A stretch of DNA of 64,000 nt from an uncultured bacterium (lineage in GTDB: Bacteria > Oederibacteriota > PGYV01 > CAWJRG01). The notes under the pieces are model-generated. The model saw nothing but the letters and a program-made list of their open reading frames with translations. It was not told the origin of the DNA and ran no database searches. How positions within the stretch are numbered: position 1 is the stretch's first letter; each line of letters starts with the position of its first letter. The stretch is from positions 32,001 through 96,000 of the forward strand of contig CAWJRG010000009.1 of assembly GCA_963845185.1 (NCBI GenBank), read 5' to 3'. Made by a program: the position numbers and the translations under genes. Shown one piece after another: positions 1-64,000 of the stretch.

Positions 1-2
1 CA

Positions 3-215
3 CTGGAAATCCTAAGCGATGCCATTGATGAAGGCGACAAAGTGCTGATAATAGACGATTTGCTTGCCACGGGCGGCACGACAGCGGCTGTTTCCCAGCT
101 TGTTGAAAAATTCGGCGCAGAGGTCGCGGAGCTTGCTTTTATAGTAGAACTTGACTTTTTAAAGGGCAGGGAAAAACTGGGCAAATACAAAGTCTTTTCG
201 ATAGTACATTATTAA
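3..215 (+). CDS. apt: Adenine phosphoribosyltransferase, 3' part (5' end outside window)
   Basis: Manual translation [26 protein letters not shown]...[25 protein letters not shown]-binding motif and typical Apt C-terminus. Confidence 0.92.
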
Positions 216-248
216 TTTAAACAAAATAAGGCTGAACCGGAGGAAAAA

Positions 249-1451
249 TTGATAAGTTTTGAGGAGCAATTAAAGACAATAAAACGGGGCGTTGCCGACA
301 TAGTGACGGAAAGCGAGCTTGAGGCAAAACTTAAAAAATCAATAAAACAAAATAAACCTTTAATAATAAAACTCGGGATCGACCCCAACGCTTCCGATAT
401 ACACCTGGGGCATACAGTAGCTTTAAACAAATTAAGGCAATTTCAAAACCTCGGCCATAAAGTCGTATTGATAATCGGTGATTATACAGCCATGATAGGA
501 GACCCGAGCGGAAGGATGAGTGAAAGGCCGCAGCTTGACCATGATACAATAATGAAAAATCTTGCCACTTACAAGGAGCAGGCTTATAAAATACTCGACA
601 AAGACAAGCTTGAGATTGTTTTCAACGGGGCGTGGTTTGAAAAATTAAATTTTCAGGATGTCATAAAACTCGTTTCGAAATTTACGCTCGCCCAGATGCT
701 TGAGCATGATTATTTCGACAAGCGATTCAAGGGAGGCCTTCCTTTAAGCATGCATGAACTGCTTTATCCCATGATGCAGGGTTATGATTCTGTAATGATT
801 AAAGCAGACATCGAATTAGGCGGCACAGACCAGAGATTCAATGTTATTGCCGGAAGATACCTGCAAAAAGAGTCCGGACAGGAAAGCCAGGTAGGGCTTT
901 TTACGCCTATCCTTGCGGGGCTTGACGGTAAGAATAAAATGAGCAAGTCGCTCAATAATTATATAGGCATAAGCGACAAACCCGAAGACATGTACGGTAA
1001 GGCAATGTCCATCCCCGATGAATTGATAATCCAGTATTTTGAACTTGTGACGGATATCGAGATGGAAGAAATAAATAAAATGGAAAAATCAATGAAGGAA
1101 GGCACCAACCCGCGCGACATAAAGAAAAAACTGGCGCATGAAATAGTAAAAAGGTTCCACACAGAGGCAGCTGCGAATGCGGCGGAAGAGAACTTTTCCA
1201 GGGTATTTTCCGACAGGGAAATGCCCGAAAAAATCGAGGAGTTTAAAGTTACCGAGGAAAAAATACCCGTTGTAAGATTATTGACCATGACAAAACTGGC
1301 CAAAAGTAATTCGGAAGCCCAGAGGCTGATAAGCCAGGGCGGGGTTTATGTAAACAAAGAAAGAGTCGATGATTATAAAAAGGAAATTCATATAAAAGAA
1401 CCGCTTATACTCAAGGTTGGGAAAAGGAAATTTTTGAAGATTGTCCGTTAA
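249..1451 (+). CDS. tyrS: Tyrosine--tRNA ligase
   Basis: HLGH and KMSKS motifs, YPMMQGYD, ELGGTDQ, C-terminal S4-like domain ending VGKRKF; GGAGG before TTG. Confidence 0.97.
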   Translation: MISFEEQLKTIKRGVADIVTESELEAKLKKSIKQNKPLIIKLGIDPNASDIHLGHTVALNKLRQFQNLGHKVVLIIGDYTAMIGDPSGRMSERPQLDHDTIMKNLATYKEQAYKILDKDKLEIVFNGAWFEKLNFQDVIKLVSKFTLAQMLEHDYFDKRFKGGLPLSMHELLYPMMQGYDSVMIKADIELGGTDQRFNVIAGRYLQKESGQESQVGLFTPILAGLDGKNKMSKSLNNYIGISDKPEDMYGKAMSIPDELIIQYFELVTDIEMEEINKMEKSMKEGTNPRDIKKKLAHEIVKRFHTEAAANAAEENFSRVFSDREMPEKIEEFKVTEEKIPVVRLLTMTKLAKSNSEAQRLISQGGVYVNKERVDDYKKEIHIKEPLILKVGKRKFLKIVR

Positions 1452-1493
1452 TGTATTTGCGGGGTTAATACCCCGGCGCAGAAAAGGTGGAAA

Positions 1494-1994
1494 ATGATAA
1501 AAAGGTACCGTTACTGCCCTTACTGCAAAGGCAGGCTCGACTATAAATCAACCCAAGGGCTTAAATTAAAACACTGCACTAAATGCGACAGGATATTTTA
1601 CGATAACCCAGCAACCGGCGTCGCAATCCTTGTAGAAAAAGACAAAAAAATTCTTTTTGTAAAAAGAAACGTAGTACCCAAAAAGAACAGGTGGGCTTTA
1701 CCGGGCGGGTTTATTGAGCAGGGAGAAACCATAGAAAAAGCCGCTTTGAGGGAATTAAAAGAAGAATGCAACCTGGAAGGCAAAAACGTAAAGATATTAT
1801 CAATATTCGCGGAGCAAACCTCGATTTTCGGAACTGTAATAGCTGTGGGAGTACTCATAACATCTGCCGCTGGCAACGTAAAAGCCGGCGATGACGCTAA
1901 AGAAGCAAAATTTTTCAGCATCGATAAAATGCCTAAAATAGCTTTTAAATCCCACAAATTTTTTGTGGATAAATACATAAAGGATAAATTATGA
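1494..1994 (+). CDS. NUDIX hydrolase with N-terminal zinc ribbon
   Basis: CPYC..CTKC; Nudix box GGFIEQGETIEKAALRELKEECNL. Confidence 0.9.
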   Translation: MIKRYRYCPYCKGRLDYKSTQGLKLKHCTKCDRIFYDNPATGVAILVEKDKKILFVKRNVVPKKNRWALPGGFIEQGETIEKAALRELKEECNLEGKNVKILSIFAEQTSIFGTVIAVGVLITSAAGNVKAGDDAKEAKFFSIDKMPKIAFKSHKFFVDKYIKDKL

Positions 1995-3253
1995 GGATAA
2001 TAGTAGATTTGCACATACATTCAAAATATTCAAGAGCAACAAGCCGCGACATGGACATAATAAATGTCGCAAAATGGGCGGAAAAAAAAGGCATTGATAT
2101 AATAGCCAGCGGGGATTTTCAGCACCCAAAATACTTGGGCGAGCTAAAAAGTAACCTGGTAGAAGCCGAGCCCGGGCTTTATAAAATTAAGAATGCAAAT
2201 ATAAAGGCAAGGGTGATTTTAAGCACTGAAATATCAAATATATTCAAACAGGGTGGTAAGGTGAGAAAAATCCACTCGCTCGTAATAATGCCTACTATTG
2301 AAGATGCCTCGAAATTGTCCCAGGTCCTCGCGACAAAAGGCAATACAACGGCGGATGGCAGGCCTATTTTCGGGTTTTCCGTAAAAGAGCTTTGCAAAAT
2401 TGTATTTGACGTTTCAAAAGACGCGCTTTTTATACCAGCGCATGTATGGACGCCGTGGTTTTCGGTTTTTGGCTCAAAATCGGGGTTCAACAGTATTGAG
2501 GAATGCTTTGAAGAAGAATCGGAAAATATCAAGGCGCTTGAAACGGGACTCTCATCGGACGCATCCATGAACTGGAGAATATCCGGACTCGACAAAAAAA
2601 CCCTTGTTTCGAATTCAGACGCGCATTCCCCGAGGAAAATAGGCAGGGAAGCAAATGTTTTTGACGCCAGGATTGATTATTATGAAATAAAAAAGATAAT
2701 AGAAACAAAAGACAAAAAGAAATTCCTTTATACAATAGAGTTTTTTCCCGAGGAAGGCAAATACCATTATGACGGGCACAGATTGTGCGGTATAAGCATG
2801 CACCCGAGGGAATCCATAGTAAAAAACAATAGGTGTCCTGTATGTTTCAAACCGCTAACCCTGGGCGTCCTTCATAGGGTGGAGGAACTCGCGGACAGGC
2901 CATGGAATTACGTGCCGCAAAACGCGCCGGAGCAAAGGCACTTGATACCGCTTGAGGAGGTTATTGCCGATGCTTTGGGAACAAGTGCTGCAAGCAAAAA
3001 AACTCAGGAAATGTATGAAAAGGCGCTTATAAAAGGCGGAACCGAATTCGAAATACTGCTGGACAGGAGCTTTGACGAACTTACGAAAATTCTGGACTAT
3101 AAAACGGCCGAAGGTATAATCAAGATGAGAATGGGAAAAGTAAATGTCGCGCCCGGATATGACGGGGAATACGGGAAAATAAGTATTTTCAGGGATATAG
3201 ACAAGTTTGATGATAAAACAAAAAAAATGCAAATGAAACTTTTCGAGGAATAA
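1991..3253 (+). CDS. PHP-domain protein, endonuclease Q / TIGR00375-like
   Basis: DLHIHSKYSRATS, PAHVWTPWFS, ETGLSSD, SNSDAHS, GKYHYDGHRLC..CPVC, PGYDGEYG. Confidence 0.85.
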   Translation: MRIIVDLHIHSKYSRATSRDMDIINVAKWAEKKGIDIIASGDFQHPKYLGELKSNLVEAEPGLYKIKNANIKARVILSTEISNIFKQGGKVRKIHSLVIMPTIEDASKLSQVLATKGNTTADGRPIFGFSVKELCKIVFDVSKDALFIPAHVWTPWFSVFGSKSGFNSIEECFEEESENIKALETGLSSDASMNWRISGLDKKTLVSNSDAHSPRKIGREANVFDARIDYYEIKKIIETKDKKKFLYTIEFFPEEGKYHYDGHRLCGISMHPRESIVKNNRCPVCFKPLTLGVLHRVEELADRPWNYVPQNAPEQRHLIPLEEVIADALGTSAASKKTQEMYEKALIKGGTEFEILLDRSFDELTKILDYKTAEGIIKMRMGKVNVAPGYDGEYGKISIFRDIDKFDDKTKKMQMKLFEE

Positions 3254-3254
3254 A

Positions 3255-4292
3255 GTGAAAAATTTTTTTAAAAATCTGATTGCCTTTGTAATAATTGCGC
3301 TTATATCAGGAAATATTATTTTGAATTTTAAATTAAGGGAAATAATAAAGTCATTCGACCCGGATATTTATGCTTCGTTCGCGCTTGTCTTAATACCTGA
3401 CAGGGTAACGCTTTTTAACGTTGCGGGCGGGAATTTCCACATTTGGGCATTGACTGCGGCGGTAAATTTTAACGCGCTTTTAAAAAAGGACTTCAACAGG
3501 ATAGTGCACAGCGTTTCGATTTACGGGCTGGCCGTTGATTTCATAAATTATAAAGATGAGGACCAACAAAAACATCAGCAGGCAATAAGCAATTCTTTTG
3601 CGATACCTTTCTGCAGATATTTTAAAATATTATGGAGCCGGATATCCTATATAGACCTTGAAAACAACACCGAATTTAAAATAACCAACATAAACGGCAA
3701 CAGTACTTTTACTCCTGGAAAAATCGAAAGCGAAGACACGCTTGCCTTCAATGGCCAGGGCTGGATTTTCGGGAACCCAAACGACAAAGTATTCCTAAAA
3801 TTTTATTTTTATCCCTACTATAAAAACAAGTTTTTTTTGAACGTATTCGCCAGCAAAATAAATGCGCGGCTGTTTGAACCAATGTTTAAAAGCAACAACC
3901 TGAAAATTCTGGACGGAATGATTAATTTTGTTGTGCAGATAAAAGGCGAAATGAGAAAAATATCTGTCAATAATATCATGGATTTTAACAACCTGAAAGT
4001 CAGGGAAGATGTTTTTATCGACCCGAAAGCATTTTTGGGGCTTTCCGTGGAACAGATGGTGGATTTTCTTAAGGATTCCAAAGGAGATTTCTATGTAAAT
4101 TTTTCCTTTGATATTGAAGACAGTGAATTCCTGAAAATATTTGAATATTACGGTGATCATTTTAAAGCATCGCTTGTGGACAGGGTAAAACTCGGCGCTA
4201 TTACAGCGCCTGCAAGACAAATAAAAGACCTGATATGGAATCTTACGGGAGAGAATATTTTTAGGATACTCAATATATTCGGAATAAAGTAA
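3255..4292 (+). CDS. Hypothetical membrane-anchored protein (possibly AsmA/DUF748-like)
   Basis: 345-aa ORF coupled to neighbours; N-terminal hydrophobic segment, beta-rich body. Confidence 0.55.
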   Translation: MKNFFKNLIAFVIIALISGNIILNFKLREIIKSFDPDIYASFALVLIPDRVTLFNVAGGNFHIWALTAAVNFNALLKKDFNRIVHSVSIYGLAVDFINYKDEDQQKHQQAISNSFAIPFCRYFKILWSRISYIDLENNTEFKITNINGNSTFTPGKIESEDTLAFNGQGWIFGNPNDKVFLKFYFYPYYKNKFFLNVFASKINARLFEPMFKSNNLKILDGMINFVVQIKGEMRKISVNNIMDFNNLKVREDVFIDPKAFLGLSVEQMVDFLKDSKGDFYVNFSFDIEDSEFLKIFEYYGDHFKASLVDRVKLGAITAPARQIKDLIWNLTGENIFRILNIFGIK

Positions 4293-4303
4293 AATTTCAG
4301 AAT

Positions 4304-4990
4304 TTGAAATGGAGGAAAACGAGAATGCGCGCGAGAAACCGTTATGTACTAGAAAACAGGGCTGACGAAAGCTGGCGGATGTTCAGAATAATGTCGGAAT
4401 TCGTGGAAGGTTTTGAGGAACTCGGGATGATTGGCGATGCCGTTTCCATATTCGGTTCGGCACGCGAGAAAAAGGCATCAAAAATTTACAAGGCGGCAGA
4501 GAAAACAGCATACCTGCTCGCGAAAAACAATTACGCTATAATAACTGGCGGCGGTGGTGGAATAATGGAAGCCGGTAACAAAGGCGCCGCAAAAGCAAAA
4601 GGGATTTCAATCGGTTTAAATATCGAATTGCCGCACGAACAGAAGCCGAATAAATACTCCAACATTAAACTGGGTTTCAGGTATTTTTTTGTACGTAAAG
4701 TAATGTTTGTAAAATATGCAAGCGCCTTTGTGGTTTTCCCTGGGGGATTCGGCACGATGGATGAACTTTTTGAAGCTGCGACACTTATTCAGACGGAGAA
4801 AATAAAACCTTTCCCGATAGTGCTTTACGGAAACTATTACTGGAAGCCTTTTTTGCAGTGGATAAAAACAAATTTAATTGCCGGTGGTTTTATCGACTTG
4901 AAGGATATTGAAATTTTTCACACAGCAGACACCCCGGAGGAAGTTATAAAAATTATAGCAAAAAAGACAAAAATAGCGGATGAAAATTAA
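4304..4990 (+). CDS. LOG family protein (TIGR00730); real start probably ATG 4325
   Basis: VSIFGSAR, ITGGGGGIMEAGNKG, YFFVRKVMF, PGGFGTMDE. Confidence 0.92.
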   Translation: MKWRKTRMRARNRYVLENRADESWRMFRIMSEFVEGFEELGMIGDAVSIFGSAREKKASKIYKAAEKTAYLLAKNNYAIITGGGGGIMEAGNKGAAKAKGISIGLNIELPHEQKPNKYSNIKLGFRYFFVRKVMFVKYASAFVVFPGGFGTMDELFEAATLIQTEKIKPFPIVLYGNYYWKPFLQWIKTNLIAGGFIDLKDIEIFHTADTPEEVIKIIAKKTKIADEN

Positions 4991-5699
4991 AGCGATTTTT
5001 TTTGACGCGGGCGAGACGCTCATATACAGAAACCCGTCGCTTGTTACCATTGCGCACCGCTGCCTGAAAAAATATAATTTTAAAATCAAAAAAGACCTGC
5101 TGGCGCACTCTATAAACAAAGCTGCGCTGGGAATGAGGAAAATTGTTGAAACAGGTAGGGTACGCGACTCGAAAAAATGGGAAATTTATATAAACAACCT
5201 TTTTAAGGAATTAAATATAAATAAACCAGAGCTTATGCTCGAACTGAGAAAAAGGCTTAGAGACGGCACAAGCTTTAGGCCTTTTAAAGACGCCGTGATG
5301 GTTGTTGATACGCTAAAAAAATACGGCATCAAGACCGGGGTTATATCAAACGCTTCAGCCCAGCTTGAAAAAATACTTAAAAGAGCCGGGCTTTTTAACA
5401 GGTTTGATTATATTATAATATCCGAAAAAGCAGGGGTAGAAAAGCCGAATAAAAAAATATTCAGAAAAGCTTTAAAAGAATCAGGTTTAAAGGCATGCGA
5501 GACCGTTTATATCGGCGATAATTATATAGCTGATATTATCGGGGCTAAAAAATCAGGCATAACGCCAGTCTGGGTGAAAAGAAAGACGAAAAATGCTGAA
5601 TTTTCTTTTGCCGGAGCTGTTGGCGAAGATGATAAAATACTACGGATAAGTAATTTAAAGGAAATTATTAAACTAATTAAAAAAGAGGGATGGATTTGA
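4980..5699 (+). CDS. HAD-superfamily hydrolase
   Basis: FFDAGETL, ISN, EKP, YIGDNYIADIIGA. Confidence 0.9.
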   Translation: MKIKAIFFDAGETLIYRNPSLVTIAHRCLKKYNFKIKKDLLAHSINKAALGMRKIVETGRVRDSKKWEIYINNLFKELNINKPELMLELRKRLRDGTSFRPFKDAVMVVDTLKKYGIKTGVISNASAQLEKILKRAGLFNRFDYIIISEKAGVEKPNKKIFRKALKESGLKACETVYIGDNYIADIIGAKKSGITPVWVKRKTKNAEFSFAGAVGEDDKILRISNLKEIIKLIKKEGWI

Positions 5700-6637
5700 C
5701 ATCAATAGTAGTAGCTACAAGGTCTTTAAAAGCAGAGATGCTGATTCTTAAAAATATAGGCGCTGAATACAAGCAAGAGATAGTTCTTGTGTCTGGGAAA
5801 TGCCCGTCTTTTCAGCGGAATAAAGGAGTGGAGGCGGCATCTGGCAGTATCATATATTTCATCGACGATGATTCGGTGCCGATGGGCGATGTATTCCGTA
5901 AAGCACAAAAAATTTTTGACAGGGATGAAAAAGTTGCGGTGGTTGGCGGGCCTGCCGTGGCAACTCAAGGCGACACATTTATGCAAAAGACATTCGGCGA
6001 GGTCCTTGGCACGAAATGGGCGACCGGCAAAAGCATGGCGAGATATAAAAAAGCCGGAAAGCAGAGAGAAACAAGCGAGAAAGAAATGATACTTTGCAAT
6101 ATGTTTGTTAGAAAAGAAATCATGGAAAAGTTCGGAGGTTTTAACGAAAACCTTTATCCCAATGAAGAAAATGAATTTTTAAACAAAGTGCAGTCGAAGG
6201 GTTATAAGATTATATACGACCCGGATATTTACGTATCAAGAAGCCACAGGGATACCATCGGGGATTTTTTTATGCAGTGCTTCACGTACGGCAGGGGAAG
6301 AGCGGAACAGGTGCTTACATTTTTTTCGTCTGGGGATATTGTTAATTTTATTCCTGCGCTTTTTGTCATGTATCTTGTTTTCATAAATGTTTCAAGGTAC
6401 GGCGGAATTCTTAATATGCCGCTGTATCTTTACCTTGCCTTGACTGCCACTTTCTCAATAAAAGCTGCAGTTGATTTAAGAAATATACCATCTTTTTTTA
6501 TTTTTTTATTTGAGTTTCCTATGGTGCATGTTGCTTACGGTTGCGGCTTTATCTACGGATTTTTTAAGCATATTGTTTCAAGGGGAAAAAAGGCAATAAA
6601 CAGGCAGATTGAAATAAAGGTAATAAAGGGAAAATAA
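5690..6637 (+). CDS. GT2 glycosyltransferase with C-terminal TM helices
   Basis: QRNKG, YFIDDD, GGFNENLYPNEE, hydrophobic C-terminus. Confidence 0.85.
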   Translation: MDLTSIVVATRSLKAEMLILKNIGAEYKQEIVLVSGKCPSFQRNKGVEAASGSIIYFIDDDSVPMGDVFRKAQKIFDRDEKVAVVGGPAVATQGDTFMQKTFGEVLGTKWATGKSMARYKKAGKQRETSEKEMILCNMFVRKEIMEKFGGFNENLYPNEENEFLNKVQSKGYKIIYDPDIYVSRSHRDTIGDFFMQCFTYGRGRAEQVLTFFSSGDIVNFIPALFVMYLVFINVSRYGGILNMPLYLYLALTATFSIKAAVDLRNIPSFFIFLFEFPMVHVAYGCGFIYGFFKHIVSRGKKAINRQIEIKVIKGK

Positions 6638-6639
6638 AA

Positions 6640-7707
6640 GTGAAAATACTTGTTTTATGTTCTCAGGCGAAAAATACAGGTGCAAAACTGCGCGCTGAAT
6701 ATATATTCCGATATTTAAAAAAGGCAGGCGCCGACGCCGATTATATATTACCTCCCTTAAACAGTATGCCTTTTATGTTTGATTTTTTACTTACGATATT
6801 CTATTACTTTTTTAAACTAATGAACAGAAGGCCGGATATTGTTTATATTTTAAAGCCTTACCCCAATACCGTGCTGCCGGCTTTGATGCTTAAACCCCGC
6901 GGAGCAAAACTGATAATTGACATAGATGACCTTGACCATGGTTACAGGTCCGGAGCAGTCTCGCATTTAATAAAATGGATGCAGCAAAAACTAACAAAAG
7001 CGGCAGACCTTATCACCTCGCATAACGATGAACTGATCAAACTCATAAAAAAAGAGCACCCGGCATACAGGGATAAAATATATAAACTCAAGCAATGCGT
7101 GGATTTGGAAATATTTTCCAGCCGGGCCGTTGATAAGGTAAAAGTAAAATACATAAAAAAAGAATATTCGGGAAAAATAATCCTTTTTTACATGGCGCAC
7201 TTAAATATAGCAAGCTGTTTGGATGAAATAATAGACGCGGTTTCCAGACTGAAAAGAAAAAACACCGTGTTGCTGGTTGCTGGCGGCGGGCCCATGTATG
7301 GCAATTACAAAAGGCTGGCGGAAAGAAAAGCAAAAAGCATGGTAGTTTTTCTAGGGCCAATGCCGCAGCATCAGGCGGTTAATTATATAGCGGCATCCGA
7401 TTTATGCCTTGTATATTACAGGAATTCGCTTGTAAACAAGTACAGGGCCTCAATGAAAATAAGGGAGTATCTGGCGCTATCCAAAAATATAGTGGCGGAT
7501 AGCGTAGGGGAAATAAAGAATTTTAGAAAACTCGTTTATTTAAGCGCACCGGCTGTGGGGGCGTATGCTGCTGAAATTGAAAAGCGGACAAAAACACTTG
7601 ATAACAGGGCAAAAAAGGGGTATAAATTTATACAAAAGGAATATAACTGGGACAGGGAAATCCGATTATTTTATGTATTCTTAAAAAAGAGCCTGTTACA
7701 AATTTAA
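6640..7707 (+). CDS. GT4-type (GT-B) glycosyltransferase
   Basis: DIDDL, VAGGGP, SMKIREYLA, EYNWD. Confidence 0.8.
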   Translation: MKILVLCSQAKNTGAKLRAEYIFRYLKKAGADADYILPPLNSMPFMFDFLLTIFYYFFKLMNRRPDIVYILKPYPNTVLPALMLKPRGAKLIIDIDDLDHGYRSGAVSHLIKWMQQKLTKAADLITSHNDELIKLIKKEHPAYRDKIYKLKQCVDLEIFSSRAVDKVKVKYIKKEYSGKIILFYMAHLNIASCLDEIIDAVSRLKRKNTVLLVAGGGPMYGNYKRLAERKAKSMVVFLGPMPQHQAVNYIAASDLCLVYYRNSLVNKYRASMKIREYLALSKNIVADSVGEIKNFRKLVYLSAPAVGAYAAEIEKRTKTLDNRAKKGYKFIQKEYNWDREIRLFYVFLKKSLLQI

Positions 7708-7758
7708 AAGTGATAATAACAGGGATACTGCCTGCTGTAAAGCAGTGAGGAGCAAGAA

Positions 7759-8754
7759 GTGCAGACAGAAGCCAGATTTTATAAAAAGGAACCTGTAGGG
7801 AAAACAAGATGTGTGTTATGCCCGCACCGCTGTTTTATTGCAAATAACAAAGAAGGTATTTGCAAAGTAAGGATAAATAAAGACGGGATTTTATACTCCA
7901 AAATATATGGAGAAGTTGCCACCTATGCCATGGATCCCATTGAAAAAAAGCCGCTTTATCATTTCTATCCGGGCAGTCAAATATTTTCAATAGGGACATG
8001 GGGATGCAATTTAAAGTGCACGTTCTGCCAAAATTGGACAATATCGCAACAGGAAGTTCCAACCGAAAATTTTTCCTCCCAGGAGATTGTAAATATAGCA
8101 ATAAAGGAAAATTCATTAGGCATTGCCTATACTTATAATGAACCGTTTATATGGTATGAGTATGTTTATGATACGGCAAAAATTGCCAAAGAAAAAGGTT
8201 TAAAAAATGTACTTGTAACAAACGGCTTTGTCAATGAAGACCCTTTAAAAGAAATATTTCCCTTGATTGACGCAATGAATATTGATTTAAAAGCAAGCAA
8301 TGAAGGCTTTTATAGGGAAATATGCAGCGGCCAGCTGCCACCGGTTATGAGGACCATTAAGTTATCATACAACGCAGGCATACATACTGAAATAACAAAC
8401 CTTATAATCCCGACATTAAATGACAAGGATGATGAAATAGCCGCGATAGTAGACTGGATTGCCGGGATTTCAAAAGACATTCCTTTGCATTTTTCCAGGT
8501 ATTATCCGCAATATCTAATGAACATTGACCCGACAGATATTTCCACATTAAAGAAAGCTTATGATATAGCCAAACAAAAACTAAATTATGTTTATCTGGG
8601 AAATGTTCCTGTGGATAAGGAGGAGGGCAATACTATTTGCCCAAACTGCAAAAAAGAACTTATAAAAAGAGAAATGTACAATATAAGCATTACCGGCATG
8701 AATGCGGACAATTGTAAATTTTGTAAAACAAAGATTTATGGAAAATTTGAATGA
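7759..8754 (+). CDS. amrS: AmmeMemoRadiSam system radical SAM enzyme
   Basis: CVLCPHRC, DPIEKKPLYHF, GCNLKCTFCQN, YTYNEP, PLHFSRYYP. Confidence 0.88.
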   Translation: MQTEARFYKKEPVGKTRCVLCPHRCFIANNKEGICKVRINKDGILYSKIYGEVATYAMDPIEKKPLYHFYPGSQIFSIGTWGCNLKCTFCQNWTISQQEVPTENFSSQEIVNIAIKENSLGIAYTYNEPFIWYEYVYDTAKIAKEKGLKNVLVTNGFVNEDPLKEIFPLIDAMNIDLKASNEGFYREICSGQLPPVMRTIKLSYNAGIHTEITNLIIPTLNDKDDEIAAIVDWIAGISKDIPLHFSRYYPQYLMNIDPTDISTLKKAYDIAKQKLNYVYLGNVPVDKEEGNTICPNCKKELIKREMYNISITGMNADNCKFCKTKIYGKFE

Positions 8755-9386
8755 GACATAGCAATCCTAATTTGAGAAAGAAATATGATAAATACGAATG
8801 GAAACAGAGCGGGATTATCCTGGCCTCGTCCTCGCCCCGCAGGATAGGCCTACTAAAAAAACACAATATTAAATTTAAAATTATAAGGCATAAAATTAAC
8901 GAAAAAAAGATAATGAAATTTATCAAATCAAAAGATCCGTACAGGATAGCGCAGGCAATAGCTTTTGAAAAAGCAATGTCTGTGGCGTGCAGGAAAAAAT
9001 CAGGGATTGTACTGGGGGCTGACACAATAGTAGTGGCAGGAAGGGAAATAATAGGCAAACCGTCATCGGCAAACGATGCCATAAGAATATTAAAGGTTTT
9101 AAGCGGTACGACGCACAGAGTAATTACAGCGCTTGTTTTTATTGATACCGGCGACGGGAAGACGCTTATTACCCACGATGAATCATTTGTAACTTTCAAA
9201 AAACTGGATTTAAAACAAATGAAAGATTATATCAAAAAAAATAATGTCCTTGACAAGGCCGGTGCATACGCAATCCAGGAAGGCGCGGATCCGTTTATAA
9301 ATAAGATAAGAGGTTCATATTATAACATTGTCGGGCTACCGATAGAGAAAGTAAAAAGTATTTTAAGAAATTGGAAAAAGTTGTAG
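8751..9386 (+). CDS. maf: Maf family nucleotide pyrophosphatase
   Basis: ILASSSPRR, GADTIV, DKAGAYAIQ, GSYYNIVGLP. Confidence 0.92.
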   Translation: MRHSNPNLRKKYDKYEWKQSGIILASSSPRRIGLLKKHNIKFKIIRHKINEKKIMKFIKSKDPYRIAQAIAFEKAMSVACRKKSGIVLGADTIVVAGREIIGKPSSANDAIRILKVLSGTTHRVITALVFIDTGDGKTLITHDESFVTFKKLDLKQMKDYIKKNNVLDKAGAYAIQEGADPFINKIRGSYYNIVGLPIEKVKSILRNWKKL

Positions 9387-9458
9387 TTAAATGACCTGAT
9401 AGAGTTAAAATTTGGTTGAACCTATTGCAAGAGTTTCAAAAATTAAATTTGGAATTGA

Positions 9459-10922
9459 TCACAGATTTTTTTCATATATTTCAACTTTAGTCTCTTTTTT
9501 GAGGAAGGCAATGAAATCTTTATAAAGTTGCTTGAATTTCAACTGTTTTAAACCCGATTCAATATCATCCGTCTCTTTTATAAATGCCTTTTCATCATAA
9601 GGAGTGTAATCTTCTTCTACCACATTGAACAGGTAATAACCATTTTTACCATTTATTACATCGGACATATCATTTAAATTCATATCAAATACAATATCTT
9701 TAAAGTCGTCGGAATCTATTTCCTTTGATTTGGATTCAATGTTTATCCAGGATGATGTCAGCAAGCTTGTATTATTTTTTACTGAAACTTTCTCAAAATC
9801 ATCAGGAGTTTTTATTTCTTCTTTCAAAGCTTTAATTTTAGATTGAGCTATTTTCATACCTTCCTGTTTCAACAACTCCTCCCGGACTTTTGTTTTAGTA
9901 TTTTCGAATGTCGGTTCAAAGCCGGATTCTTTATCCAAACACTTTATAACGTGAAAGCCGAATTTTGTTTTTGTAACATCACTTATCCCGCCTTTTTTAA
10001 GGTTAAAAGCAACTTTTTCAAACTCGGGTAATGTCATACCTTTTGATAGCCAACCAAGTTCTCCGCCTTTAGATGCAGAACCGGGATCCCTTGAATATTT
10101 TTTTGCAAGGGCTTCAAAAGATTCTCCGGACTTTGCTTTTTTTTCTATTTCCTGCGCAAGTTTTAAAGCTGCTTCTTCGGTCAGCCCAGTCGGTGAGGAA
10201 GGCGATGCATCGGGAATAATAAGTATGTGCGACACTTTGACCCTGTCTGGTTTTTCATAATCTTTTCTATGCATAGCATAATAATCTCTCATGAGATCAT
10301 CAGTAAGTTTGATGTCTTTTGTATAATCTTTATAATTAAAGTAAATATATTTTATTTTTAATCTTCTATGGCGCTTTAAGAAATAATTTTTTTCCTCGTC
10401 TTTAGTAAATTTTATCTGGGAAAGAAGGAAATTTTTTAATTTGGTTACAATCAAGTATTGCTTCTGCTGGCTTTCAAACTGCTCGGTTGTTATCCTGTTA
10501 TTCTGCAGTATCTGAAAATATTTTTTTGAGTCGAATTGCTTGTCGGTTTGAAATGCCTGAATGTTCATTATTGACTGCGCAATCTCGTCGTCGTTTGTTG
10601 ATATATTGACTTTTTGCGCATATCCAAGCAAAAGCATTTTTTCAATTATTTCATCGAGGGTCTCTTTTTTAAGCTGTTTTTCTTCTTCGTCAGATATTTT
10701 TTCGCCTGCTTCTGACATTGATTCCTGCTTGTTTTGCCATGCATCAGCAAGCGTCGAATATGAAATTTCCTGCTTGCCTACAACCGCAATAGTATCTGGA
10801 TTTACACCACCAGTTATAGCGCCTTTCATACCCCATAAAGCGAAGATTGTAACGAGAAAAGCAGATAGGACTACCCAAAGAATAGTTTTGGTATTATATC
10901 TAAACCAATTCATCATAAGCAT
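9459..10922 (-). CDS. PpiD/SurA-like parvulin peptidyl-prolyl isomerase
   Basis: N-terminal TM, SurA-N-like region, SHILI..FEALAKKYSRDPGSASKGGELG..TKFGFHVIK. Confidence 0.88.
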   Translation of the reverse strand: MLMMNWFRYNTKTILWVVLSAFLVTIFALWGMKGAITGGVNPDTIAVVGKQEISYSTLADAWQNKQESMSEAGEKISDEEEKQLKKETLDEIIEKMLLLGYAQKVNISTNDDEIAQSIMNIQAFQTDKQFDSKKYFQILQNNRITTEQFESQQKQYLIVTKLKNFLLSQIKFTKDEEKNYFLKRHRRLKIKYIYFNYKDYTKDIKLTDDLMRDYYAMHRKDYEKPDRVKVSHILIIPDASPSSPTGLTEEAALKLAQEIEKKAKSGESFEALAKKYSRDPGSASKGGELGWLSKGMTLPEFEKVAFNLKKGGISDVTKTKFGFHVIKCLDKESGFEPTFENTKTKVREELLKQEGMKIAQSKIKALKEEIKTPDDFEKVSVKNNTSLLTSSWINIESKSKEIDSDDFKDIVFDMNLNDMSDVINGKNGYYLFNVVEEDYTPYDEKAFIKETDDIESGLKQLKFKQLYKDFIAFLKKETKVEIYEKNL

Positions 10923-11137
10923 AAGAAAACACCTCAGTATCTAAAATATAATTTGCAATTCAAAACGAAAATATGCAAATAAAACTGGACTATTATAGAG
11001 AATTTTGGCAATAAAAGCAATGAAAATTTCAATACAAGGGCGGCTAAATTCGGTTTATTTTAATCTCTTTCAGAATTTTTTATAAAATATGTAATAATAG
11101 AATTTGAAAATGCCCTTATAAATAAGCGCAAAAATTA

Positions 11138-12904
11138 TTACGGTTTACTAATTAAATAATTTTCCAACGTCATATATTTTAAGCCTGAATTTTCGAAAGT
11201 AAAAATTGCCTGTTCGAGTGACCACAAAAGCGGGTATCCGTGTATATTAAAAGAAGTATTCAGCAGACCACCCATGCCGGTAGCTTCTTCGTAATACTTG
11301 AGCAATCTATATAGATTCGGATTGTCGCTTTTTTCCACTAGTTGAGGCCTTAAGGTTTTATCTTTGGGATGAATGGCAGCTTTCAAATGTTCCTGAGCCA
11401 ATTCAGTCGAATCAAAGCAGGTTATCATATATTTACTGCTGTGCCCGACTTTCGGTTTCAGCATGGCCCATTCTTTAATATATCGTTCGGCCCATTCCAC
11501 AAGTATTGTTGGTGCAAAAGGCATTCGGGAATCCCTCATTTTTATCATTTTATTTATTATATAAATGGTTTTTAAATCGCTGGCGTTACCCATTATGCAC
11601 CTGTTACATAAGGAACGCGCACCCCATTCGCCTGTGCCATTAAACCTTGCAACCACTTCAAAGTTTTTAAGCAGCTTTACTGTTTCCAGTTCTATATCAT
11701 CAAAATACAATATTTTATATTTGAAATCGTATTTTTTTTGCTTCAAAAAGGTTTCAACTTCGCTGTTTATATATTTAAAGCCTTTGAACATAAGTTCATC
11801 GGATTTTAAATTTAAATTTTTATTAAAATAGGGGAGAGCGGCGCAACCTAAAACCATGCTTTCTTCACCGCAAGAAGGCATAAAGTAAACCCTGTCAATC
11901 TCCTGAAGCTCCTGTACCTTTTTGTTCAGTTTTACATTCATGAAAATACCTCCGGTACAGGCAATCGATTTAATACCGGTCTTTTTTATTGCTGCCTTTA
12001 TCCAATTAATGACTATGTCTTCTAGAAAATGCTGTAAACCTGCGGATATGTTTTCGGAGGTTTCTCCTGTAAAATTTTCCTTAAAAAATATTGAAGCTGA
12101 ATTCAAATTGAATTTTGAAGAAAATACCAAATTTTCCTTATCAAAAAAAATATTTTCTGCTAATTTATCGTAGATTTTTTTGTATTGTTCTTCTTCGCTG
12201 ACATAGGCGGCAAGTCCCATAACTTCATATTCGTGTTCGTTTTTCTTCATACCTACAAAAGCTGTTGCCTCAGTATATAAAAGTCCAAGTGAGGCTGGGG
12301 TAATGCTGTTTGCAATATTTATAATTTTTTTGGAGATACCATTATATATATAAATTTTTGCAAAATAGCCATCGCCTCCGCTATCCATTGAAAAAATTAA
12401 GATATTTTTATCGAAATTTTGTAAGTTGTAAAAATAAACCACGCTCAATACATTAGAAAGATGATGATCGTAATAAAGTACTTTTTTATTGGATACATTG
12501 TAATTTTTACTCAAATAATTATTAATTGCTTTTTTAGATTTGGGGGATATGATTTCACGCGTTATAAACTTTTTTACAATATAAAAAAATTGTTGCAAAA
12601 ATGCAAGCTTATATGCCAAAAAAATAAATACTTTGTTAAATGTATTATTTTCAATCGTATTCATGGCCGGCTTTTTGGCGGTGGTGGGTGTATATTCGAA
12701 TAAAACTTCGATGAAAGGGAAGGTGAAATAATCCACTTTTTTAAAGTCATATAGTTTCATAAGGTAATCAAGACTTTTATGTGGAAATCCCATTTGGTTT
12801 TTTATATAGCTAAATTTTTCTTCATGTATGACTTTTTTACATATCCCGTCTTCAAAATATGAAACTGTAGCATTATGCCCGGGATAAATAGCGATCACAT
12901 TCAT
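11138..12904 (-). CDS. NodU/CmcH-family O-carbamoyltransferase (some motif residues divergent)
   Basis: GH..EEKF, VMGLAAY, GGIFMNVKLN, MPFAP, LNTSFNIHGYP. Confidence 0.88.
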   Translation of the reverse strand: MNVIAIYPGHNATVSYFEDGICKKVIHEEKFSYIKNQMGFPHKSLDYLMKLYDFKKVDYFTFPFIEVLFEYTPTTAKKPAMNTIENNTFNKVFIFLAYKLAFLQQFFYIVKKFITREIISPKSKKAINNYLSKNYNVSNKKVLYYDHHLSNVLSVVYFYNLQNFDKNILIFSMDSGGDGYFAKIYIYNGISKKIINIANSITPASLGLLYTEATAFVGMKKNEHEYEVMGLAAYVSEEEQYKKIYDKLAENIFFDKENLVFSSKFNLNSASIFFKENFTGETSENISAGLQHFLEDIVINWIKAAIKKTGIKSIACTGGIFMNVKLNKKVQELQEIDRVYFMPSCGEESMVLGCAALPYFNKNLNLKSDELMFKGFKYINSEVETFLKQKKYDFKYKILYFDDIELETVKLLKNFEVVARFNGTGEWGARSLCNRCIMGNASDLKTIYIINKMIKMRDSRMPFAPTILVEWAERYIKEWAMLKPKVGHSSKYMITCFDSTELAQEHLKAAIHPKDKTLRPQLVEKSDNPNLYRLLKYYEEATGMGGLLNTSFNIHGYPLLWSLEQAIFTFENSGLKYMTLENYLISKP

Positions 12905-13299
12905 AATATTACTATAAACCTCCTTGTGATTTCATAATAATTTATACGAAATAAATTGAAAATACAAAATAATACATATTTAGGATTAAAAATATACCAC
13001 GTTCGTGTGTGGAAAACTATGGAAAATTATAGTATATAAAGAACAAAAATCTATTAATATCACGCACGTGAATGAACGATGAGAGTTTATTTTTAATCAA
13101 TAATAGCATTCCTATACTGAAATAACTTTATTCTTTACAATCTTATTATTTCATTATATCATTTTAAAAGTTGTTATTGCATTGTTAAAGACAGAAATAG
13201 TTGAATAATCCGAGGGATTATTCAACTGATACGGCATTTTTGTTTGAAAATTTTCCGAGTCCGAATTGTAAAATTGGGCTCCGTAGGTGGTTTAATAGC

Positions 13300-14433
13300 A
13301 TGATTCCATTTAATAGACCAGCTTATACAGGGAAAGAATCGGATTATATAATTGAGGCAGTTAAAACCGGGAAAATAAGTGGAAATGGTGTTTTTGCAAA
13401 AAAATGTTGCGCTTTTCTTCAGGAAAAATTGAGGGCAAAAAAGGCAATGCTTACAACTTCCTGTACCCATGCCCTGGAAATGTCATCCTTGCTTGCTAAA
13501 ATTAAAAAGGGTGATGAGGTAATCATGCCTTCTTATACCTTTACGTCTACAGCTACTGCTTTTGTGTTACGCGGAGCGAAAATTATCTTTGTTGACATAA
13601 AAAAGAATACAATGAATATTGATGAGAAGCTAATTGAAGCGGCAATAACGAAAAAAACTAAAGTTATAGTTCCCGTTCATTACGCCGGAGTTTCTTGCGA
13701 AATGAATGAAATAATGGCACTCGCAAAAAAGAAAAATCTCGTGGTGGTAGAGGATGCGGCGCAGGGAATGATGTCTAAATACAGGGGAAAATTTCTTGGA
13801 ACAATTGGCGATATTGGATGTTTTAGTTTTCACGAAACGAAAAATTATACATGCGGCGAAGGCGGGGCAATTTTCATAAACGATAAGAGTTATGTTGAAA
13901 GAGCAGAAATTATCATGGAAAAAGGTACGAATAGGAACAAGTTTTTCCGCGGGGAAGTTGATAAGTATACATGGGTAGATGTCGGTTCATCTTATTTATT
14001 ATCGGAAATAAATGCCGCATACCTATGGGCACAACTTGAAAAAGCTGTCGTTATTAATATTAGCCGTTTAAAAATATGGAATTTCTACTCTGAATCATTA
14101 AAACCTCTTAAAGAAAGAGGATTAATTGAACTCCCTTATATTCCAGATCATTGCCAACATAACGGACATATGTTTTATTTGAAAACTAAGAATCTTGAAG
14201 AAAGAAGCAATTTAATTAATTATTTGAAAGATAAAGGAATTATGGCAATTTTTCATTATGTTCCACTGCATTCTTCACCTGCCGGAAAAAAATTTGGACG
14301 TTTTGCGGGAATAGATGTTAATACTACAAAAGAGAGTGAAAGGCTTTTGCGGCTGCCGCTATACTTTGGATTAAAAGAAAAGGAAGCTGATTACATAATT
14401 TCTAATATTAAAGATTTTTTTAAGAATGCATGA
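13300..14433 (+). CDS. wecE: dTDP-4-amino-4,6-dideoxygalactose transaminase (WecE/RffA)
   Basis: MIPFNRP start after AGGTGG; TTSCTHALEM, EDAAQG, SFHETKN, EKGTNR..FFRG.VDKYTW, FHYVPLHSSPAG. Confidence 0.93.
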   Translation: MIPFNRPAYTGKESDYIIEAVKTGKISGNGVFAKKCCAFLQEKLRAKKAMLTTSCTHALEMSSLLAKIKKGDEVIMPSYTFTSTATAFVLRGAKIIFVDIKKNTMNIDEKLIEAAITKKTKVIVPVHYAGVSCEMNEIMALAKKKNLVVVEDAAQGMMSKYRGKFLGTIGDIGCFSFHETKNYTCGEGGAIFINDKSYVERAEIIMEKGTNRNKFFRGEVDKYTWVDVGSSYLLSEINAAYLWAQLEKAVVINISRLKIWNFYSESLKPLKERGLIELPYIPDHCQHNGHMFYLKTKNLEERSNLINYLKDKGIMAIFHYVPLHSSPAGKKFGRFAGIDVNTTKESERLLRLPLYFGLKEKEADYIISNIKDFFKNA

Positions 14434-14469
14434 CAGCTATGATATTTATAATATATTAGGAGTTTAACA

Positions 14470-15201
14470 GTGGAACAATATATAAGCAAAATAGATACTG
14501 AACGGTTTGGATTTAAAATAGCAAAAATAGACTACTTTAAAGAGCCGGTTGCCAATGTTCTTGTTGATTTTAGGGAAAATGATGTTAAAATGGTAATTGG
14601 ACGTGTAAAAAGCTCGGACATTGTAAAATTAAATGAATTGGAAAATAATGGATTTCGAATAATGGATGTGCAAGTGACTTATAGGTGTGATATAAAAGAT
14701 TTTAAACAAAATCAATCAGGCAAAACTGAATCTGTTAATTTACGCAAATATACAGAAAATGACGTTGAACAAATTGTTAGAATTGCAGAAGAAGCGTTTG
14801 ATAATTATGGGCATTATGCTGCCGATGCCAAGCTTGATAGAAAAAAGTGCTGCGAAATCTATAAGGATTGGGCATTAAGAAGTTGCCTTGATAAAAATGT
14901 GGCAGATACGATATTTGTTGCCGAACTAAATGGTAGTGTGATGGGTTTTGCTACGTTTAAAGTCAATAAAGAAAAAGGCATGAAGTATGCATCGTGTGGA
15001 CTCGGGGCAGTTAATTCAAAGTACCGGGGTCGTGGGATATATCAGGCAATAATAAATCGGGCTTTAGAGTGGGGGGCGGAAGAGAATCTTGTATGGGAAG
15101 AATACAGTTGCCTAATTTATAATTTTTCTGTAAATAGATCGTATATTAATGCCGGTTTTAAACCTGTAGATTCATTTATTACATTACACTGTTGGCTTTG
15201 A
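14470..15201 (+). CDS. GNAT acetyltransferase, WecD-like
   Basis: LGAVNSKYRGRGIY acetyl-CoA motif; directly downstream of wecE. Confidence 0.75.
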   Translation: MEQYISKIDTERFGFKIAKIDYFKEPVANVLVDFRENDVKMVIGRVKSSDIVKLNELENNGFRIMDVQVTYRCDIKDFKQNQSGKTESVNLRKYTENDVEQIVRIAEEAFDNYGHYAADAKLDRKKCCEIYKDWALRSCLDKNVADTIFVAELNGSVMGFATFKVNKEKGMKYASCGLGAVNSKYRGRGIYQAIINRALEWGAEENLVWEEYSCLIYNFSVNRSYINAGFKPVDSFITLHCWL

Positions 15202-15261
15202 TTTAGAAATCTCGGAGTTTTGGAAAAAAAGCTGAGATTATTAATATAAACAGGAGTAATA

Positions 15262-16215
15262 ATGACAAAACTTTCTTTCGTTATACCATGTTACGGCTCA
15301 GAGAAAACGATAGGTCATGTAGTTGAGGAGATAAAAAGGACCGTTGAAATAAAAAATGATTATATTTATGAGATTATATTAGTAAATGACCATTCTCCTG
15401 ACGGCGTTTTTACCGTAATAAGAGAATTATGCAAGGAAGATCCCAAGGTAAAAGCAGTCAGCCTGACACGAAATTTTGGGCAGCAAGCTGCTTTAATGGC
15501 CGGGCAGAATCAAGTCACGGGGGATATAGTTATATGCCTTGATGATGACGGACAATCGCCTGTTAATGAATTGCATAGATTGTTAGATAAACTTAATGAA
15601 GGATATGATGTTGTATACGCCGGTTATGGCACGAAAAAACAATCAATGTTAAAAAATTTCGGGAGTTGGCTTAATTTAAGAATGGTTGAAATACTTTTAA
15701 ATAGACCCAGAAAAATTAAATTATCAAGTTATTTTGTAATGCGCCGTTTGATTTCAGATGAAATGATAAAGTATAAAAATCCTTATCCTTACAATATTGG
15801 ACTTATTCTTTCAATAACCCGCAAAATAGCAAGCATAGACTGTGAAGACAGGGAAAGATTAAACGGTAAAAGCGGTTATACTTTTGCGAAACTTGTAGGA
15901 ATATGGCTTGATGGTTTTACGAATTTTTCTGTTCAACCGCTAAGAGTAGCCACGGTTCTCGGCGGTATTTGCGGAGCTTTTGGCTTTGGATTTGGGATAT
16001 ATACGGTAATACATAAAATTATGAATCCTGATATACCGGCAGGGTACAGCGCTATTATCTCAATGATTTCATTTATAGGGGGCATGATTTTACTCATGCT
16101 TGGAATGATAGGCGAATATATAGGGAGAATTTTTATAAGCATAAATAAGATTCCACAGTATGTAATAAATGAAAAAATAAATATTGAACAAGAAAATAAT
16201 TCTGACAAATCGTAA
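15262..16215 (+). CDS. GtrB/ArnC-like polyprenol-phosphate glycosyltransferase (GT2)
   Basis: SFVIPCY, VNDHSPD, RNFGQQAA, DDDGQSP, two C-terminal TMs, GEYIGRI. Confidence 0.9.
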   Translation: MTKLSFVIPCYGSEKTIGHVVEEIKRTVEIKNDYIYEIILVNDHSPDGVFTVIRELCKEDPKVKAVSLTRNFGQQAALMAGQNQVTGDIVICLDDDGQSPVNELHRLLDKLNEGYDVVYAGYGTKKQSMLKNFGSWLNLRMVEILLNRPRKIKLSSYFVMRRLISDEMIKYKNPYPYNIGLILSITRKIASIDCEDRERLNGKSGYTFAKLVGIWLDGFTNFSVQPLRVATVLGGICGAFGFGFGIYTVIHKIMNPDIPAGYSAIISMISFIGGMILLMLGMIGEYIGRIFISINKIPQYVINEKINIEQENNSDKS

Positions 16216-16413
16216 AACTAACAGAGTATTACCATATAATATAATTAAGCGAATTTTATTATGGGTAAAGCAAAATTTAAGCAATTATATTCTTTTTAAC
16301 CTGTATTTTGAATAAATTCTTGCTGAGAAAATGGAATGAGAAATTTATGATATATTTTTATTTAACAAAAATAAAAAATAAGTTAGCAAAAAAGAAAGAT
16401 TTAAACTAAAATA

Positions 16414-16422
16414 TGCTATAAT
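16414..16422 (+). promoter_or_regulatory. Extended -10 element (TGCTATAAT)
   Basis: TGnTATAAT about 40 bp upstream of the GGAGG-ATG at 16454-16466. Confidence 0.5.
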
Positions 16423-16463
16423 ATTTAGCATGCATGAAGCAAAAAATCAATACGGAGGTTGCA

Positions 16464-19115
16464 ATGTTTAAAAAAAATTGGTTGATATTTGCAATTGCAA
16501 TAATAATATTGGCTGTAGCAGCGCAGGTTTTAATTCTTAAAAATTTACTTACACAAGCAGTAACACTTTGGTTTTTTGCAGTGATGATATTTTCTATAGT
16601 GATACTAAAAAATCAAAAAATCATTTTTTTAAAGGAAGGAATAACTGAAATTTTGGCAGTTATTTCTGTAGTTATTGCAATTTTAGCGACTATAATAGTT
16701 AAATATATGGCAACTGTAGCTTTATTATTATATTTTACAGCTGCGGTATTTTTGTTTTTTTCAAAATCAAAAAACAGCGGATTTTGGGAACAGGGTCAGC
16801 TAAAAAATGAAAGAAATGGAATTGAAAAATGGGAACCGTGGTTTGTAGCACTTCTTTTGATTTATACAGTATTGCTTAGGTTTTTATTTCTTAATGATAT
16901 TCCGGTAGGTATTGCGGGGCAGGAAGTTACGCAAATGAGCGAAGTAGGTATTATGGCGGGTAATATGCATAATTATTATTGGCATGGAGGAGGGGGCGCC
17001 GAATGGCCCAGCATGACAATGTATCAAGCGCTTGGTTTTGCCAATATATTTGGCTGGAATATAGGTAATTTTAGGTTGGCAAGCGCTACATGGGGATTGT
17101 TTTATGTAATGGTTCTATATTTTTTAATACGTTCATTATTTTCACCTGCTGCGGCCGCTTTTGTTTCATTATTATTTTCGTCACATCCATTTGAAATAAC
17201 AATATCAAGAGAATTTACGCCTATTGCAATAATGTATGCTTCAATGCTATTGGCGACATGGCTGTTTATTACAGCTATTAGGAAGAAAAAGTGGTATTTA
17301 TTTGGTTTGTCTGGACTTATACTCGGATTTACCCTTCATGGCTATATGCCGGGAAGAATATTACCGGCTGTCTTTGCTCTTTGGGGCATTTACTTATGGA
17401 TATTTAAAAGGGAACTAGGGATTAAAATAAAACATTTTGCCATAATGCTGGCCGGTTTCCTAATAAGCGCAGGGCCTATTTTTTATTTTGCGTATAAAAA
17501 CCCAGGACTTTATTGGAGTTATTTTAATTCTGTTAACCCGAATTCACATGGAAAACTCCTTGATTACATCAAATATTATCTTGCAAATATCCCAACCTAT
17601 GCCGGAGCATTTCATGTCAGAGGCGATGTTTCTCCTTCTTATACTGTTCCATGTAAAAATTTGCTTGAGCCTGTTGCCGCAACTTTGTTTCCTTTAGGAC
17701 TATTTCTTGCTCTTTTTATGCTGTTTACACCAATAGGTATTTATCTTATTATTTTTTTCGTTTTATCATTAGCTCCTGCTATGCTAGGTACGGGCGGCAG
17801 TGGTCATCCCGGGTTAACCCGCATGTCAGGCGTATTCTCGCCTATTTATATAATGATTGCTTTTGCTTTTGAAAGAATAAAAATTATTTTTATCGGGATT
17901 AATGCAAAATATAAAAAAATTATTTTTATTCTTTTGGCCGTAATAGCCGTTTTTATAGGTTCTTTTAACGGAGTGCATGAATACTTTTTTCAAACGACCA
18001 ACAACAGGGAGTTCAGAGAGGCACAAAGATACGGGTATTATCTTGCTAATAAAGAGTTGCGTGAATCAAAGAATGAAAATGCGATTATTTCAACACAATT
18101 CGTATATTTTTTCATGCCGAAAAAAACATATGAAAAAGCGCTGCTTCCTGAAGATTTTCTGCTGCTTGACCCGGCGACAGATAATTTATTATTAATAGAG
18201 CCTTATCTTGAAGGGATTGGTCCTTATTTAAAGGATTTTTTCCCGGATGCAAAGATTAAAGTTTACAGCGAACCTAAGGAGAATATTGGCAAATATTGTT
18301 ACAGTTCAGTTGGAGAGCCGTACAACCCGTACACATATCTTACTAAAGTAAATATTCCAGCGACAGATATAAAGGATTTTGAATCACTTTTAAATGTTAA
18401 AACAGGTGAACGAGTTTCTGTTTTTGACACCAATTTTGGAAAGACTAATACTGGAAAATTAGTGAAACTTAAAGGCGCCTTTATCCTAAGAAAAGATGAA
18501 TCAAAGGCCGAGATAAAAATCAGCTGGCCTGGGTGGAAGATTATATCGGACAACGTAATATCAAACGGGAAAGCAGTATTTAAAACTTTTGGAGTCAATT
18601 ATTTTACAATCGAAGGAACAGTGCCGAATACTTCGGGAGCAATTCCAATTGAATTAAATTTCGAGGATGGAGGCAAAAATGCAAAAAACAGATTTTTTGC
18701 ATTAGATGAAGATTACGGATTAAAAATGAAGTTTTATGAAGATGCAAAAGCCCCTTTTAATAAACCTATAAATTACATGAAAAATATCATATTTCCTTAT
18801 TACAGATTTTTTGACACATATTGCGAGGGTTTGCACGTTCCTTTTATGGTTGTACTTGAAGGATATATAAAAGTTAAAAATGACGGAGAAGTTACACTGA
18901 AAGTGCAGCAACCGTGTTATGCCAAGGTTGTTTTAGACGGAAAGATTATGCAAAATTCGATAATAGGGGAGCAGGTTGTTAACCCTGCTCCAATTATGAT
19001 GAAAAAAGGCGAGATTCGTAAAATAAATATATTTTATACAGCTTATGGAAGTGAAATAGATAGAACATTTATTATGAAATTGCCGGATTCAATCGCATTG
19101 GTTATAGATAGATAA
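16464..19115 (+). CDS. GT-C (ArnT/PMT_2-like) membrane glycosyltransferase with PA14-like C-terminus
   Basis: Many TMs, LLRFLFLNDIPVG loop, RLASA, GYMPGR; C-terminal LEGYIKV...AKVVLDGK; ATG 16464 follows GGAGG. Confidence 0.72.
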   Translation: MFKKNWLIFAIAIIILAVAAQVLILKNLLTQAVTLWFFAVMIFSIVILKNQKIIFLKEGITEILAVISVVIAILATIIVKYMATVALLLYFTAAVFLFFSKSKNSGFWEQGQLKNERNGIEKWEPWFVALLLIYTVLLRFLFLNDIPVGIAGQEVTQMSEVGIMAGNMHNYYWHGGGGAEWPSMTMYQALGFANIFGWNIGNFRLASATWGLFYVMVLYFLIRSLFSPAAAAFVSLLFSSHPFEITISREFTPIAIMYASMLLATWLFITAIRKKKWYLFGLSGLILGFTLHGYMPGRILPAVFALWGIYLWIFKRELGIKIKHFAIMLAGFLISAGPIFYFAYKNPGLYWSYFNSVNPNSHGKLLDYIKYYLANIPTYAGAFHVRGDVSPSYTVPCKNLLEPVAATLFPLGLFLALFMLFTPIGIYLIIFFVLSLAPAMLGTGGSGHPGLTRMSGVFSPIYIMIAFAFERIKIIFIGINAKYKKIIFILLAVIAVFIGSFNGVHEYFFQTTNNREFREAQRYGYYLANKELRESKNENAIISTQFVYFFMPKKTYEKALLPEDFLLLDPATDNLLLIEPYLEGIGPYLKDFFPDAKIKVYSEPKENIGKYCYSSVGEPYNPYTYLTKVNIPATDIKDFESLLNVKTGERVSVFDTNFGKTNTGKLVKLKGAFILRKDESKAEIKISWPGWKIISDNVISNGKAVFKTFGVNYFTIEGTVPNTSGAIPIELNFEDGGKNAKNRFFALDEDYGLKMKFYEDAKAPFNKPINYMKNIIFPYYRFFDTYCEGLHVPFMVVLEGYIKVKNDGEVTLKVQQPCYAKVVLDGKIMQNSIIGEQVVNPAPIMMKKGEIRKINIFYTAYGSEIDRTFIMKLPDSIALVIDR

Positions 19116-19180
19116 AATATTTATGATTTATTATAAAAATTAGAACAGGATATGAGCTAAAACTATAATATATAGAATTA

Positions 19181-19918
19181 TTATTTAATACCTGTTGCGA
19201 TTAAAAAGTGGCCGTGCCTTTTATCAATTAAGCACATGAGGTTGGAAAACCATCCCCAAAACGGAAGATAACCCCTTGTAAAAACTCTTACCTCTTTAAA
19301 TCCGACTTTTTGCAACATTTCTTTAAGGCATATAAAAGCAACGACTCTGACATGGCCAACTGTCCCGCTTACTTCAGAATATTTATTTATGAAGTTCTCG
19401 TCTTTTTTATCTTCCCTGTGCACGCCCAAAGGGTTTCCTATGCTCCAACCGTTGATATTAGTTATAGAAAAAGGCTGCCATCCGAAAACAAGCGACCATA
19501 TATTCACCCAGGAGGAAAGATTTTCGGTCATAACTATAAGCTGTCCAGAAGGCTTTAAACACCTGTAAGCTTCCTCCAAATAGAGGCGTGTATTGTGCAT
19601 ATGTTCTATGTTTTGGCTGGATAAAACAATATCAAAAAAATTATCCTGAAACCCCCATTTATTATTAAGGTCCCCTTTAATGCATTTAATACCTTTATTT
19701 TCCGACAAGATTCTGAATTCATCGACGTACTCAATGCCGAAAATTTCTTTTGGATTAATGATTGAGGCAAATTCAAGCGTTAAACTTCCATCGCCGCATC
19801 CAACATCAAGGAATTTTTCCGCATTTTTTTGTTTAATTAATTTTTTCCCCAGTTTATTACATTGGTTAAGGCCGTCTATAAACGATCTGGCAGCAGATTT
19901 TTTAATTAAATCAAGCAT
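19181..19918 (-). CDS. Class I SAM-dependent methyltransferase
   Basis: FLDVGCGDG, FDIVLSSQNIEH, RCLKPSG. Confidence 0.9.
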   Translation of the reverse strand: MLDLIKKSAARSFIDGLNQCNKLGKKLIKQKNAEKFLDVGCGDGSLTLEFASIINPKEIFGIEYVDEFRILSENKGIKCIKGDLNNKWGFQDNFFDIVLSSQNIEHMHNTRLYLEEAYRCLKPSGQLIVMTENLSSWVNIWSLVFGWQPFSITNINGWSIGNPLGVHREDKKDENFINKYSEVSGTVGHVRVVAFICLKEMLQKVGFKEVRVFTRGYLPFWGWFSNLMCLIDKRHGHFLIATGIK

Positions 19919-20101
19919 AGATTACGCCTCATCGTGGATTTATTTTAAAATAAATAAAATTTTAGCATTAAACGAGTGATTATTCAATGAAAATATAAAG
20001 ATCCTCAAATAGTACAATGATTGAAAAAATATATAATTTAAGTTTATTAATAATATAGCTACTTTTGAAAAAACTGTTATTTTAAAGAAAAATAAAAACT
20101 G

Positions 20102-20130
20102 TTGCATGAAAATTAAATAATTGATATAAT
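20102..20130 (+). promoter_or_regulatory. sigma70-type promoter of NHL/GT-C module 1
   Basis: TTGCAT-N17-TATAAT with extended TG. Confidence 0.6.
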
Positions 20131-20169
20131 CTTTAAAATTACCAAATCTAATCAATGGAGGTTTTAAGC

Positions 20170-21138
20170 ATGGCAGCGAGAATAACAAGAAAAAAGAAGA
20201 TTGCGGAAAATACAGTGAAAGTTCAAAATCAACCGGCAAATAAAAGCAGTAATACGCCGGTAATTGTTGCAGTAATCGCGGTAGTTATGATTGTTTTAAT
20301 TGCTTTGGAACTTAATTTTGCACTTTCCAAAGAAGCCAAGATGAGCAAAAAGCCTGAACTGATAGCTTACTGGCACGGTGCATATAAAGGCATGTGGGGA
20401 ATAAATTTATGCGGCAATTACATTTATGCAATGGATCATGACCAAAACCAGGTACACAAATACAATAAAATGACCGGTGAACTTGTTGCGGTTTATACTG
20501 TCGCGAAACATGATCCTATGTGGGCGGCAGAAGATATGGAGGGAATCACGTATGTGGTTGCAAAGGATTCCAACACACTTTTAAAATTTGACGGTAAAAA
20601 ACCTGCAGGTACATTAGTCCTTGACGAAGTTAAGTCCCCTTGCAATATTGTGATAAACACAAAGGACATTTTATTTTTAACCGATACTTCCAACAGTAAA
20701 ATTTACAAATATGATTTAACAGGCAAAAAATTGGCTGAGTTTGGAGGTGCCGGGCAGGGTAAAGACCAATTTAAACAGGGAATTGGGCGAATTTTTATTG
20801 ACGCAAAAGATAACCTTTACGTTGAAACCTCCCCGATTGGTTTTGTAAAAGTTTTTAACCCGGACGGCAAATTCGTGAAAGAATGGAAGCTAGATATAAA
20901 GGCGCCTATAGGGTTCGAGAACCTGGCAATAGCACCGGACGGCAATATATATGTGAATGATTTCAACGGTTCGTTTGTACAGGTTTATAATCCAAACGGA
21001 AAATTAATAGGCAAATTTGACAGGGATTTGACCGGAAACTTCATAATAGTAGCTCCTGCGTCAATTACGGGGGGAAATGACGGGCAGATTTATGTGTGCA
21101 CCCACGATATCGGCGTATTTAAACCCATAAAATACTGA
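20170..21138 (+). CDS. Membrane-anchored NHL-repeat beta-propeller protein (copy 1)
   Basis: Basic N-tail, one TM, repeats such as LAIAPDGNIYVNDFNGSFVQVYNPNGKLIGKF; ATG after GGAGG. Confidence 0.8.
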   Translation: MAARITRKKKIAENTVKVQNQPANKSSNTPVIVAVIAVVMIVLIALELNFALSKEAKMSKKPELIAYWHGAYKGMWGINLCGNYIYAMDHDQNQVHKYNKMTGELVAVYTVAKHDPMWAAEDMEGITYVVAKDSNTLLKFDGKKPAGTLVLDEVKSPCNIVINTKDILFLTDTSNSKIYKYDLTGKKLAEFGGAGQGKDQFKQGIGRIFIDAKDNLYVETSPIGFVKVFNPDGKFVKEWKLDIKAPIGFENLAIAPDGNIYVNDFNGSFVQVYNPNGKLIGKFDRDLTGNFIIVAPASITGGNDGQIYVCTHDIGVFKPIKY

Positions 21139-21174
21139 GTAATTAAGGATAAAAAGAGGAGAAGTTAAGCCCTT

Positions 21175-24100
21175 ATGCGTTCTATTGTAAAAACTATTTT
21201 TATTTTAATAAGTTTAGTATTTTTGATAATAGGCCAGATGCTGATTCTTAATGCACATAATTATAAGGGCGCTATTATATTATCCTCTTTTTTTATATTA
21301 TTTCTTTTTGCCGGCCTGACTGAAATATATTTAATAATATGGAAAAAAACAACTGCAGCGGCACATACGACCGTTGAAATTATCAAGAATTTTAATACCG
21401 CAAGAAAATCTAAAACAAAAGAAATTAAGGGGCAGTCTCAATCCAAAAGCGTAAAAAAAGAAAAACAAATTGAAACAGACCAGTATATCCATTTGAAAAT
21501 AGCAATTCCGAAAGTTATATTTATCATAATAGCAGGATTATTTGCGGTTATAGCACAGGTATTCCTGCTTTCGCAAAATTTCAAAATATTCACAGCCGTA
21601 TTATTTATAGCTTTGTTTTTCTTTGCCATCTTTCTGAAGATGCGAGAAAAAAAGGAAATTTACAAACTGAAATTAAGAAAAGGTTTATTTTTAGCGGCAC
21701 TGATTTCAGGTATTTTATTAATAATAGGCGGATGGATACTTCTTGTAAATTATAAAGTTATAATCCAAGAATGGGGAGTATTTTTGACCTTAATCGGAGT
21801 TTTATTTGTCTTTTTTGGGCTGCCGGAAAATGAAGAGGTTGATTATCTTAAGGAAACCGAAAGCGTAATACTGTTTGAAGAATATAAAATTTTAAATAAT
21901 TATATAGTAAAGGCCGCTTTGATACTGGCTGCTTTTATACTCGTTAAAATAGGCGACAGACTATTACACTCGCAGAATTTAAACATGATCGCATGGTGTT
22001 TATATCTGGCCGGATGGATCTGTGTATTTTTTGCCTTACCGCTTATTAATTTCAAGGAAAAATATTACGACAATAAGATCCTCAATATAATTAAACTGGC
22101 AGCGGTATTGATTGCTGTTTATATCGCCTATATGGCCCAGAAAAGTTTTGTAAGCAATAATGTTGTTCACGCGGTGCACTTATATTTCATCTCGGCTTTT
22201 ATATTTATTTTTGCAGTACCTACATATTCCAAGGAAGAAGAGGAAGATATAAAAATACCAAAATATTTTGAAGTAATTTATTTAATGGCGGTAACTGGAG
22301 CCGGTGTTTTCCTGCGGCTTTACGAGCTCAGTATAAGACCGTTTGGGGTCGAAAACGACGAAGCCGGCGGGTTTTTAGGGCATCTAATTGATGTTATGCA
22401 AGGAAAAATAGAATATAACGTGGGTAACAACGGAATACAATATAACGTAATGAACTTATTTGTGCATATATTCGGGGCTAACAGGATAGGAATGAAGATG
22501 CTTGGGGTTGCCGTCGGCCTGCTTGCAATACCGGCCGTATATTTCTTTATAAAAAAAGCCATTAATACAAAGGCTGCAATGTTTGTTACGGGTGTCTATA
22601 CAACGCTTAGAATAATACTTCATTACAGCAGGTCGGGTCACGGGACATTGTTGACGACGCTTGCTATCCCCGCGGCGCTTTTTTTTCTGTTAAATGCAAT
22701 GAAGAAAAAAGACAAAACAAATTATTTTCTTTCGGGTTTTTGCATGGGCCTTGGCTGGCATTCGCTTATGACTGTGTGGCTAATATCGCTTGTGCCGTTT
22801 ATATACTGGATAATAAAATCATTCACAACAAAAGCTTATTTTAAAAGAAACCTGATAGGTATTTTATCCTTTTGCCTCGGATTTTGGTTTTTTACTTCAA
22901 TGATGATACATAACTATTTTCTTTCAACGAATATGTATTTTTCGCGCATACATGAGGTGTCGGTATTCAGCAACGATTACAATGCCCCAAATAAAAATAT
23001 CGGGGCTGGCATAATGGATAATACAAAAAGAGTCCTGCTGATGTTTAATTATCAGGGGGATGCAAGGGAAAGGAATTCGGGAGGCAGGCCGTTTGACCCT
23101 ACTATTGATTTTTTCAGCGCTATGTTTTTTATGATAGGACTTATTTATTGCTCGTATTACGCCAGACATTATTTGTTTTTTATATTCATTTTGATATTTT
23201 ATTCCCAGGCAGCTGGTTCTATTTTTTCAGTCGAGGCGCCGAGCGCTATGAGGGCTTTCGGGACAATAATTTCGGTGCTTTTTTTCATCGGCATCATATT
23301 TGACCGTATCTGGGCGGCATTCTCAAGGGTTTTGAATAAACCGTTGAGGGCAGCCATTTTCCCAATAATGCTTTTTATACCCTTGTTTTTTATTGCAAAA
23401 GAAAATTATAACCAGTATTTTAACAGGTGGATAGGAGGGCTTGACGAACTTTCAACTGCGGCAGGCATGTATTCCCAGGAACTGGGGAAATCCTACAGAG
23501 TTTTTTTGGCCACGAGCCAATATTACCCGGGTCATCCGCCATATAAATTTTTCAGGGATTATAAAGTAAACCATTCCCCCGACGGGCTTGATATAATAAG
23601 GGATATGTCCCTTATAAACGACGAGAATTACGCAGTATTATTCCACTCCGACTTGTGGAATGTGCTGCCTTACTGGAAAAACAAATTTCCAAATGCAAAA
23701 ACCGAAAGCATAACGCACAGGCATTTTTTTAATAAAATGAAAAGCGATTCAGAGGGCTTTGGAAAATTTTTTGACTCATTTATTATAAGCAACGCAGAAA
23801 TACAAGCAATCAGGGGATTGCGCGGCACATATGCATATAAAAACGGGAAAACCGAAATAATAAACAATGACTCTCTTGAATTTGGAAAAGATAAGGCTGA
23901 TAATACGCCATACCGCGTGAAGTGGGAAGGCGATGTTTTTATACCGCTTTATGGAGACAGCTCTTTTCTCGCTATTGGCCATTCAGATGCAAAGCTGTTT
24001 ATTGACAATAAAAAAATCGATCTTGGCAAAACTTATAAATTCTCAAAAGGATTGCACAAAATAAAAGTCGAGGCCACAAGAGAATCAGCAAATGATACTT

Positions 24101-24630
24101 TCGGGCTTTCCTTGAATGTAAAAAGGCTGGAAGGATCCAGGGTCACAGGCGAAGAAAATTATAATATTACGAAAAGTTACCTTTACGAAAATTTTCTTGA
24201 CGGGCTGCACGGTTATTATTATACCGGCAAGCAATGGGATAAAGCGCCTATTGTAAGGGAAGAAAATAATCCTTATTTATGGTTTACCAGTTTTCTTTTG
24301 GAATATTTTCCTTCTTCAAAATGGCAGGGTACGCTAAAAATAAAAAAGGACGGACAGTATAAAATAACAGCTTCAAATAACGGTTATTTGAGAATAGTCA
24401 TAGATAAAAAATTTTATTGGGATTCGGGCGACGATAACGATGCCAAGGATTATTTTAAGGATAAAAACATGCAGAAGACGACCTTTTTTAATCTTAAAAA
24501 AGGAAAACATTTTATTCAAATATACTCAGTAAATGCCAGCATAATACAAATTTCATGGGACGAAGGCGAAAATGTTTCAACGCCGCTTGGCGGAGATATG
24601 CTTGAACCGGATTATTTAATTTCCGAATAG
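21175..24630 (+). CDS. Large GT-C glycosyltransferase with PA14-like domains (paralogue A)
   Basis: LRLYEL..RPFGVENDE, HYSRSGH, multi-TM; GLHGYYY..SSKWQGTLKIKKDGQY..KGKHFIQI. Confidence 0.8.
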   Translation: MRSIVKTIFILISLVFLIIGQMLILNAHNYKGAIILSSFFILFLFAGLTEIYLIIWKKTTAAAHTTVEIIKNFNTARKSKTKEIKGQSQSKSVKKEKQIETDQYIHLKIAIPKVIFIIIAGLFAVIAQVFLLSQNFKIFTAVLFIALFFFAIFLKMREKKEIYKLKLRKGLFLAALISGILLIIGGWILLVNYKVIIQEWGVFLTLIGVLFVFFGLPENEEVDYLKETESVILFEEYKILNNYIVKAALILAAFILVKIGDRLLHSQNLNMIAWCLYLAGWICVFFALPLINFKEKYYDNKILNIIKLAAVLIAVYIAYMAQKSFVSNNVVHAVHLYFISAFIFIFAVPTYSKEEEEDIKIPKYFEVIYLMAVTGAGVFLRLYELSIRPFGVENDEAGGFLGHLIDVMQGKIEYNVGNNGIQYNVMNLFVHIFGANRIGMKMLGVAVGLLAIPAVYFFIKKAINTKAAMFVTGVYTTLRIILHYSRSGHGTLLTTLAIPAALFFLLNAMKKKDKTNYFLSGFCMGLGWHSLMTVWLISLVPFIYWIIKSFTTKAYFKRNLIGILSFCLGFWFFTSMMIHNYFLSTNMYFSRIHEVSVFSNDYNAPNKNIGAGIMDNTKRVLLMFNYQGDARERNSGGRPFDPTIDFFSAMFFMIGLIYCSYYARHYLFFIFILIFYSQAAGSIFSVEAPSAMRAFGTIISVLFFIGIIFDRIWAAFSRVLNKPLRAAIFPIMLFIPLFFIAKENYNQYFNRWIGGLDELSTAAGMYSQELGKSYRVFLATSQYYPGHPPYKFFRDYKVNHSPDGLDIIRDMSLINDENYAVLFHSDLWNVLPYWKNKFPNAKTESITHRHFFNKMKSDSEGFGKFFDSFIISNAEIQAIRGLRGTYAYKNGKTEIINNDSLEFGKDKADNTPYRVKWEGDVFIPLYGDSSFLAIGHSDAKLFIDNKKIDLGKTYKFSKGLHKIKVEATRESANDTFGLSLNVKRLEGSRVTGEENYNITKSYLYENFLDGLHGYYYTGKQWDKAPIVREENNPYLWFTSFLLEYFPSSKWQGTLKIKKDGQYKITASNNGYLRIVIDKKFYWDSGDDNDAKDYFKDKNMQKTTFFNLKKGKHFIQIYSVNASIIQISWDEGENVSTPLGGDMLEPDYLISE

Positions 24631-24690
24631 GGGCGATATATGGGAGAATCAGATATTTATTTTCAAAATTTTTAATACCGATAAAAACAG

Positions 24691-24719
24691 TTGTTAGACA
24701 TTAAAATAACTGATATAAT
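24691..24719 (+). promoter_or_regulatory. sigma70-type promoter of NHL/GT-C module 2
   Basis: TTGTTA-N17-TATAAT with extended TG; similar flanks to 20095-20130. Confidence 0.55.
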
Positions 24720-24746
24720 TAAAAAAATATTAAACGGAGGCAAAAA

Positions 24747-25721
24747 ATGGCAAAAAGAAAAATTGCAAGAAAGGCATCATTGAGAAAAGGCGAAATATCA
24801 AATGTTGAAGTCAAGAAAAAATCCTCAGTTAATAATGCATTTGTCCCGATAGTTGCCGCAGTAATAGTAATAGCGATAATAGTTTTAGAAATGATGGTCT
24901 CGATAAACAAAGAAAAACAAATGACTAAGAAACCTGAAATTGTAAAATATTGGACCGGCGTATATAAAGGGCCGTGGGGGATGATGATGTACGGCGACAA
25001 TTTTTATATAGCCGATCACGATCAGAGCCAGATGCAAAAATATAACAAGATGACAGGCGAATTGATTACTGCTTATACAATAGGGACCAATATAGAGCCA
25101 ATATGGGCGGCAGAGTCAAAAGCAGGGGACACTTACATAATAACCAGGAATTCAGGGATACTTTACAGATTTGCAGGGCAGAAAAAAATTGCGGAAATGA
25201 AGCTTGATGGCGTCAACAATCCTGTCAATATGGCAATAAACAGCAAGGATGTTTTATATATTTCCGAAGGGTCGACGGCCAAGGTTATAAAATTTGATTT
25301 AAATGGAGCTAAACATGGCGAATTCGGCGGCATAGGAGGAGGCAGCAGCCAGTTTAAGCAATCGATAGGTAGGCTTTTTATAGATTCGAAAGACAACATA
25401 CTGGTAATTGAACCGAGCGACATGATGGTAAAAGTTTTCAATTCAAAAGACCAATTTCTCAGGCAATGGAAAATAACAGTCCAAAAACCTTTTGGATTTG
25501 AGGGCCTTGCCACAACACCGGATGGCGATGTTTATGTGAATGATTATAACGGGTCCCAAATTCTTGTATATAACGAGCAAGGCAAACAAATAGGCAAATT
25601 CGACAGGGATTTGACGGGCAATTTTGTTATTTCATACCCGGCCTCAATATGCGGTGGCAATGACGGCTATGTTTATGTTTGCACTCATCATATAGCAATT
25701 TTCAAAGCTATTAAGTATTAA
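24747..25721 (+). CDS. Membrane-anchored NHL-repeat beta-propeller protein (copy 2)
   Basis: Clear paralogue of 20170..21138 (IGKFDRDLTGNF, GGNDG..YVCTH.I..FK.IKY). Confidence 0.8.
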   Translation: MAKRKIARKASLRKGEISNVEVKKKSSVNNAFVPIVAAVIVIAIIVLEMMVSINKEKQMTKKPEIVKYWTGVYKGPWGMMMYGDNFYIADHDQSQMQKYNKMTGELITAYTIGTNIEPIWAAESKAGDTYIITRNSGILYRFAGQKKIAEMKLDGVNNPVNMAINSKDVLYISEGSTAKVIKFDLNGAKHGEFGGIGGGSSQFKQSIGRLFIDSKDNILVIEPSDMMVKVFNSKDQFLRQWKITVQKPFGFEGLATTPDGDVYVNDYNGSQILVYNEQGKQIGKFDRDLTGNFVISYPASICGGNDGYVYVCTHHIAIFKAIKY

Positions 25722-25749
25722 TTAACAGATAAGCAAGAAAATTATTGGG

Positions 25750-28700
25750 ATGAACACAAAATATACACAGGCCATAGTAAAGTATTTTTTGATAATAATA
25801 AGCGTTGGTTTAATTATAACGGGACAAATACTTATTTTGGGGGGGAATAATTTTATCTGGGGTTTAATATTTTCCGGCTTTGCGATTATTTTATTTTTTT
25901 CCGCGATCAATTCTCGCTATTTACAAATACAGCCGGCCGTAAACAAGATAATTAATATAATAGCATCCATAATTAAGCAAATTATCAAAATAGAGGGAAT
26001 ACCGGAACGGGAAAAAAGCCAGCAAAAGCAAATATTAAAAAAGCAGGAAATTTTAAAACCTGTTGCGGAAAAAACAAGAATTCAGCCTTCCGTTGAAGAA
26101 AAGCAGAAACAAATTCCCGAAGAAATAAGTATTATAATCCCAAAGATTTTGTTTTTTATACTCGCCTTGCTGCTTGCCGCAGTTTCTCAGGTCTTTCTGC
26201 TGATGCATTCAATAAAAATGCTTATTTTTTTACTGATGATGGCGGTAATTAGTTTTTTTATTTTTTTTGGAATAAAAGGCACGAAAATAAACATAAGATT
26301 AACAGTTAAAGATATTTTAATATTTGCCCTTCGCCTTGCGGGAATTGCCTTAATTACAATAGGTTGGATTTTTTTAATAAAAAGCAGTGTAGTCACCCAG
26401 GAATGGGGAGTTGCTTTTACGGTGTCGGGGGTATTACTTTTGTTCATATTGCTCCCGGAAAATACAGATAAGGGCAACGGAAAAATAGATGAATTCCTTT
26501 TTTCAGCATACGATGAATCCGGGAAAGGATTGAAACACTCGCTGCTTGACTCGCCGGTATTTAAAACAATTCTTTTAATAGCAGCTTTTATACTTTTTAA
26601 AGCAGGCAGCGAATTAATCGCTGGGCCAAAGGGCTTTATAGGCCTTGGCCTTTATTTTTTGGCATTAATTTGCGTTTTTTTTATATTGCCGCTTTTCGGG
26701 TTTCCAGGGAAATATTTTAATAATAAATATGTAAATATATTGAAACTTATACTTGTGCTGACCGCGCTTTTCATTGCATACAAAGCGCAATGTTTATTTG
26801 TTGCCAACAGCCCTGATAAGGCAATATTCTGGTATTTTGCAGCGGCTTTAATATTTATTTTTGCATTTCCCGTCCATGTTTTTAAGGATGAAAATTATTC
26901 AGAAGAAGAAAAATTTCCAATCAAGATAGAAATTATATACCTCACTGTAGCGATACTGTTGGGCATATTTTTAATGACATACGAGCTTGATCTAAGGCCT
27001 TTCGGTCTTGAAAATGACGAAACGGGCGGTTTTATTGGGCATCTACTGGATAAAATTCACGGCAGGGCATCTTTCAACGTTGGAAATTACGGAATCTTGT
27101 ACAACTTGACGAACCTGATAGTGGCCATAATTGGCGTAAGCAGAATATCAATGAAGCTGCTCGGCGTTATACTTGGCATAATAGCGATACCGGCTATTTA
27201 CTTTTTTGTAAGAAAAGTAATAAGCACAAGGGCCGCGATGTTTATAACCGCCATTTTTATTTTTTTAAGGATAATACTTCATTACGAACGTTCGGGGCAC
27301 GGCACAATTTTGGCGACGATAGCAATACCGGCCGCCATATATTTTATGGTAAAAGCAATAGAGAAAAGGGATAAAGTAAGCTATTTCCTCGCGGGACTTG
27401 CAATCAGCCTTGGATGGCATTCGCTGATGACTGTTTTTCTTATAACCGTAATGCCGATTTTGTATTTTGCAATAAAAATAGCAACAGTGAAAGGGTTTTT
27501 AAGGAAAAATTATATCGGTTTGATCGCGTTTTTTCTGGGTTTCTGGATTTTTGCGTCCATGGACATGCACAATTATTTTATTTCCAACAGGATTTATTTC
27601 GCGAGAATAAATGAAGTATCTGTTTTTAGCAAGGACCCCAATGCCCCTAAAAATCCCGCGCAGGGCATATTAAACAATACCAAATCAGTGCTGCTTATGT
27701 TTAACCACATGGGCGATTTCAGGGAGAGAAATTCAGGAGGCAGAAATTACGAACCTACGATTGATTTTACAAGCGCGATGTTTTTTGCCCTGGGATTCAT
27801 TTATTGCCTGTACTACAGCAGGTACTCGCTGTATTTTATTGTTTTACTGATATTTTTTTCCCAGGCTGCAGGCTCGATATTTTCCATAGAAGCACCGAGC
27901 GCAATGAGGGCATTCGGCACAATCATACCTGTCTTTTTCTTTATCGGCATAATATTTGAAAAAATCCGGATTGCCTTTAAAGGAGTTTTTGGGAAAAAAT
28001 GGGAAATAGTATATCTTCCGATCATCTTAATTTTGCCGCTTTTTTTCATAGTAAAAGCCAATTATTACCAGTATTTCCAGAGATGGATAGGCGGCCTTGA
28101 CGAACTGGCAACAGCTGGCGGGATGTATTCTGAAAAAATAGGGAAGTCGTACAGAATATTTTTACACACTTCGCTTTATTATCCGGGGCATCCGCCTTAT
28201 AGATTTTACAGATGGGATTATAAAGTTAACAGCTCAAACCGCGTGCTTGACGGTCTTGAAAACCTGTCAATAATAACAGATGAAAATTATGCGGTTTTGC
28301 TGCAACCTGACACATGGGATGCCCTGCCTTACTGGCTGAAAAAATTTCCAGCCGCAAAACATGAAATTATTACACAGTCATATTTCAACAAAAAACTTAA
28401 AGGTAACGAAGGTTTTGGGAAATTTTTTGATTCGATACTCATAAGTAACAAGGAGATACAATCCATAAAAGGGCTCAAGGGCGAATATTATTACAGCGAC
28501 GGCCTGAAAAAAATAATAAATAATGATATTCCCGAGTTTACTGCCGACGACGCGGATAAAACGCCCTACAGAGTTGTGTGGAGCGGCGAGTTGCTGGTGC
28601 CTTATTACAGTTTGATTATGTTTGATAACAGGGGGACGGCTCCTGCCGAAATTTTTGTTGACAATCATAAAATAGACATGGGTAAAAACATTAAACTTGC

Positions 28701-29310
28701 AGCAGGTTTTCATAAATTTAAAATAGAAGCCCGAAGAAGGACGCGCGAAGACAGCATTATATTAAATCCCTTAATTTCCAGGGTAACGGGTTCAAAAGTC
28801 GGTACAGGAAGCTTTAAAATGAATAAAGATTCTTTATATTCATTCGGGATTGAAGGCCTGCACGAGTATTATTATTACAAGACCGGCATGTGGAATAAAA
28901 ATAATATCGCCGACGAGGAAATAACCCCATATATTTGGTTCAGCAACCTGAGCTGCGACCCGTACCCGGCCTTTAAATGGCAGGGGAAAATAAATATTGA
29001 AAAAGATGGTTCCTATAAAATATTTACACAAAGCAACGGTTATGTAAGGATAGAAATAGAAAAAAAGCAGTACTGGGATACGGGGGTGCCTGGAGATTAC
29101 GAGGCAAAGATCAACGATTTTTTTAAAAACGACAAAGCCATGAAAGTTAACAAGTTTAATTTAAGCAAAGGCGAACATAACATAGAAATATACTCGTATA
29201 CTTCAGGAATGATAAATTTGTTGTGGGATGAGGGGAATCAAAGCAACAGCGGCGTGTTCCTGCCGCCGGATATTTTAGAACCCGACTATCAAATAACTGA
29301 TTATAAATGA
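25750..29310 (+). CDS. Large GT-C glycosyltransferase with PA14-like domains (paralogue B)
   Basis: RPFGLENDE, RERNSGG, EAPSAMRAFG, YYPGHPPY shared with paralogue A. Confidence 0.8.
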   Translation: MNTKYTQAIVKYFLIIISVGLIITGQILILGGNNFIWGLIFSGFAIILFFSAINSRYLQIQPAVNKIINIIASIIKQIIKIEGIPEREKSQQKQILKKQEILKPVAEKTRIQPSVEEKQKQIPEEISIIIPKILFFILALLLAAVSQVFLLMHSIKMLIFLLMMAVISFFIFFGIKGTKINIRLTVKDILIFALRLAGIALITIGWIFLIKSSVVTQEWGVAFTVSGVLLLFILLPENTDKGNGKIDEFLFSAYDESGKGLKHSLLDSPVFKTILLIAAFILFKAGSELIAGPKGFIGLGLYFLALICVFFILPLFGFPGKYFNNKYVNILKLILVLTALFIAYKAQCLFVANSPDKAIFWYFAAALIFIFAFPVHVFKDENYSEEEKFPIKIEIIYLTVAILLGIFLMTYELDLRPFGLENDETGGFIGHLLDKIHGRASFNVGNYGILYNLTNLIVAIIGVSRISMKLLGVILGIIAIPAIYFFVRKVISTRAAMFITAIFIFLRIILHYERSGHGTILATIAIPAAIYFMVKAIEKRDKVSYFLAGLAISLGWHSLMTVFLITVMPILYFAIKIATVKGFLRKNYIGLIAFFLGFWIFASMDMHNYFISNRIYFARINEVSVFSKDPNAPKNPAQGILNNTKSVLLMFNHMGDFRERNSGGRNYEPTIDFTSAMFFALGFIYCLYYSRYSLYFIVLLIFFSQAAGSIFSIEAPSAMRAFGTIIPVFFFIGIIFEKIRIAFKGVFGKKWEIVYLPIILILPLFFIVKANYYQYFQRWIGGLDELATAGGMYSEKIGKSYRIFLHTSLYYPGHPPYRFYRWDYKVNSSNRVLDGLENLSIITDENYAVLLQPDTWDALPYWLKKFPAAKHEIITQSYFNKKLKGNEGFGKFFDSILISNKEIQSIKGLKGEYYYSDGLKKIINNDIPEFTADDADKTPYRVVWSGELLVPYYSLIMFDNRGTAPAEIFVDNHKIDMGKNIKLAAGFHKFKIEARRRTREDSIILNPLISRVTGSKVGTGSFKMNKDSLYSFGIEGLHEYYYYKTGMWNKNNIADEEITPYIWFSNLSCDPYPAFKWQGKINIEKDGSYKIFTQSNGYVRIEIEKKQYWDTGVPGDYEAKINDFFKNDKAMKVNKFNLSKGEHNIEIYSYTSGMINLLWDEGNQSNSGVFLPPDILEPDYQITDYK

Positions 29311-29385
29311 CGGGGATGCGGAATTAATGGATTGATAATCGAGAGTGCAATGGAGTACGGCAAAAAATAAAAAGGAGATATTTAA

Positions 29386-30330
29386 TTGCCAAAACTTCTT
29401 TCAATCGTAATTACAACCTGCAATCGTTACGGAGACTTAATGGAATGCCTTGATTCGGTATTTAAGTCTGATTATGAAAACTATGAAATAATAGTAATTG
29501 ATGATGCTTCTACAGATAATACAAAAGACCTGACTGAAATAGTAATCAAGGCAAAATTCGGCATACACGAAAACCACGTTTCTGTAATTCACAACCCCGG
29601 CAATTTTAAAATGGTAAAATCGCGCAACATAGGCGCAAAAACCGCAAAAGGCAGATATGTATTGTTTATTGACGATGATAATATATTCAGCAATGATATG
29701 ATAAGCCTGCTTGTTAATTTTGCAGATAAGCATCCTGAATTCGGAATAATAGGGCCGAGCATGTATTATAAAAATGGCGAAAAGTTATACATGAACTACC
29801 AAAAAATAAATTTTTTTACCGGGAAAACTTGGGGGATTAAGGCAGAAGAATCGTCAAAAGAGTATTTCGAGACCGACGGCGTGCCGAACGTATTCCTCAT
29901 AAGAAAAGAAGTATTTGAGCAGGCCGGATATTTTGACGAAGCATTAATACAGACTTTTACCGAGCCTGATTTTGCTTTTAATGCCCTGAAATTCGGCTTT
30001 AAGAGCTGCATGGTGAAAAAGGCAAAAGTACTTCATAAAATCGAAGAAAAAGACAATCTAAGCCCCAGGGGGCTTGGCGGACAGTTTATACAAAAAGCGT
30101 ATTGCCTTATGAGAAACAGGACGGTGATAATCGCGCGGTACGCTAATCCGGTTCAGAAAACTATTTATTTTCTGTTTTTTTCATGGGCTTGGCCTTTGCT
30201 TTATTCCGGTTTAATGATAAAATCTAAAAGGGCAGATCTTATTAAACTTTACTGGGCAGGCTTTAGGGATGGAATAGGATATTTATTTACGGGAAAATTA
30301 AAAAACAGCCTGCCGGAACTTATGAAATGA
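29386..30330 (+). CDS. GT2 glycosyltransferase (copy 1)
   Basis: SIVITT, VIDDASTD, SRNIGA, FIDDD; AGGAGA + TTG start. Confidence 0.88.
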   Translation: MPKLLSIVITTCNRYGDLMECLDSVFKSDYENYEIIVIDDASTDNTKDLTEIVIKAKFGIHENHVSVIHNPGNFKMVKSRNIGAKTAKGRYVLFIDDDNIFSNDMISLLVNFADKHPEFGIIGPSMYYKNGEKLYMNYQKINFFTGKTWGIKAEESSKEYFETDGVPNVFLIRKEVFEQAGYFDEALIQTFTEPDFAFNALKFGFKSCMVKKAKVLHKIEEKDNLSPRGLGGQFIQKAYCLMRNRTVIIARYANPVQKTIYFLFFSWAWPLLYSGLMIKSKRADLIKLYWAGFRDGIGYLFTGKLKNSLPELMK

Positions 30331-30437
30331 AATAATCACTTTCTTTGATTTAAAAATTATTTGTAGAAAATTAGTATTGAGAAGGTTTGCAAGAAGCATT
30401 TATATTGCGCGGGGCGGAGGAGTTTGTAAAAGAATAA

Positions 30438-31925
30438 ATGGCTAAAATCACTTTTATATATCCTGATTTTGAGAGCTTGGGCGTTGAATACCTGATGGCA
30501 TCCTGTTTAAAAAACGGCCATGAGGCGGATTATGTTTTTTATCATGCCGAGGACATGTACGCGGGCGAAAAAGACAGGGTTGTCAATTTTTTAAGTGTAG
30601 CAAAAAAGATAGCCGGTACAAACCCGCATATTGCGGCATTTTCATGCGTGACAGACAATTACCGGTTCCAACTCGGCTGCGCGGAAGCGCTTAAAACAAT
30701 TATGCCTGATATAATAACAGTATTCGGCGGAGTTCATCCTACCATAGTGCCGGAGATTGTTTTAAAAGAAAAAGCAGTTGACTGCATTGCTGTCGGAGAA
30801 GCAGAAAATTCCTTTCAGGATTTTATCAAAAAATGCAGAATCGGCAAAAAAATCACATTACCCAGCCGGCCTGTAAAAGGCATTGTTTTTAAATTAAAAG
30901 GCAACACTGCCGGCGATTTTAAGGAAGGCAGGCTCCCGGACCTGAATAAACTGCCGTTTCCTTATAAAAAGCCGCTTTACACAAGGCTTAAGGCTTTTTC
31001 CCGAGAGTATTATATAATAACAGCCCGAGGCTGCCCCTATAACTGTTCGTATTGTTTTAACTCATATTTGCGGCATTTGCGGGGCGCAGGCATTATCCGG
31101 CAAAGGACGGTTGATAACGTGATTGCCGAGCTTTTACAGGCAAAACGCGAATATGCGCCAAGGCACGTCACTTTTTTGGACGATTGTTTTGCCATTGACG
31201 ATAAATGGCTCAAGGAGTTTTGCCGGCGCTATAAGAATGAAGTCAACCTGCCGTTTGCATGCATCATGATACCGCAGTATTTAAACAAAGAAAAAGTTCA
31301 GGCATTGAGTTCAGCGGGCTGTTATCATGTGCAGATAGGCATTCAATCGCTTAATAACAGGCTCTGCAACAACATCCTGCGGAGAAGGTCTGATAACATA
31401 AAAAGCGGTGAAGCTATACGCATGCTTAGAGACGCCGGGATTATGGTACAGGCCGATCATATGCTTGGCATTCCCAGAGATACACCGGCGATGGAAGAAG
31501 ATGCCGCGCTGTTTTATAATAAATTCCGGCCGAATATAATAAGCACTTTCTGGCTTAAGTATTACCCGAAAACCGGGATTATTGACAGCGCGAAGCAAAA
31601 AGGCATCCTAAACGCACAGGATATAAAAGCCGTAAACGAAGGTAATGCATTAACGAAAGAATCGCTGCATACCGGCGGCAGCATGAAAGACCCGAGCCCA
31701 TATTACGGCATTTACCTTTTATTAAATTATTTACCCTTATTGCCGTCATGGCTTGTGCGTTTTCTAATAAAACAAAAATTGTATAAAAAGCTGGCAATTA
31801 AAAATGCTTTTGTTTCATTTGTCTTACCGCGCTTTCTGCTTGCTGCCTTGCATAGAAAAGATTTTCGTGACAGGGGATATATGTACCGCTATTTAAATAA
31901 AAATTTCCTGCAAAAGGCAAGATAG
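30438..31925 (+). CDS. Cobalamin-binding radical SAM protein
   Basis: ESLGVEYL, VFGGVHPT, VGEAE, RGCPYNCSYC, FLDDCF. Confidence 0.9.
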   Translation: MAKITFIYPDFESLGVEYLMASCLKNGHEADYVFYHAEDMYAGEKDRVVNFLSVAKKIAGTNPHIAAFSCVTDNYRFQLGCAEALKTIMPDIITVFGGVHPTIVPEIVLKEKAVDCIAVGEAENSFQDFIKKCRIGKKITLPSRPVKGIVFKLKGNTAGDFKEGRLPDLNKLPFPYKKPLYTRLKAFSREYYIITARGCPYNCSYCFNSYLRHLRGAGIIRQRTVDNVIAELLQAKREYAPRHVTFLDDCFAIDDKWLKEFCRRYKNEVNLPFACIMIPQYLNKEKVQALSSAGCYHVQIGIQSLNNRLCNNILRRRSDNIKSGEAIRMLRDAGIMVQADHMLGIPRDTPAMEEDAALFYNKFRPNIISTFWLKYYPKTGIIDSAKQKGILNAQDIKAVNEGNALTKESLHTGGSMKDPSPYYGIYLLLNYLPLLPSWLVRFLIKQKLYKKLAIKNAFVSFVLPRFLLAALHRKDFRDRGYMYRYLNKNFLQKAR

Positions 31926-31956
31926 CGTGTGGAAACTCAAAAAGAGAGATGGTGAA

Positions 31957-34900
31957 ATGAAAATAAAATACAGGGAATTAATAATACCAGCCGCCACACT
32001 GTCCGGCATTATTTCAGTAATTGCTGGATGGCTGTTGCTTTTGAAAAAACAGGTAATAGTCCAGGAGTGGGGAGTTGCTATTACAATACTGGGGGTTATA
32101 CTTTTATTCCTTGTGCTGCCGGAAAACGAAGATAAAAAACAAAAAGATGAGAACGATGTCCTTTTTACGGGGATAGCAGAGGCGTATAAAAAGCTTAAAC
32201 ATCCATTGCTTTATGCAACAGCATTTAAAATTTTACTTTTAACAGCTGCTTTCATATTATTTAAAACGGGCAATAAATTGGCTGCGGGGCCGCAGAGCAT
32301 GGAGGCATTGATTTTTTACTCTCTGGCGCTGATATGCGTATTTTTTGCACTGCCGCTTTTCGAACTTCAAAAAAAATATTACAAAAGCGGATATTTTAAA
32401 ATATTAAGGCTGGGTCTGGTGCTGGTTTCATTTTTTATATCTTACAGCGCACAGCAAATGATGGCTGCTGAAAAACCATATGAGGCAATATTATGGTATT
32501 TAGCAGCCGCTGCAATTTTTATTTTCGCATTCCCTGTGCATGCCGGTGAAAAAGAAAATTTTACCGGGCAGGAAAAAATCCCGTTAAAGTTAGAGATAAT
32601 TTATTTACTGGCAATAATTTTGCTGGGCGCATTTTTAAGGCTTTACGAGCTTGATATCAGGCCTTTCGGGATAGAAAATGATGAAACGGGCGGGTTTATA
32701 GAGCACCTTTTAGGAAAAATGCATGGAAAAATGATTTTTAACGTAGGCAATTACGGCATACAATTTCATATAACAAACTTTTTTGTTGCACTTTTTGGCA
32801 TAAACAGGATAAGCATGAAATTAGTAGGGGTTGTGGCCGGTATTTTAACAATACCCGCGGTTTATTTCATGATAAGGAAAGTAATAAATGCCAGGACCGC
32901 GGTTTTTGTCACGACAATTTTTGCGTTTTTGCGGTGGGACGTGCATTATTCCAGATCCGGCCATGCAACCGCGATATTGCTGCTGGTTGAAGCGCTGGCA
33001 TTATATTTTTTAGCAAGGTCGATTGAAAAAAGGGATAAATCAAGTTATTTCCTTTGCGGGCTTACGATGGGTTTGGGCTGGCACGGGGTGCTTACAGCAT
33101 GGTTTATCTCAATAATCCCTTTTATTTATTGGGGAATCAAATCATTGGCTGAAAAGGGTTTTTTCCGCAAGAACATTATCGGATTTACGGCTTTTATCCT
33201 CGGGTTGTGGATTTTTGGGTCAATGATGCTGCATAATTATTTTTTATCGACTGATATTTATTTTACGAGACTGCATGAGGTCTCGGTTTTCAGCAAAGAC
33301 AACAATGCGCCTGAAAATATAGGCTCGGGCATAATAGACAATGCGGAAAAAGTTCTTCTTATGTTCAATTACAGGGGAGACCAGAGGGAAAGAAACTCGG
33401 GCGGAATGCCTTTTGACCCTACGGTTGATTTTGTAAGCGGAATGTTTTTCGCCTTGGGATTTTTTTATGCTGTTTATTACAGCAGGTACTGGCTGTTTTT
33501 TATTCTTCTTATCATTTTTTTCTCGCAGGCTGCCGGTTCTATTTTTTCCATAGAAGCGCCAAATGCCATGAGGACTTTCGGCATGCTAATACCCGTACTG
33601 GTATTTATCGGCGTTATTTTTGACAGGTTATACACCGCTTTTAAAAGCGTACTGGGACCGAAGCTTGAAAAAGTATTTTACCCGCTTTTACTTGTGATAC
33701 TGTTATTTTTTATTATGAAAGACAATTACAATGAGGTCTTTAACAGGTGGATAACCGGCCTTGACGAACTGCCGACAGCGGCCGGATTATATTCGGAAAA
33801 GCTGGGAAAAACTTACAGGATATTTCTGGACACGTCGCTTTATTACCCCGAACACCCGCCTTACAGATTCTACAGATGGGACTACAAGGTAAACGGCTCG
33901 GACAATGCGCTTGACGGCCTCGAGGATTTGAACGCTATCAATGACGAGAACTTTGCCGTACTGCTTAATTCAGATACGTGGAAAACGCTGCCTTTCTGGC
34001 TGAAAAAATTCCCGGCAGCAAGGCATGAAATCATTGACCACGCATATTTTAATAAAAAAGTCAAAGAAGGCGGAGGGCTGGGGAAATTCTTTGATTCAGT
34101 ACTTGTCGGCAATAATGAGATAAAGGCAATGAAGGGATTAAAAGCCGAGTATTATTATGCCGGAGGCACAAAAGAAACTGCAGAAAATGATTTGCCGGAA
34201 TTTTCGCCGGAAAAAGCAAATAAAATCCCATACAGGGCTGTATGGACAGGCTCAGTCATGTTCCCGTATTATTGCACGGGTTACATGATTAACAGAGGTT
34301 CGGTGCCTGTAAGAATAGCAATAGACGGGCATCCGGTTAAAACAGGAATAAGCATGCGGTATAAATTTGCAAGGGGCAGCCATAAAATACGGATTGAGGC
34401 TCAAAGACGGCTTGAATCAGACACATTGAGGCTTTATATGGAAATTGAAAAAATGCCGGGCTCGAAAATAGAGGGGGCAGGCGTTGCCGATATGGGCAAG
34501 AACACTTTGTACAACTTCAGCGTTGAGGGCCTGCATGGTTATTATTACGATATGACGGGAATGTGGGATAAAAAATCACTTGTCGACGAGGAAATAAACC
34601 CCTGCCTGTGGTTTAATGTAAGAGGCACGGACGACCTGCCTGCCATAAAATGGCAGGGGACAATAAGCATTGATAAGAGCGGGTTATACAGCATTTACGC
34701 GAGCCGCAGAGGATACGTAAGGATAGAAATAGATAACCAGCAATACTGGGACGGCGGCCTTACTGCCGACAACAAGAAACAGATAGACGAATATTTCAAG
34801 AACAGCATGGCGAAAAAGACTGAAAGATTTTATTTGAATAGAGGAAAACACAAAATTCAGGTTTATTCGTACCGTAACGGCCTTGTAAACCTGTTATGGG

Positions 34901-34983
34901 ATGCGGGAGAAGCGGATAAAAGCGATTCGTTCCTGCCTCCTGATATCCTGGAGCCGGACTATCAGATAACGGACTATAAATAG
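31957..34983 (+). CDS. Large GT-C glycosyltransferase with PA14-like domains (paralogue C, shorter N-terminus)
   Basis: RPFGIENDE; same C-terminus as paralogue B (LPPDILEPDYQITDYK); start 31957 or GTG 31927. Confidence 0.8.
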   Translation: MKIKYRELIIPAATLSGIISVIAGWLLLLKKQVIVQEWGVAITILGVILLFLVLPENEDKKQKDENDVLFTGIAEAYKKLKHPLLYATAFKILLLTAAFILFKTGNKLAAGPQSMEALIFYSLALICVFFALPLFELQKKYYKSGYFKILRLGLVLVSFFISYSAQQMMAAEKPYEAILWYLAAAAIFIFAFPVHAGEKENFTGQEKIPLKLEIIYLLAIILLGAFLRLYELDIRPFGIENDETGGFIEHLLGKMHGKMIFNVGNYGIQFHITNFFVALFGINRISMKLVGVVAGILTIPAVYFMIRKVINARTAVFVTTIFAFLRWDVHYSRSGHATAILLLVEALALYFLARSIEKRDKSSYFLCGLTMGLGWHGVLTAWFISIIPFIYWGIKSLAEKGFFRKNIIGFTAFILGLWIFGSMMLHNYFLSTDIYFTRLHEVSVFSKDNNAPENIGSGIIDNAEKVLLMFNYRGDQRERNSGGMPFDPTVDFVSGMFFALGFFYAVYYSRYWLFFILLIIFFSQAAGSIFSIEAPNAMRTFGMLIPVLVFIGVIFDRLYTAFKSVLGPKLEKVFYPLLLVILLFFIMKDNYNEVFNRWITGLDELPTAAGLYSEKLGKTYRIFLDTSLYYPEHPPYRFYRWDYKVNGSDNALDGLEDLNAINDENFAVLLNSDTWKTLPFWLKKFPAARHEIIDHAYFNKKVKEGGGLGKFFDSVLVGNNEIKAMKGLKAEYYYAGGTKETAENDLPEFSPEKANKIPYRAVWTGSVMFPYYCTGYMINRGSVPVRIAIDGHPVKTGISMRYKFARGSHKIRIEAQRRLESDTLRLYMEIEKMPGSKIEGAGVADMGKNTLYNFSVEGLHGYYYDMTGMWDKKSLVDEEINPCLWFNVRGTDDLPAIKWQGTISIDKSGLYSIYASRRGYVRIEIDNQQYWDGGLTADNKKQIDEYFKNSMAKKTERFYLNRGKHKIQVYSYRNGLVNLLWDAGEADKSDSFLPPDILEPDYQITDYK

Positions 34984-35026
34984 CCCGGAGCCGGCTCATG
35001 CATGAAAAACAAAAAGGAGATTTCAA

Positions 35027-35980
35027 TTGAACGAGCCTGTTTCAATAGTAATCATAACATTTAACAGGTATTCCTATTTAATGGACTGCCTTGATTCTGT
35101 GTGCAAATCAGACTATAAAAATATTGAAATAATAATAGTCGACGACAATTCGAATGACGGGACAAAAGGCTTAAACGGGGATAAAATAAAGGAAATATTC
35201 AGCATTCCCGGCACTGCGGTCATTGTGATTCATAACAGCGTAAACCTGAAACTGGCGGAATCCCGCAACATGGCGGCAAAAACAGCAAGGGGGAAATACG
35301 TGATTTTTATTGATGATGACAATATATTCGGGCCCGATATGATAGGAACGCTGGCAGGTTTCGCTGACACGCATCCTGAATTTGGAATAATAGGCCCGAG
35401 CATGTATTACAGCGATGGCGGCAAGCTTTATATGAATTATCAAAAAATAAACCTTTTCACAGGCAGGACGCGCGGCATCAAAAACGAGGGCAGTAAAAGA
35501 GAATATTTCGAAACAGACGGCGTGCCGAACGTATTCCTGGTTAAAAAAGAAGTTTTCAATAAGGCGGGTTATTTTGACACTAAGCTGATGCTGACCTTTA
35601 TAGAGCCGGACCTTGCTTTTAATGCCGCAAAATACGGTTATAAAAGCTGCATGCTGAAAAAAATAAAAACATTCCACAGGATAAATGAACTGGATAATTT
35701 CACGCCCCGCGGCATGAGCGGGCAGGGAAGCCACCATGCGCAAAACGCGTACTGCCTTATCAGGAACAGGATGGTAATTGTTGCAAGGTACGGGAACAAG
35801 CTGCAAAAACCGGTTTACTTTTTATTTTTTTCCTGGCTTTGGCCTTTGCTTTATTCCATTATTATGTTAAAATTCAAAAGGATTTACCTGATTAAGCTTT
35901 ATTGGGCAGGGTATAAAGACGGGATAAGATATTTTTTGACCGGAGAATTAAAAAACAGCGCGACGGAGCTGATAAAATGA
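35027..35980 (+). CDS. GT2 glycosyltransferase (copy 2)
   Basis: Paralogue of 29386..30330 (HPEFGIIGPSMYY, EYFETDGVPNVFL); AGGAGA + TTG. Confidence 0.88.
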   Translation: MNEPVSIVIITFNRYSYLMDCLDSVCKSDYKNIEIIIVDDNSNDGTKGLNGDKIKEIFSIPGTAVIVIHNSVNLKLAESRNMAAKTARGKYVIFIDDDNIFGPDMIGTLAGFADTHPEFGIIGPSMYYSDGGKLYMNYQKINLFTGRTRGIKNEGSKREYFETDGVPNVFLVKKEVFNKAGYFDTKLMLTFIEPDLAFNAAKYGYKSCMLKKIKTFHRINELDNFTPRGMSGQGSHHAQNAYCLIRNRMVIVARYGNKLQKPVYFLFFSWLWPLLYSIIMLKFKRIYLIKLYWAGYKDGIRYFLTGELKNSATELIK

Positions 35981-36936
35981 AAATACTTGTAACCGGCGGG
36001 GCAGGATTTATAGGCAGCCATACGGTAGCTGCGCTTTTAAACAGAGGCGAAGAAGTAATATGCGTGGATAATTTCAATGATTATTATGACCCGCATATAA
36101 AAAAGAAAAACATAGGGCTTTTTCTTAAAAATAAAAATTTTAAATTATATAGGGAAGATATCACTGCATTCAAAAATATTGAAAAAATATTCAAAAAGGA
36201 AAAACCGCGCAAGGTATGCCATCTGGCGGCGAGAGCAGGAGTGCGGGCGAGCATTGAAAATCCTTTCATTTACCAGGAGACGAATGTGAAGGGCACGCTC
36301 AATATGCTCGAGCTTGCGGGAAAATACGGGGTGGAGAATTTTGTGCTTGCTTCATCATCGTCGGTATACGGCAACAGCAAAGAAGTGCCGTTCAGCGAGG
36401 CCCAAAATGTTGACAACCCCATAAGCCCTTATGCTGCAACAAAAAAGGCATGCGAGCTTATGGCTTATGTTTACAGCCATCTATACGGGCTGAACTGCAC
36501 CTGCCTCAGGTTTTTTACGGTATACGGGCCTGCAGGGCGGCCCGACATGGCGCCGTATCTGTTTACGGATGCCGTGTACCGCGGAAGGGAAATAAAAAGG
36601 TTCGGCAAAGGCAATACGAAGCGCGATTATACTTTTGTAAGCGACATAGTATCAGGGATACTTGCCGCCATAGATAAAAACTTAAAATACGAGATAATAA
36701 ATCTTGGCAATAACAAGCCGGTTGAACTCAATTATTTCATTTCTGTCATTGAAAAACTGCTTGATAAAAAAGCCAACATAAAGGAATATCCCAAGCAGGC
36801 GGGTGATGTTGATATCACTTACGCCGACATATCAAAGGCGAAAAGGCTGCTCGGGTACAGCCCGAAAACAAAAATAGAAGAAGGCATGCAAAAATTTATT
36901 GAATGGTATCTTGAGAACACAAAAAAGAGCATATAA
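35977..36936 (+). CDS. NAD-dependent epimerase, UDP-glucuronate 4-epimerase-like
   Basis: TGGAGFIG, HLAARAGVR, YAATKK, LRFFTVYGPAGRPDMA. Confidence 0.9.
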   Translation: MKILVTGGAGFIGSHTVAALLNRGEEVICVDNFNDYYDPHIKKKNIGLFLKNKNFKLYREDITAFKNIEKIFKKEKPRKVCHLAARAGVRASIENPFIYQETNVKGTLNMLELAGKYGVENFVLASSSSVYGNSKEVPFSEAQNVDNPISPYAATKKACELMAYVYSHLYGLNCTCLRFFTVYGPAGRPDMAPYLFTDAVYRGREIKRFGKGNTKRDYTFVSDIVSGILAAIDKNLKYEIINLGNNKPVELNYFISVIEKLLDKKANIKEYPKQAGDVDITYADISKAKRLLGYSPKTKIEEGMQKFIEWYLENTKKSI

Positions 36937-36938
36937 TT

Positions 36939-38783
36939 ATGTGCGGAATACTCGCGGTTGTAAAAAGGGGGAAAGAAGTAAACAAAGAGATTTTTTCAGT
37001 AATGCTGGACACGCTGTCAAAACGCGGGCCCGACAACAAGGGCGTTTATTTTGAAAAAAATCTTGCGCTGGGCCACAGGCGGCTGTCCATAATTGACCTT
37101 TCCGAAGCCGGCAGCCAGCCCATGTGGAACGAGGATAATACAGTTGCGGTCTTATGCAACGGCGAAATATATAATTTTCTCAAACTGGAAGCTGGTTTAA
37201 AACAAAAACATATTTTTAAGGGCAAGTGCGACACAGAGGCACTGGTGCACGCGTACGAAGAATCCGGCCAGAAAATGGTGGAGTCCGTAGAAGGCATGTT
37301 CGCGTACATTGTTTATGATAAAAAAGCCCGCGAACTTGCCATAGCGCGCGATCATTTCGGCAAAAAGCCGCTGTATTATTTCCTGGACAACGATTATTTT
37401 GCAATAGCTTCTGAAATCAAGGCCCTGATAGCCGACCCGGAAATAAAGAAAAGGCTGAAAATTGACACGGCCGAGCTTGCCAAATACCTGTTTTACGGGT
37501 ATATACCGTCCCCCGGTTCCATATTCGATAAAATTAAAAAAGTCGAACCTTCCACAACATTTAAATTTAACATTGAAAAATGGTCAATAACCGGCTATTA
37601 CCGTTATTGGCATCTTGGGACAGCTCCTGCGGAAAAGAACCTTGACGAAAAAGCCGTACTGCAGAGGACAGAAGAGCTCATAAAAGAGGCGGTTAGAAAA
37701 AGGCTGATGTCTGACGTGCCGCTTGGCGTGTTCTTGAGCGGCGGGGTGGACAGCTCGCTCGTCACGGCAATGCTGTCGCAGGTATCGCAAAATGTGAACG
37801 CTTTTACAGTATGTTATAAAAATTCGCCCGAGGCAGACGAATCGGCATATGCGGAGCGCGTGGCGAAAAAACTGGGCGTCAATTACCACCTGTGCTATTT
37901 TGAAGATGCGCTTGTAAAAGAAAACTTCATCGAAATCCTGGATTACCTTGACGAACCAATGGCTGACGCGGCTATCATACCGCTGTATTACGTGGCAAAG
38001 TTCGCGCGGGATAAAATAACAGTTGCCTTGTCCGGCGACGGCGGCGACGAGATATTCGGGGGTTACGGCAAATACCAGGCGCAAAAAGCAATAGAAAACT
38101 ACAGATTGTTCCTGCCTTTTGCCTCGGCGGCAAAATTCCTGCTGCCCAGAGGCAGCTCTTATTATAAGCTCCTGGACTGCGTTAGGCTTCCTTTTGCAGC
38201 GCGGCAGTTTATTTTCGGAAGCGGGTCGCTCCTTGCCGGGGAGGCAGGCAGGCTGTTAAAATCAGGGAGCATTGATATAAACAAGGTTTTTGAAGAGGCA
38301 ATAAAATACGCTGATGAATTCAGGCAAAACGACGTCATTAACAAGGCGCTTTACCTTGACTGTAAAATACAGCTTCCCGACTGGTACCTTGTGAAAGGCG
38401 ACAGGGCAACCATGGCAGTATCGCTTGAAATGAGGAACCCGTTATTGGACAAGTCTCTTGCTGAATACGCGTTTACCCTGCCGGGCTCGTGGAAAATCAG
38501 GGCGGGGCAGACCAAGTATATAACCAAAAAAATCGCTGAAAAATATATTGACAGGGACATACTTTACAGGCAGAAAAGCGGGTTCGGCGTGCCGCTTGAC
38601 AAATGGATAAGAAATGAGTTAAAAGACCTGTTCGGCGAATATTTGCACAAGGACAACGGGTATTTTAACATGGCTTACGTGAAAGAGCTCCACGACGCGC
38701 ATATGTCGGGCAGGGCGGATAACAGGTTCAAGCTGCTGAGGATATTCAGCTTCAATTACTGGAAGGAGAAATATTATGGATAA
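36939..38783 (+). CDS. asnB: AsnB-type glutamine amidotransferase (likely glycan amidation)
   Basis: MCGI, RGPD, LGHRRLSIID, NGEIYN, FLSGGVDSS, LSGDGGDE. Confidence 0.9.
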   Translation: MCGILAVVKRGKEVNKEIFSVMLDTLSKRGPDNKGVYFEKNLALGHRRLSIIDLSEAGSQPMWNEDNTVAVLCNGEIYNFLKLEAGLKQKHIFKGKCDTEALVHAYEESGQKMVESVEGMFAYIVYDKKARELAIARDHFGKKPLYYFLDNDYFAIASEIKALIADPEIKKRLKIDTAELAKYLFYGYIPSPGSIFDKIKKVEPSTTFKFNIEKWSITGYYRYWHLGTAPAEKNLDEKAVLQRTEELIKEAVRKRLMSDVPLGVFLSGGVDSSLVTAMLSQVSQNVNAFTVCYKNSPEADESAYAERVAKKLGVNYHLCYFEDALVKENFIEILDYLDEPMADAAIIPLYYVAKFARDKITVALSGDGGDEIFGGYGKYQAQKAIENYRLFLPFASAAKFLLPRGSSYYKLLDCVRLPFAARQFIFGSGSLLAGEAGRLLKSGSIDINKVFEEAIKYADEFRQNDVINKALYLDCKIQLPDWYLVKGDRATMAVSLEMRNPLLDKSLAEYAFTLPGSWKIRAGQTKYITKKIAEKYIDRDILYRQKSGFGVPLDKWIRNELKDLFGEYLHKDNGYFNMAYVKELHDAHMSGRADNRFKLLRIFSFNYWKEKYYG

Positions 38784-39864
38784 AAAACACCTGGAAAAGA
38801 TTGCATGCATTAAATGCGGCGGTACGCTGGAAAGCAGCTCTGCTGCAGATGAATTAACAAACGGAATAATAAAATGCAGGGATTGCGGCGAAAGTTACCC
38901 GGTAATCAATAATATACCGAGGCTTTTAACCGGCAATTTAATGGCGCGGTGCCTGGCATATTATTACAGGGCCATAAAAAATGAGCCGGAATTAACAAAG
39001 TATTACGATAAATACATGCAGGATAACCAGGGCCTGGCAGGGTCAAAAATAGAAAAATTAAAGGCTGAAACCCAGAAAAGCTTCGGCTACGAGTGGAGAA
39101 TGTGGAAAAAGCTTCCTGATTTTGCGGAAAATCACTTCCTGAAAGTTATGGGAAAAAACGCGGATTTTTTTGCCGGGAAAACGGGTTGGGACCCGGCAAT
39201 AGGCATAGGCAAGGAACTGCAAAATGCATTACTGGCGGTAGGGGAAACCGGGTTCATGACAGGAAGCGATTTGTCTTATTCGGTCGACATAGCCTATGAA
39301 AGGTGCGGAAAAAATAAAAACCTGCTGATAGTGCAGGCTGACCTTTACACTGATTTTATCAGGGACAACAGCCTTGATTTTGTTTACATGGTCGGCCTGA
39401 TACAGCACCTGACCGGGCCTGAAAAAGGCGTCGAGCAGGCTTACAAAAAAGTGAAAAGGGGCGGGTATTTTGTCGGCACAATTTACCAGAAACCGGCAGA
39501 CTTCATAACAAAAATGGTGGTCAACATAATCCTTTTCATGCGGATATTCACCTTAAGGCTGCCTTTGCCTGTTGTTGTCCTGATAAGCCGCATCTGCGCA
39601 ATTCCGGCATATTTATTTTTTAAACTGCCGAATTTTATTCTTAAGAGGACGACTTATGTAAAACAAATGGAAGATTTATACTCTGCGCACCAGACGCAAA
39701 AAAGGAAGCCTGACCTCGACCTGCTTGCCCTGAACTGGTTTGACCACTTTACCGCGCCTGTAATCGGCTTTTACAGCGACGAACAAATAATGGGGATATT
39801 AAAAAACATACAATTAAACGATTTTCAGCTCCAGTACGGGATATTCAGGGGATTTAAAAAATAA
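38776..39864 (+). CDS. Putative methyltransferase with Trm112-like N-terminal Zn-ribbon
   Basis: CIKC..CRDC..YPVINNIPRL; SFGYEW; VQADL; GLIQHL; WFDHF. Confidence 0.7.
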   Translation: MDKKHLEKIACIKCGGTLESSSAADELTNGIIKCRDCGESYPVINNIPRLLTGNLMARCLAYYYRAIKNEPELTKYYDKYMQDNQGLAGSKIEKLKAETQKSFGYEWRMWKKLPDFAENHFLKVMGKNADFFAGKTGWDPAIGIGKELQNALLAVGETGFMTGSDLSYSVDIAYERCGKNKNLLIVQADLYTDFIRDNSLDFVYMVGLIQHLTGPEKGVEQAYKKVKRGGYFVGTIYQKPADFITKMVVNIILFMRIFTLRLPLPVVVLISRICAIPAYLFFKLPNFILKRTTYVKQMEDLYSAHQTQKRKPDLDLLALNWFDHFTAPVIGFYSDEQIMGILKNIQLNDFQLQYGIFRGFKK

Positions 39865-39945
39865 TATGGAAGAATAAATTAAACTGCCCTGCCATGCAAA
39901 AATTTTTTATTGTATGGCTTCTGCCTGCCATTCAGAATAAGAGAA

Positions 39946-39975
39946 CCCTTCAGCCATGTAGGAGAAGGGCTTTTT
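39946..39975 (+). terminator. Possible intrinsic terminator
   Basis: CCCTTC-N12-GAAGGG followed by CTTTTT after the last gene of the glycan cluster. Confidence 0.4.
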
Positions 39976-40310
39976 CATTGTAAGGTCCAGGTTTTTCCTA
40001 TTATACACATAGTTCAAAATACCTTATTTAACTGCATGAAAGCGTAAATTTATCCGGAAAGGCGAGTTTTTTGAAAATTGTAGATATATAAAATAATATC
40101 TATAAAATATGCGCAGTTATTTATCCAACCAGTTGAGAAATCAAATATATCAGAATTCACATTGACAAAACGAATTTTCTGTTGTTGTATATCTAAAACG
40201 CCTTTAAGATGTATGGGCGTTTCAAATAAAGGGGCACATCGCACAGCATCCGAAATGACGCGGGAAAAACACAAAAATAGGAAGTGATTTTATGCATTCA
40301 CTTTTTCTGT

Positions 40311-40413
40311 TAATAGATCGTTTACTTGCCCAAGCCGCCAGCAGGCGCAGGCAAAGTATTACGAGATATTATACCCGCTCAAGTCCGAGGCAACAGCCGA
40401 GGACAAGCGGTAT
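40311..40413. repeat. Two-hairpin intergenic element, copy 1
   Basis: TAATAGATCGT...TTACGAGATATTATACCCGCTCAAGTCC...GGACAAGCGGTAT. Confidence 0.8.
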
Positions 40414-40453
40414 CAAGATATAATGTATGAAACTTACAAAGAGGGGGGTAACA

Positions 40454-40738
40454 ATGCAAAAAAAATTTAAACTTCTGATTTTCTTCATTTTATTATTAAC
40501 TTCTTTATTCACGAGCCGTGTTTCTGCCGGAATACTTACTCCGACTCCTACAGTAACGCCGACACCGCCAGCTGCGGTCACGGCGGCTTCAGCAGCGTTA
40601 CCATTAAATCAATATCCATTCTATCAGTACATAGACAAGCAGGGCAAAAAATGGTACGTAGTAAACGGGAAAAAATATTCTTTTATTGCCGTAACACCTA
40701 CACCTACGCCCGTAATCACGCCTGTGCCGGAGGAATAA
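40454..40738 (+). CDS. Small secreted protein with TP tracts
   Basis: GAGGGGGG RBS, signal peptide ending VSA, TPTPTVTPTP at both ends; stop 1 nt before next start. Confidence 0.7.
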   Translation: MQKKFKLLIFFILLLTSLFTSRVSAGILTPTPTVTPTPPAAVTAASAALPLNQYPFYQYIDKQGKKWYVVNGKKYSFIAVTPTPTPVITPVPEE

Positions 40739-40739
40739 A

Positions 40740-43700
40740 ATGAAAAAAATACTATTTGCAATGGTATTTTTGCCAATAACATTTTATGCTTTTGGACAAA
40801 ACCTTACATATACAAATACAAACGGCATGTGGGAATGGGATAGTAATGTAATTGGATATTATCAGCTTGGGACAAGTTCAATGATTGAGACCGTAAACGG
40901 ATATAACGCCTCGGTCGTAGGCACGTTAAGTTATTATACAAGCGGACCGAATGTGCCGCCAAATGCGTGGACATCGGGAAGCTGCACAAGCAGTGGGAAT
41001 TTCGGCGACTATATAATGTGGCAATCGGCCGTGAATTTCGTTTACGGGCCTTCCTCGACACAGCCGTTTTCAATTGAATGGTGGATGTATCTTGTGCCGG
41101 AATGGACCGAGGGTACGGATGCGCAGACAATTTATGCCACCAGTGACTGGATAGGAAATAATGCCGGATATAATTTTATCATGGACTGGCAAAATACGAC
41201 ATACCAGGCAAGGTACTGGTACTGGAATTTTATCGGGCAATGGAGTGACATATCCACCAGCGATGAAACTACATGGGAAGACTGGGCCGTTACTTACGAC
41301 GGCCAGGGCAATGTAAATATTTATAAAAACTGCAATTTTGTGAGGACGCTTCCCGTGTCGTCGGCGGAAAATGTATTTTACGAAATGTACAGCAATGATC
41401 CGAATGAATTTGTGATGTGGCTGGATTATTCCCAGGGTACCGAACGGCCGTTCACGGGGTATCTGGCTGATATAATCGTATCGAATGTCGCAAGAGTATG
41501 CGTGTCGCCGATACCTGTAACCCCGACGTTTACTGCGACAAATACATCTACGTATACGCCCACATTTACCGTAACAAACACGCCGACAGATACAATGACA
41601 CCAACTTATACAAATACGACGACATATACACCGACATGGACGCCGACATATACCGTGACGCCTACAAATACGCCACTACCGACTATTTGTATAGCATCAC
41701 CGGTACCAACTCCTTGTTTTATTTCAATCTGGGGCAGCGGGGGAATAGACAATGGGCTGTTTGGAAGCCCGTGGGGACTGGCAGTAAACAGCAGCGGCGA
41801 CGTGTTTGTAGCGGATTATACCAATGATTTAGTTGATGAACTCGGTCCGTCAGGAAACATTATGAATCAATGGAACGGCAATATAGCCGGAAGCGGCAAC
41901 GGGCCGTTTAGCGGGCCTGCCGGAATATCATTTGACAGCCTCGGGGACGTTTATGTTGTGGACTCGGATAATAACAGAGTCGAAGAGTTTAACAGCACGT
42001 TTACAACACTTATAGCACAATGGAATGGTTCCACAAGCGGTAGCGAGTTTAATTTCCCTCTTGGTGTAGCAGTAGATAGTAACGGAATGTATGTTGCAGA
42101 CTATGAAAATAACAGAATCGTAGAATTCAACAGTACAGGAGGATATGCGGGACAATGGAACGGTTCCGAAACCGGCAGCGGGCCGCTTGACGGCCCTGCT
42201 GCGGTAGCCGTGAACAGCGTCGGGGACGTTTATGTTGTAGACTCGGGTAATAACAGAATCGTAGAATTCAACCTTGGAGGAGCATATATAGCGCAATGGG
42301 ATTACGCCGGCCCCGGTAACGAGATGTTTAATTATCCTCTTGGAATAGCAATAGACGGCAGCGGAAATATGTATGTTGCGGATACGGATAATAACAGTAT
42401 CGAAGAATTTAACAGCGCAGGATGTTATACAGCACAATGGAGCACCGGAGCAAACACCAGCCCATGGGGAATAGCAGTAGACAACAGCGGTGACGTGTAT
42501 ATTTCGGATGCGGATAATGCAATAATCGAAAAATTCGGCCCGTGTGCGACATTTACAAATACGCCGACAAATACGTTTACATGCACCCCGACAGGTACCG
42601 CTACATTGACGTTGACGGGCACACCGACAGCAACGCCGACAGGTACAATAACCGAAACAAACACACCGACAAACACTCCGACGGCAACGGCGACATGGAC
42701 GCCGACAAATACGCCGACAAGTACGCAAACATATACAAATACACTGACGAGTTCACCAACATATACGAATACGCCAACAAGTACACCAACAAATACACCG
42801 ACAAGCACGCAAACATATACGGATACCCCGACGTGGACAGTTACAAAGACATCAACAAGTACACCGACATATACAGATACACCGACTGCAACCCCGACAT
42901 ACAGCCCAACTTATACGCCAACGTGGACGCGAACAAATACTTTGACTACATCGCCTACTTGGACGCCAACAAATACGAATACGCTGACATGGAACCCGAC
43001 AAATACAAGGACTTCTTCATTTACAAACACGGTTACACCAACTTGGACGACGACAAACACGCCGACAAGCACAAATACGCCTACATACACATTTACGCCG
43101 ACAAACACAAGAACACAGACAAATACGCTGACGAATACGCCTCTGCCGACAAACACATTCCCGCCGACATTTACAAATACCGTGACAGGAACGATTACGC
43201 CGACATATACAAATTCCCCGACATACACAATTACACCATCGTCAACAAATACAGGGACTTCGACATTTACGCCGACAAATACACCAAACTATACGCACAC
43301 GATTACGCCGACGAATTCACCGACATATACGAACACGCCGACAGGCACAAGGACACCGACATATACATATTCCCCGACAATAACAAAGACATCAACAAAT
43401 TCGCCAACAGGAACGCGTACACCTACATATACAACATCCCCGACAATTACAGTTTCACCGACGAATACGCCAACAGGCACAAGGACGTCTACATATACAT
43501 ATTCACCAACAGTTACAAAGACATCAACATGGACGCCGACAGGTACAAGGACACCGACATACACAATATCACCAACAATTACAATGACACCGACGATAAC
43601 GCTGACAGGAACAATAACATATACATATACAAATACGCTAACTTTCACTATTACACTTACTGTTACTTTAACGTTTACTGTAACGCCGACTATAGAATGC

Positions 43701-46700
43701 AATTATAATGTCTATAGCGATGCAACCGAAACTTATGTGGAATATGACGAGAATGGTAATTATTTAGACCAAGGAAACGCCGTCATAGTTACAGAAAAAC
43801 CAACTAACTGGACACTACCATGCGGCGGGGGAAACTGGATTTCAACTAATAACCAAGGTTCAACTGGCACAAGCGACACAAGCGGGAATAGGTTGGATTT
43901 TTCAAAAACTATTTCAATAGCACCTGGAATATATAATGCGTATATTTTAATGGCAGGCGATGATAATTTTAATATGACTATTAATGCTCCTTCCTATACT
44001 TTCTCTGATGTCGCGTATTGCGACGGTGAGCCCAACTGTGCCCCTGGCATGGGCGGATCATGTTATTGCAGTTGTGAGTATTTTACAGCTAATGGCGTTC
44101 CTGGCGGGACAATTAATATAGAAACCGAGGCTATCGATGTATATGGCTCTGATTACGGGGAGTCGTATTCAATTTGTTTCCAATTGGTGGCTACAGTGAC
44201 GATAACTCCGACATCCACAATATCGCCGACAATAACGCAGACTTATACAATAACGCCGACTTTTACGATTACAGGCACATTTACTCCAACTGCGACATCG
44301 ACCGATACGCCGACTACAACGCCTACATACAGCCCGACATGGACAGGGACATGGACGCCCACGAATACGCCGACGAGAACACCGACATGGACGCCGACAA
44401 ATACGCCGACTTCAAGCCCGACATTTACACTGACCTCGACGTACACATACACGGTGACGGATACATACACATTTACTTACACGGATACAAGCACGTATAC
44501 AGACACGCCAACATATACGATAACGCCTACGTATACAATTACTGTAACATTTACCAGGACAGCAACGCCGACATGGACACCGACAAATACGCCAACTTCA
44601 AGCCCGACAATCACAAAGACATCTACATATACGTACACGGTAACAGATACTTACACGTTTACTTATACGGATACAGCTACGTATACAGTGACGCCGACAT
44701 ATACGAAAACGCCTACCTGGACACCGACAATAACTGTAACGTCTACAAATTCACCGACATATACGAATTCACCGACAATTACAGATACAAGGACAGATAC
44801 GATGACACCGACACGCACCTACACCATAACCGACACTTATACATTTACGTATACCGTGACGCGTACAGATACGCCAACCTGGACGCCGACCATTTCGCCG
44901 ACACGTACAATAACAAAAACTTTCACGAACACGCCGGTAGTTTCAAGGACATGGACTGGGACAAGCACGCCAACGTATACAATCACGAGGACATCGACAG
45001 TTACATATACCATAACCGACACTTACACATTTACCTTTACCGTGACGCGCACAAACACGCAGACAATAACGCCGACTATAACAAAGACAAATACCAATAC
45101 ACCGACAAAGACAATATCGGCGACGTACACAAACTCACCGACGCTAACAGTTTCGTACACCATGACAGATACATATACATATACTTATACGGCAACACCA
45201 ACCAGAACACAGACGCCGACAAATACAATAACAATGACAATTACTGTTTCGCCTACGCCTACAATATCGCCGACAATAGCGATAAACCTTGTAATAATCA
45301 GTATAACAGTATCGCCGGCAAGCGCGGCAAGCGGGCAGGATATAACAGTAGTGATGCTGGTGCAGAATATAGGACAAAATACCGCGGATAACGTAGTACC
45401 GTCCAGGTTGTCGCTGTCCGGAGAAGGAAAGGCTGTACTGGTAAGCGGGCCAAGCCCTGCAAGCACGATAATAGCGGGAGGAGGCGCGCAGGCATCGTTC
45501 ACATGGGTGTATGCTATTGTAATATGCAACAATATGACATTCAGCGGGACAGTAAGCGGCACTGACGCGGTGGACGGAGCTGGCATGACAAGTGCGCCGG
45601 CAACAAGCAACGAATTCACATGCGCAACACCGACAATATCAGCCACATATACGCCGACAGCGACAAAGACCAGTGTCCCACCATGTTTGCAATATGAACT
45701 AAGTATGTACGGTACTACAACTGGGGACTCGTTTTTGATTGATTCAAGTAACAGGATAGTGATAACAGGGGGAATATCTACAGGAGGATTTGCAATTGAA
45801 AGGTTGTTTTTAAATGGTTCGCATGATACGAGTTTTGCAAACGCTGGTTATTACAATATATCATCGGGAACACTCATGAAGAGTCACGTGGCAATAGACT
45901 CAACCGGTGAAATAATAATTGCAACAGGCGCATGGTGGCAAAATGGTTTGGCAAATACCGGGGCAGCAATGCAGATATGGAAAATAAAAAGCAATGGCAG
46001 CGGCCAGGATTGGAATGTGTCGGTAAACGGATTGGCAGGAACCGGTTTGGACAATGGCACCACATGTGGCAATGGAATTGCCATAGACAGTTCAAACAAT
46101 ATTATTGTAGCGGGATGTCATTATAACGCTTCAGGAAACTGGGATGCTGTCGTATGGAGATTCCTGCCTAATGGCACGCTTGATACAACAAATTTTGGAG
46201 GAGGCAATGGCTATGTTGTTTTGGACAATATTGCGGGGACAGGGAGTAATGATTACGGCTGGGATGTGAAAATTGATTTAAATGGAAACATTGTTCTGAC
46301 GGGGATAAGTCAAAGTCAGGATTACACAACAACAGAAATGTTTACTGCCAGACTTCATTATGACGGAACAAAAGACAATACTTTTAGCGGAGGTCTTATT
46401 ACATCTCTTGTAGGTTCTGGTTCTGGTGGATATGCATTAACTATAACTGCGGATAATAGCGTAGTAGTTACAGGAGCAACAGGAGGTTTTAGTACTTTCG
46501 GTGTAGGCGGAGGCATGGCGGTATGGAAAATAAATAACGACGGTTCACCCAATACAAGTTTTAACGGCGGTTATAATACTTATAATCCAGGAAACCATAT
46601 GTACACTGGAAACTCTGTTGTTTTAGATAATTGCGGAAAAGTACTGATTGCAGGATTAGAGTCGGGTGTAGGGAACAATTCCTCTCAAGATATGGTAATA

Positions 46701-48377
46701 TGGAGATATAATTCTAACGGTAGCCCGGATAATACCTTTAATGGAGGAACAAATATTTATAACTTAAACGCCGGGGCAATGCCTGGCTATTGCATAAAAT
46801 ATGTTTCATCATCCGGAGAAATATTAGTATCAGGGAACACAGTTGCAGGTGTTGAATTGTGGAAATATGAAGATTTATGCGCGTGCAACGTTGACACACC
46901 AACTATTACACCAACACCAACATTTACTCCTGCATGTGTACCTACATGGCAGTATGTAGGAACAGAGGGTTTCTCGTCCGGCAGCGTGGAATTTACTTCA
47001 ATGGCCATGTACGGCATAACTCCATATATGGCATATATGGATTCCGGTGATAGTTCATATGCAAGTGTAATGCAATACTCATCAGGTGGAGGTTGGAGTT
47101 ATGTGGGAGGAAGTCGTGGAATTTCAGGGGTACCTGCACTTTACGAATCATTAGCTGTTGATAGCGCTACTGGAAATTTATATCTTGCCTTCGCAAATCC
47201 AGCGCAATCATGGGCATTGACAGTTATGGAATGTGTATCAGGAGTATGGAGTACATTAGTTTCTACCAGCTGTCAAGTCGGCACAACAACTCCTGATTGC
47301 ATCTCTGTATTTGTATACAACAGCATTCCTTATGTCGCATTCCAGAATATCAGTTCAAATGGTAATAAGGCCAAAGTAATAGAATATAATTCATCTGGAC
47401 CGTCATGGACGAATTTAGGCTATGCTTCTTCTGCAGAGGCGGATTATTTATCTTTAAATGTTGTAAATGTTGGCGGAACAGGAGTGCCTTATCTTGCATA
47501 TAAAGATAAAAGTATCTCAAATAACGGGCTCACTGTAATGGAATATTCGGGAACCCCAACTCCAAGCTGGAATAACGTCGGTGGAACAGGTGTATCGAGC
47601 GGACAGGCAAATTATATCTCAATGGATGTTATTGTGAATCCTTCAGGAACACCGGTACCGTATGTGTCATTCAGCAATCAAACAAGTGGAATCGGGGAAG
47701 TTATGGAATATAATAATTCAAGTTGGGGCATAGTGGGCAATAACCCATTTGCAACATCGACAAGTATTGGTTACACATCGTTGTTCGTCTATAACAATAT
47801 TCCTTATGTGGCTTATGAAGACAGCTCTCATAGCGGTAAAATGACTGTTATTAATTATACTGGAGGGACAAGCTGGAACACACTAGGAAGCCAGGATTTT
47901 ACTTCCGGTGATGCTCAATCAATAACGCTGCAAATAGACAGCAATGGAGTGCCTTATGTAGGATATGAGGATGGCGGTGATTCTAATTACGCATCTGTAA
48001 TGACCTTTTCATGTTCAGGAATGGCCGGAAAGGAAAATTATACTGGGCTTTTATCAAAACCAATACCTACCTCGACAGTAGTATACGAAAGTCTTGATGC
48101 AAAAAATGTATATTGTTTTCCAAACCCGAGCAAAGGCGAGACGACTATAAGGTTTCCCCTTGCAGAACCTTCAGACGTAAAATTAATTATTATGGATATA
48201 AACGGTAAAAGGGTATGGACGCATGATTTAAGCTCCAGCGAGACGCTAGCCGGAATAAATAAAATAATCTGGAACGGTGTTAATGATTCGGGTTTGCAGG
48301 TATCAAACGGAGTTTATTTGTTTGTGATTGAAGCAGGTAATAAAAGAGTTGAGAAAAAAATAGCAATTATAAAATAA
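40740..48377 (+). CDS. Giant secreted mucin-like protein: LamG-like, NHL propeller, Thr tracts, lectin-like, Ig-like, delta-60-like repeats, 7-repeat propeller, FlgD-Ig/Por-CTD-like end
   Basis: Signal peptide; FSIEWW..WAVTYDG..IYKN; P.GIAVDSSGDVYVAD repeats; RFLPNGTLDTTNFG repeats; YCFPNP..NGVYLFVI..KKIAIIK. Confidence 0.85.
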   Translation: MKKILFAMVFLPITFYAFGQNLTYTNTNGMWEWDSNVIGYYQLGTSSMIETVNGYNASVVGTLSYYTSGPNVPPNAWTSGSCTSSGNFGDYIMWQSAVNFVYGPSSTQPFSIEWWMYLVPEWTEGTDAQTIYATSDWIGNNAGYNFIMDWQNTTYQARYWYWNFIGQWSDISTSDETTWEDWAVTYDGQGNVNIYKNCNFVRTLPVSSAENVFYEMYSNDPNEFVMWLDYSQGTERPFTGYLADIIVSNVARVCVSPIPVTPTFTATNTSTYTPTFTVTNTPTDTMTPTYTNTTTYTPTWTPTYTVTPTNTPLPTICIASPVPTPCFISIWGSGGIDNGLFGSPWGLAVNSSGDVFVADYTNDLVDELGPSGNIMNQWNGNIAGSGNGPFSGPAGISFDSLGDVYVVDSDNNRVEEFNSTFTTLIAQWNGSTSGSEFNFPLGVAVDSNGMYVADYENNRIVEFNSTGGYAGQWNGSETGSGPLDGPAAVAVNSVGDVYVVDSGNNRIVEFNLGGAYIAQWDYAGPGNEMFNYPLGIAIDGSGNMYVADTDNNSIEEFNSAGCYTAQWSTGANTSPWGIAVDNSGDVYISDADNAIIEKFGPCATFTNTPTNTFTCTPTGTATLTLTGTPTATPTGTITETNTPTNTPTATATWTPTNTPTSTQTYTNTLTSSPTYTNTPTSTPTNTPTSTQTYTDTPTWTVTKTSTSTPTYTDTPTATPTYSPTYTPTWTRTNTLTTSPTWTPTNTNTLTWNPTNTRTSSFTNTVTPTWTTTNTPTSTNTPTYTFTPTNTRTQTNTLTNTPLPTNTFPPTFTNTVTGTITPTYTNSPTYTITPSSTNTGTSTFTPTNTPNYTHTITPTNSPTYTNTPTGTRTPTYTYSPTITKTSTNSPTGTRTPTYTTSPTITVSPTNTPTGTRTSTYTYSPTVTKTSTWTPTGTRTPTYTISPTITMTPTITLTGTITYTYTNTLTFTITLTVTLTFTVTPTIECNYNVYSDATETYVEYDENGNYLDQGNAVIVTEKPTNWTLPCGGGNWISTNNQGSTGTSDTSGNRLDFSKTISIAPGIYNAYILMAGDDNFNMTINAPSYTFSDVAYCDGEPNCAPGMGGSCYCSCEYFTANGVPGGTINIETEAIDVYGSDYGESYSICFQLVATVTITPTSTISPTITQTYTITPTFTITGTFTPTATSTDTPTTTPTYSPTWTGTWTPTNTPTRTPTWTPTNTPTSSPTFTLTSTYTYTVTDTYTFTYTDTSTYTDTPTYTITPTYTITVTFTRTATPTWTPTNTPTSSPTITKTSTYTYTVTDTYTFTYTDTATYTVTPTYTKTPTWTPTITVTSTNSPTYTNSPTITDTRTDTMTPTRTYTITDTYTFTYTVTRTDTPTWTPTISPTRTITKTFTNTPVVSRTWTGTSTPTYTITRTSTVTYTITDTYTFTFTVTRTNTQTITPTITKTNTNTPTKTISATYTNSPTLTVSYTMTDTYTYTYTATPTRTQTPTNTITMTITVSPTPTISPTIAINLVIISITVSPASAASGQDITVVMLVQNIGQNTADNVVPSRLSLSGEGKAVLVSGPSPASTIIAGGGAQASFTWVYAIVICNNMTFSGTVSGTDAVDGAGMTSAPATSNEFTCATPTISATYTPTATKTSVPPCLQYELSMYGTTTGDSFLIDSSNRIVITGGISTGGFAIERLFLNGSHDTSFANAGYYNISSGTLMKSHVAIDSTGEIIIATGAWWQNGLANTGAAMQIWKIKSNGSGQDWNVSVNGLAGTGLDNGTTCGNGIAIDSSNNIIVAGCHYNASGNWDAVVWRFLPNGTLDTTNFGGGNGYVVLDNIAGTGSNDYGWDVKIDLNGNIVLTGISQSQDYTTTEMFTARLHYDGTKDNTFSGGLITSLVGSGSGGYALTITADNSVVVTGATGGFSTFGVGGGMAVWKINNDGSPNTSFNGGYNTYNPGNHMYTGNSVVLDNCGKVLIAGLESGVGNNSSQDMVIWRYNSNGSPDNTFNGGTNIYNLNAGAMPGYCIKYVSSSGEILVSGNTVAGVELWKYEDLCACNVDTPTITPTPTFTPACVPTWQYVGTEGFSSGSVEFTSMAMYGITPYMAYMDSGDSSYASVMQYSSGGGWSYVGGSRGISGVPALYESLAVDSATGNLYLAFANPAQSWALTVMECVSGVWSTLVSTSCQVGTTTPDCISVFVYNSIPYVAFQNISSNGNKAKVIEYNSSGPSWTNLGYASSAEADYLSLNVVNVGGTGVPYLAYKDKSISNNGLTVMEYSGTPTPSWNNVGGTGVSSGQANYISMDVIVNPSGTPVPYVSFSNQTSGIGEVMEYNNSSWGIVGNNPFATSTSIGYTSLFVYNNIPYVAYEDSSHSGKMTVINYTGGTSWNTLGSQDFTSGDAQSITLQIDSNGVPYVGYEDGGDSNYASVMTFSCSGMAGKENYTGLLSKPIPTSTVVYESLDAKNVYCFPNPSKGETTIRFPLAEPSDVKLIIMDINGKRVWTHDLSSSETLAGINKIIWNGVNDSGLQVSNGVYLFVIEAGNKRVEKKIAIIK
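42545..43695 (+). repeat. Thr-x/TPT low-complexity coding tract
   Basis: Degenerate ACGCCGACA/TATACA/AATACG units encoding TPTxTx. Confidence 0.9.
44190..45280 (+). repeat. Thr-x/TPT low-complexity coding tract
   Basis: TYTYTVTDTYTFTYT and TPT units. Confidence 0.9.
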
Positions 48378-48491
48378 GAATTTGTTTGTAGATAAGGGAT
48401 CAATTAACAATTATAATAATTATTAATGAAAAAAATGTTCCTTTATGTTAAATTATTAATGCAAAGAATTTTATTAACATAAGAGGAAAAA

Positions 48492-50828
48492 ATGCTGAAA
48501 AAATACAAAGACCTAATATTGTTGTTAATCTGTCTTATTGCTATATTCCAATTATATCTTTACACTACATTTCCAGCCTTCAAAAATGACGATTCTCCTG
48601 AAACAACTACCAGCGCATTTACCCTTGGAATAAGCCGCCCGCCTGGTTATCCTCTGTTTACGATGCTTGGAAAGACATTTTCGTTATTACCTTTAGCTTC
48701 CCCGGCGTTCAGAATAAATTCATTGTCAATTTTTATATCAGTTATCATTTTATATTTAACTTATTTCTTAATTCGACGTAATATGAGTTTTATTTTTAAT
48801 TATGAAAAAAAACTGATAAATATATTTTCAGTCTTTGTGACGGCTTTTTCTTACATATATTGGAATCTGGCAATCGAAGCAAAAGGTGGAATATATATGC
48901 TTAATCTTTTGTTTCTGGCAATACTTCTTTATTTAAGTATCGAACTTTTTAAAACGTTTAACATTAAACAGATGTATTTAATGTCGTTTATATATGGCCT
49001 TTCACTTGCAAATCATTGGCCAAGTACCATAATACTTTTACCTGTTTTTGCCTATTTTTATGTAAAATATCGGCAAAAACTAACATTCAACAGAATGTTT
49101 AGTATTTCATTATTTTCGATACTGGGAATAAGTCCGTATATTTATTTGCCAATAAGAAGCAATGCCGATGGTATTTTTATTTTCATAACAAGATCAAACA
49201 CATGGGAAATGTTCTGGTGGACTGTTTTAAGGGGAGTTTATACTAATTTTCAGATGCAAACAATGGCGCCTTATATAGACCAGATAAAAGAATTTGTAAC
49301 TTTATTTTTAAACAATTTTACATTTATTTGGATTTTATTTTTATTTGGAGCTTATATAATATTCAAAAAAAACAAAAAACTTCTTTTTTTTTATTTTGCC
49401 GCTTTTTTAATAATTGTTTTTATGGTTGTGATTTATAACCGCAGTTCCAAAGAAAACTTGTGGGTACTTGAAAATTTTCTGTTACCGGCTGAATATCTTT
49501 TGATAATTCCAATAACAGCAGGAGTTTATTTTATTATTGAAATTTTGAAAAACAAAAAATTTTCTTTATTATTTATTTCTTTGTTTGTTTGTGCAATTCT
49601 AAATTTAGGGTTTAGATCTTTAAAAGCCAATTACCAAAGATATAACTATTTATCCTATGACTTTGGAAATAATGAACTAGTTACAATGGAAAAAGACAGT
49701 ATTTACATTCCTTTTAGTGATTTCTACGGCATGCCTCTTAGTTATTTGCAGATGGTGGAACATAAAACTGATGATTTTAACATATACATGCTATATAATT
49801 TATCAAATCAAGGAATTGCAAAAAAATTTGGCAGGGATTATTTAAAAAATGATAAAATTGAAATAAATATTGAGGATTTGACAGAAAGATATTATGGAAA
49901 AAGCAATGTTTATTTTTCAGATTACCGCAAAGAACTGATAAAAAATCCTGATAAAAATGTAACCTTAAAAATAAAAGGATTATTATTTAAAATTGCCAAT
50001 ATAAACGACTATATACCCCCGTGGATATTTAAAAATTATGCATATAGAGGCATATTTAATGTCAATAATGATTATGACAAAACGCTTATCTCGAAGTACA
50101 GCAGCCAACTTAATAATCAAGGTTATGATTTACTTATGATAAAAAAGTATGATAAAGCCATTGAAACATTCAAGTATGCATTGCTTTTTCCAGACAACCC
50201 ATATAAAATTAATACTTATTTTAATTTATTTACTGTTTATAAAGAGCTAAATGATGAAGATAATGAGATAAAATGCCTTAAATCAATGGTCAAGATAAAA
50301 CAGGATTATTTTAAAGCGTATGAAATTTTAGGCATGATCTATTATAATGAAAAACTTTGGATTCCTGCAAAAGTAATGTTTGAAAAAGCAGTGCAATATG
50401 ACAGTGAAAATAGCGTTACGTTTCAACAATATGTAAATCAAATAGGTGATGCAAATACATATTCACAATATAAAGTGCTATCCGACCAGGCTGCTGCATT
50501 TGTGACTTCTGGCAGGTATTTAAAAGCACTTGATTTATTCGAATTTTTACTTGAGCAAAATTACGCAACGGGTGAAGTATATAAAAATATGGGGATATGT
50601 AATTTAAAAATCAATAATTTTGAAGAATCATTAAAGTATTTTCAGAAAGCATTGGAAATGGATAAAAGTGTCGAAAATTTTATCAATATCGCTAATACAT
50701 ATAATAAACTAGGACAATCGGATAAAGCATTAAATACCTTAAGAGAAGAAATGCAAACCGTTGGCAATGACCCTCAACTGGTGAATTTATATAATCAAAT
50801 TGAACAAACGAAAAATAAAACAAAATAG
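48492..50828 (+). CDS. DUF2723/TMEM260-like GT-C glycosyltransferase with C-terminal TPRs (copy 1)
   Basis: DDSPE..LGISRPPGYPL, YGLSLANH, YIYLPIRS; TPR-like helices. Confidence 0.82.
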   Translation: MLKKYKDLILLLICLIAIFQLYLYTTFPAFKNDDSPETTTSAFTLGISRPPGYPLFTMLGKTFSLLPLASPAFRINSLSIFISVIILYLTYFLIRRNMSFIFNYEKKLINIFSVFVTAFSYIYWNLAIEAKGGIYMLNLLFLAILLYLSIELFKTFNIKQMYLMSFIYGLSLANHWPSTIILLPVFAYFYVKYRQKLTFNRMFSISLFSILGISPYIYLPIRSNADGIFIFITRSNTWEMFWWTVLRGVYTNFQMQTMAPYIDQIKEFVTLFLNNFTFIWILFLFGAYIIFKKNKKLLFFYFAAFLIIVFMVVIYNRSSKENLWVLENFLLPAEYLLIIPITAGVYFIIEILKNKKFSLLFISLFVCAILNLGFRSLKANYQRYNYLSYDFGNNELVTMEKDSIYIPFSDFYGMPLSYLQMVEHKTDDFNIYMLYNLSNQGIAKKFGRDYLKNDKIEINIEDLTERYYGKSNVYFSDYRKELIKNPDKNVTLKIKGLLFKIANINDYIPPWIFKNYAYRGIFNVNNDYDKTLISKYSSQLNNQGYDLLMIKKYDKAIETFKYALLFPDNPYKINTYFNLFTVYKELNDEDNEIKCLKSMVKIKQDYFKAYEILGMIYYNEKLWIPAKVMFEKAVQYDSENSVTFQQYVNQIGDANTYSQYKVLSDQAAAFVTSGRYLKALDLFEFLLEQNYATGEVYKNMGICNLKINNFEESLKYFQKALEMDKSVENFINIANTYNKLGQSDKALNTLREEMQTVGNDPQLVNLYNQIEQTKNKTK

Positions 50829-50840
50829 TAGGTAATCTAG

Positions 50841-51269
50841 TTATTTCTTCACATTAGCCGTATTTGAAGTTCCGTTCGTATTACTTTCAAGCTGCTTTAC
50901 CCACGCGTTATATTCAGGCTCGACTTCTTTCAAACGTTCCCTTGCTTTTTTCACCCACTCACTTTCCGGAGGAGTAAACAAATCAACGACAGTCTTGTAA
51001 GCTACATAAGCGTTTTTGAGGGAATTGTCGTCCATAAGGAACTCATATTCAAGTTCGGTTATTTTCTTTTTATCAAGTTCGTCTTTGTAATAAGCCGCTT
51101 TTGCGTCGGGATTCTTGTAAAAATTAAGGAATTTCTCGCCTTCCAGATATTCATGCTTTGCCCTTCTCATAACATCTAAATCAGCCAATGCGAAAAATAT
51201 TATTAATGTAATTACTACCAATCCGGCTATAAAAAGATATTCCTTGTTCTTTTCCTTGTTTTCAAACAT
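50841..51269 (-). CDS. Hypothetical single-TM protein with helical body
   Basis: AAGGAGG RBS before ATG 51269; N-terminal TM. Confidence 0.7.
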   Translation of the reverse strand: MFENKEKNKEYLFIAGLVVITLIIFFALADLDVMRRAKHEYLEGEKFLNFYKNPDAKAAYYKDELDKKKITELEYEFLMDDNSLKNAYVAYKTVVDLFTPPESEWVKKARERLKEVEPEYNAWVKQLESNTNGTSNTANVKK

Positions 51270-51282
51270 GATTTCGGCCTCC

Positions 51283-51380
51283 TTAGAGCCCGTTGATTTT
51301 GCCAAGCGTCAACAGTGAAGGCAAAATTTTACGGGGTCTTATACCCGCTCAAGTCCGGTTTCTATACGGACAAGCGGTAT
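51283..51380. repeat. Two-hairpin intergenic element, copy 2
   Basis: AGAGCCCGTTGATTTTGCC...GGCAAAATTTTACGGGGTCTTATACCCGCTCAAGTCCG...CGGACAAGCGGTAT. Confidence 0.85.
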
Positions 51381-51604
51381 TACTCGTCCCAGCCTATCAA
51401 TATACCGACAGCAACAAGTATGTACCCGCCTATTATAAGTATCGGCGATACGGCTCCTACCCAGTTAGACGCATCTGCGTTTACTTTGGTCAGGATATAG
51501 TACCCAAGTACCAGAATAGCTATGGCCACGCCTATGACATAAAGGCCGTTTTTGTTTTTGCCTGCAACTTTTTGCTGGTTTTCTACCGGCTTATTTTCTT
51601 CCAT
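51380..51604 (-). CDS. Small two-TM membrane protein (DUF3098-like by eye)
   Basis: AGGAGG RBS; two hydrophobic segments, SPILIIGGY. Confidence 0.65.
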   Translation of the reverse strand: MEENKPVENQQKVAGKNKNGLYVIGVAIAILVLGYYILTKVNADASNWVGAVSPILIIGGYILVAVGILIGWDE

Positions 51605-51614
51605 TGTAACCTCC

Positions 51615-51714
51615 TAAGAGTCCGTTGATTTTATTGAGTGCCTACAGCGAAAATAAAAACTTACGGAATCTTATACCCGCTCTAGTCCAGACAGCAGGTC
51701 AGGACAAGTGGTAT
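51615..51714. repeat. Two-hairpin intergenic element, copy 3
   Basis: TAAGAGTCCGTTGATTTTATT...AATAAAAACTTACGGAATCTTATACCCGCTCTAGTCC...GGACAAGTGGTAT. Confidence 0.85.
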
Positions 51715-51738
51715 ATTATTTTATGAGCAAATTATAAG

Positions 51739-54392
51739 ATGAAACTTATAATCTGTCAACAGCTCGAAAGACGTTTGAAAAAAACAGCCACGCCGACTTT
51801 GACAAATACCCTGACGCCGACCGGCACATCGACATATACTTTTACAAGCACGCCGACATATACTATAACAAAAACCACGACGCCGACTTATTCCATTACG
51901 GTTACATACAGCAAAACAGCCACCTATACGCCTACACGGACGGCAACGCCTACAAACACCCCGACAGGGACTCCGACAAAGACATCGACGGTTTCACATA
52001 CATTCACGCCTACAAACACAAAAACATACACTCCGACGCGGACTCCGACAAATACGCCCACAAAAACAAATACCATGACAAGCACGAAGACGCCGACATA
52101 TACGGCTACAAGGACAATCAGCGCGACATATACAGCGACCCCGACAATCACAAAGACAATACCGCCCACGTCAACCGCAACATCCACTATTTCGCCCACG
52201 GCATCGGCTACAAGGACAATCAGCGCCACATACACAAAGACCCCGACGTTTACCCCTACATTCACAATAACTTTAACAAAGACACCGCCACCCACAAGCA
52301 CGCCCACATATACCATAACCGTGACATACACATTCAGTTTCACCGACACGGCGACTTACACCATCACGGACACTCCTACAATAACGCTTACATCCACGGT
52401 TACACCGACATTTACCGTAACTCCGACTTTGACAATGACAAAAACAACCACACCTACATATTCGATAACAATGACCTGGACATTTACTTATACGGCCACG
52501 CCGACAAATACAGAGACAAATACGCCGCTACCCACGCAAACGGCCACGCAGTCGGAGACTTATACGAATACGCCGACATGGACGCCTACAAATACACCGC
52601 CGCCAACAGGTACTCCGACATATACAATAACGGCAACATACACATATTCATTTACGTATACGGCGACAAACACGATAACATCTACGCGGACAATCACGCT
52701 GACAGATACGATAACTCAAACATTTACCATATCCCCAACCCCTTCCCCCAGTCTTACTATCACAGACACATATACAATAACGGCAACGTATACATTCTCA
52801 TATACTTATACAGGCACGCCTACAATTACGATAACTCCTACAATATCACCTACATCATCAATAACGCCCGACTACTCGCCTACGATAACGCTGACAATAA
52901 CTTTGACAAATACGAACAGCCCGACTCCGACAAAGACCAGTGTCCCGCCCGCGCCGACGGCGACAAGTACTGCGTGCGCTATGAGCTGGCAGGATGTGGG
53001 TGCCCAAGATTTTTCCTCGCCTTACACAGCAAATTTTTTATCTTTCGGCATAGATAGCACAACCGGAATACCATATGTGGCGTTTTATGATACTAATGAC
53101 ACTCAGGAAATATTAGTAATGAAATATGTTGCGGGTTCTGGATGGATACAGGTAGGTAATGCGGTAGCATCATTTCAACTAGGTTTTAATAATATGCTCT
53201 CAATATATGTCTATAACGGAACAGCATATGTCGCGTATGTAGATGTATCAGATAATAGTAAAATTACAGTAAAGGAAAATACAGGAGGAAGCAACTGGTC
53301 GGTGGTAGGAACAGCCGATTTTACAAACCAATCTTCAGGAGATATTTGTTTAAGTGGAAATGGCGCGACGCTTTATCTTGTATATCAAGATGGAACGAAT
53401 TCTTATAAAGCAACAGTTTGGGAATATACGGGGGGAAGTACTTGAACCCGTTGGGTACCGCTTCGACTGGGGGAACAACATATATATCTTTATCTGTATC
53501 CAATGGAACGCCGTATGTAGCATATTCAGATGGAACGAATTCAAATAAAGCAACAATAATGGAATATGCAGGAAGCAGCACTTGGACATCATTAGGCACC
53601 GCTTCAACGGGACAGGCAAATTCTGTATCTTTATATGTGTCGGGAGGAGTACCATATGTGGCTTATCAAGACACTTCAAACAATAGTGAAGCAACGGTGA
53701 TGGAATATGCAGGAAGCAATAATTGGACATCGTTAGGAACCGCTTCGACTGGAGGAGCATCGTTTATATCTTTATATGTCTATAATAACACTCCGTATAT
53801 TGTGTATTCAGATAGTAATAACAACAATGAAGCAACGGCGATGGAAAATACAGGAGGAAGCAACTGGTCGGTGGTAGGAAGCGCAGGATTCTCAGGCTCT
53901 TCAGCAGGCCCTACAGAATTTGATTCCTTATATGTCTATAACGGAATACCATATGCGGCGTATCAGGATAATAACGGATTTTCATCAGTAATGGAATATA
54001 GCTGTCCTGGCGGAGCAAGCCCGGGTGTCGTGAAAGCTGCAAGTCTTGTAAAAAATGTATCTACACCTACACCAGAAGCAATGAATATAAACAATACATA
54101 TAATTTCCCGAATCCATGCAGCAGCCAGACAACAATAAGATTCTCTTTGTCTACACCAACTAATGTTAATATCGGGATATACGATATAAATGGACATAAG
54201 ATATGGAGTAAGAGTTTAAGTGAAGCTTCGGTAAACAGCGGCGTAAATTATATTATTTGGAATTTGCGAAACGATCAAGGTATGGAAATATCAAATGGCG
54301 TATATCTTCTCGCTATTCAAGCGGAAGATAAGACTGTAAGAAAAAAAATCGCGGTTATACGGTTAGGAAGATGTAGCACAAAGGCGATGTAG
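51739..54392 (+). pseudogene. Thr-tract + 7-repeat propeller + FlgD-Ig/Por-CTD-like protein; no signal peptide, frameshift at ~53444 (may be a sequencing error)
   Basis: ORFs 51739..53445 and 53418..54392 join into one repeat series if one G is restored (ACT TG[G] AAC CCG); YNFPNP..SNGVYLL..KKIAVIR. Confidence 0.7.
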
Positions 54393-54526
54393 AGCTCGTA
54401 TTTGCGAGATAAGGAGCAAAGCCCATTATCTTCTACAACAAATAATTTACCAAATTTTAATGGAAAAAATATTATTTCATGTTAAATTAATAGATAGCAG
54501 TATATAATAATTAAAAGGATAATTTA

Positions 54527-56521
54527 ATGTGGAAAAAATATAAAGATACTATAATATTGCTATTATCTTTAATTGCCATATTTCAATTATATCTTTACAC
54601 CACATTTCCTGCTTTTAAAACTGACGATTCGCCTGAGACAATAACGTCAACATATACGCTCGGCATACAGCACCCGCCCGGATACCCGCTCGACACCCTT
54701 ACCGGAAAAATTTTCACCCTGATACCGTCCGGTAACCTGATGTACAGGAGTAATTTTACTGCGTTGTTTTTCCACATATTAAGCTCAATGTTGATTTTCT
54801 TCTTTGTGCTAAATTGTTTTGCATCAGAAAAAGAGCCGGAACCAAGGGACAAATATTTTGCAGTTTTATCATCGTTATTATATTTTTTATGTTTTACACC
54901 TTTTTCACAGGCTTTGTCAGCCAAAGGAAGTATTTATACCATCAACGCTTTTTTCACTGTCCTATTTTTTTTCGCCCTGTTTAAAATACCGGAATCAAAA
55001 AAATATGCTTATTTTTCGGCGTTTATTTATGGGCTGTCCATGGGCAACCACTGGCAAAGCATGGCTGTTATTTTTCCGGCTATGCTCTTTTACCTTATAA
55101 TGAAACGAAAATACGTGAAATTTAATATTATAATAAAGGGCCTGGTTTTCTTCTTACTCGGAGCATCGGTGTATTTATTTGTGTTTATCAGAAGCTGGAA
55201 TGCTCCGGTTTTCGCATGGGGAGACATAAGGACAATAAAGGATCTATTCTGGCTTATTGGCAGGGAGCAATACAGGTTTGCCGAATCTACACATTCCATA
55301 GCCGATACTTTACGGCTTTTATGGTTTTATCTGGGAAATATACTGGTAAATGAATATATTTTCTATGGTGCACTGCTTTTTATCCCGGGCGCGTATTTCC
55401 TGATAAAAAAACAAAAGTTTGAAGGCGCGGCAATAAGCATGGCGTATTTATGCATATTGGCAGGCATAGTTTTAATTTCAACGCCAAAGCCGACAATCGA
55501 ATGGGTCATAAAGCCGTATTTTACGTCGTCCTATATTTTTATTTCTGTCCTTGTGGCAGCATGCATTTTGGGCCTTATTGGACTTATGAAAAAAAGCACG
55601 GAAAAATCACAAAATAATATATCCTTGGCAGTCATTGCCGCGGTTGTCATATTATCCCTGTTTCACATGCCGGATTATTCAAGAAATTTTATAGGTTATG
55701 ATTACGCGGATAATATAATAAAGACATTACCGGAAGATTCGTTATTTATTGCCGAAGGGGATTTGAATATAAACGGCACTTTATATAAACAGCTTGTTGA
55801 GAAAAAGGAGCTATTGGTTATCAGCCCTCTTTTGCTTGAATACGACTGGTACAGACTGCAGACGGCAAAAAATTATTACGGCAAAATAATAATGACGCCT
55901 AAAGCAGGAAACGGAGTGGAGGATTTACATAATATAATAATGGCAAACAAGAGCAAAAGGATATATTACTCAAATTCATATACAGCAGAATGGCAGAGGC
56001 TTGGGTTTGCGCCTATGGGCATAATCAACAGGGTGTTGACAGGGCAGAAAGATAAAACCGCTGCAAACGGGAACTATTTCCAGATGTATTCCTACAGGGG
56101 CATCATAGGCGATAAAGTAAATTACGACGAGTCCACGGACCTTCTGGCTGTAAAGCATTATTCGTGGAGTTTTATTACCCTGGCGGAAATGCTGAAAAAC
56201 TCCGGGAGCTACGCTGCGGCTGTCAAACTTTACAAATACAGCCAGGTATTTGAACCAAAAGATACGACCCTGGCAAGGATAGGCCTGTGTTATTATAATA
56301 TGAAGGACATGCAGAACGCGGAAACATTCTGGAAAGAGGCAATTGAATTAAACCCTCAAGCCTCTTATGCTTATTCATCCCTCGCTGCCGTTTACTTAAA
56401 CAGGGGAGAAACAGCAAAAGCTATTGAATACGTTGATAACGCCTTAAAATATGACAGCAATAATATAAACGCAGTACAATTGAAGATAATTATTAATAAA
56501 AGACAATCTGTAACGCAATAG
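54527..56521 (+). CDS. DUF2723/TMEM260-like GT-C glycosyltransferase with C-terminal TPRs (copy 2)
   Basis: DDSPE..LGIQHPPGYPL, YGLSMGNH, EGD; TPRs (EAIELNPQASYAYSSLAAVY). Confidence 0.85.
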   Translation: MWKKYKDTIILLLSLIAIFQLYLYTTFPAFKTDDSPETITSTYTLGIQHPPGYPLDTLTGKIFTLIPSGNLMYRSNFTALFFHILSSMLIFFFVLNCFASEKEPEPRDKYFAVLSSLLYFLCFTPFSQALSAKGSIYTINAFFTVLFFFALFKIPESKKYAYFSAFIYGLSMGNHWQSMAVIFPAMLFYLIMKRKYVKFNIIIKGLVFFLLGASVYLFVFIRSWNAPVFAWGDIRTIKDLFWLIGREQYRFAESTHSIADTLRLLWFYLGNILVNEYIFYGALLFIPGAYFLIKKQKFEGAAISMAYLCILAGIVLISTPKPTIEWVIKPYFTSSYIFISVLVAACILGLIGLMKKSTEKSQNNISLAVIAAVVILSLFHMPDYSRNFIGYDYADNIIKTLPEDSLFIAEGDLNINGTLYKQLVEKKELLVISPLLLEYDWYRLQTAKNYYGKIIMTPKAGNGVEDLHNIIMANKSKRIYYSNSYTAEWQRLGFAPMGIINRVLTGQKDKTAANGNYFQMYSYRGIIGDKVNYDESTDLLAVKHYSWSFITLAEMLKNSGSYAAAVKLYKYSQVFEPKDTTLARIGLCYYNMKDMQNAETFWKEAIELNPQASYAYSSLAAVYLNRGETAKAIEYVDNALKYDSNNINAVQLKIIINKRQSVTQ

Positions 56522-56699
56522 GCGTAAGAATACCCCATTTAGGACGAGAGAACCTATGTAAATAAAGAATCTTTTTATTTATAATGTAAAACACTAATCA
56601 AGATGAACTTTAAATAAAAATATAAATCTCAAAGATTTTTAGAGTTTTATTTCTGCACTATACATATCGAGTATACTCACTATGACATCCATTTACCTA

Positions 56700-56728
56700 T
56701 TGACACGAAGGCTTTCTGGATATACAAT
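56700..56728 (+). promoter_or_regulatory. Near-consensus sigma70 promoter
   Basis: TTGACA-N17-TACAAT. Confidence 0.7.
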
Positions 56729-56899
56729 AATGGCCAATGAGTTATACTTTGTTCGAAATCAAGCGACAAAAACGTAAGGAGGTGGCTTTTGTCAAGGGAT
56801 CTGCAAAAAATAAAAAAAACTAAATGGAATAATTATATCTGAATTTGTATCTTATATTCATTAATTAAAATTTCAAAAAAACAGATGTGGGGTGAGCGT

Positions 56900-59800
56900 A
56901 TGAAAAAAATCATTGCGATTGTAAGTTTGCTTTTTGTATTTTGTTCATTCATGGCTGCGGCGCAGTATACTGTTAAAATCTCGGCGTCAGACATGACGTT
57001 CAAGAAAGTAGGACTTTATGACATAATACAGATGAAGGATGCCGTTTATAATAATTATAAAGAAGGGGAACCATTACTGCCTTTCAAGGTGGTGGAAGTG
57101 GCAATACCGATAGGCAAGAAAGTTTCAAGCGTGGAAGTGGTTTCAACCAGCAAGGAAGAATTAAGCGGCGAATATAACATACTGCCAGTGCAAAATTTTA
57201 AACTTGATGAAAAAGAATTCAATTTTACCGAGGGAAAACCGGAAATTTATAACTCGTCAAAAGCATATCCCGGGTATATTGTGGCAAATCCGCCAATATC
57301 AAAATATGAAGGGCCTTATAATATATGCTCCATATTAATCTCGCCCGTGAAATACATCCCAAAAAAGAAAAAGATAGTTCTTTACACAAGTATTTCGTTT
57401 AATTTAAACTTTGAATCAACGAAAAATCCGGCACCTGTAATCAATAAAATGACTACAACCGCGCTGAAAAGGAGAAAAGAGGAAATAAAACTCAGGATCA
57501 TGAATCCGGCCGACCTTGAAAAGTATAAGATAACACCAAAAAGCATAATTAAACCAGTAAAAACATGGAGAAAACATGACCAGACAGGGTTGGCGCAAAC
57601 GTTGGGTATTTTTTCTCCCAAACCTACAATTGATCCGAAAAAAGTCGATGTACCCATAAACGATTATACCGGTTCATATGATTTCGTTATAATAACAAAC
57701 CAGGCATTGGAACCCTCGTTTGAAGAATTTGCCAACTGGAAGATACAAAAAGGAATTACGACAGGTATTTTTACAGTAGACGATCCGGTAAACGGGATTT
57801 ATTACAAAGCAGATGACATAAATGGAAGTGGCCTTAAATTTCCAGGACAAAGCAATGGCGACAATCCGAGCCAAATCAGGGAATTTTTGCAATATATGTG
57901 TTTTAACTCCAACAGCAATAGCGTAGGCGAACTTGAATACGTTTTGTTGGGTGGCGACTTTAAAATAATTCCTCCACGATATACTGCCGTCGACTATTCA
58001 GGAGATGCCCCGTGGGACGCACCGTCAGACTTTTATTATGCCTGCCTGGAGCCGGCTCAATATACATCATCGACTGATACCGGAGACTGGATACTTGACA
58101 ACCCACTAAATTCGGTTTGGCCTACTATTAGGCAGTTAATCAAAACAGATAATGGCGGACCATGTCTTACGCCCACGCCAGATTTGACACCGGGGCATTC
58201 GGCAACATATCACTGCTGGACATGTGATCCGCAAGCGTACAATCAAATGTACTATTTACCCGACACAACAAAAGACAGCGTTGATGTCGTATCTCAGTAT
58301 TTTAGTTTTACAGTTTATGTGTCAAGAGCTCCTGTAACGAGCACTGATGATGTTAATGCATTTTGTACGAAAGCTATGAATTATGAACAAACATTCCCTA
58401 AAGGCCTGGTAAACAACGTACTTAACGATGGGGGACAGCCAATGGAGGAATATGGCGGATGGTCATGGTGGTATAATTATATATATCCATACATATCGCA
58501 GGATCCCAGTTCCAGGTTTGTATGGGAAAATAAATTATCAGAACCTGCGATAATGACAAATCCATATACAGGCGCTACCATATCGTTTATGGAATACTGG
58601 TTGGGTGTTTTTAATTACCCATTACCGCAGGGTCTTTTACCGCCAAATTCCGCATCTGAAGTATTAAATGATTATGAAAATGGTAATGGGGCACTCAACA
58701 ATAATCACGTTGGACAGCATTTATGGTTATCAGAGGGACATGGCGCGTGCGAGTTATGGGGGGCATATGACGCATGTTTTACCCGCGGTTCTATGAATGG
58801 TTTGTATGGAAAAAACACATATGGCATATTAATACTGACGGCCTGCGAAACAGGTGGTTGGGACGAATGCACTGTAAATAATCCACTTGTTGGTTTTATG
58901 AACAATAAAAACGGTGGTGGTATAGGTGCAATCGCTTTTGAAAGAACAAACTCAGGACAGCAGTCGCCAATTTTAAACCCGCAACTTGAAAGTATTTATA
59001 ACCAAAATTTAACATGGAATGGGAATCCCTATTTTGAATTATCAAAATGGTATTATGAAGCACAAAATCTGGTGCTTGCAGAATGGTGGCCTTCAACCAA
59101 TACAAATTTCCAATCTAGTTCAGGAAGCGGTTACAGGTATAATTTTTTAGGCTTTACCCTGATGGGAGACCCGACTTTACAGATATACACGACTGACCCT
59201 AATAATTTTGCCGTGGCTGTAAATAGCCCTGCAACAATAACTGCTGGACAGCAATTTACAGTGCAGATAACAGTGTCAGATGCGGGTACAGGTCTGCCTA
59301 TACAAAATGCAGACGTGTGCGTCATGAAAACGGATGAAATATACATAAATGAGATTAAAACACTCTCAAATGGTACTTATACAAGCGTACCCTTAACCGC
59401 TACAATGAATGGGCAGTTATGGATAACCGTATCGATGCATAATTACATTCCTAATGTGACAAGTATAAATGTGACAGGAGGTTTGACATCCACAAATACA
59501 CCCACGTATACTTATACTCCGACAATAACGTACACTCCCACAATCAGTCCAACGTATACAGATACCCCTACACCAACATCAACGGGATGTGCCATGGGCT
59601 GGCTAAATGTTGGAAGTCCGGGATTTTCTACGGGAACAGCAAATAATACATCATTATTTGTCTATAATAATACGCCATATGTGGCATATAAGGATGTAAC
59701 TGATTCGAGCAAGGCAACAGTAATGCAATATACAGGAACAACAGGATGGACGGTATTAGGAGCTGGAGATTTTTCAGCAGGCGAAGCGGATTATACATCA

Positions 59801-62800
59801 TTATTTGTCTATAACAATATTCCGTATGTGGCATACGATGATATAGTTAATTCAGGAGCGACAGTAATGTCATATACGGCAGGTGCAGGATGGTCAGCAG
59901 TAGGAAGCCTTGGATTTTCAGGAGCGCAGGTATCGTTTACATCATTATATGTCTATAACGATGGAACATCTAATGGAGTACCCTATGTGGCATATATGGA
60001 TACTGGACATACTTCTTATGCATCGGTAATGTCATATACGGCAGGTGCAGGATGGTCAGCAGTAGGAAACCTTGGATTTTCAGGAGGGACAGTAAATGAC
60101 ACTTCTTTATTTGTAGACAAGCAGAATAATTCACCTGTGCCATACGTTGCATATATGGATAATGGTCGCAGCGGGGACGCTACGGTGATGATGTATAATG
60201 GAGTAAGCTGGACAGCATATGGCAGTCCGGGATTTTCAACGGGGCAGGCATGGTTTACATCATTATATGTCTATAATGGAACGCCATACGTTGCATATAG
60301 CGATAATAGTTTAGGTAGTAAAGTGGTAGTTATGAAATATACAGGAAATGGAAGCACGGGATGGACGGCATTAGGAAATTCGTCGGGAATTTCTGCTGGT
60401 GGCGCATACAATATATCATTGTATATCTATAATGGGACACCATATGTAGCATATGGAGATGGAAGTATAGTAAATGGTGTGAATTACGCAACAGTCCAGA
60501 GTTATAATAGTGGTAGTAACTCTTGGTCCTGGTAGGAAACATTGGGTTTTCGGCAGGGGGAACAAATACTGAATCTTTATTTGTTTATAATGGAGCGCCA
60601 TATGTAGCATATGAAGATGGTGGGAACAACAACAAAGCCACTGTTATGAAATATGGTTGTCCTGTAGCAACAACGACAAATACGCCTTCGATTACATTAA
60701 CACAAACTCCAGATTTTACGCCGACAATAACGCAGACAAGTACAATTACACCAACTGCATGCAATGCTGTATGGCAAAATATTGGGAGTCCGGGGTTCTC
60801 GGGAACTGCAGTTAATACGTCGTTATTTGTGTCCAATGGAATGCCATATGTAGCATATGAAGATAACTCTAATTCCGGTAAAGGAACAGTGAAGTACTTT
60901 AACGGGAACTGGACGCAGGAGAGTACGACATTTTCAAATGGTACAGCACAATATCCTTCATTATATATGTCCGGTGGGACGCCTTATGTCGCATTCGTAG
61001 ATGACGCAAATTCAAGTAAGGCAATGGTAAAGAAATATAATGGAAGCTGGAGTTATTTGGGAGGTGCGGTTTCAGATGCTGGTGCACAATATACGGCATT
61101 GTGCATATCCAGTGGGATTCCATATGTAGCATATTCAGATAGTGGAAATTACGGAATGGTGACGGTGAAGTCTTACACATGGGCTGGGTCAGGTGGAAAC
61201 TGGACGCTAGTTGGAAACAGGGATTTTTCAATGGGAGCAGCTGATTATATTTCTTTGTGCGTATATAATGGAACACCCTATGTCGCATATGAAGACATGG
61301 GAGATTACTATAGAACCACGGTCATGAAATATAACGTAAACGGATTAACATGGGCTTATGTAGGACAGCCTGGATTCTCTAAAGCTTCAGTCGCCTTTAC
61401 TTCATTGGGAATAGATAACAACGGAACTCCTTATGTGGCATTCGTGGACAGCCAGGTTAGCGATAAGGCTTCGGTGATGAAATATGACGTAAACGGATTG
61501 ACCTGGGCTTATCTAGGAACCGAAGGAATCTCACCAGGCCCGGTAGCTTACACGTCCATGTTTATGTCGGGCAATACGCCGTATGTAGCATTCCAGGATG
61601 AAACAACAGGAAATTCAAATAAGGAAACAGTCATGAAATATGACGTAAACGGATTAACATGGGCGTATGTAGGAAGCCAGGATTTCTCTGCAGGAGGAAC
61701 ACAATATTCATCTTTGTTTGTGTATAACGGAGTACCATATGTGGCTTACCAAGATGCGTTTAATAATTATGGAGCTACAGTAATGAAATTCGACTGCCCA
61801 CAGCCAACGATGACGATAACGCCTGATTACTCAGCAACAATAACACTTACGTCTACGCCGACTCCTTCAACAACGCCTGATTTCACATTAACTATAACAC
61901 AGACATCAACGCCAACTTTTACATCTACAATTACATTGACATTGACAGATACAACAACATTAACGCCTGCTTACTCGCCTACAAATACGCCTACTCCGTG
62001 TTTCATGACTTGGCAGAATGTTGGTATTCCTGCATTTTCAAATGGAAGAGCAGATTATACATCTTTATTCGTATACGGCAGCGCACCATATGTCGCATAT
62101 GAGGACAGCAACGGCAAAGCAACAGTAATGACTTATAACGGAGTAACATGGACACCCGTAGGAAAAGCAGGATTCTCAGCAGATTCAGCACCGTATATTT
62201 CATTGTTTATAGATAACGGGACAGGTACACCATATGTTGCATATTATGATGGTAATTCCAGCGGCAGGGCAACGGTGATGGATTATGCCGGTGGTTCCGG
62301 TTACAACAATACGGGATGGTCATTCGTAGGAACAGCTGGATTCTCTGCCGGTGAAGCAAACTACACATCCTTATATGTCTATAGCAATACACCATATGTC
62401 GCTTATTCAGATTGGGCATATTCTGAAAGAGCTAGTGTGATGACATACAATGGAGTAAGCTGGACAGCATATGGCACTCAGGGATTTTCGGCAGGCCCGG
62501 CACTATATACATCATTATGCCTGGATAATACAGGAACTCCATATGTAGCATTTTCGGATTATGGAAACGGATATAACGGTAATGCCTCGGTCATGAAATT
62601 TGATACAAATGGTTTAACCTGGGCTTATGTAGGAAACGAAGGTTTCTCGGCTGGGGGAACTGCATTTACATCCTTATATATTTCTGGTGGAACGCCTTAC
62701 ATAGCATACCAGGATCTGGCAAATTCCAATAGAGCAACAGTCATGACATATACAGGAGTAAGCTGGACAGCAGTAGGGTCGGCAGGATTCTCAAATTCAA

Positions 62801-63279
62801 ATGGGGCAGTACAATATACATCATTAAGTATCAGTAATGGAACGCCATATTTGGCATATCAGGATGTTACAAATTCGAATGCAGCTACAGTGATGACGTA
62901 TAATGGAGTAAGCTGGACAGCATTAGGGAAAACAGATTTTTCACCCGGCGGTGCAAATTATACGTCATTGTTTGTGAATAATGGAATACCGTATGTAGCA
63001 TATCAGGATGTCCAGAATAATAATTATGCATCTTTGATGAAATTTGACTGCGGCTCGTCAAATACGCCAACGCTTACGATTACAATGACGCCGACAATAA
63101 CAATCACAGCAACGCCGGCACAGACGATAACCCCGCTGACAAATATGTCATTGTGGTCGAACAGGACAGTAGGCACCGGAAACCTTGGTTCTTATTATGA
63201 CAGGTATCTGCATACGGGAGCATGGATGAAATTTGGGAACAATTACCGAAGTGTGTTTTTGACAGGAGAGGTAATATGA
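56900..63279 (+). CDS. Secreted C25 (gingipain-type) cysteine peptidase with propeptide, Ig-like domain, Thr linkers and three 7-repeat propellers; frameshift at ~60528; 3' end possibly cut by IS
   Basis: Signal peptide; GEPLLP propeptide; YVLLGGD, EGHG, LTACETG, LMGDP; ORFs 56885..60535 and 60523..63279 continue one repeat series. Confidence 0.8.
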
Positions 63280-63356
63280 AAAGAAGGCACCCCCAGGTAT
63301 AATGGTAACGTGGCGTGTGTTAGCACCCACAACATTAAAAACCTAGGAGGTGCCGT

Positions 63357-64000
63357 ATGTTGTATCTTGGTGTGGACGTGCACAAGAACGTGTCTTATGT
63401 TACAGCGGTGACAAAAGAAGGTCAAGTCAGATTTAGAGGAGCTCTTTCAAACAGGACAGAGGATTTTAAGAAAATGCTGGCTGAGATTGGAGAGGAATGC
63501 GAAGCGGTAATTGAGACAACGTACTGCTGGGGAGTAGTGTACGACCTTTGGAGGAACTCGGCGTAAAGACAAAATTGGCGCATGCGCAGAAGCTGAGAGC
63601 GATAGCGGAAAGCCAGATAAAAAACGATGTAAGGGATTCGGAGATATTGGCCCATTTGTTGAGAGCAAATTTAATACCGGAAGTATATGTGCCGTCGAAG
63701 GAAATAAGGCTTAAGAAGAACATATTAAGAGAGAGGCAATTCCTGGTGAGCACACGGACAGCTGTAAAAAATAGGGTGCACCAGTTATTGACAAGGAACC
63801 ATATAGATACAAGCGTACACAGCGATTTGTTTGGGAAAAAAGGCAGGGACACAATAGAAAGAGTCGAACTGGTAAAAAGCGAACGTGAATTGCTGAACCT
63901 CGAGATGCATTTGGTGGACGAACTTAATACAGGAATAAAGGCAACAGAAAAACTTGCAAAAGAAATGACAGGGAAAGATAGATATGTGGAAATAATAAAG
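63357..64000 (+). mobile_element. IS110-family transposase/recombinase (3' end outside window; -1 frameshift at 63547-63549)
   Basis: LGVDVHK, VIETT, then after restoring one T: YDLLEELG..AHAQKLRAIAESQIKNDVRDSEILAHLL (DEDD set); open to window end. Confidence 0.9.

Follow-up and report, generated by a model that had tools for sequence, protein, structure and literature searches.

The window (the whole 64,000-nucleotide stretch analysed) includes two Thr-tract genes, each followed by a co-oriented gene encoding a TMEM260-like GT-C transferase with TPRs (GT1 and GT2), and several other genes. The features are:

15262..16215, + strand: full-length PgfS/ArnC-like GT2-family gene (E 3e-50 and 4.4e-46), candidate polyprenyl-phosphate sugar (donor) synthase.
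16434..34983, + strand: four large PMT_2-type GT-C genes (16434-19115, 21175-24630, 25750-29310 and 31927-34983).
40427..40738, + strand: ORF whose small secreted product contains short TPTPT stretches.
40740..48377, + strand: Thr-tract surface protein 1 (gene 1), 2545 aa, from sequence and Pfam.
48423..48455, + strand: transferase upstream motif TTAATGAAAAAAATGTTCCTTTATGTTAAATTA, candidate GT1 promoter, about 48 nt 5' of the GT1 start.
48492..50828, + strand: GT1, TMEM260-like GT-C + Rossmann-like + TPR, 778 aa, subfamily A, from Pfam, profile and AF2 model.
50841..51305, - strand: membrane-anchored protein (154-aa ORF) of a three-copy family, convergent with GT1.
51739..54392, + strand: Thr-tract surface protein 2, broken; it combines a T9SS type A C-terminal domain (CTD) with TxT tracts and 'VPYVAY' repeats.
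54457..54489, + strand: second copy of the upstream motif, TTAATGGAAAAAATATTATTTCATGTTAAATTA, from alignment and genome motif search.
54527..56521, + strand: GT2, TMEM260-like GT-C + TPR, 664 aa, mosaic, from Pfam and alignment.
56885..60535, + strand: C25 (gingipain-family) peptidase with propeptide and 'VPYVAY' repeat domain, directly 3' of GT2.
60523..63279, + strand: 918-aa protein with 'VPYVAY' repeats and one short Thr tract, overlapping the preceding ORF by 13 nt.

The product of gene 1 opens with a signal-peptide-like N-terminus and an NHL propeller; TxT tracts come next, then delta-60 repeats followed by a 'VPYVAY' repeat domain, and the T9SS type A CTD is last. The protein has 520 Thr, with 883 residues in 60-aa windows of at least 38% Thr, and its Pfam matches are six NHL, DUF5122 (delta-60), FlgD_ig (6.4e-9) and Por_Secre_tail (2.6e-7, residues 2460-2543). 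Thr gene 2 is split by a frameshift near 53418-53445 into two ORFs, 51739-53445 (568 aa, 189 Thr) and 53418-54392 (324 aa; Por_Secre_tail 2.4e-8, TIGR04183 7.2e-10), and is 5'-truncated: it lacks a signal peptide, and its ATG is preceded, five codons upstream, by a stop in the same frame. Position 40454, where the original prediction began the locus, is an internal ATG of the small ORF at 40427..40738 and opens the signal-peptide-like MQKKFKLLIFF...; the product of this ORF had no Pfam match at E ≤ 0.001. The predicted order, a Thr-tract gene with a CTD and then a co-oriented TMEM260-like + TPR gene, was found at both places, with gaps of 114 bp (gene 1 to GT1) and 134 bp (Thr gene 2 to GT2). 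Both pairs are therefore present as described, but they are not independent events, since gene 1 and Thr gene 2 are local paralogs and have in common a 'VPYVAY' domain that occurs in only six genes of the genome, four of them in this window; the second gene has the expected tracts and T9SS-type CTD, but in the broken form given above.

Thr tracts are abundant in this genome: a pattern of ten alternating ACN codons had 7,535 matches vs 36 for the reversed control pattern, and about 127 Thr-tract genes span 477,912 bp (13.7% of the genome). There were 88 matches to T9SS-type CTDs, 60 of them within Thr-tract ORFs. Searches with SprA-like and PorU models did not find a complete T9SS: the SprA-like matches were partial and under the cut-off, and 50 of the 51 PorU model matches fell on C-terminal-domain regions (the other was a weak match further in).

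GT1 and GT2 are genuine TMEM260-family GT-C enzymes with a periplasmic-type Rossmann-like + TPR arm. Both matched PF11028 well above the cut-off of 24.2 bits (80.2 bits for GT1, 82.2 for GT2), followed by TPRs. Human TMEM260 (PF11028; PDB 9rql/9rqm/9rqn) was matched (9rql) at E 5.8e-67 by a 22-paralog profile (profile positions 13-505, chain residues 31-548) and at E 2.8e-22 by GT1 residues 1-520 alone; the homology takes in the full GT-C core as well as the Rossmann-like domain, and the domain order (GT-C, Rossmann-like, TPR) is the same. The AF2 model of GT1 (pLDDT 86.6) has the GT-C fold, aligning with ALG12 (Z 25.6, 420 residues, rmsd 5.1), ArnT (Z 24.9, 435 residues) and Pmt4 (Z 23.7). 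The proposed relationship with TMEM260 is borne out by these results, as are the suggested HMM searches (PF11028, TPR, FlgD_ig and Por_Secre_tail all matched) and the structure prediction (Z about 25).

The equivalents of D52, Y267 and D441, residues whose roles are taken from the available part of a preprint (10.64898/2026.03.17.711096), are invariant in 22/22 paralogs, that of H67 is found in 21/22 and that of R264 is mostly kept; conservation of the R355 equivalent was not found among the paralogs. GT2 retains the equivalents of D52, H67, R264, Y267 and D441. GT1 has Arg49 at the position of His67, whose mutation abolishes the activity of human TMEM260 according to the same part of the preprint, and the relatives' loci, collected without using this motif, have His there in 18/18 cases. 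The Arg in GT1 and the unconserved R355 equivalent speak against a shared machinery with Thr-tract acceptors. Unlike the human enzyme, the family described here is bacterial, has 25 copies in the genome, and its acceptor and donor are putative.

GT1 and GT2 are 84% identical across their 38 N-terminal residues and about 31% identical beyond them, where they belong to different subfamilies. Over its first 38 residues GT2 is 84% identical to subfamily A, compared with 37% for the relative closest to it over the whole length; against that relative, the remaining part of GT2 gives 62% and 60%. By alignment, GT2 is a mosaic, its promoter and first 38 codons being of subfamily A and its body of subfamily B, and the N-terminus and promoter are therefore common to GT1 and GT2. 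The common upstream motif (TTAATGRAAAAA..ATGTTAAATTA) has six matches in the genome, every one 5' of a subfamily-A TMEM260-like gene; two of these copies are on contig C11, where a Thr-tract neighbour is absent, and TTAATGGAAAAAATATTATTTCATGTTAAATTA also occurs, identical, on another contig 5' of a transferase without a Thr-tract neighbour. The motif is a candidate promoter of the transferase itself. The shared N-terminus and upstream sequence noticed in the original prediction thus exist, but they go back to a promoter specific to the transferases and to recombination at the 5' end, and are no module signature. The small gene at 50841..51305, whose product matched no Pfam family, belongs to a family in which all three copies lie 12-59 bp from a transferase and converge on a subfamily-A 3' end.

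The 25 PF11028 transferase genes of the genome, which include GT1 and GT2, are enriched near Thr-tract genes: 7/25 lie within 700 bp of one, compared with 74/1177 other genes of at least 300 aa (odds ratio 5.8, p 9e-4; background 6.3%), an enrichment drawn from few paralogous loci and hence with a small effective sample size. It is very improbable that every Thr-tract protein has its own transferase in a substrate-enzyme module, as first proposed. The short co-oriented gaps, in which no terminator-like site was found, are consistent with such modules, as are a third pair just beyond the window end (C9:96562-102431) and the total of about 7-8/25 transferases beside Thr-tract genes. Against them, about 118 of the approximately 127 Thr-tract genes have no adjoining transferase, 17/25 transferases lie more than 1.5 kb from any Thr-tract gene, the conserved promoter motif belongs to the transferases themselves, the second supposed substrate gene is truncated and frameshifted, and at two other pairs a terminator-like hairpin and T-run (read by eye) precede the transferase promoter.

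The survey of relatives points in the same direction: in six relatives a Thr gene was found just upstream of 0/32 transferases and just downstream of 1/32, near the background of this genome, and Thr-gene adjacency was found in 1/78 related loci elsewhere. Enrichment across genomes, the lack of which was named beforehand as a refutation, was therefore not observed, and the original interpretation is in part supported. The counts in the six relatives also fit an adjacency devoid of functional meaning, in which both families are recent lineage-specific expansions in recombination-prone islands and the arrangement was copied by segmental duplication. Paralogous blocks with the identical order Thr gene-GT-Thr gene-Thr gene (C1:58-78 kb, C5:287-319 kb and C5:90-102 kb), the concentration of 'VPYVAY'-domain genes in the window, the recombinant GT2, and a unit of transferase and convergent small gene that is present at three places, one of them lacking a Thr-tract neighbour, agree with this explanation. 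We nevertheless consider it unlikely: the adjacent transferases are dispersed on the paralog tree (5 changes needed, a number as low in 41/500 shuffles), the odds ratio is sizeable, and two sister subfamily-B transferases occupy the two different locus types, so that the juxtaposition arose or persisted more than once.

Clustering by C-terminal sequence places all nine transferase-adjacent Thr genes in two groups (4/10 and 5/10, vs 0/108 others; Fisher p 9e-9), indicating that pairing tracks C-terminal type, not the Thr tract; this confinement also weighs against dedicated modules. This suggests another explanation, which we regard as rather doubtful: the TMEM260-like paralogs would act on something other than the tracts (segments of the cargo subfamilies such as linkers or strands near the CTD, different exported proteins, or an acceptor that is not a protein), and the tracts would be glycosylated by PMT_2-type GT-C enzymes or not at all. 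Segmental duplication could, however, yield the C-terminal clustering alone, and it is the TMEM260-like genes, not the PMT_2 genes (4/28 within 700 bp, p 0.10), that are significantly near Thr-tract genes. The human enzyme also fits another target, being specific to IPT domains, where it modifies one Thr and not long Thr tracts, and not a mucin-type enzyme, in the available parts of PMC10214176 and of the preprint (10.64898/2026.03.17.711096).

Across the phylum, TMEM260-like and Thr-tract copy numbers are uncoupled, which also speaks against dedicated modules; genomes rich in TMEM260-like genes but free of TxT tracts fit another target as well. Six genomes have 3-16 TMEM260-like genes each and zero matches to the TxT pattern, and Thr tracts therefore cannot be the general substrate of the family; TMEM260-like genes are missing from two genomes (99% and 97% complete) in which the TxT pattern matches 504 and 99 times, so the family is not required for Thr tracts. 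The TxT load of 41 related, non-independent genomes correlated with the PMT_2 count (rho 0.64; 0.62 partial on genome size; 0.73 outside the order), a count that takes in a few TMEM260-like genes (2/29 in this genome). The correlation with the TMEM260-like count was 0.27 (p 0.085), and within the order 0.60, falling to 0.13 once genome size was removed. That the load follows PMT_2, and not clearly TMEM260-like, counts favours another target and weighs against shared machinery acting on Thr tracts.

The four PMT_2 genes of the window, interspersed with GT2-family, radical-SAM and small NHL-propeller genes, and the PgfS/ArnC-like gene also agree with another target. The latter is the sole genome copy at E ≤ 1e-20, has DegT aminotransferase and GNAT genes directly upstream, and represents a possible donor route. 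In actinobacteria, Pmt (GT39) is a GT-C enzyme that O-mannosylates Thr-rich linkers of Sec-exported Pro/Thr-rich proteins via polyprenyl-phosphate mannose; unlike the TMEM260 type, it belongs to another GT-C family, is single copy and has no TPR domain. The PMT_2-type genes of the window are presumably nearer to this family than GT1 and GT2. Streptococci offer a precedent, in which the polyprenyl-phosphate sugar is the product of a GT-A enzyme and is added by a GT-C enzyme to extracytoplasmic Ser/Thr-rich disordered regions (available part of PMC12041528). The window resembles these systems (GtrB + PgtC2; Pgf, with PgfS and PgfM1/M2) in its full-length PgfS-like gene, but their GT-C enzymes are of YfhO-type or other families, without a TPR arm, few per genome and not encoded beside their substrates. 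The candidate substrates here share T9SS-type CTDs with the cargo of the Bacteroidota, whose periplasmic O-glycosylation transferase is called still undiscovered in the available part of a review (PMC12871550); that phylum differs in having a short motif as sequon, not a TxT tract, and here a complete T9SS was not found in the searches described above.

Our best explanation, tentative and close to evenly balanced, is that GT1 and GT2 are members of a shared periplasmic protein O-glycosyltransferase family, with the Thr-tract proteins carrying T9SS-type CTDs as plausible acceptors. From homology with human TMEM260 we infer the protein acceptor, the sugar donor, the periplasmic topology and the Thr tracts as targets. 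The human Rossmann-like/TPR arm holds extended, proline-spaced peptides and Thr is mannosylated, according to the available part of the preprint (10.64898/2026.03.17.711096). By analogy, every paralog would be an inner-membrane enzyme that takes one sugar, on the periplasmic side, from a polyprenyl-phosphate-linked donor; a Sec-exported protein would be held along the arm by an extended stretch spaced by prolines, and the sugar would be moved onto a Ser or Thr hydroxyl. The pairing in the window would be a feature of this one genome, confined to a small number of paralogous loci and built by recombination and duplication of transferase cassettes, each with its own promoter and some with the convergent small membrane-protein gene; these cassettes lie in islands of two specific subfamilies of surface proteins. 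Since most of the 25-copy family is located elsewhere in the genome, GT1 and GT2 look like shared glycosylation machinery rather than a private enzyme for each protein.

The original prediction held that a gene with long threonine tracts is followed, twice in a row, by a gene combining DUF2723 with TPRs, and that each Thr-tract protein has its own neighbouring TMEM260-like enzyme. The gene order was confirmed by the ORF map and the translations (gaps of 114 and 134 bp); the pairing was not conserved among relatives. The genes concerned are:

40740-48377: gene 1, the first Thr-tract gene, 2545 aa; signal-peptide-like start, six NHL repeats, delta-60/DUF5122 repeats, long alternating-Thr (TxT) tracts, FlgD_ig/Por_Secre_tail end.
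48492-50828: GT1, the transferase gene starting 114 bp after gene 1, 778 aa; PF11028 followed by TPRs.
50841-51305, minus strand: gene of a membrane-anchored protein, three-copy family; other copies at genome C9:102443-102877 and C10:331971-332399.
51739-53445 and 53418-54392: gene 2, the second Thr-tract gene, in two frames, the second with the same type of C-terminal domain as gene 1.
54527-56521: GT2, the transferase gene starting 134 bp after gene 2, 664 aa; PF11028 followed by TPRs.

The protein families named in the prediction (DUF2723, TPR and the FlgD_ig/Por tail) were all recovered. GT1 and GT2 matched PF11028 'TMEM260-like' with 80.2 and 82.2 bits (gathering cut-off 24.2), and several TPR families exceeded their cut-offs in both. 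A profile built from 22 paralogs matched the solved human TMEM260 (9rql) with an E-value of 5.8e-67 over chain residues 31-548, and residues 1-520 of GT1 alone did so with an E-value of 2.8e-22 over chain residues 34-461; the homology spans the GT-C core and the Rossmann-like domain. Besides a membrane core, the AF2 model of GT1 (pLDDT 86.6) has a small alpha/beta domain and a solenoid of TPRs, with helical repeats over residues 527 to 777. The predicted structure agrees with the GT-C fold that had been proposed: VIA-align matched it to ALG12 (Z 25.6, 420 aligned, rmsd 5.1), STT3 (25.0), ArnT (24.9), Pmt4 (23.7) and PglB (21.8). Foldseek gave TM values of 0.37-0.39 to PglB/STT3, and its list for the whole GT1 model was dominated by TPR proteins. 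The solved TMEM260 entry was absent from the Foldseek and VIA-align match lists (library to 2026-04-08) and was recovered by sequence instead. GT1 and GT2 are TMEM260-type GT-C transferases.

Catalytic residues were mapped through the GT1-9rql alignment, with roles as assigned in the excerpted text of a preprint (10.64898/2026.03.17.711096). The first-loop acidic residue (D34 in GT1, human D52) and the catalytic base (D410, human D441) are invariant in 22/22 paralogs, as is the equivalent of the donor-loop residue Y267; that of R264, also in the donor loop, is kept in 17/22, GT1 and GT2 among them. The equivalent of R355 (TMH10) is not conserved, being N in GT1 and P in GT2; human R355A is described in the same excerpt as leaving ~20% of the activity, and mutation of the donor-side histidine H67 as abolishing it (10.64898/2026.03.17.711096). 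Histidine occupies the H67 position in 21/22 paralogs, including GT2, and in 18/18 of the relatives' loci retrieved by Pfam coordinates; the sole exception among the paralogs is GT1, with Arg49 (codon 49, window 48636-48638). A count of 79/79 histidines in loci L021-L098 was discarded as circular, because these loci had been retrieved with a pattern containing the histidine. GT1 is a naturally occurring variant at this position, which would be either inactive or changed at its donor site. From the homology and the TPR arm, we infer that the TMEM260-like paralogs would O-glycosylate exported proteins.

Among the candidate acceptors, gene 1 encodes 520 threonines, placed at every second residue in the tracts, and 883 of its residues lie within 60-aa windows of at least 38% Thr; its N-terminus (MKKILFAMVFLPITFYAFGQ) is signal-peptide-like as read by eye. 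Gene 2 has no signal peptide, and its upstream extension is blocked by an in-frame stop five codons before the ATG. Both window proteins carry long Thr/Pro-rich tracts of mucin-like type. The alternating-Thr pattern is far above chance in the source genome: it matches 7,535 times, and the reversed control pattern 36 times. PF18962 was found at the C-termini of the window Thr-tract genes with 31.3 and 34.6 bits (cut-off 27), and TIGR04183 with 38.7 bits (cut-off 23); genome-wide, the T9SS sorting-domain model had 88 matches, 60 of them within Thr-tract ORFs. The model of the T9SS translocon SprA gave four collinear partial matches, each below the 200-bit cut-off, in one 2148-aa frame outside the window (genome C9:182882-186208), which may encode a divergent translocon for the 88 C-terminal-domain proteins. 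The model of the T9SS sortase PorU matched 51 times, 50 of these from model position ~956 onward, which corresponds to C-terminal-domain regions, and once weakly (E 7.7e-8) at model positions 335-442. At 56885-63279 lies a C25 (gingipain-family) peptidase gene with a propeptide and 'VPYVAY' repeats, overlapping by 13 nt a 918-aa ORF in which these repeats recur beside a short Thr tract; a frameshift may have split what was a single gene. The terms threonine, linker, T9SS and glycosylat do not occur in the main text of the Goldbacteria single-cell paper (PMC7031533).

The source genome (3.50 Mb, 99.4% complete) contains 25 PF11028 genes and 127 Thr-tract genes, the latter counted in a crude non-overlapping set of 2,798 genes and making up 13.7% of its length (477,912 bp). 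With 25 enzymes for about 127 candidate substrates, the ratio is far from one-to-one, which speaks against an 'own' transferase for each Thr-tract protein. There are also 28 PMT_2-type genes, of the other GT-C family in the window (33 model matches minus 5 within TMEM260-like genes), so that the GT-C total is about 53; the TMEM260-like and the PMT_2-type counts are each the highest of the 41 genomes sampled.

Inside the source genome, adjacency of transferases and Thr-tract genes is moderately above chance. In the set of genes of 300 aa or more, a Thr-tract gene lies within 700 bp of 7/25 transferases versus 74/1177 other genes (odds ratio 5.8, p 9e-4) and within 1.5 kb of 8/25 versus 113/1177, which leaves 17 transferases without such a neighbour. 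As immediate 5' neighbour, a Thr gene was found for 4/25 transferases versus 67/2646 other genes (p 0.004, crude gene calls). The proximity of PMT_2 genes to Thr-tract genes within 700 bp was not significant (4/28, p 0.10). When the 25 paralogs were placed on a quick maximum-likelihood tree, the label 'adjacent' required 5 changes compared with a shuffled mean of 7.0, and 41/500 shuffles were as low. Several loci (C1:58-78 kb, C5:287-319 kb and C5:90-102 kb, on other contigs of the genome) repeat the order Thr gene, transferase, Thr gene, Thr gene, therefore pointing to few independent juxtapositions; a third Thr-transferase pair lies just beyond the window end (genome C9:96562-102431).

What adjacency follows became apparent when the 128 Thr-tract ORFs (the halves of gene 2 taken separately) were clustered by their C-terminal 260 residues, blind to adjacency, into one cluster of 77, two of 10, several small ones and 13 singletons. 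The two 10-member clusters took in every one of the 9 ORFs that lie within 700 bp of a transferase (4 + 5), that is 9/20 there versus 0/108 elsewhere (Fisher p 9e-9). Adjacency therefore follows two cargo subfamilies defined by C-terminal type, not the Thr tracts as such. The first has the tail FPNP...NGVY...KKIA, often with a preceding 'VPYVAY' repeat domain (present in only 6 genes of the genome, 4 of them in the window), and the second a double Ig-like tail.

The prediction had also pointed to an N-terminus and an upstream sequence shared by GT1 and GT2. Both are present; neither is a signature of a Thr-transferase module. The upstream motif TTAATGRAAAAA-N-ATGTTAAATTA, ~48 nt before the transferase start codon, has 6 genome matches (up to 2 substitutions), one in each of the two window gaps between Thr-tract and transferase genes and two on contig C11 without a Thr-tract neighbour. 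Since every copy lies 5' of a gene of transferase subfamily A, to which GT1 belongs, even where a Thr neighbour is lacking, the motif is part of the transferase cassette, and is probably the promoter of that cassette. Over its first 38 residues, GT2 shares 84% identity with subfamily A (GT1 and two others) but 37% with its closest whole-length relative; over the remainder, identity to that relative, a member of subfamily B, is 62% and 60%, and to GT1 ~31%. GT2 is a mosaic of a subfamily-A 5' end and a subfamily-B body, and the shared N-terminus was rejected as a module signature, being a subfamily-A 5' end that also occurs on transferases without a Thr-tract neighbour.

The three members of the membrane-anchored family (140-154 aa, no Pfam match) are all encoded convergently with a subfamily-A transferase gene, 12-59 bp from its 3' end, and one of these loci lacks a Thr gene. 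The family could supply partner proteins, or its genes could merely be duplicated along with the cassette. The motif within the cassette, the mosaic GT2 and the recurring convergent gene together indicate duplication and recombination of transferase cassettes. A promoter and terminator scan of 48200-54700 placed no terminator-like site in the two Thr-to-transferase gaps and was uninformative, its site numbers being at the shuffled level (28 promoter-like sites versus a shuffled mean of 27.3, and 3 terminator-like versus 4.0). A dispersed hairpin repeat of ~100 nt (core TATACCCGCTCAAGTCC...GGACAAGCGGTAT) occurs at window 40370-40386, 51340-51356 and 51672-51688, the last two copies flanking the truncated 5' end of gene 2, and also outside the window (genome C9:916536-917136); one tandem array has a 100-bp period. 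This REP-like hairpin was considered as a regulatory element shared by both Thr genes and rejected, its 17-nt core having 101 genome matches (up to 2 mismatches) beside unrelated genes.

Among relatives, the arrangement is nearly absent. The paralog profile retrieved 78 loci (record labels Goldbacteria, FCPU426, Firestonebacteria, Elusimicrobia and others), and in one of these (L070) the transferase is directly preceded by a co-oriented Thr-tract ORF; the upstream flank reaches at least 3 kb in 57 of the 78, and the early ends of the other 21 could reflect contigs breaking at repeats. As a control for flank bias, all PF11028 genes of three well-assembled genomes (G019, 9; G004, 6; G036, 5) were inspected over ~9 kb upstream each: within 1.5 kb upstream of these 20 genes there is no co-oriented Thr-tract ORF, and one gene has such an ORF of 230 aa at 2.0 kb. 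No upstream co-oriented Thr-tract ORF was found at 12 further loci (G009, G014 and G011, two contig-start G014 transferases left out), which brings the six relatives to 0/32 transferases, some of these loci probably duplicating members of the 78-locus set. The only close adjacency among the relatives examined is locus L127 (G019:C2:67309-79309), where a 553-aa TMEM260-like frame is followed 18 bp downstream by a co-oriented 473-aa Thr-tract frame. The four best matches to GT1 (L022, L023, L026 and L027) have an opposite-strand Thr-tract frame of 180-242 aa ~2.4-2.9 kb downstream of the transferase match, at a nearly equal distance in all four. The idea of dedicated pairs thus fails on neighbourhood conservation, the point on which the original prediction had itself made it depend.

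Copy numbers across the phylum dissociate as well. Over 41 genomes, the source genome included, TMEM260-like matches range from 0 to 25, with the source genome highest, and TxT matches from 0 to 7,535. No TxT match occurs in six genomes, from two families, that carry 3-16 transferases each; the transferase is lacking from two genomes (99% and 97% complete) with 504 and 99 TxT matches; and three genomes with one transferase each have 2,848, 2,375 and 473. The correlation between TxT and TMEM260-like counts is weak over the 41 genomes (Spearman rho 0.27, p 0.085), reaches rho 0.60 within the order, falling to 0.13 once genome size is removed, and is negative outside it (rho -0.44); that between TxT and PMT_2 counts, the latter including a few TMEM260-like genes, is rho 0.64 over all 41 genomes (p 7e-6), 0.62 as a partial correlation on genome size, and 0.73 when only genomes outside the order are taken, the p-values of all these comparisons overstating the case because the genomes are related. 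It is plausible that Thr tracts are among the targets of the TMEM260-like enzymes, a reading weakened by this phylum-wide dissociation.

The window itself holds competing enzymes, in a glycosylation island at 13-40 kb. It includes four large PMT_2 GT-C genes, three genes of the GT2 type (~315 aa, distinct from the transferase GT2), and genes for a DegT aminotransferase, GNAT, a carbamoyltransferase, an epimerase/dehydratase, an AsnB-like amidotransferase and methyltransferases. One of the GT2-type genes matches PgfS (3e-50) and ArnC (4.4e-46) over the full length, with no second gene of this kind in the genome at E<=1e-20, and belongs to the following set:

13201-19115: ArnB/ArnC/ArnT-like set; DegT aminotransferase, GNAT, PgfS/ArnC-like GT2, then PMT_2 GT-C.

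Judged by its gene content, the island would offer a plausible route to a lipid-linked sugar donor. Its enzymes are also rivals of the TMEM260-like paralogs for the Thr tracts. A tandem-duplicated pair at 20155-24630 and 24747-29310, each consisting of a gene for a small NHL/SGL beta-propeller protein (~325 aa) and, directly after it, a giant PMT_2-type GT-C gene (1151 and 1186 aa), is possibly another client-enzyme arrangement.

For protein O-glycosylation by GT-C enzymes, actinobacterial Pmt is a known precedent. In streptococci, GT-C glycosylation of Ser/Thr-rich extracytoplasmic regions is described in the excerpted text of PMC12041528, and the transferase of Bacteroidota O-glycosylation is still undiscovered according to the part of a review consulted here (PMC12871550). 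Our literature search found no paper on the function of bacterial DUF2723 (TMEM260-like) proteins, the matches being to the human enzyme or unrelated. If the enzymes glycosylate exported proteins, they would constitute a third bacterial GT-C route, beside actinobacterial Pmt and streptococcal PgtC2/Pgf, and could bear on the missing Bacteroidota transferase.

The lesson from the neighbourhoods is that adjacency in one genome overstated the link, and that any specificity there may be goes with the type of C-terminus on the cargo rather than with its Thr tract. A wider proposal, which we consider unlikely, is that more than 100 Thr-stalk surface proteins of the lineage are given a mucin-like coat of sugars by its lipid-sugar-dependent GT-C enzymes (~53), the diverged TPR arms of the TMEM260-like ones giving acceptor specificity and the subfamily-A enzymes being specialised for the two neighbouring cargo subfamilies. 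The source genome would make a good test bed: its 25 paralogs include a naturally occurring His-to-Arg variant and a naturally mosaic enzyme, and candidate acceptors are plentiful. If the sugar-coat proposal were true, the lineage would present a bacterial counterpart of the division of labour among POMT, TMTC and TMEM260 in animals.
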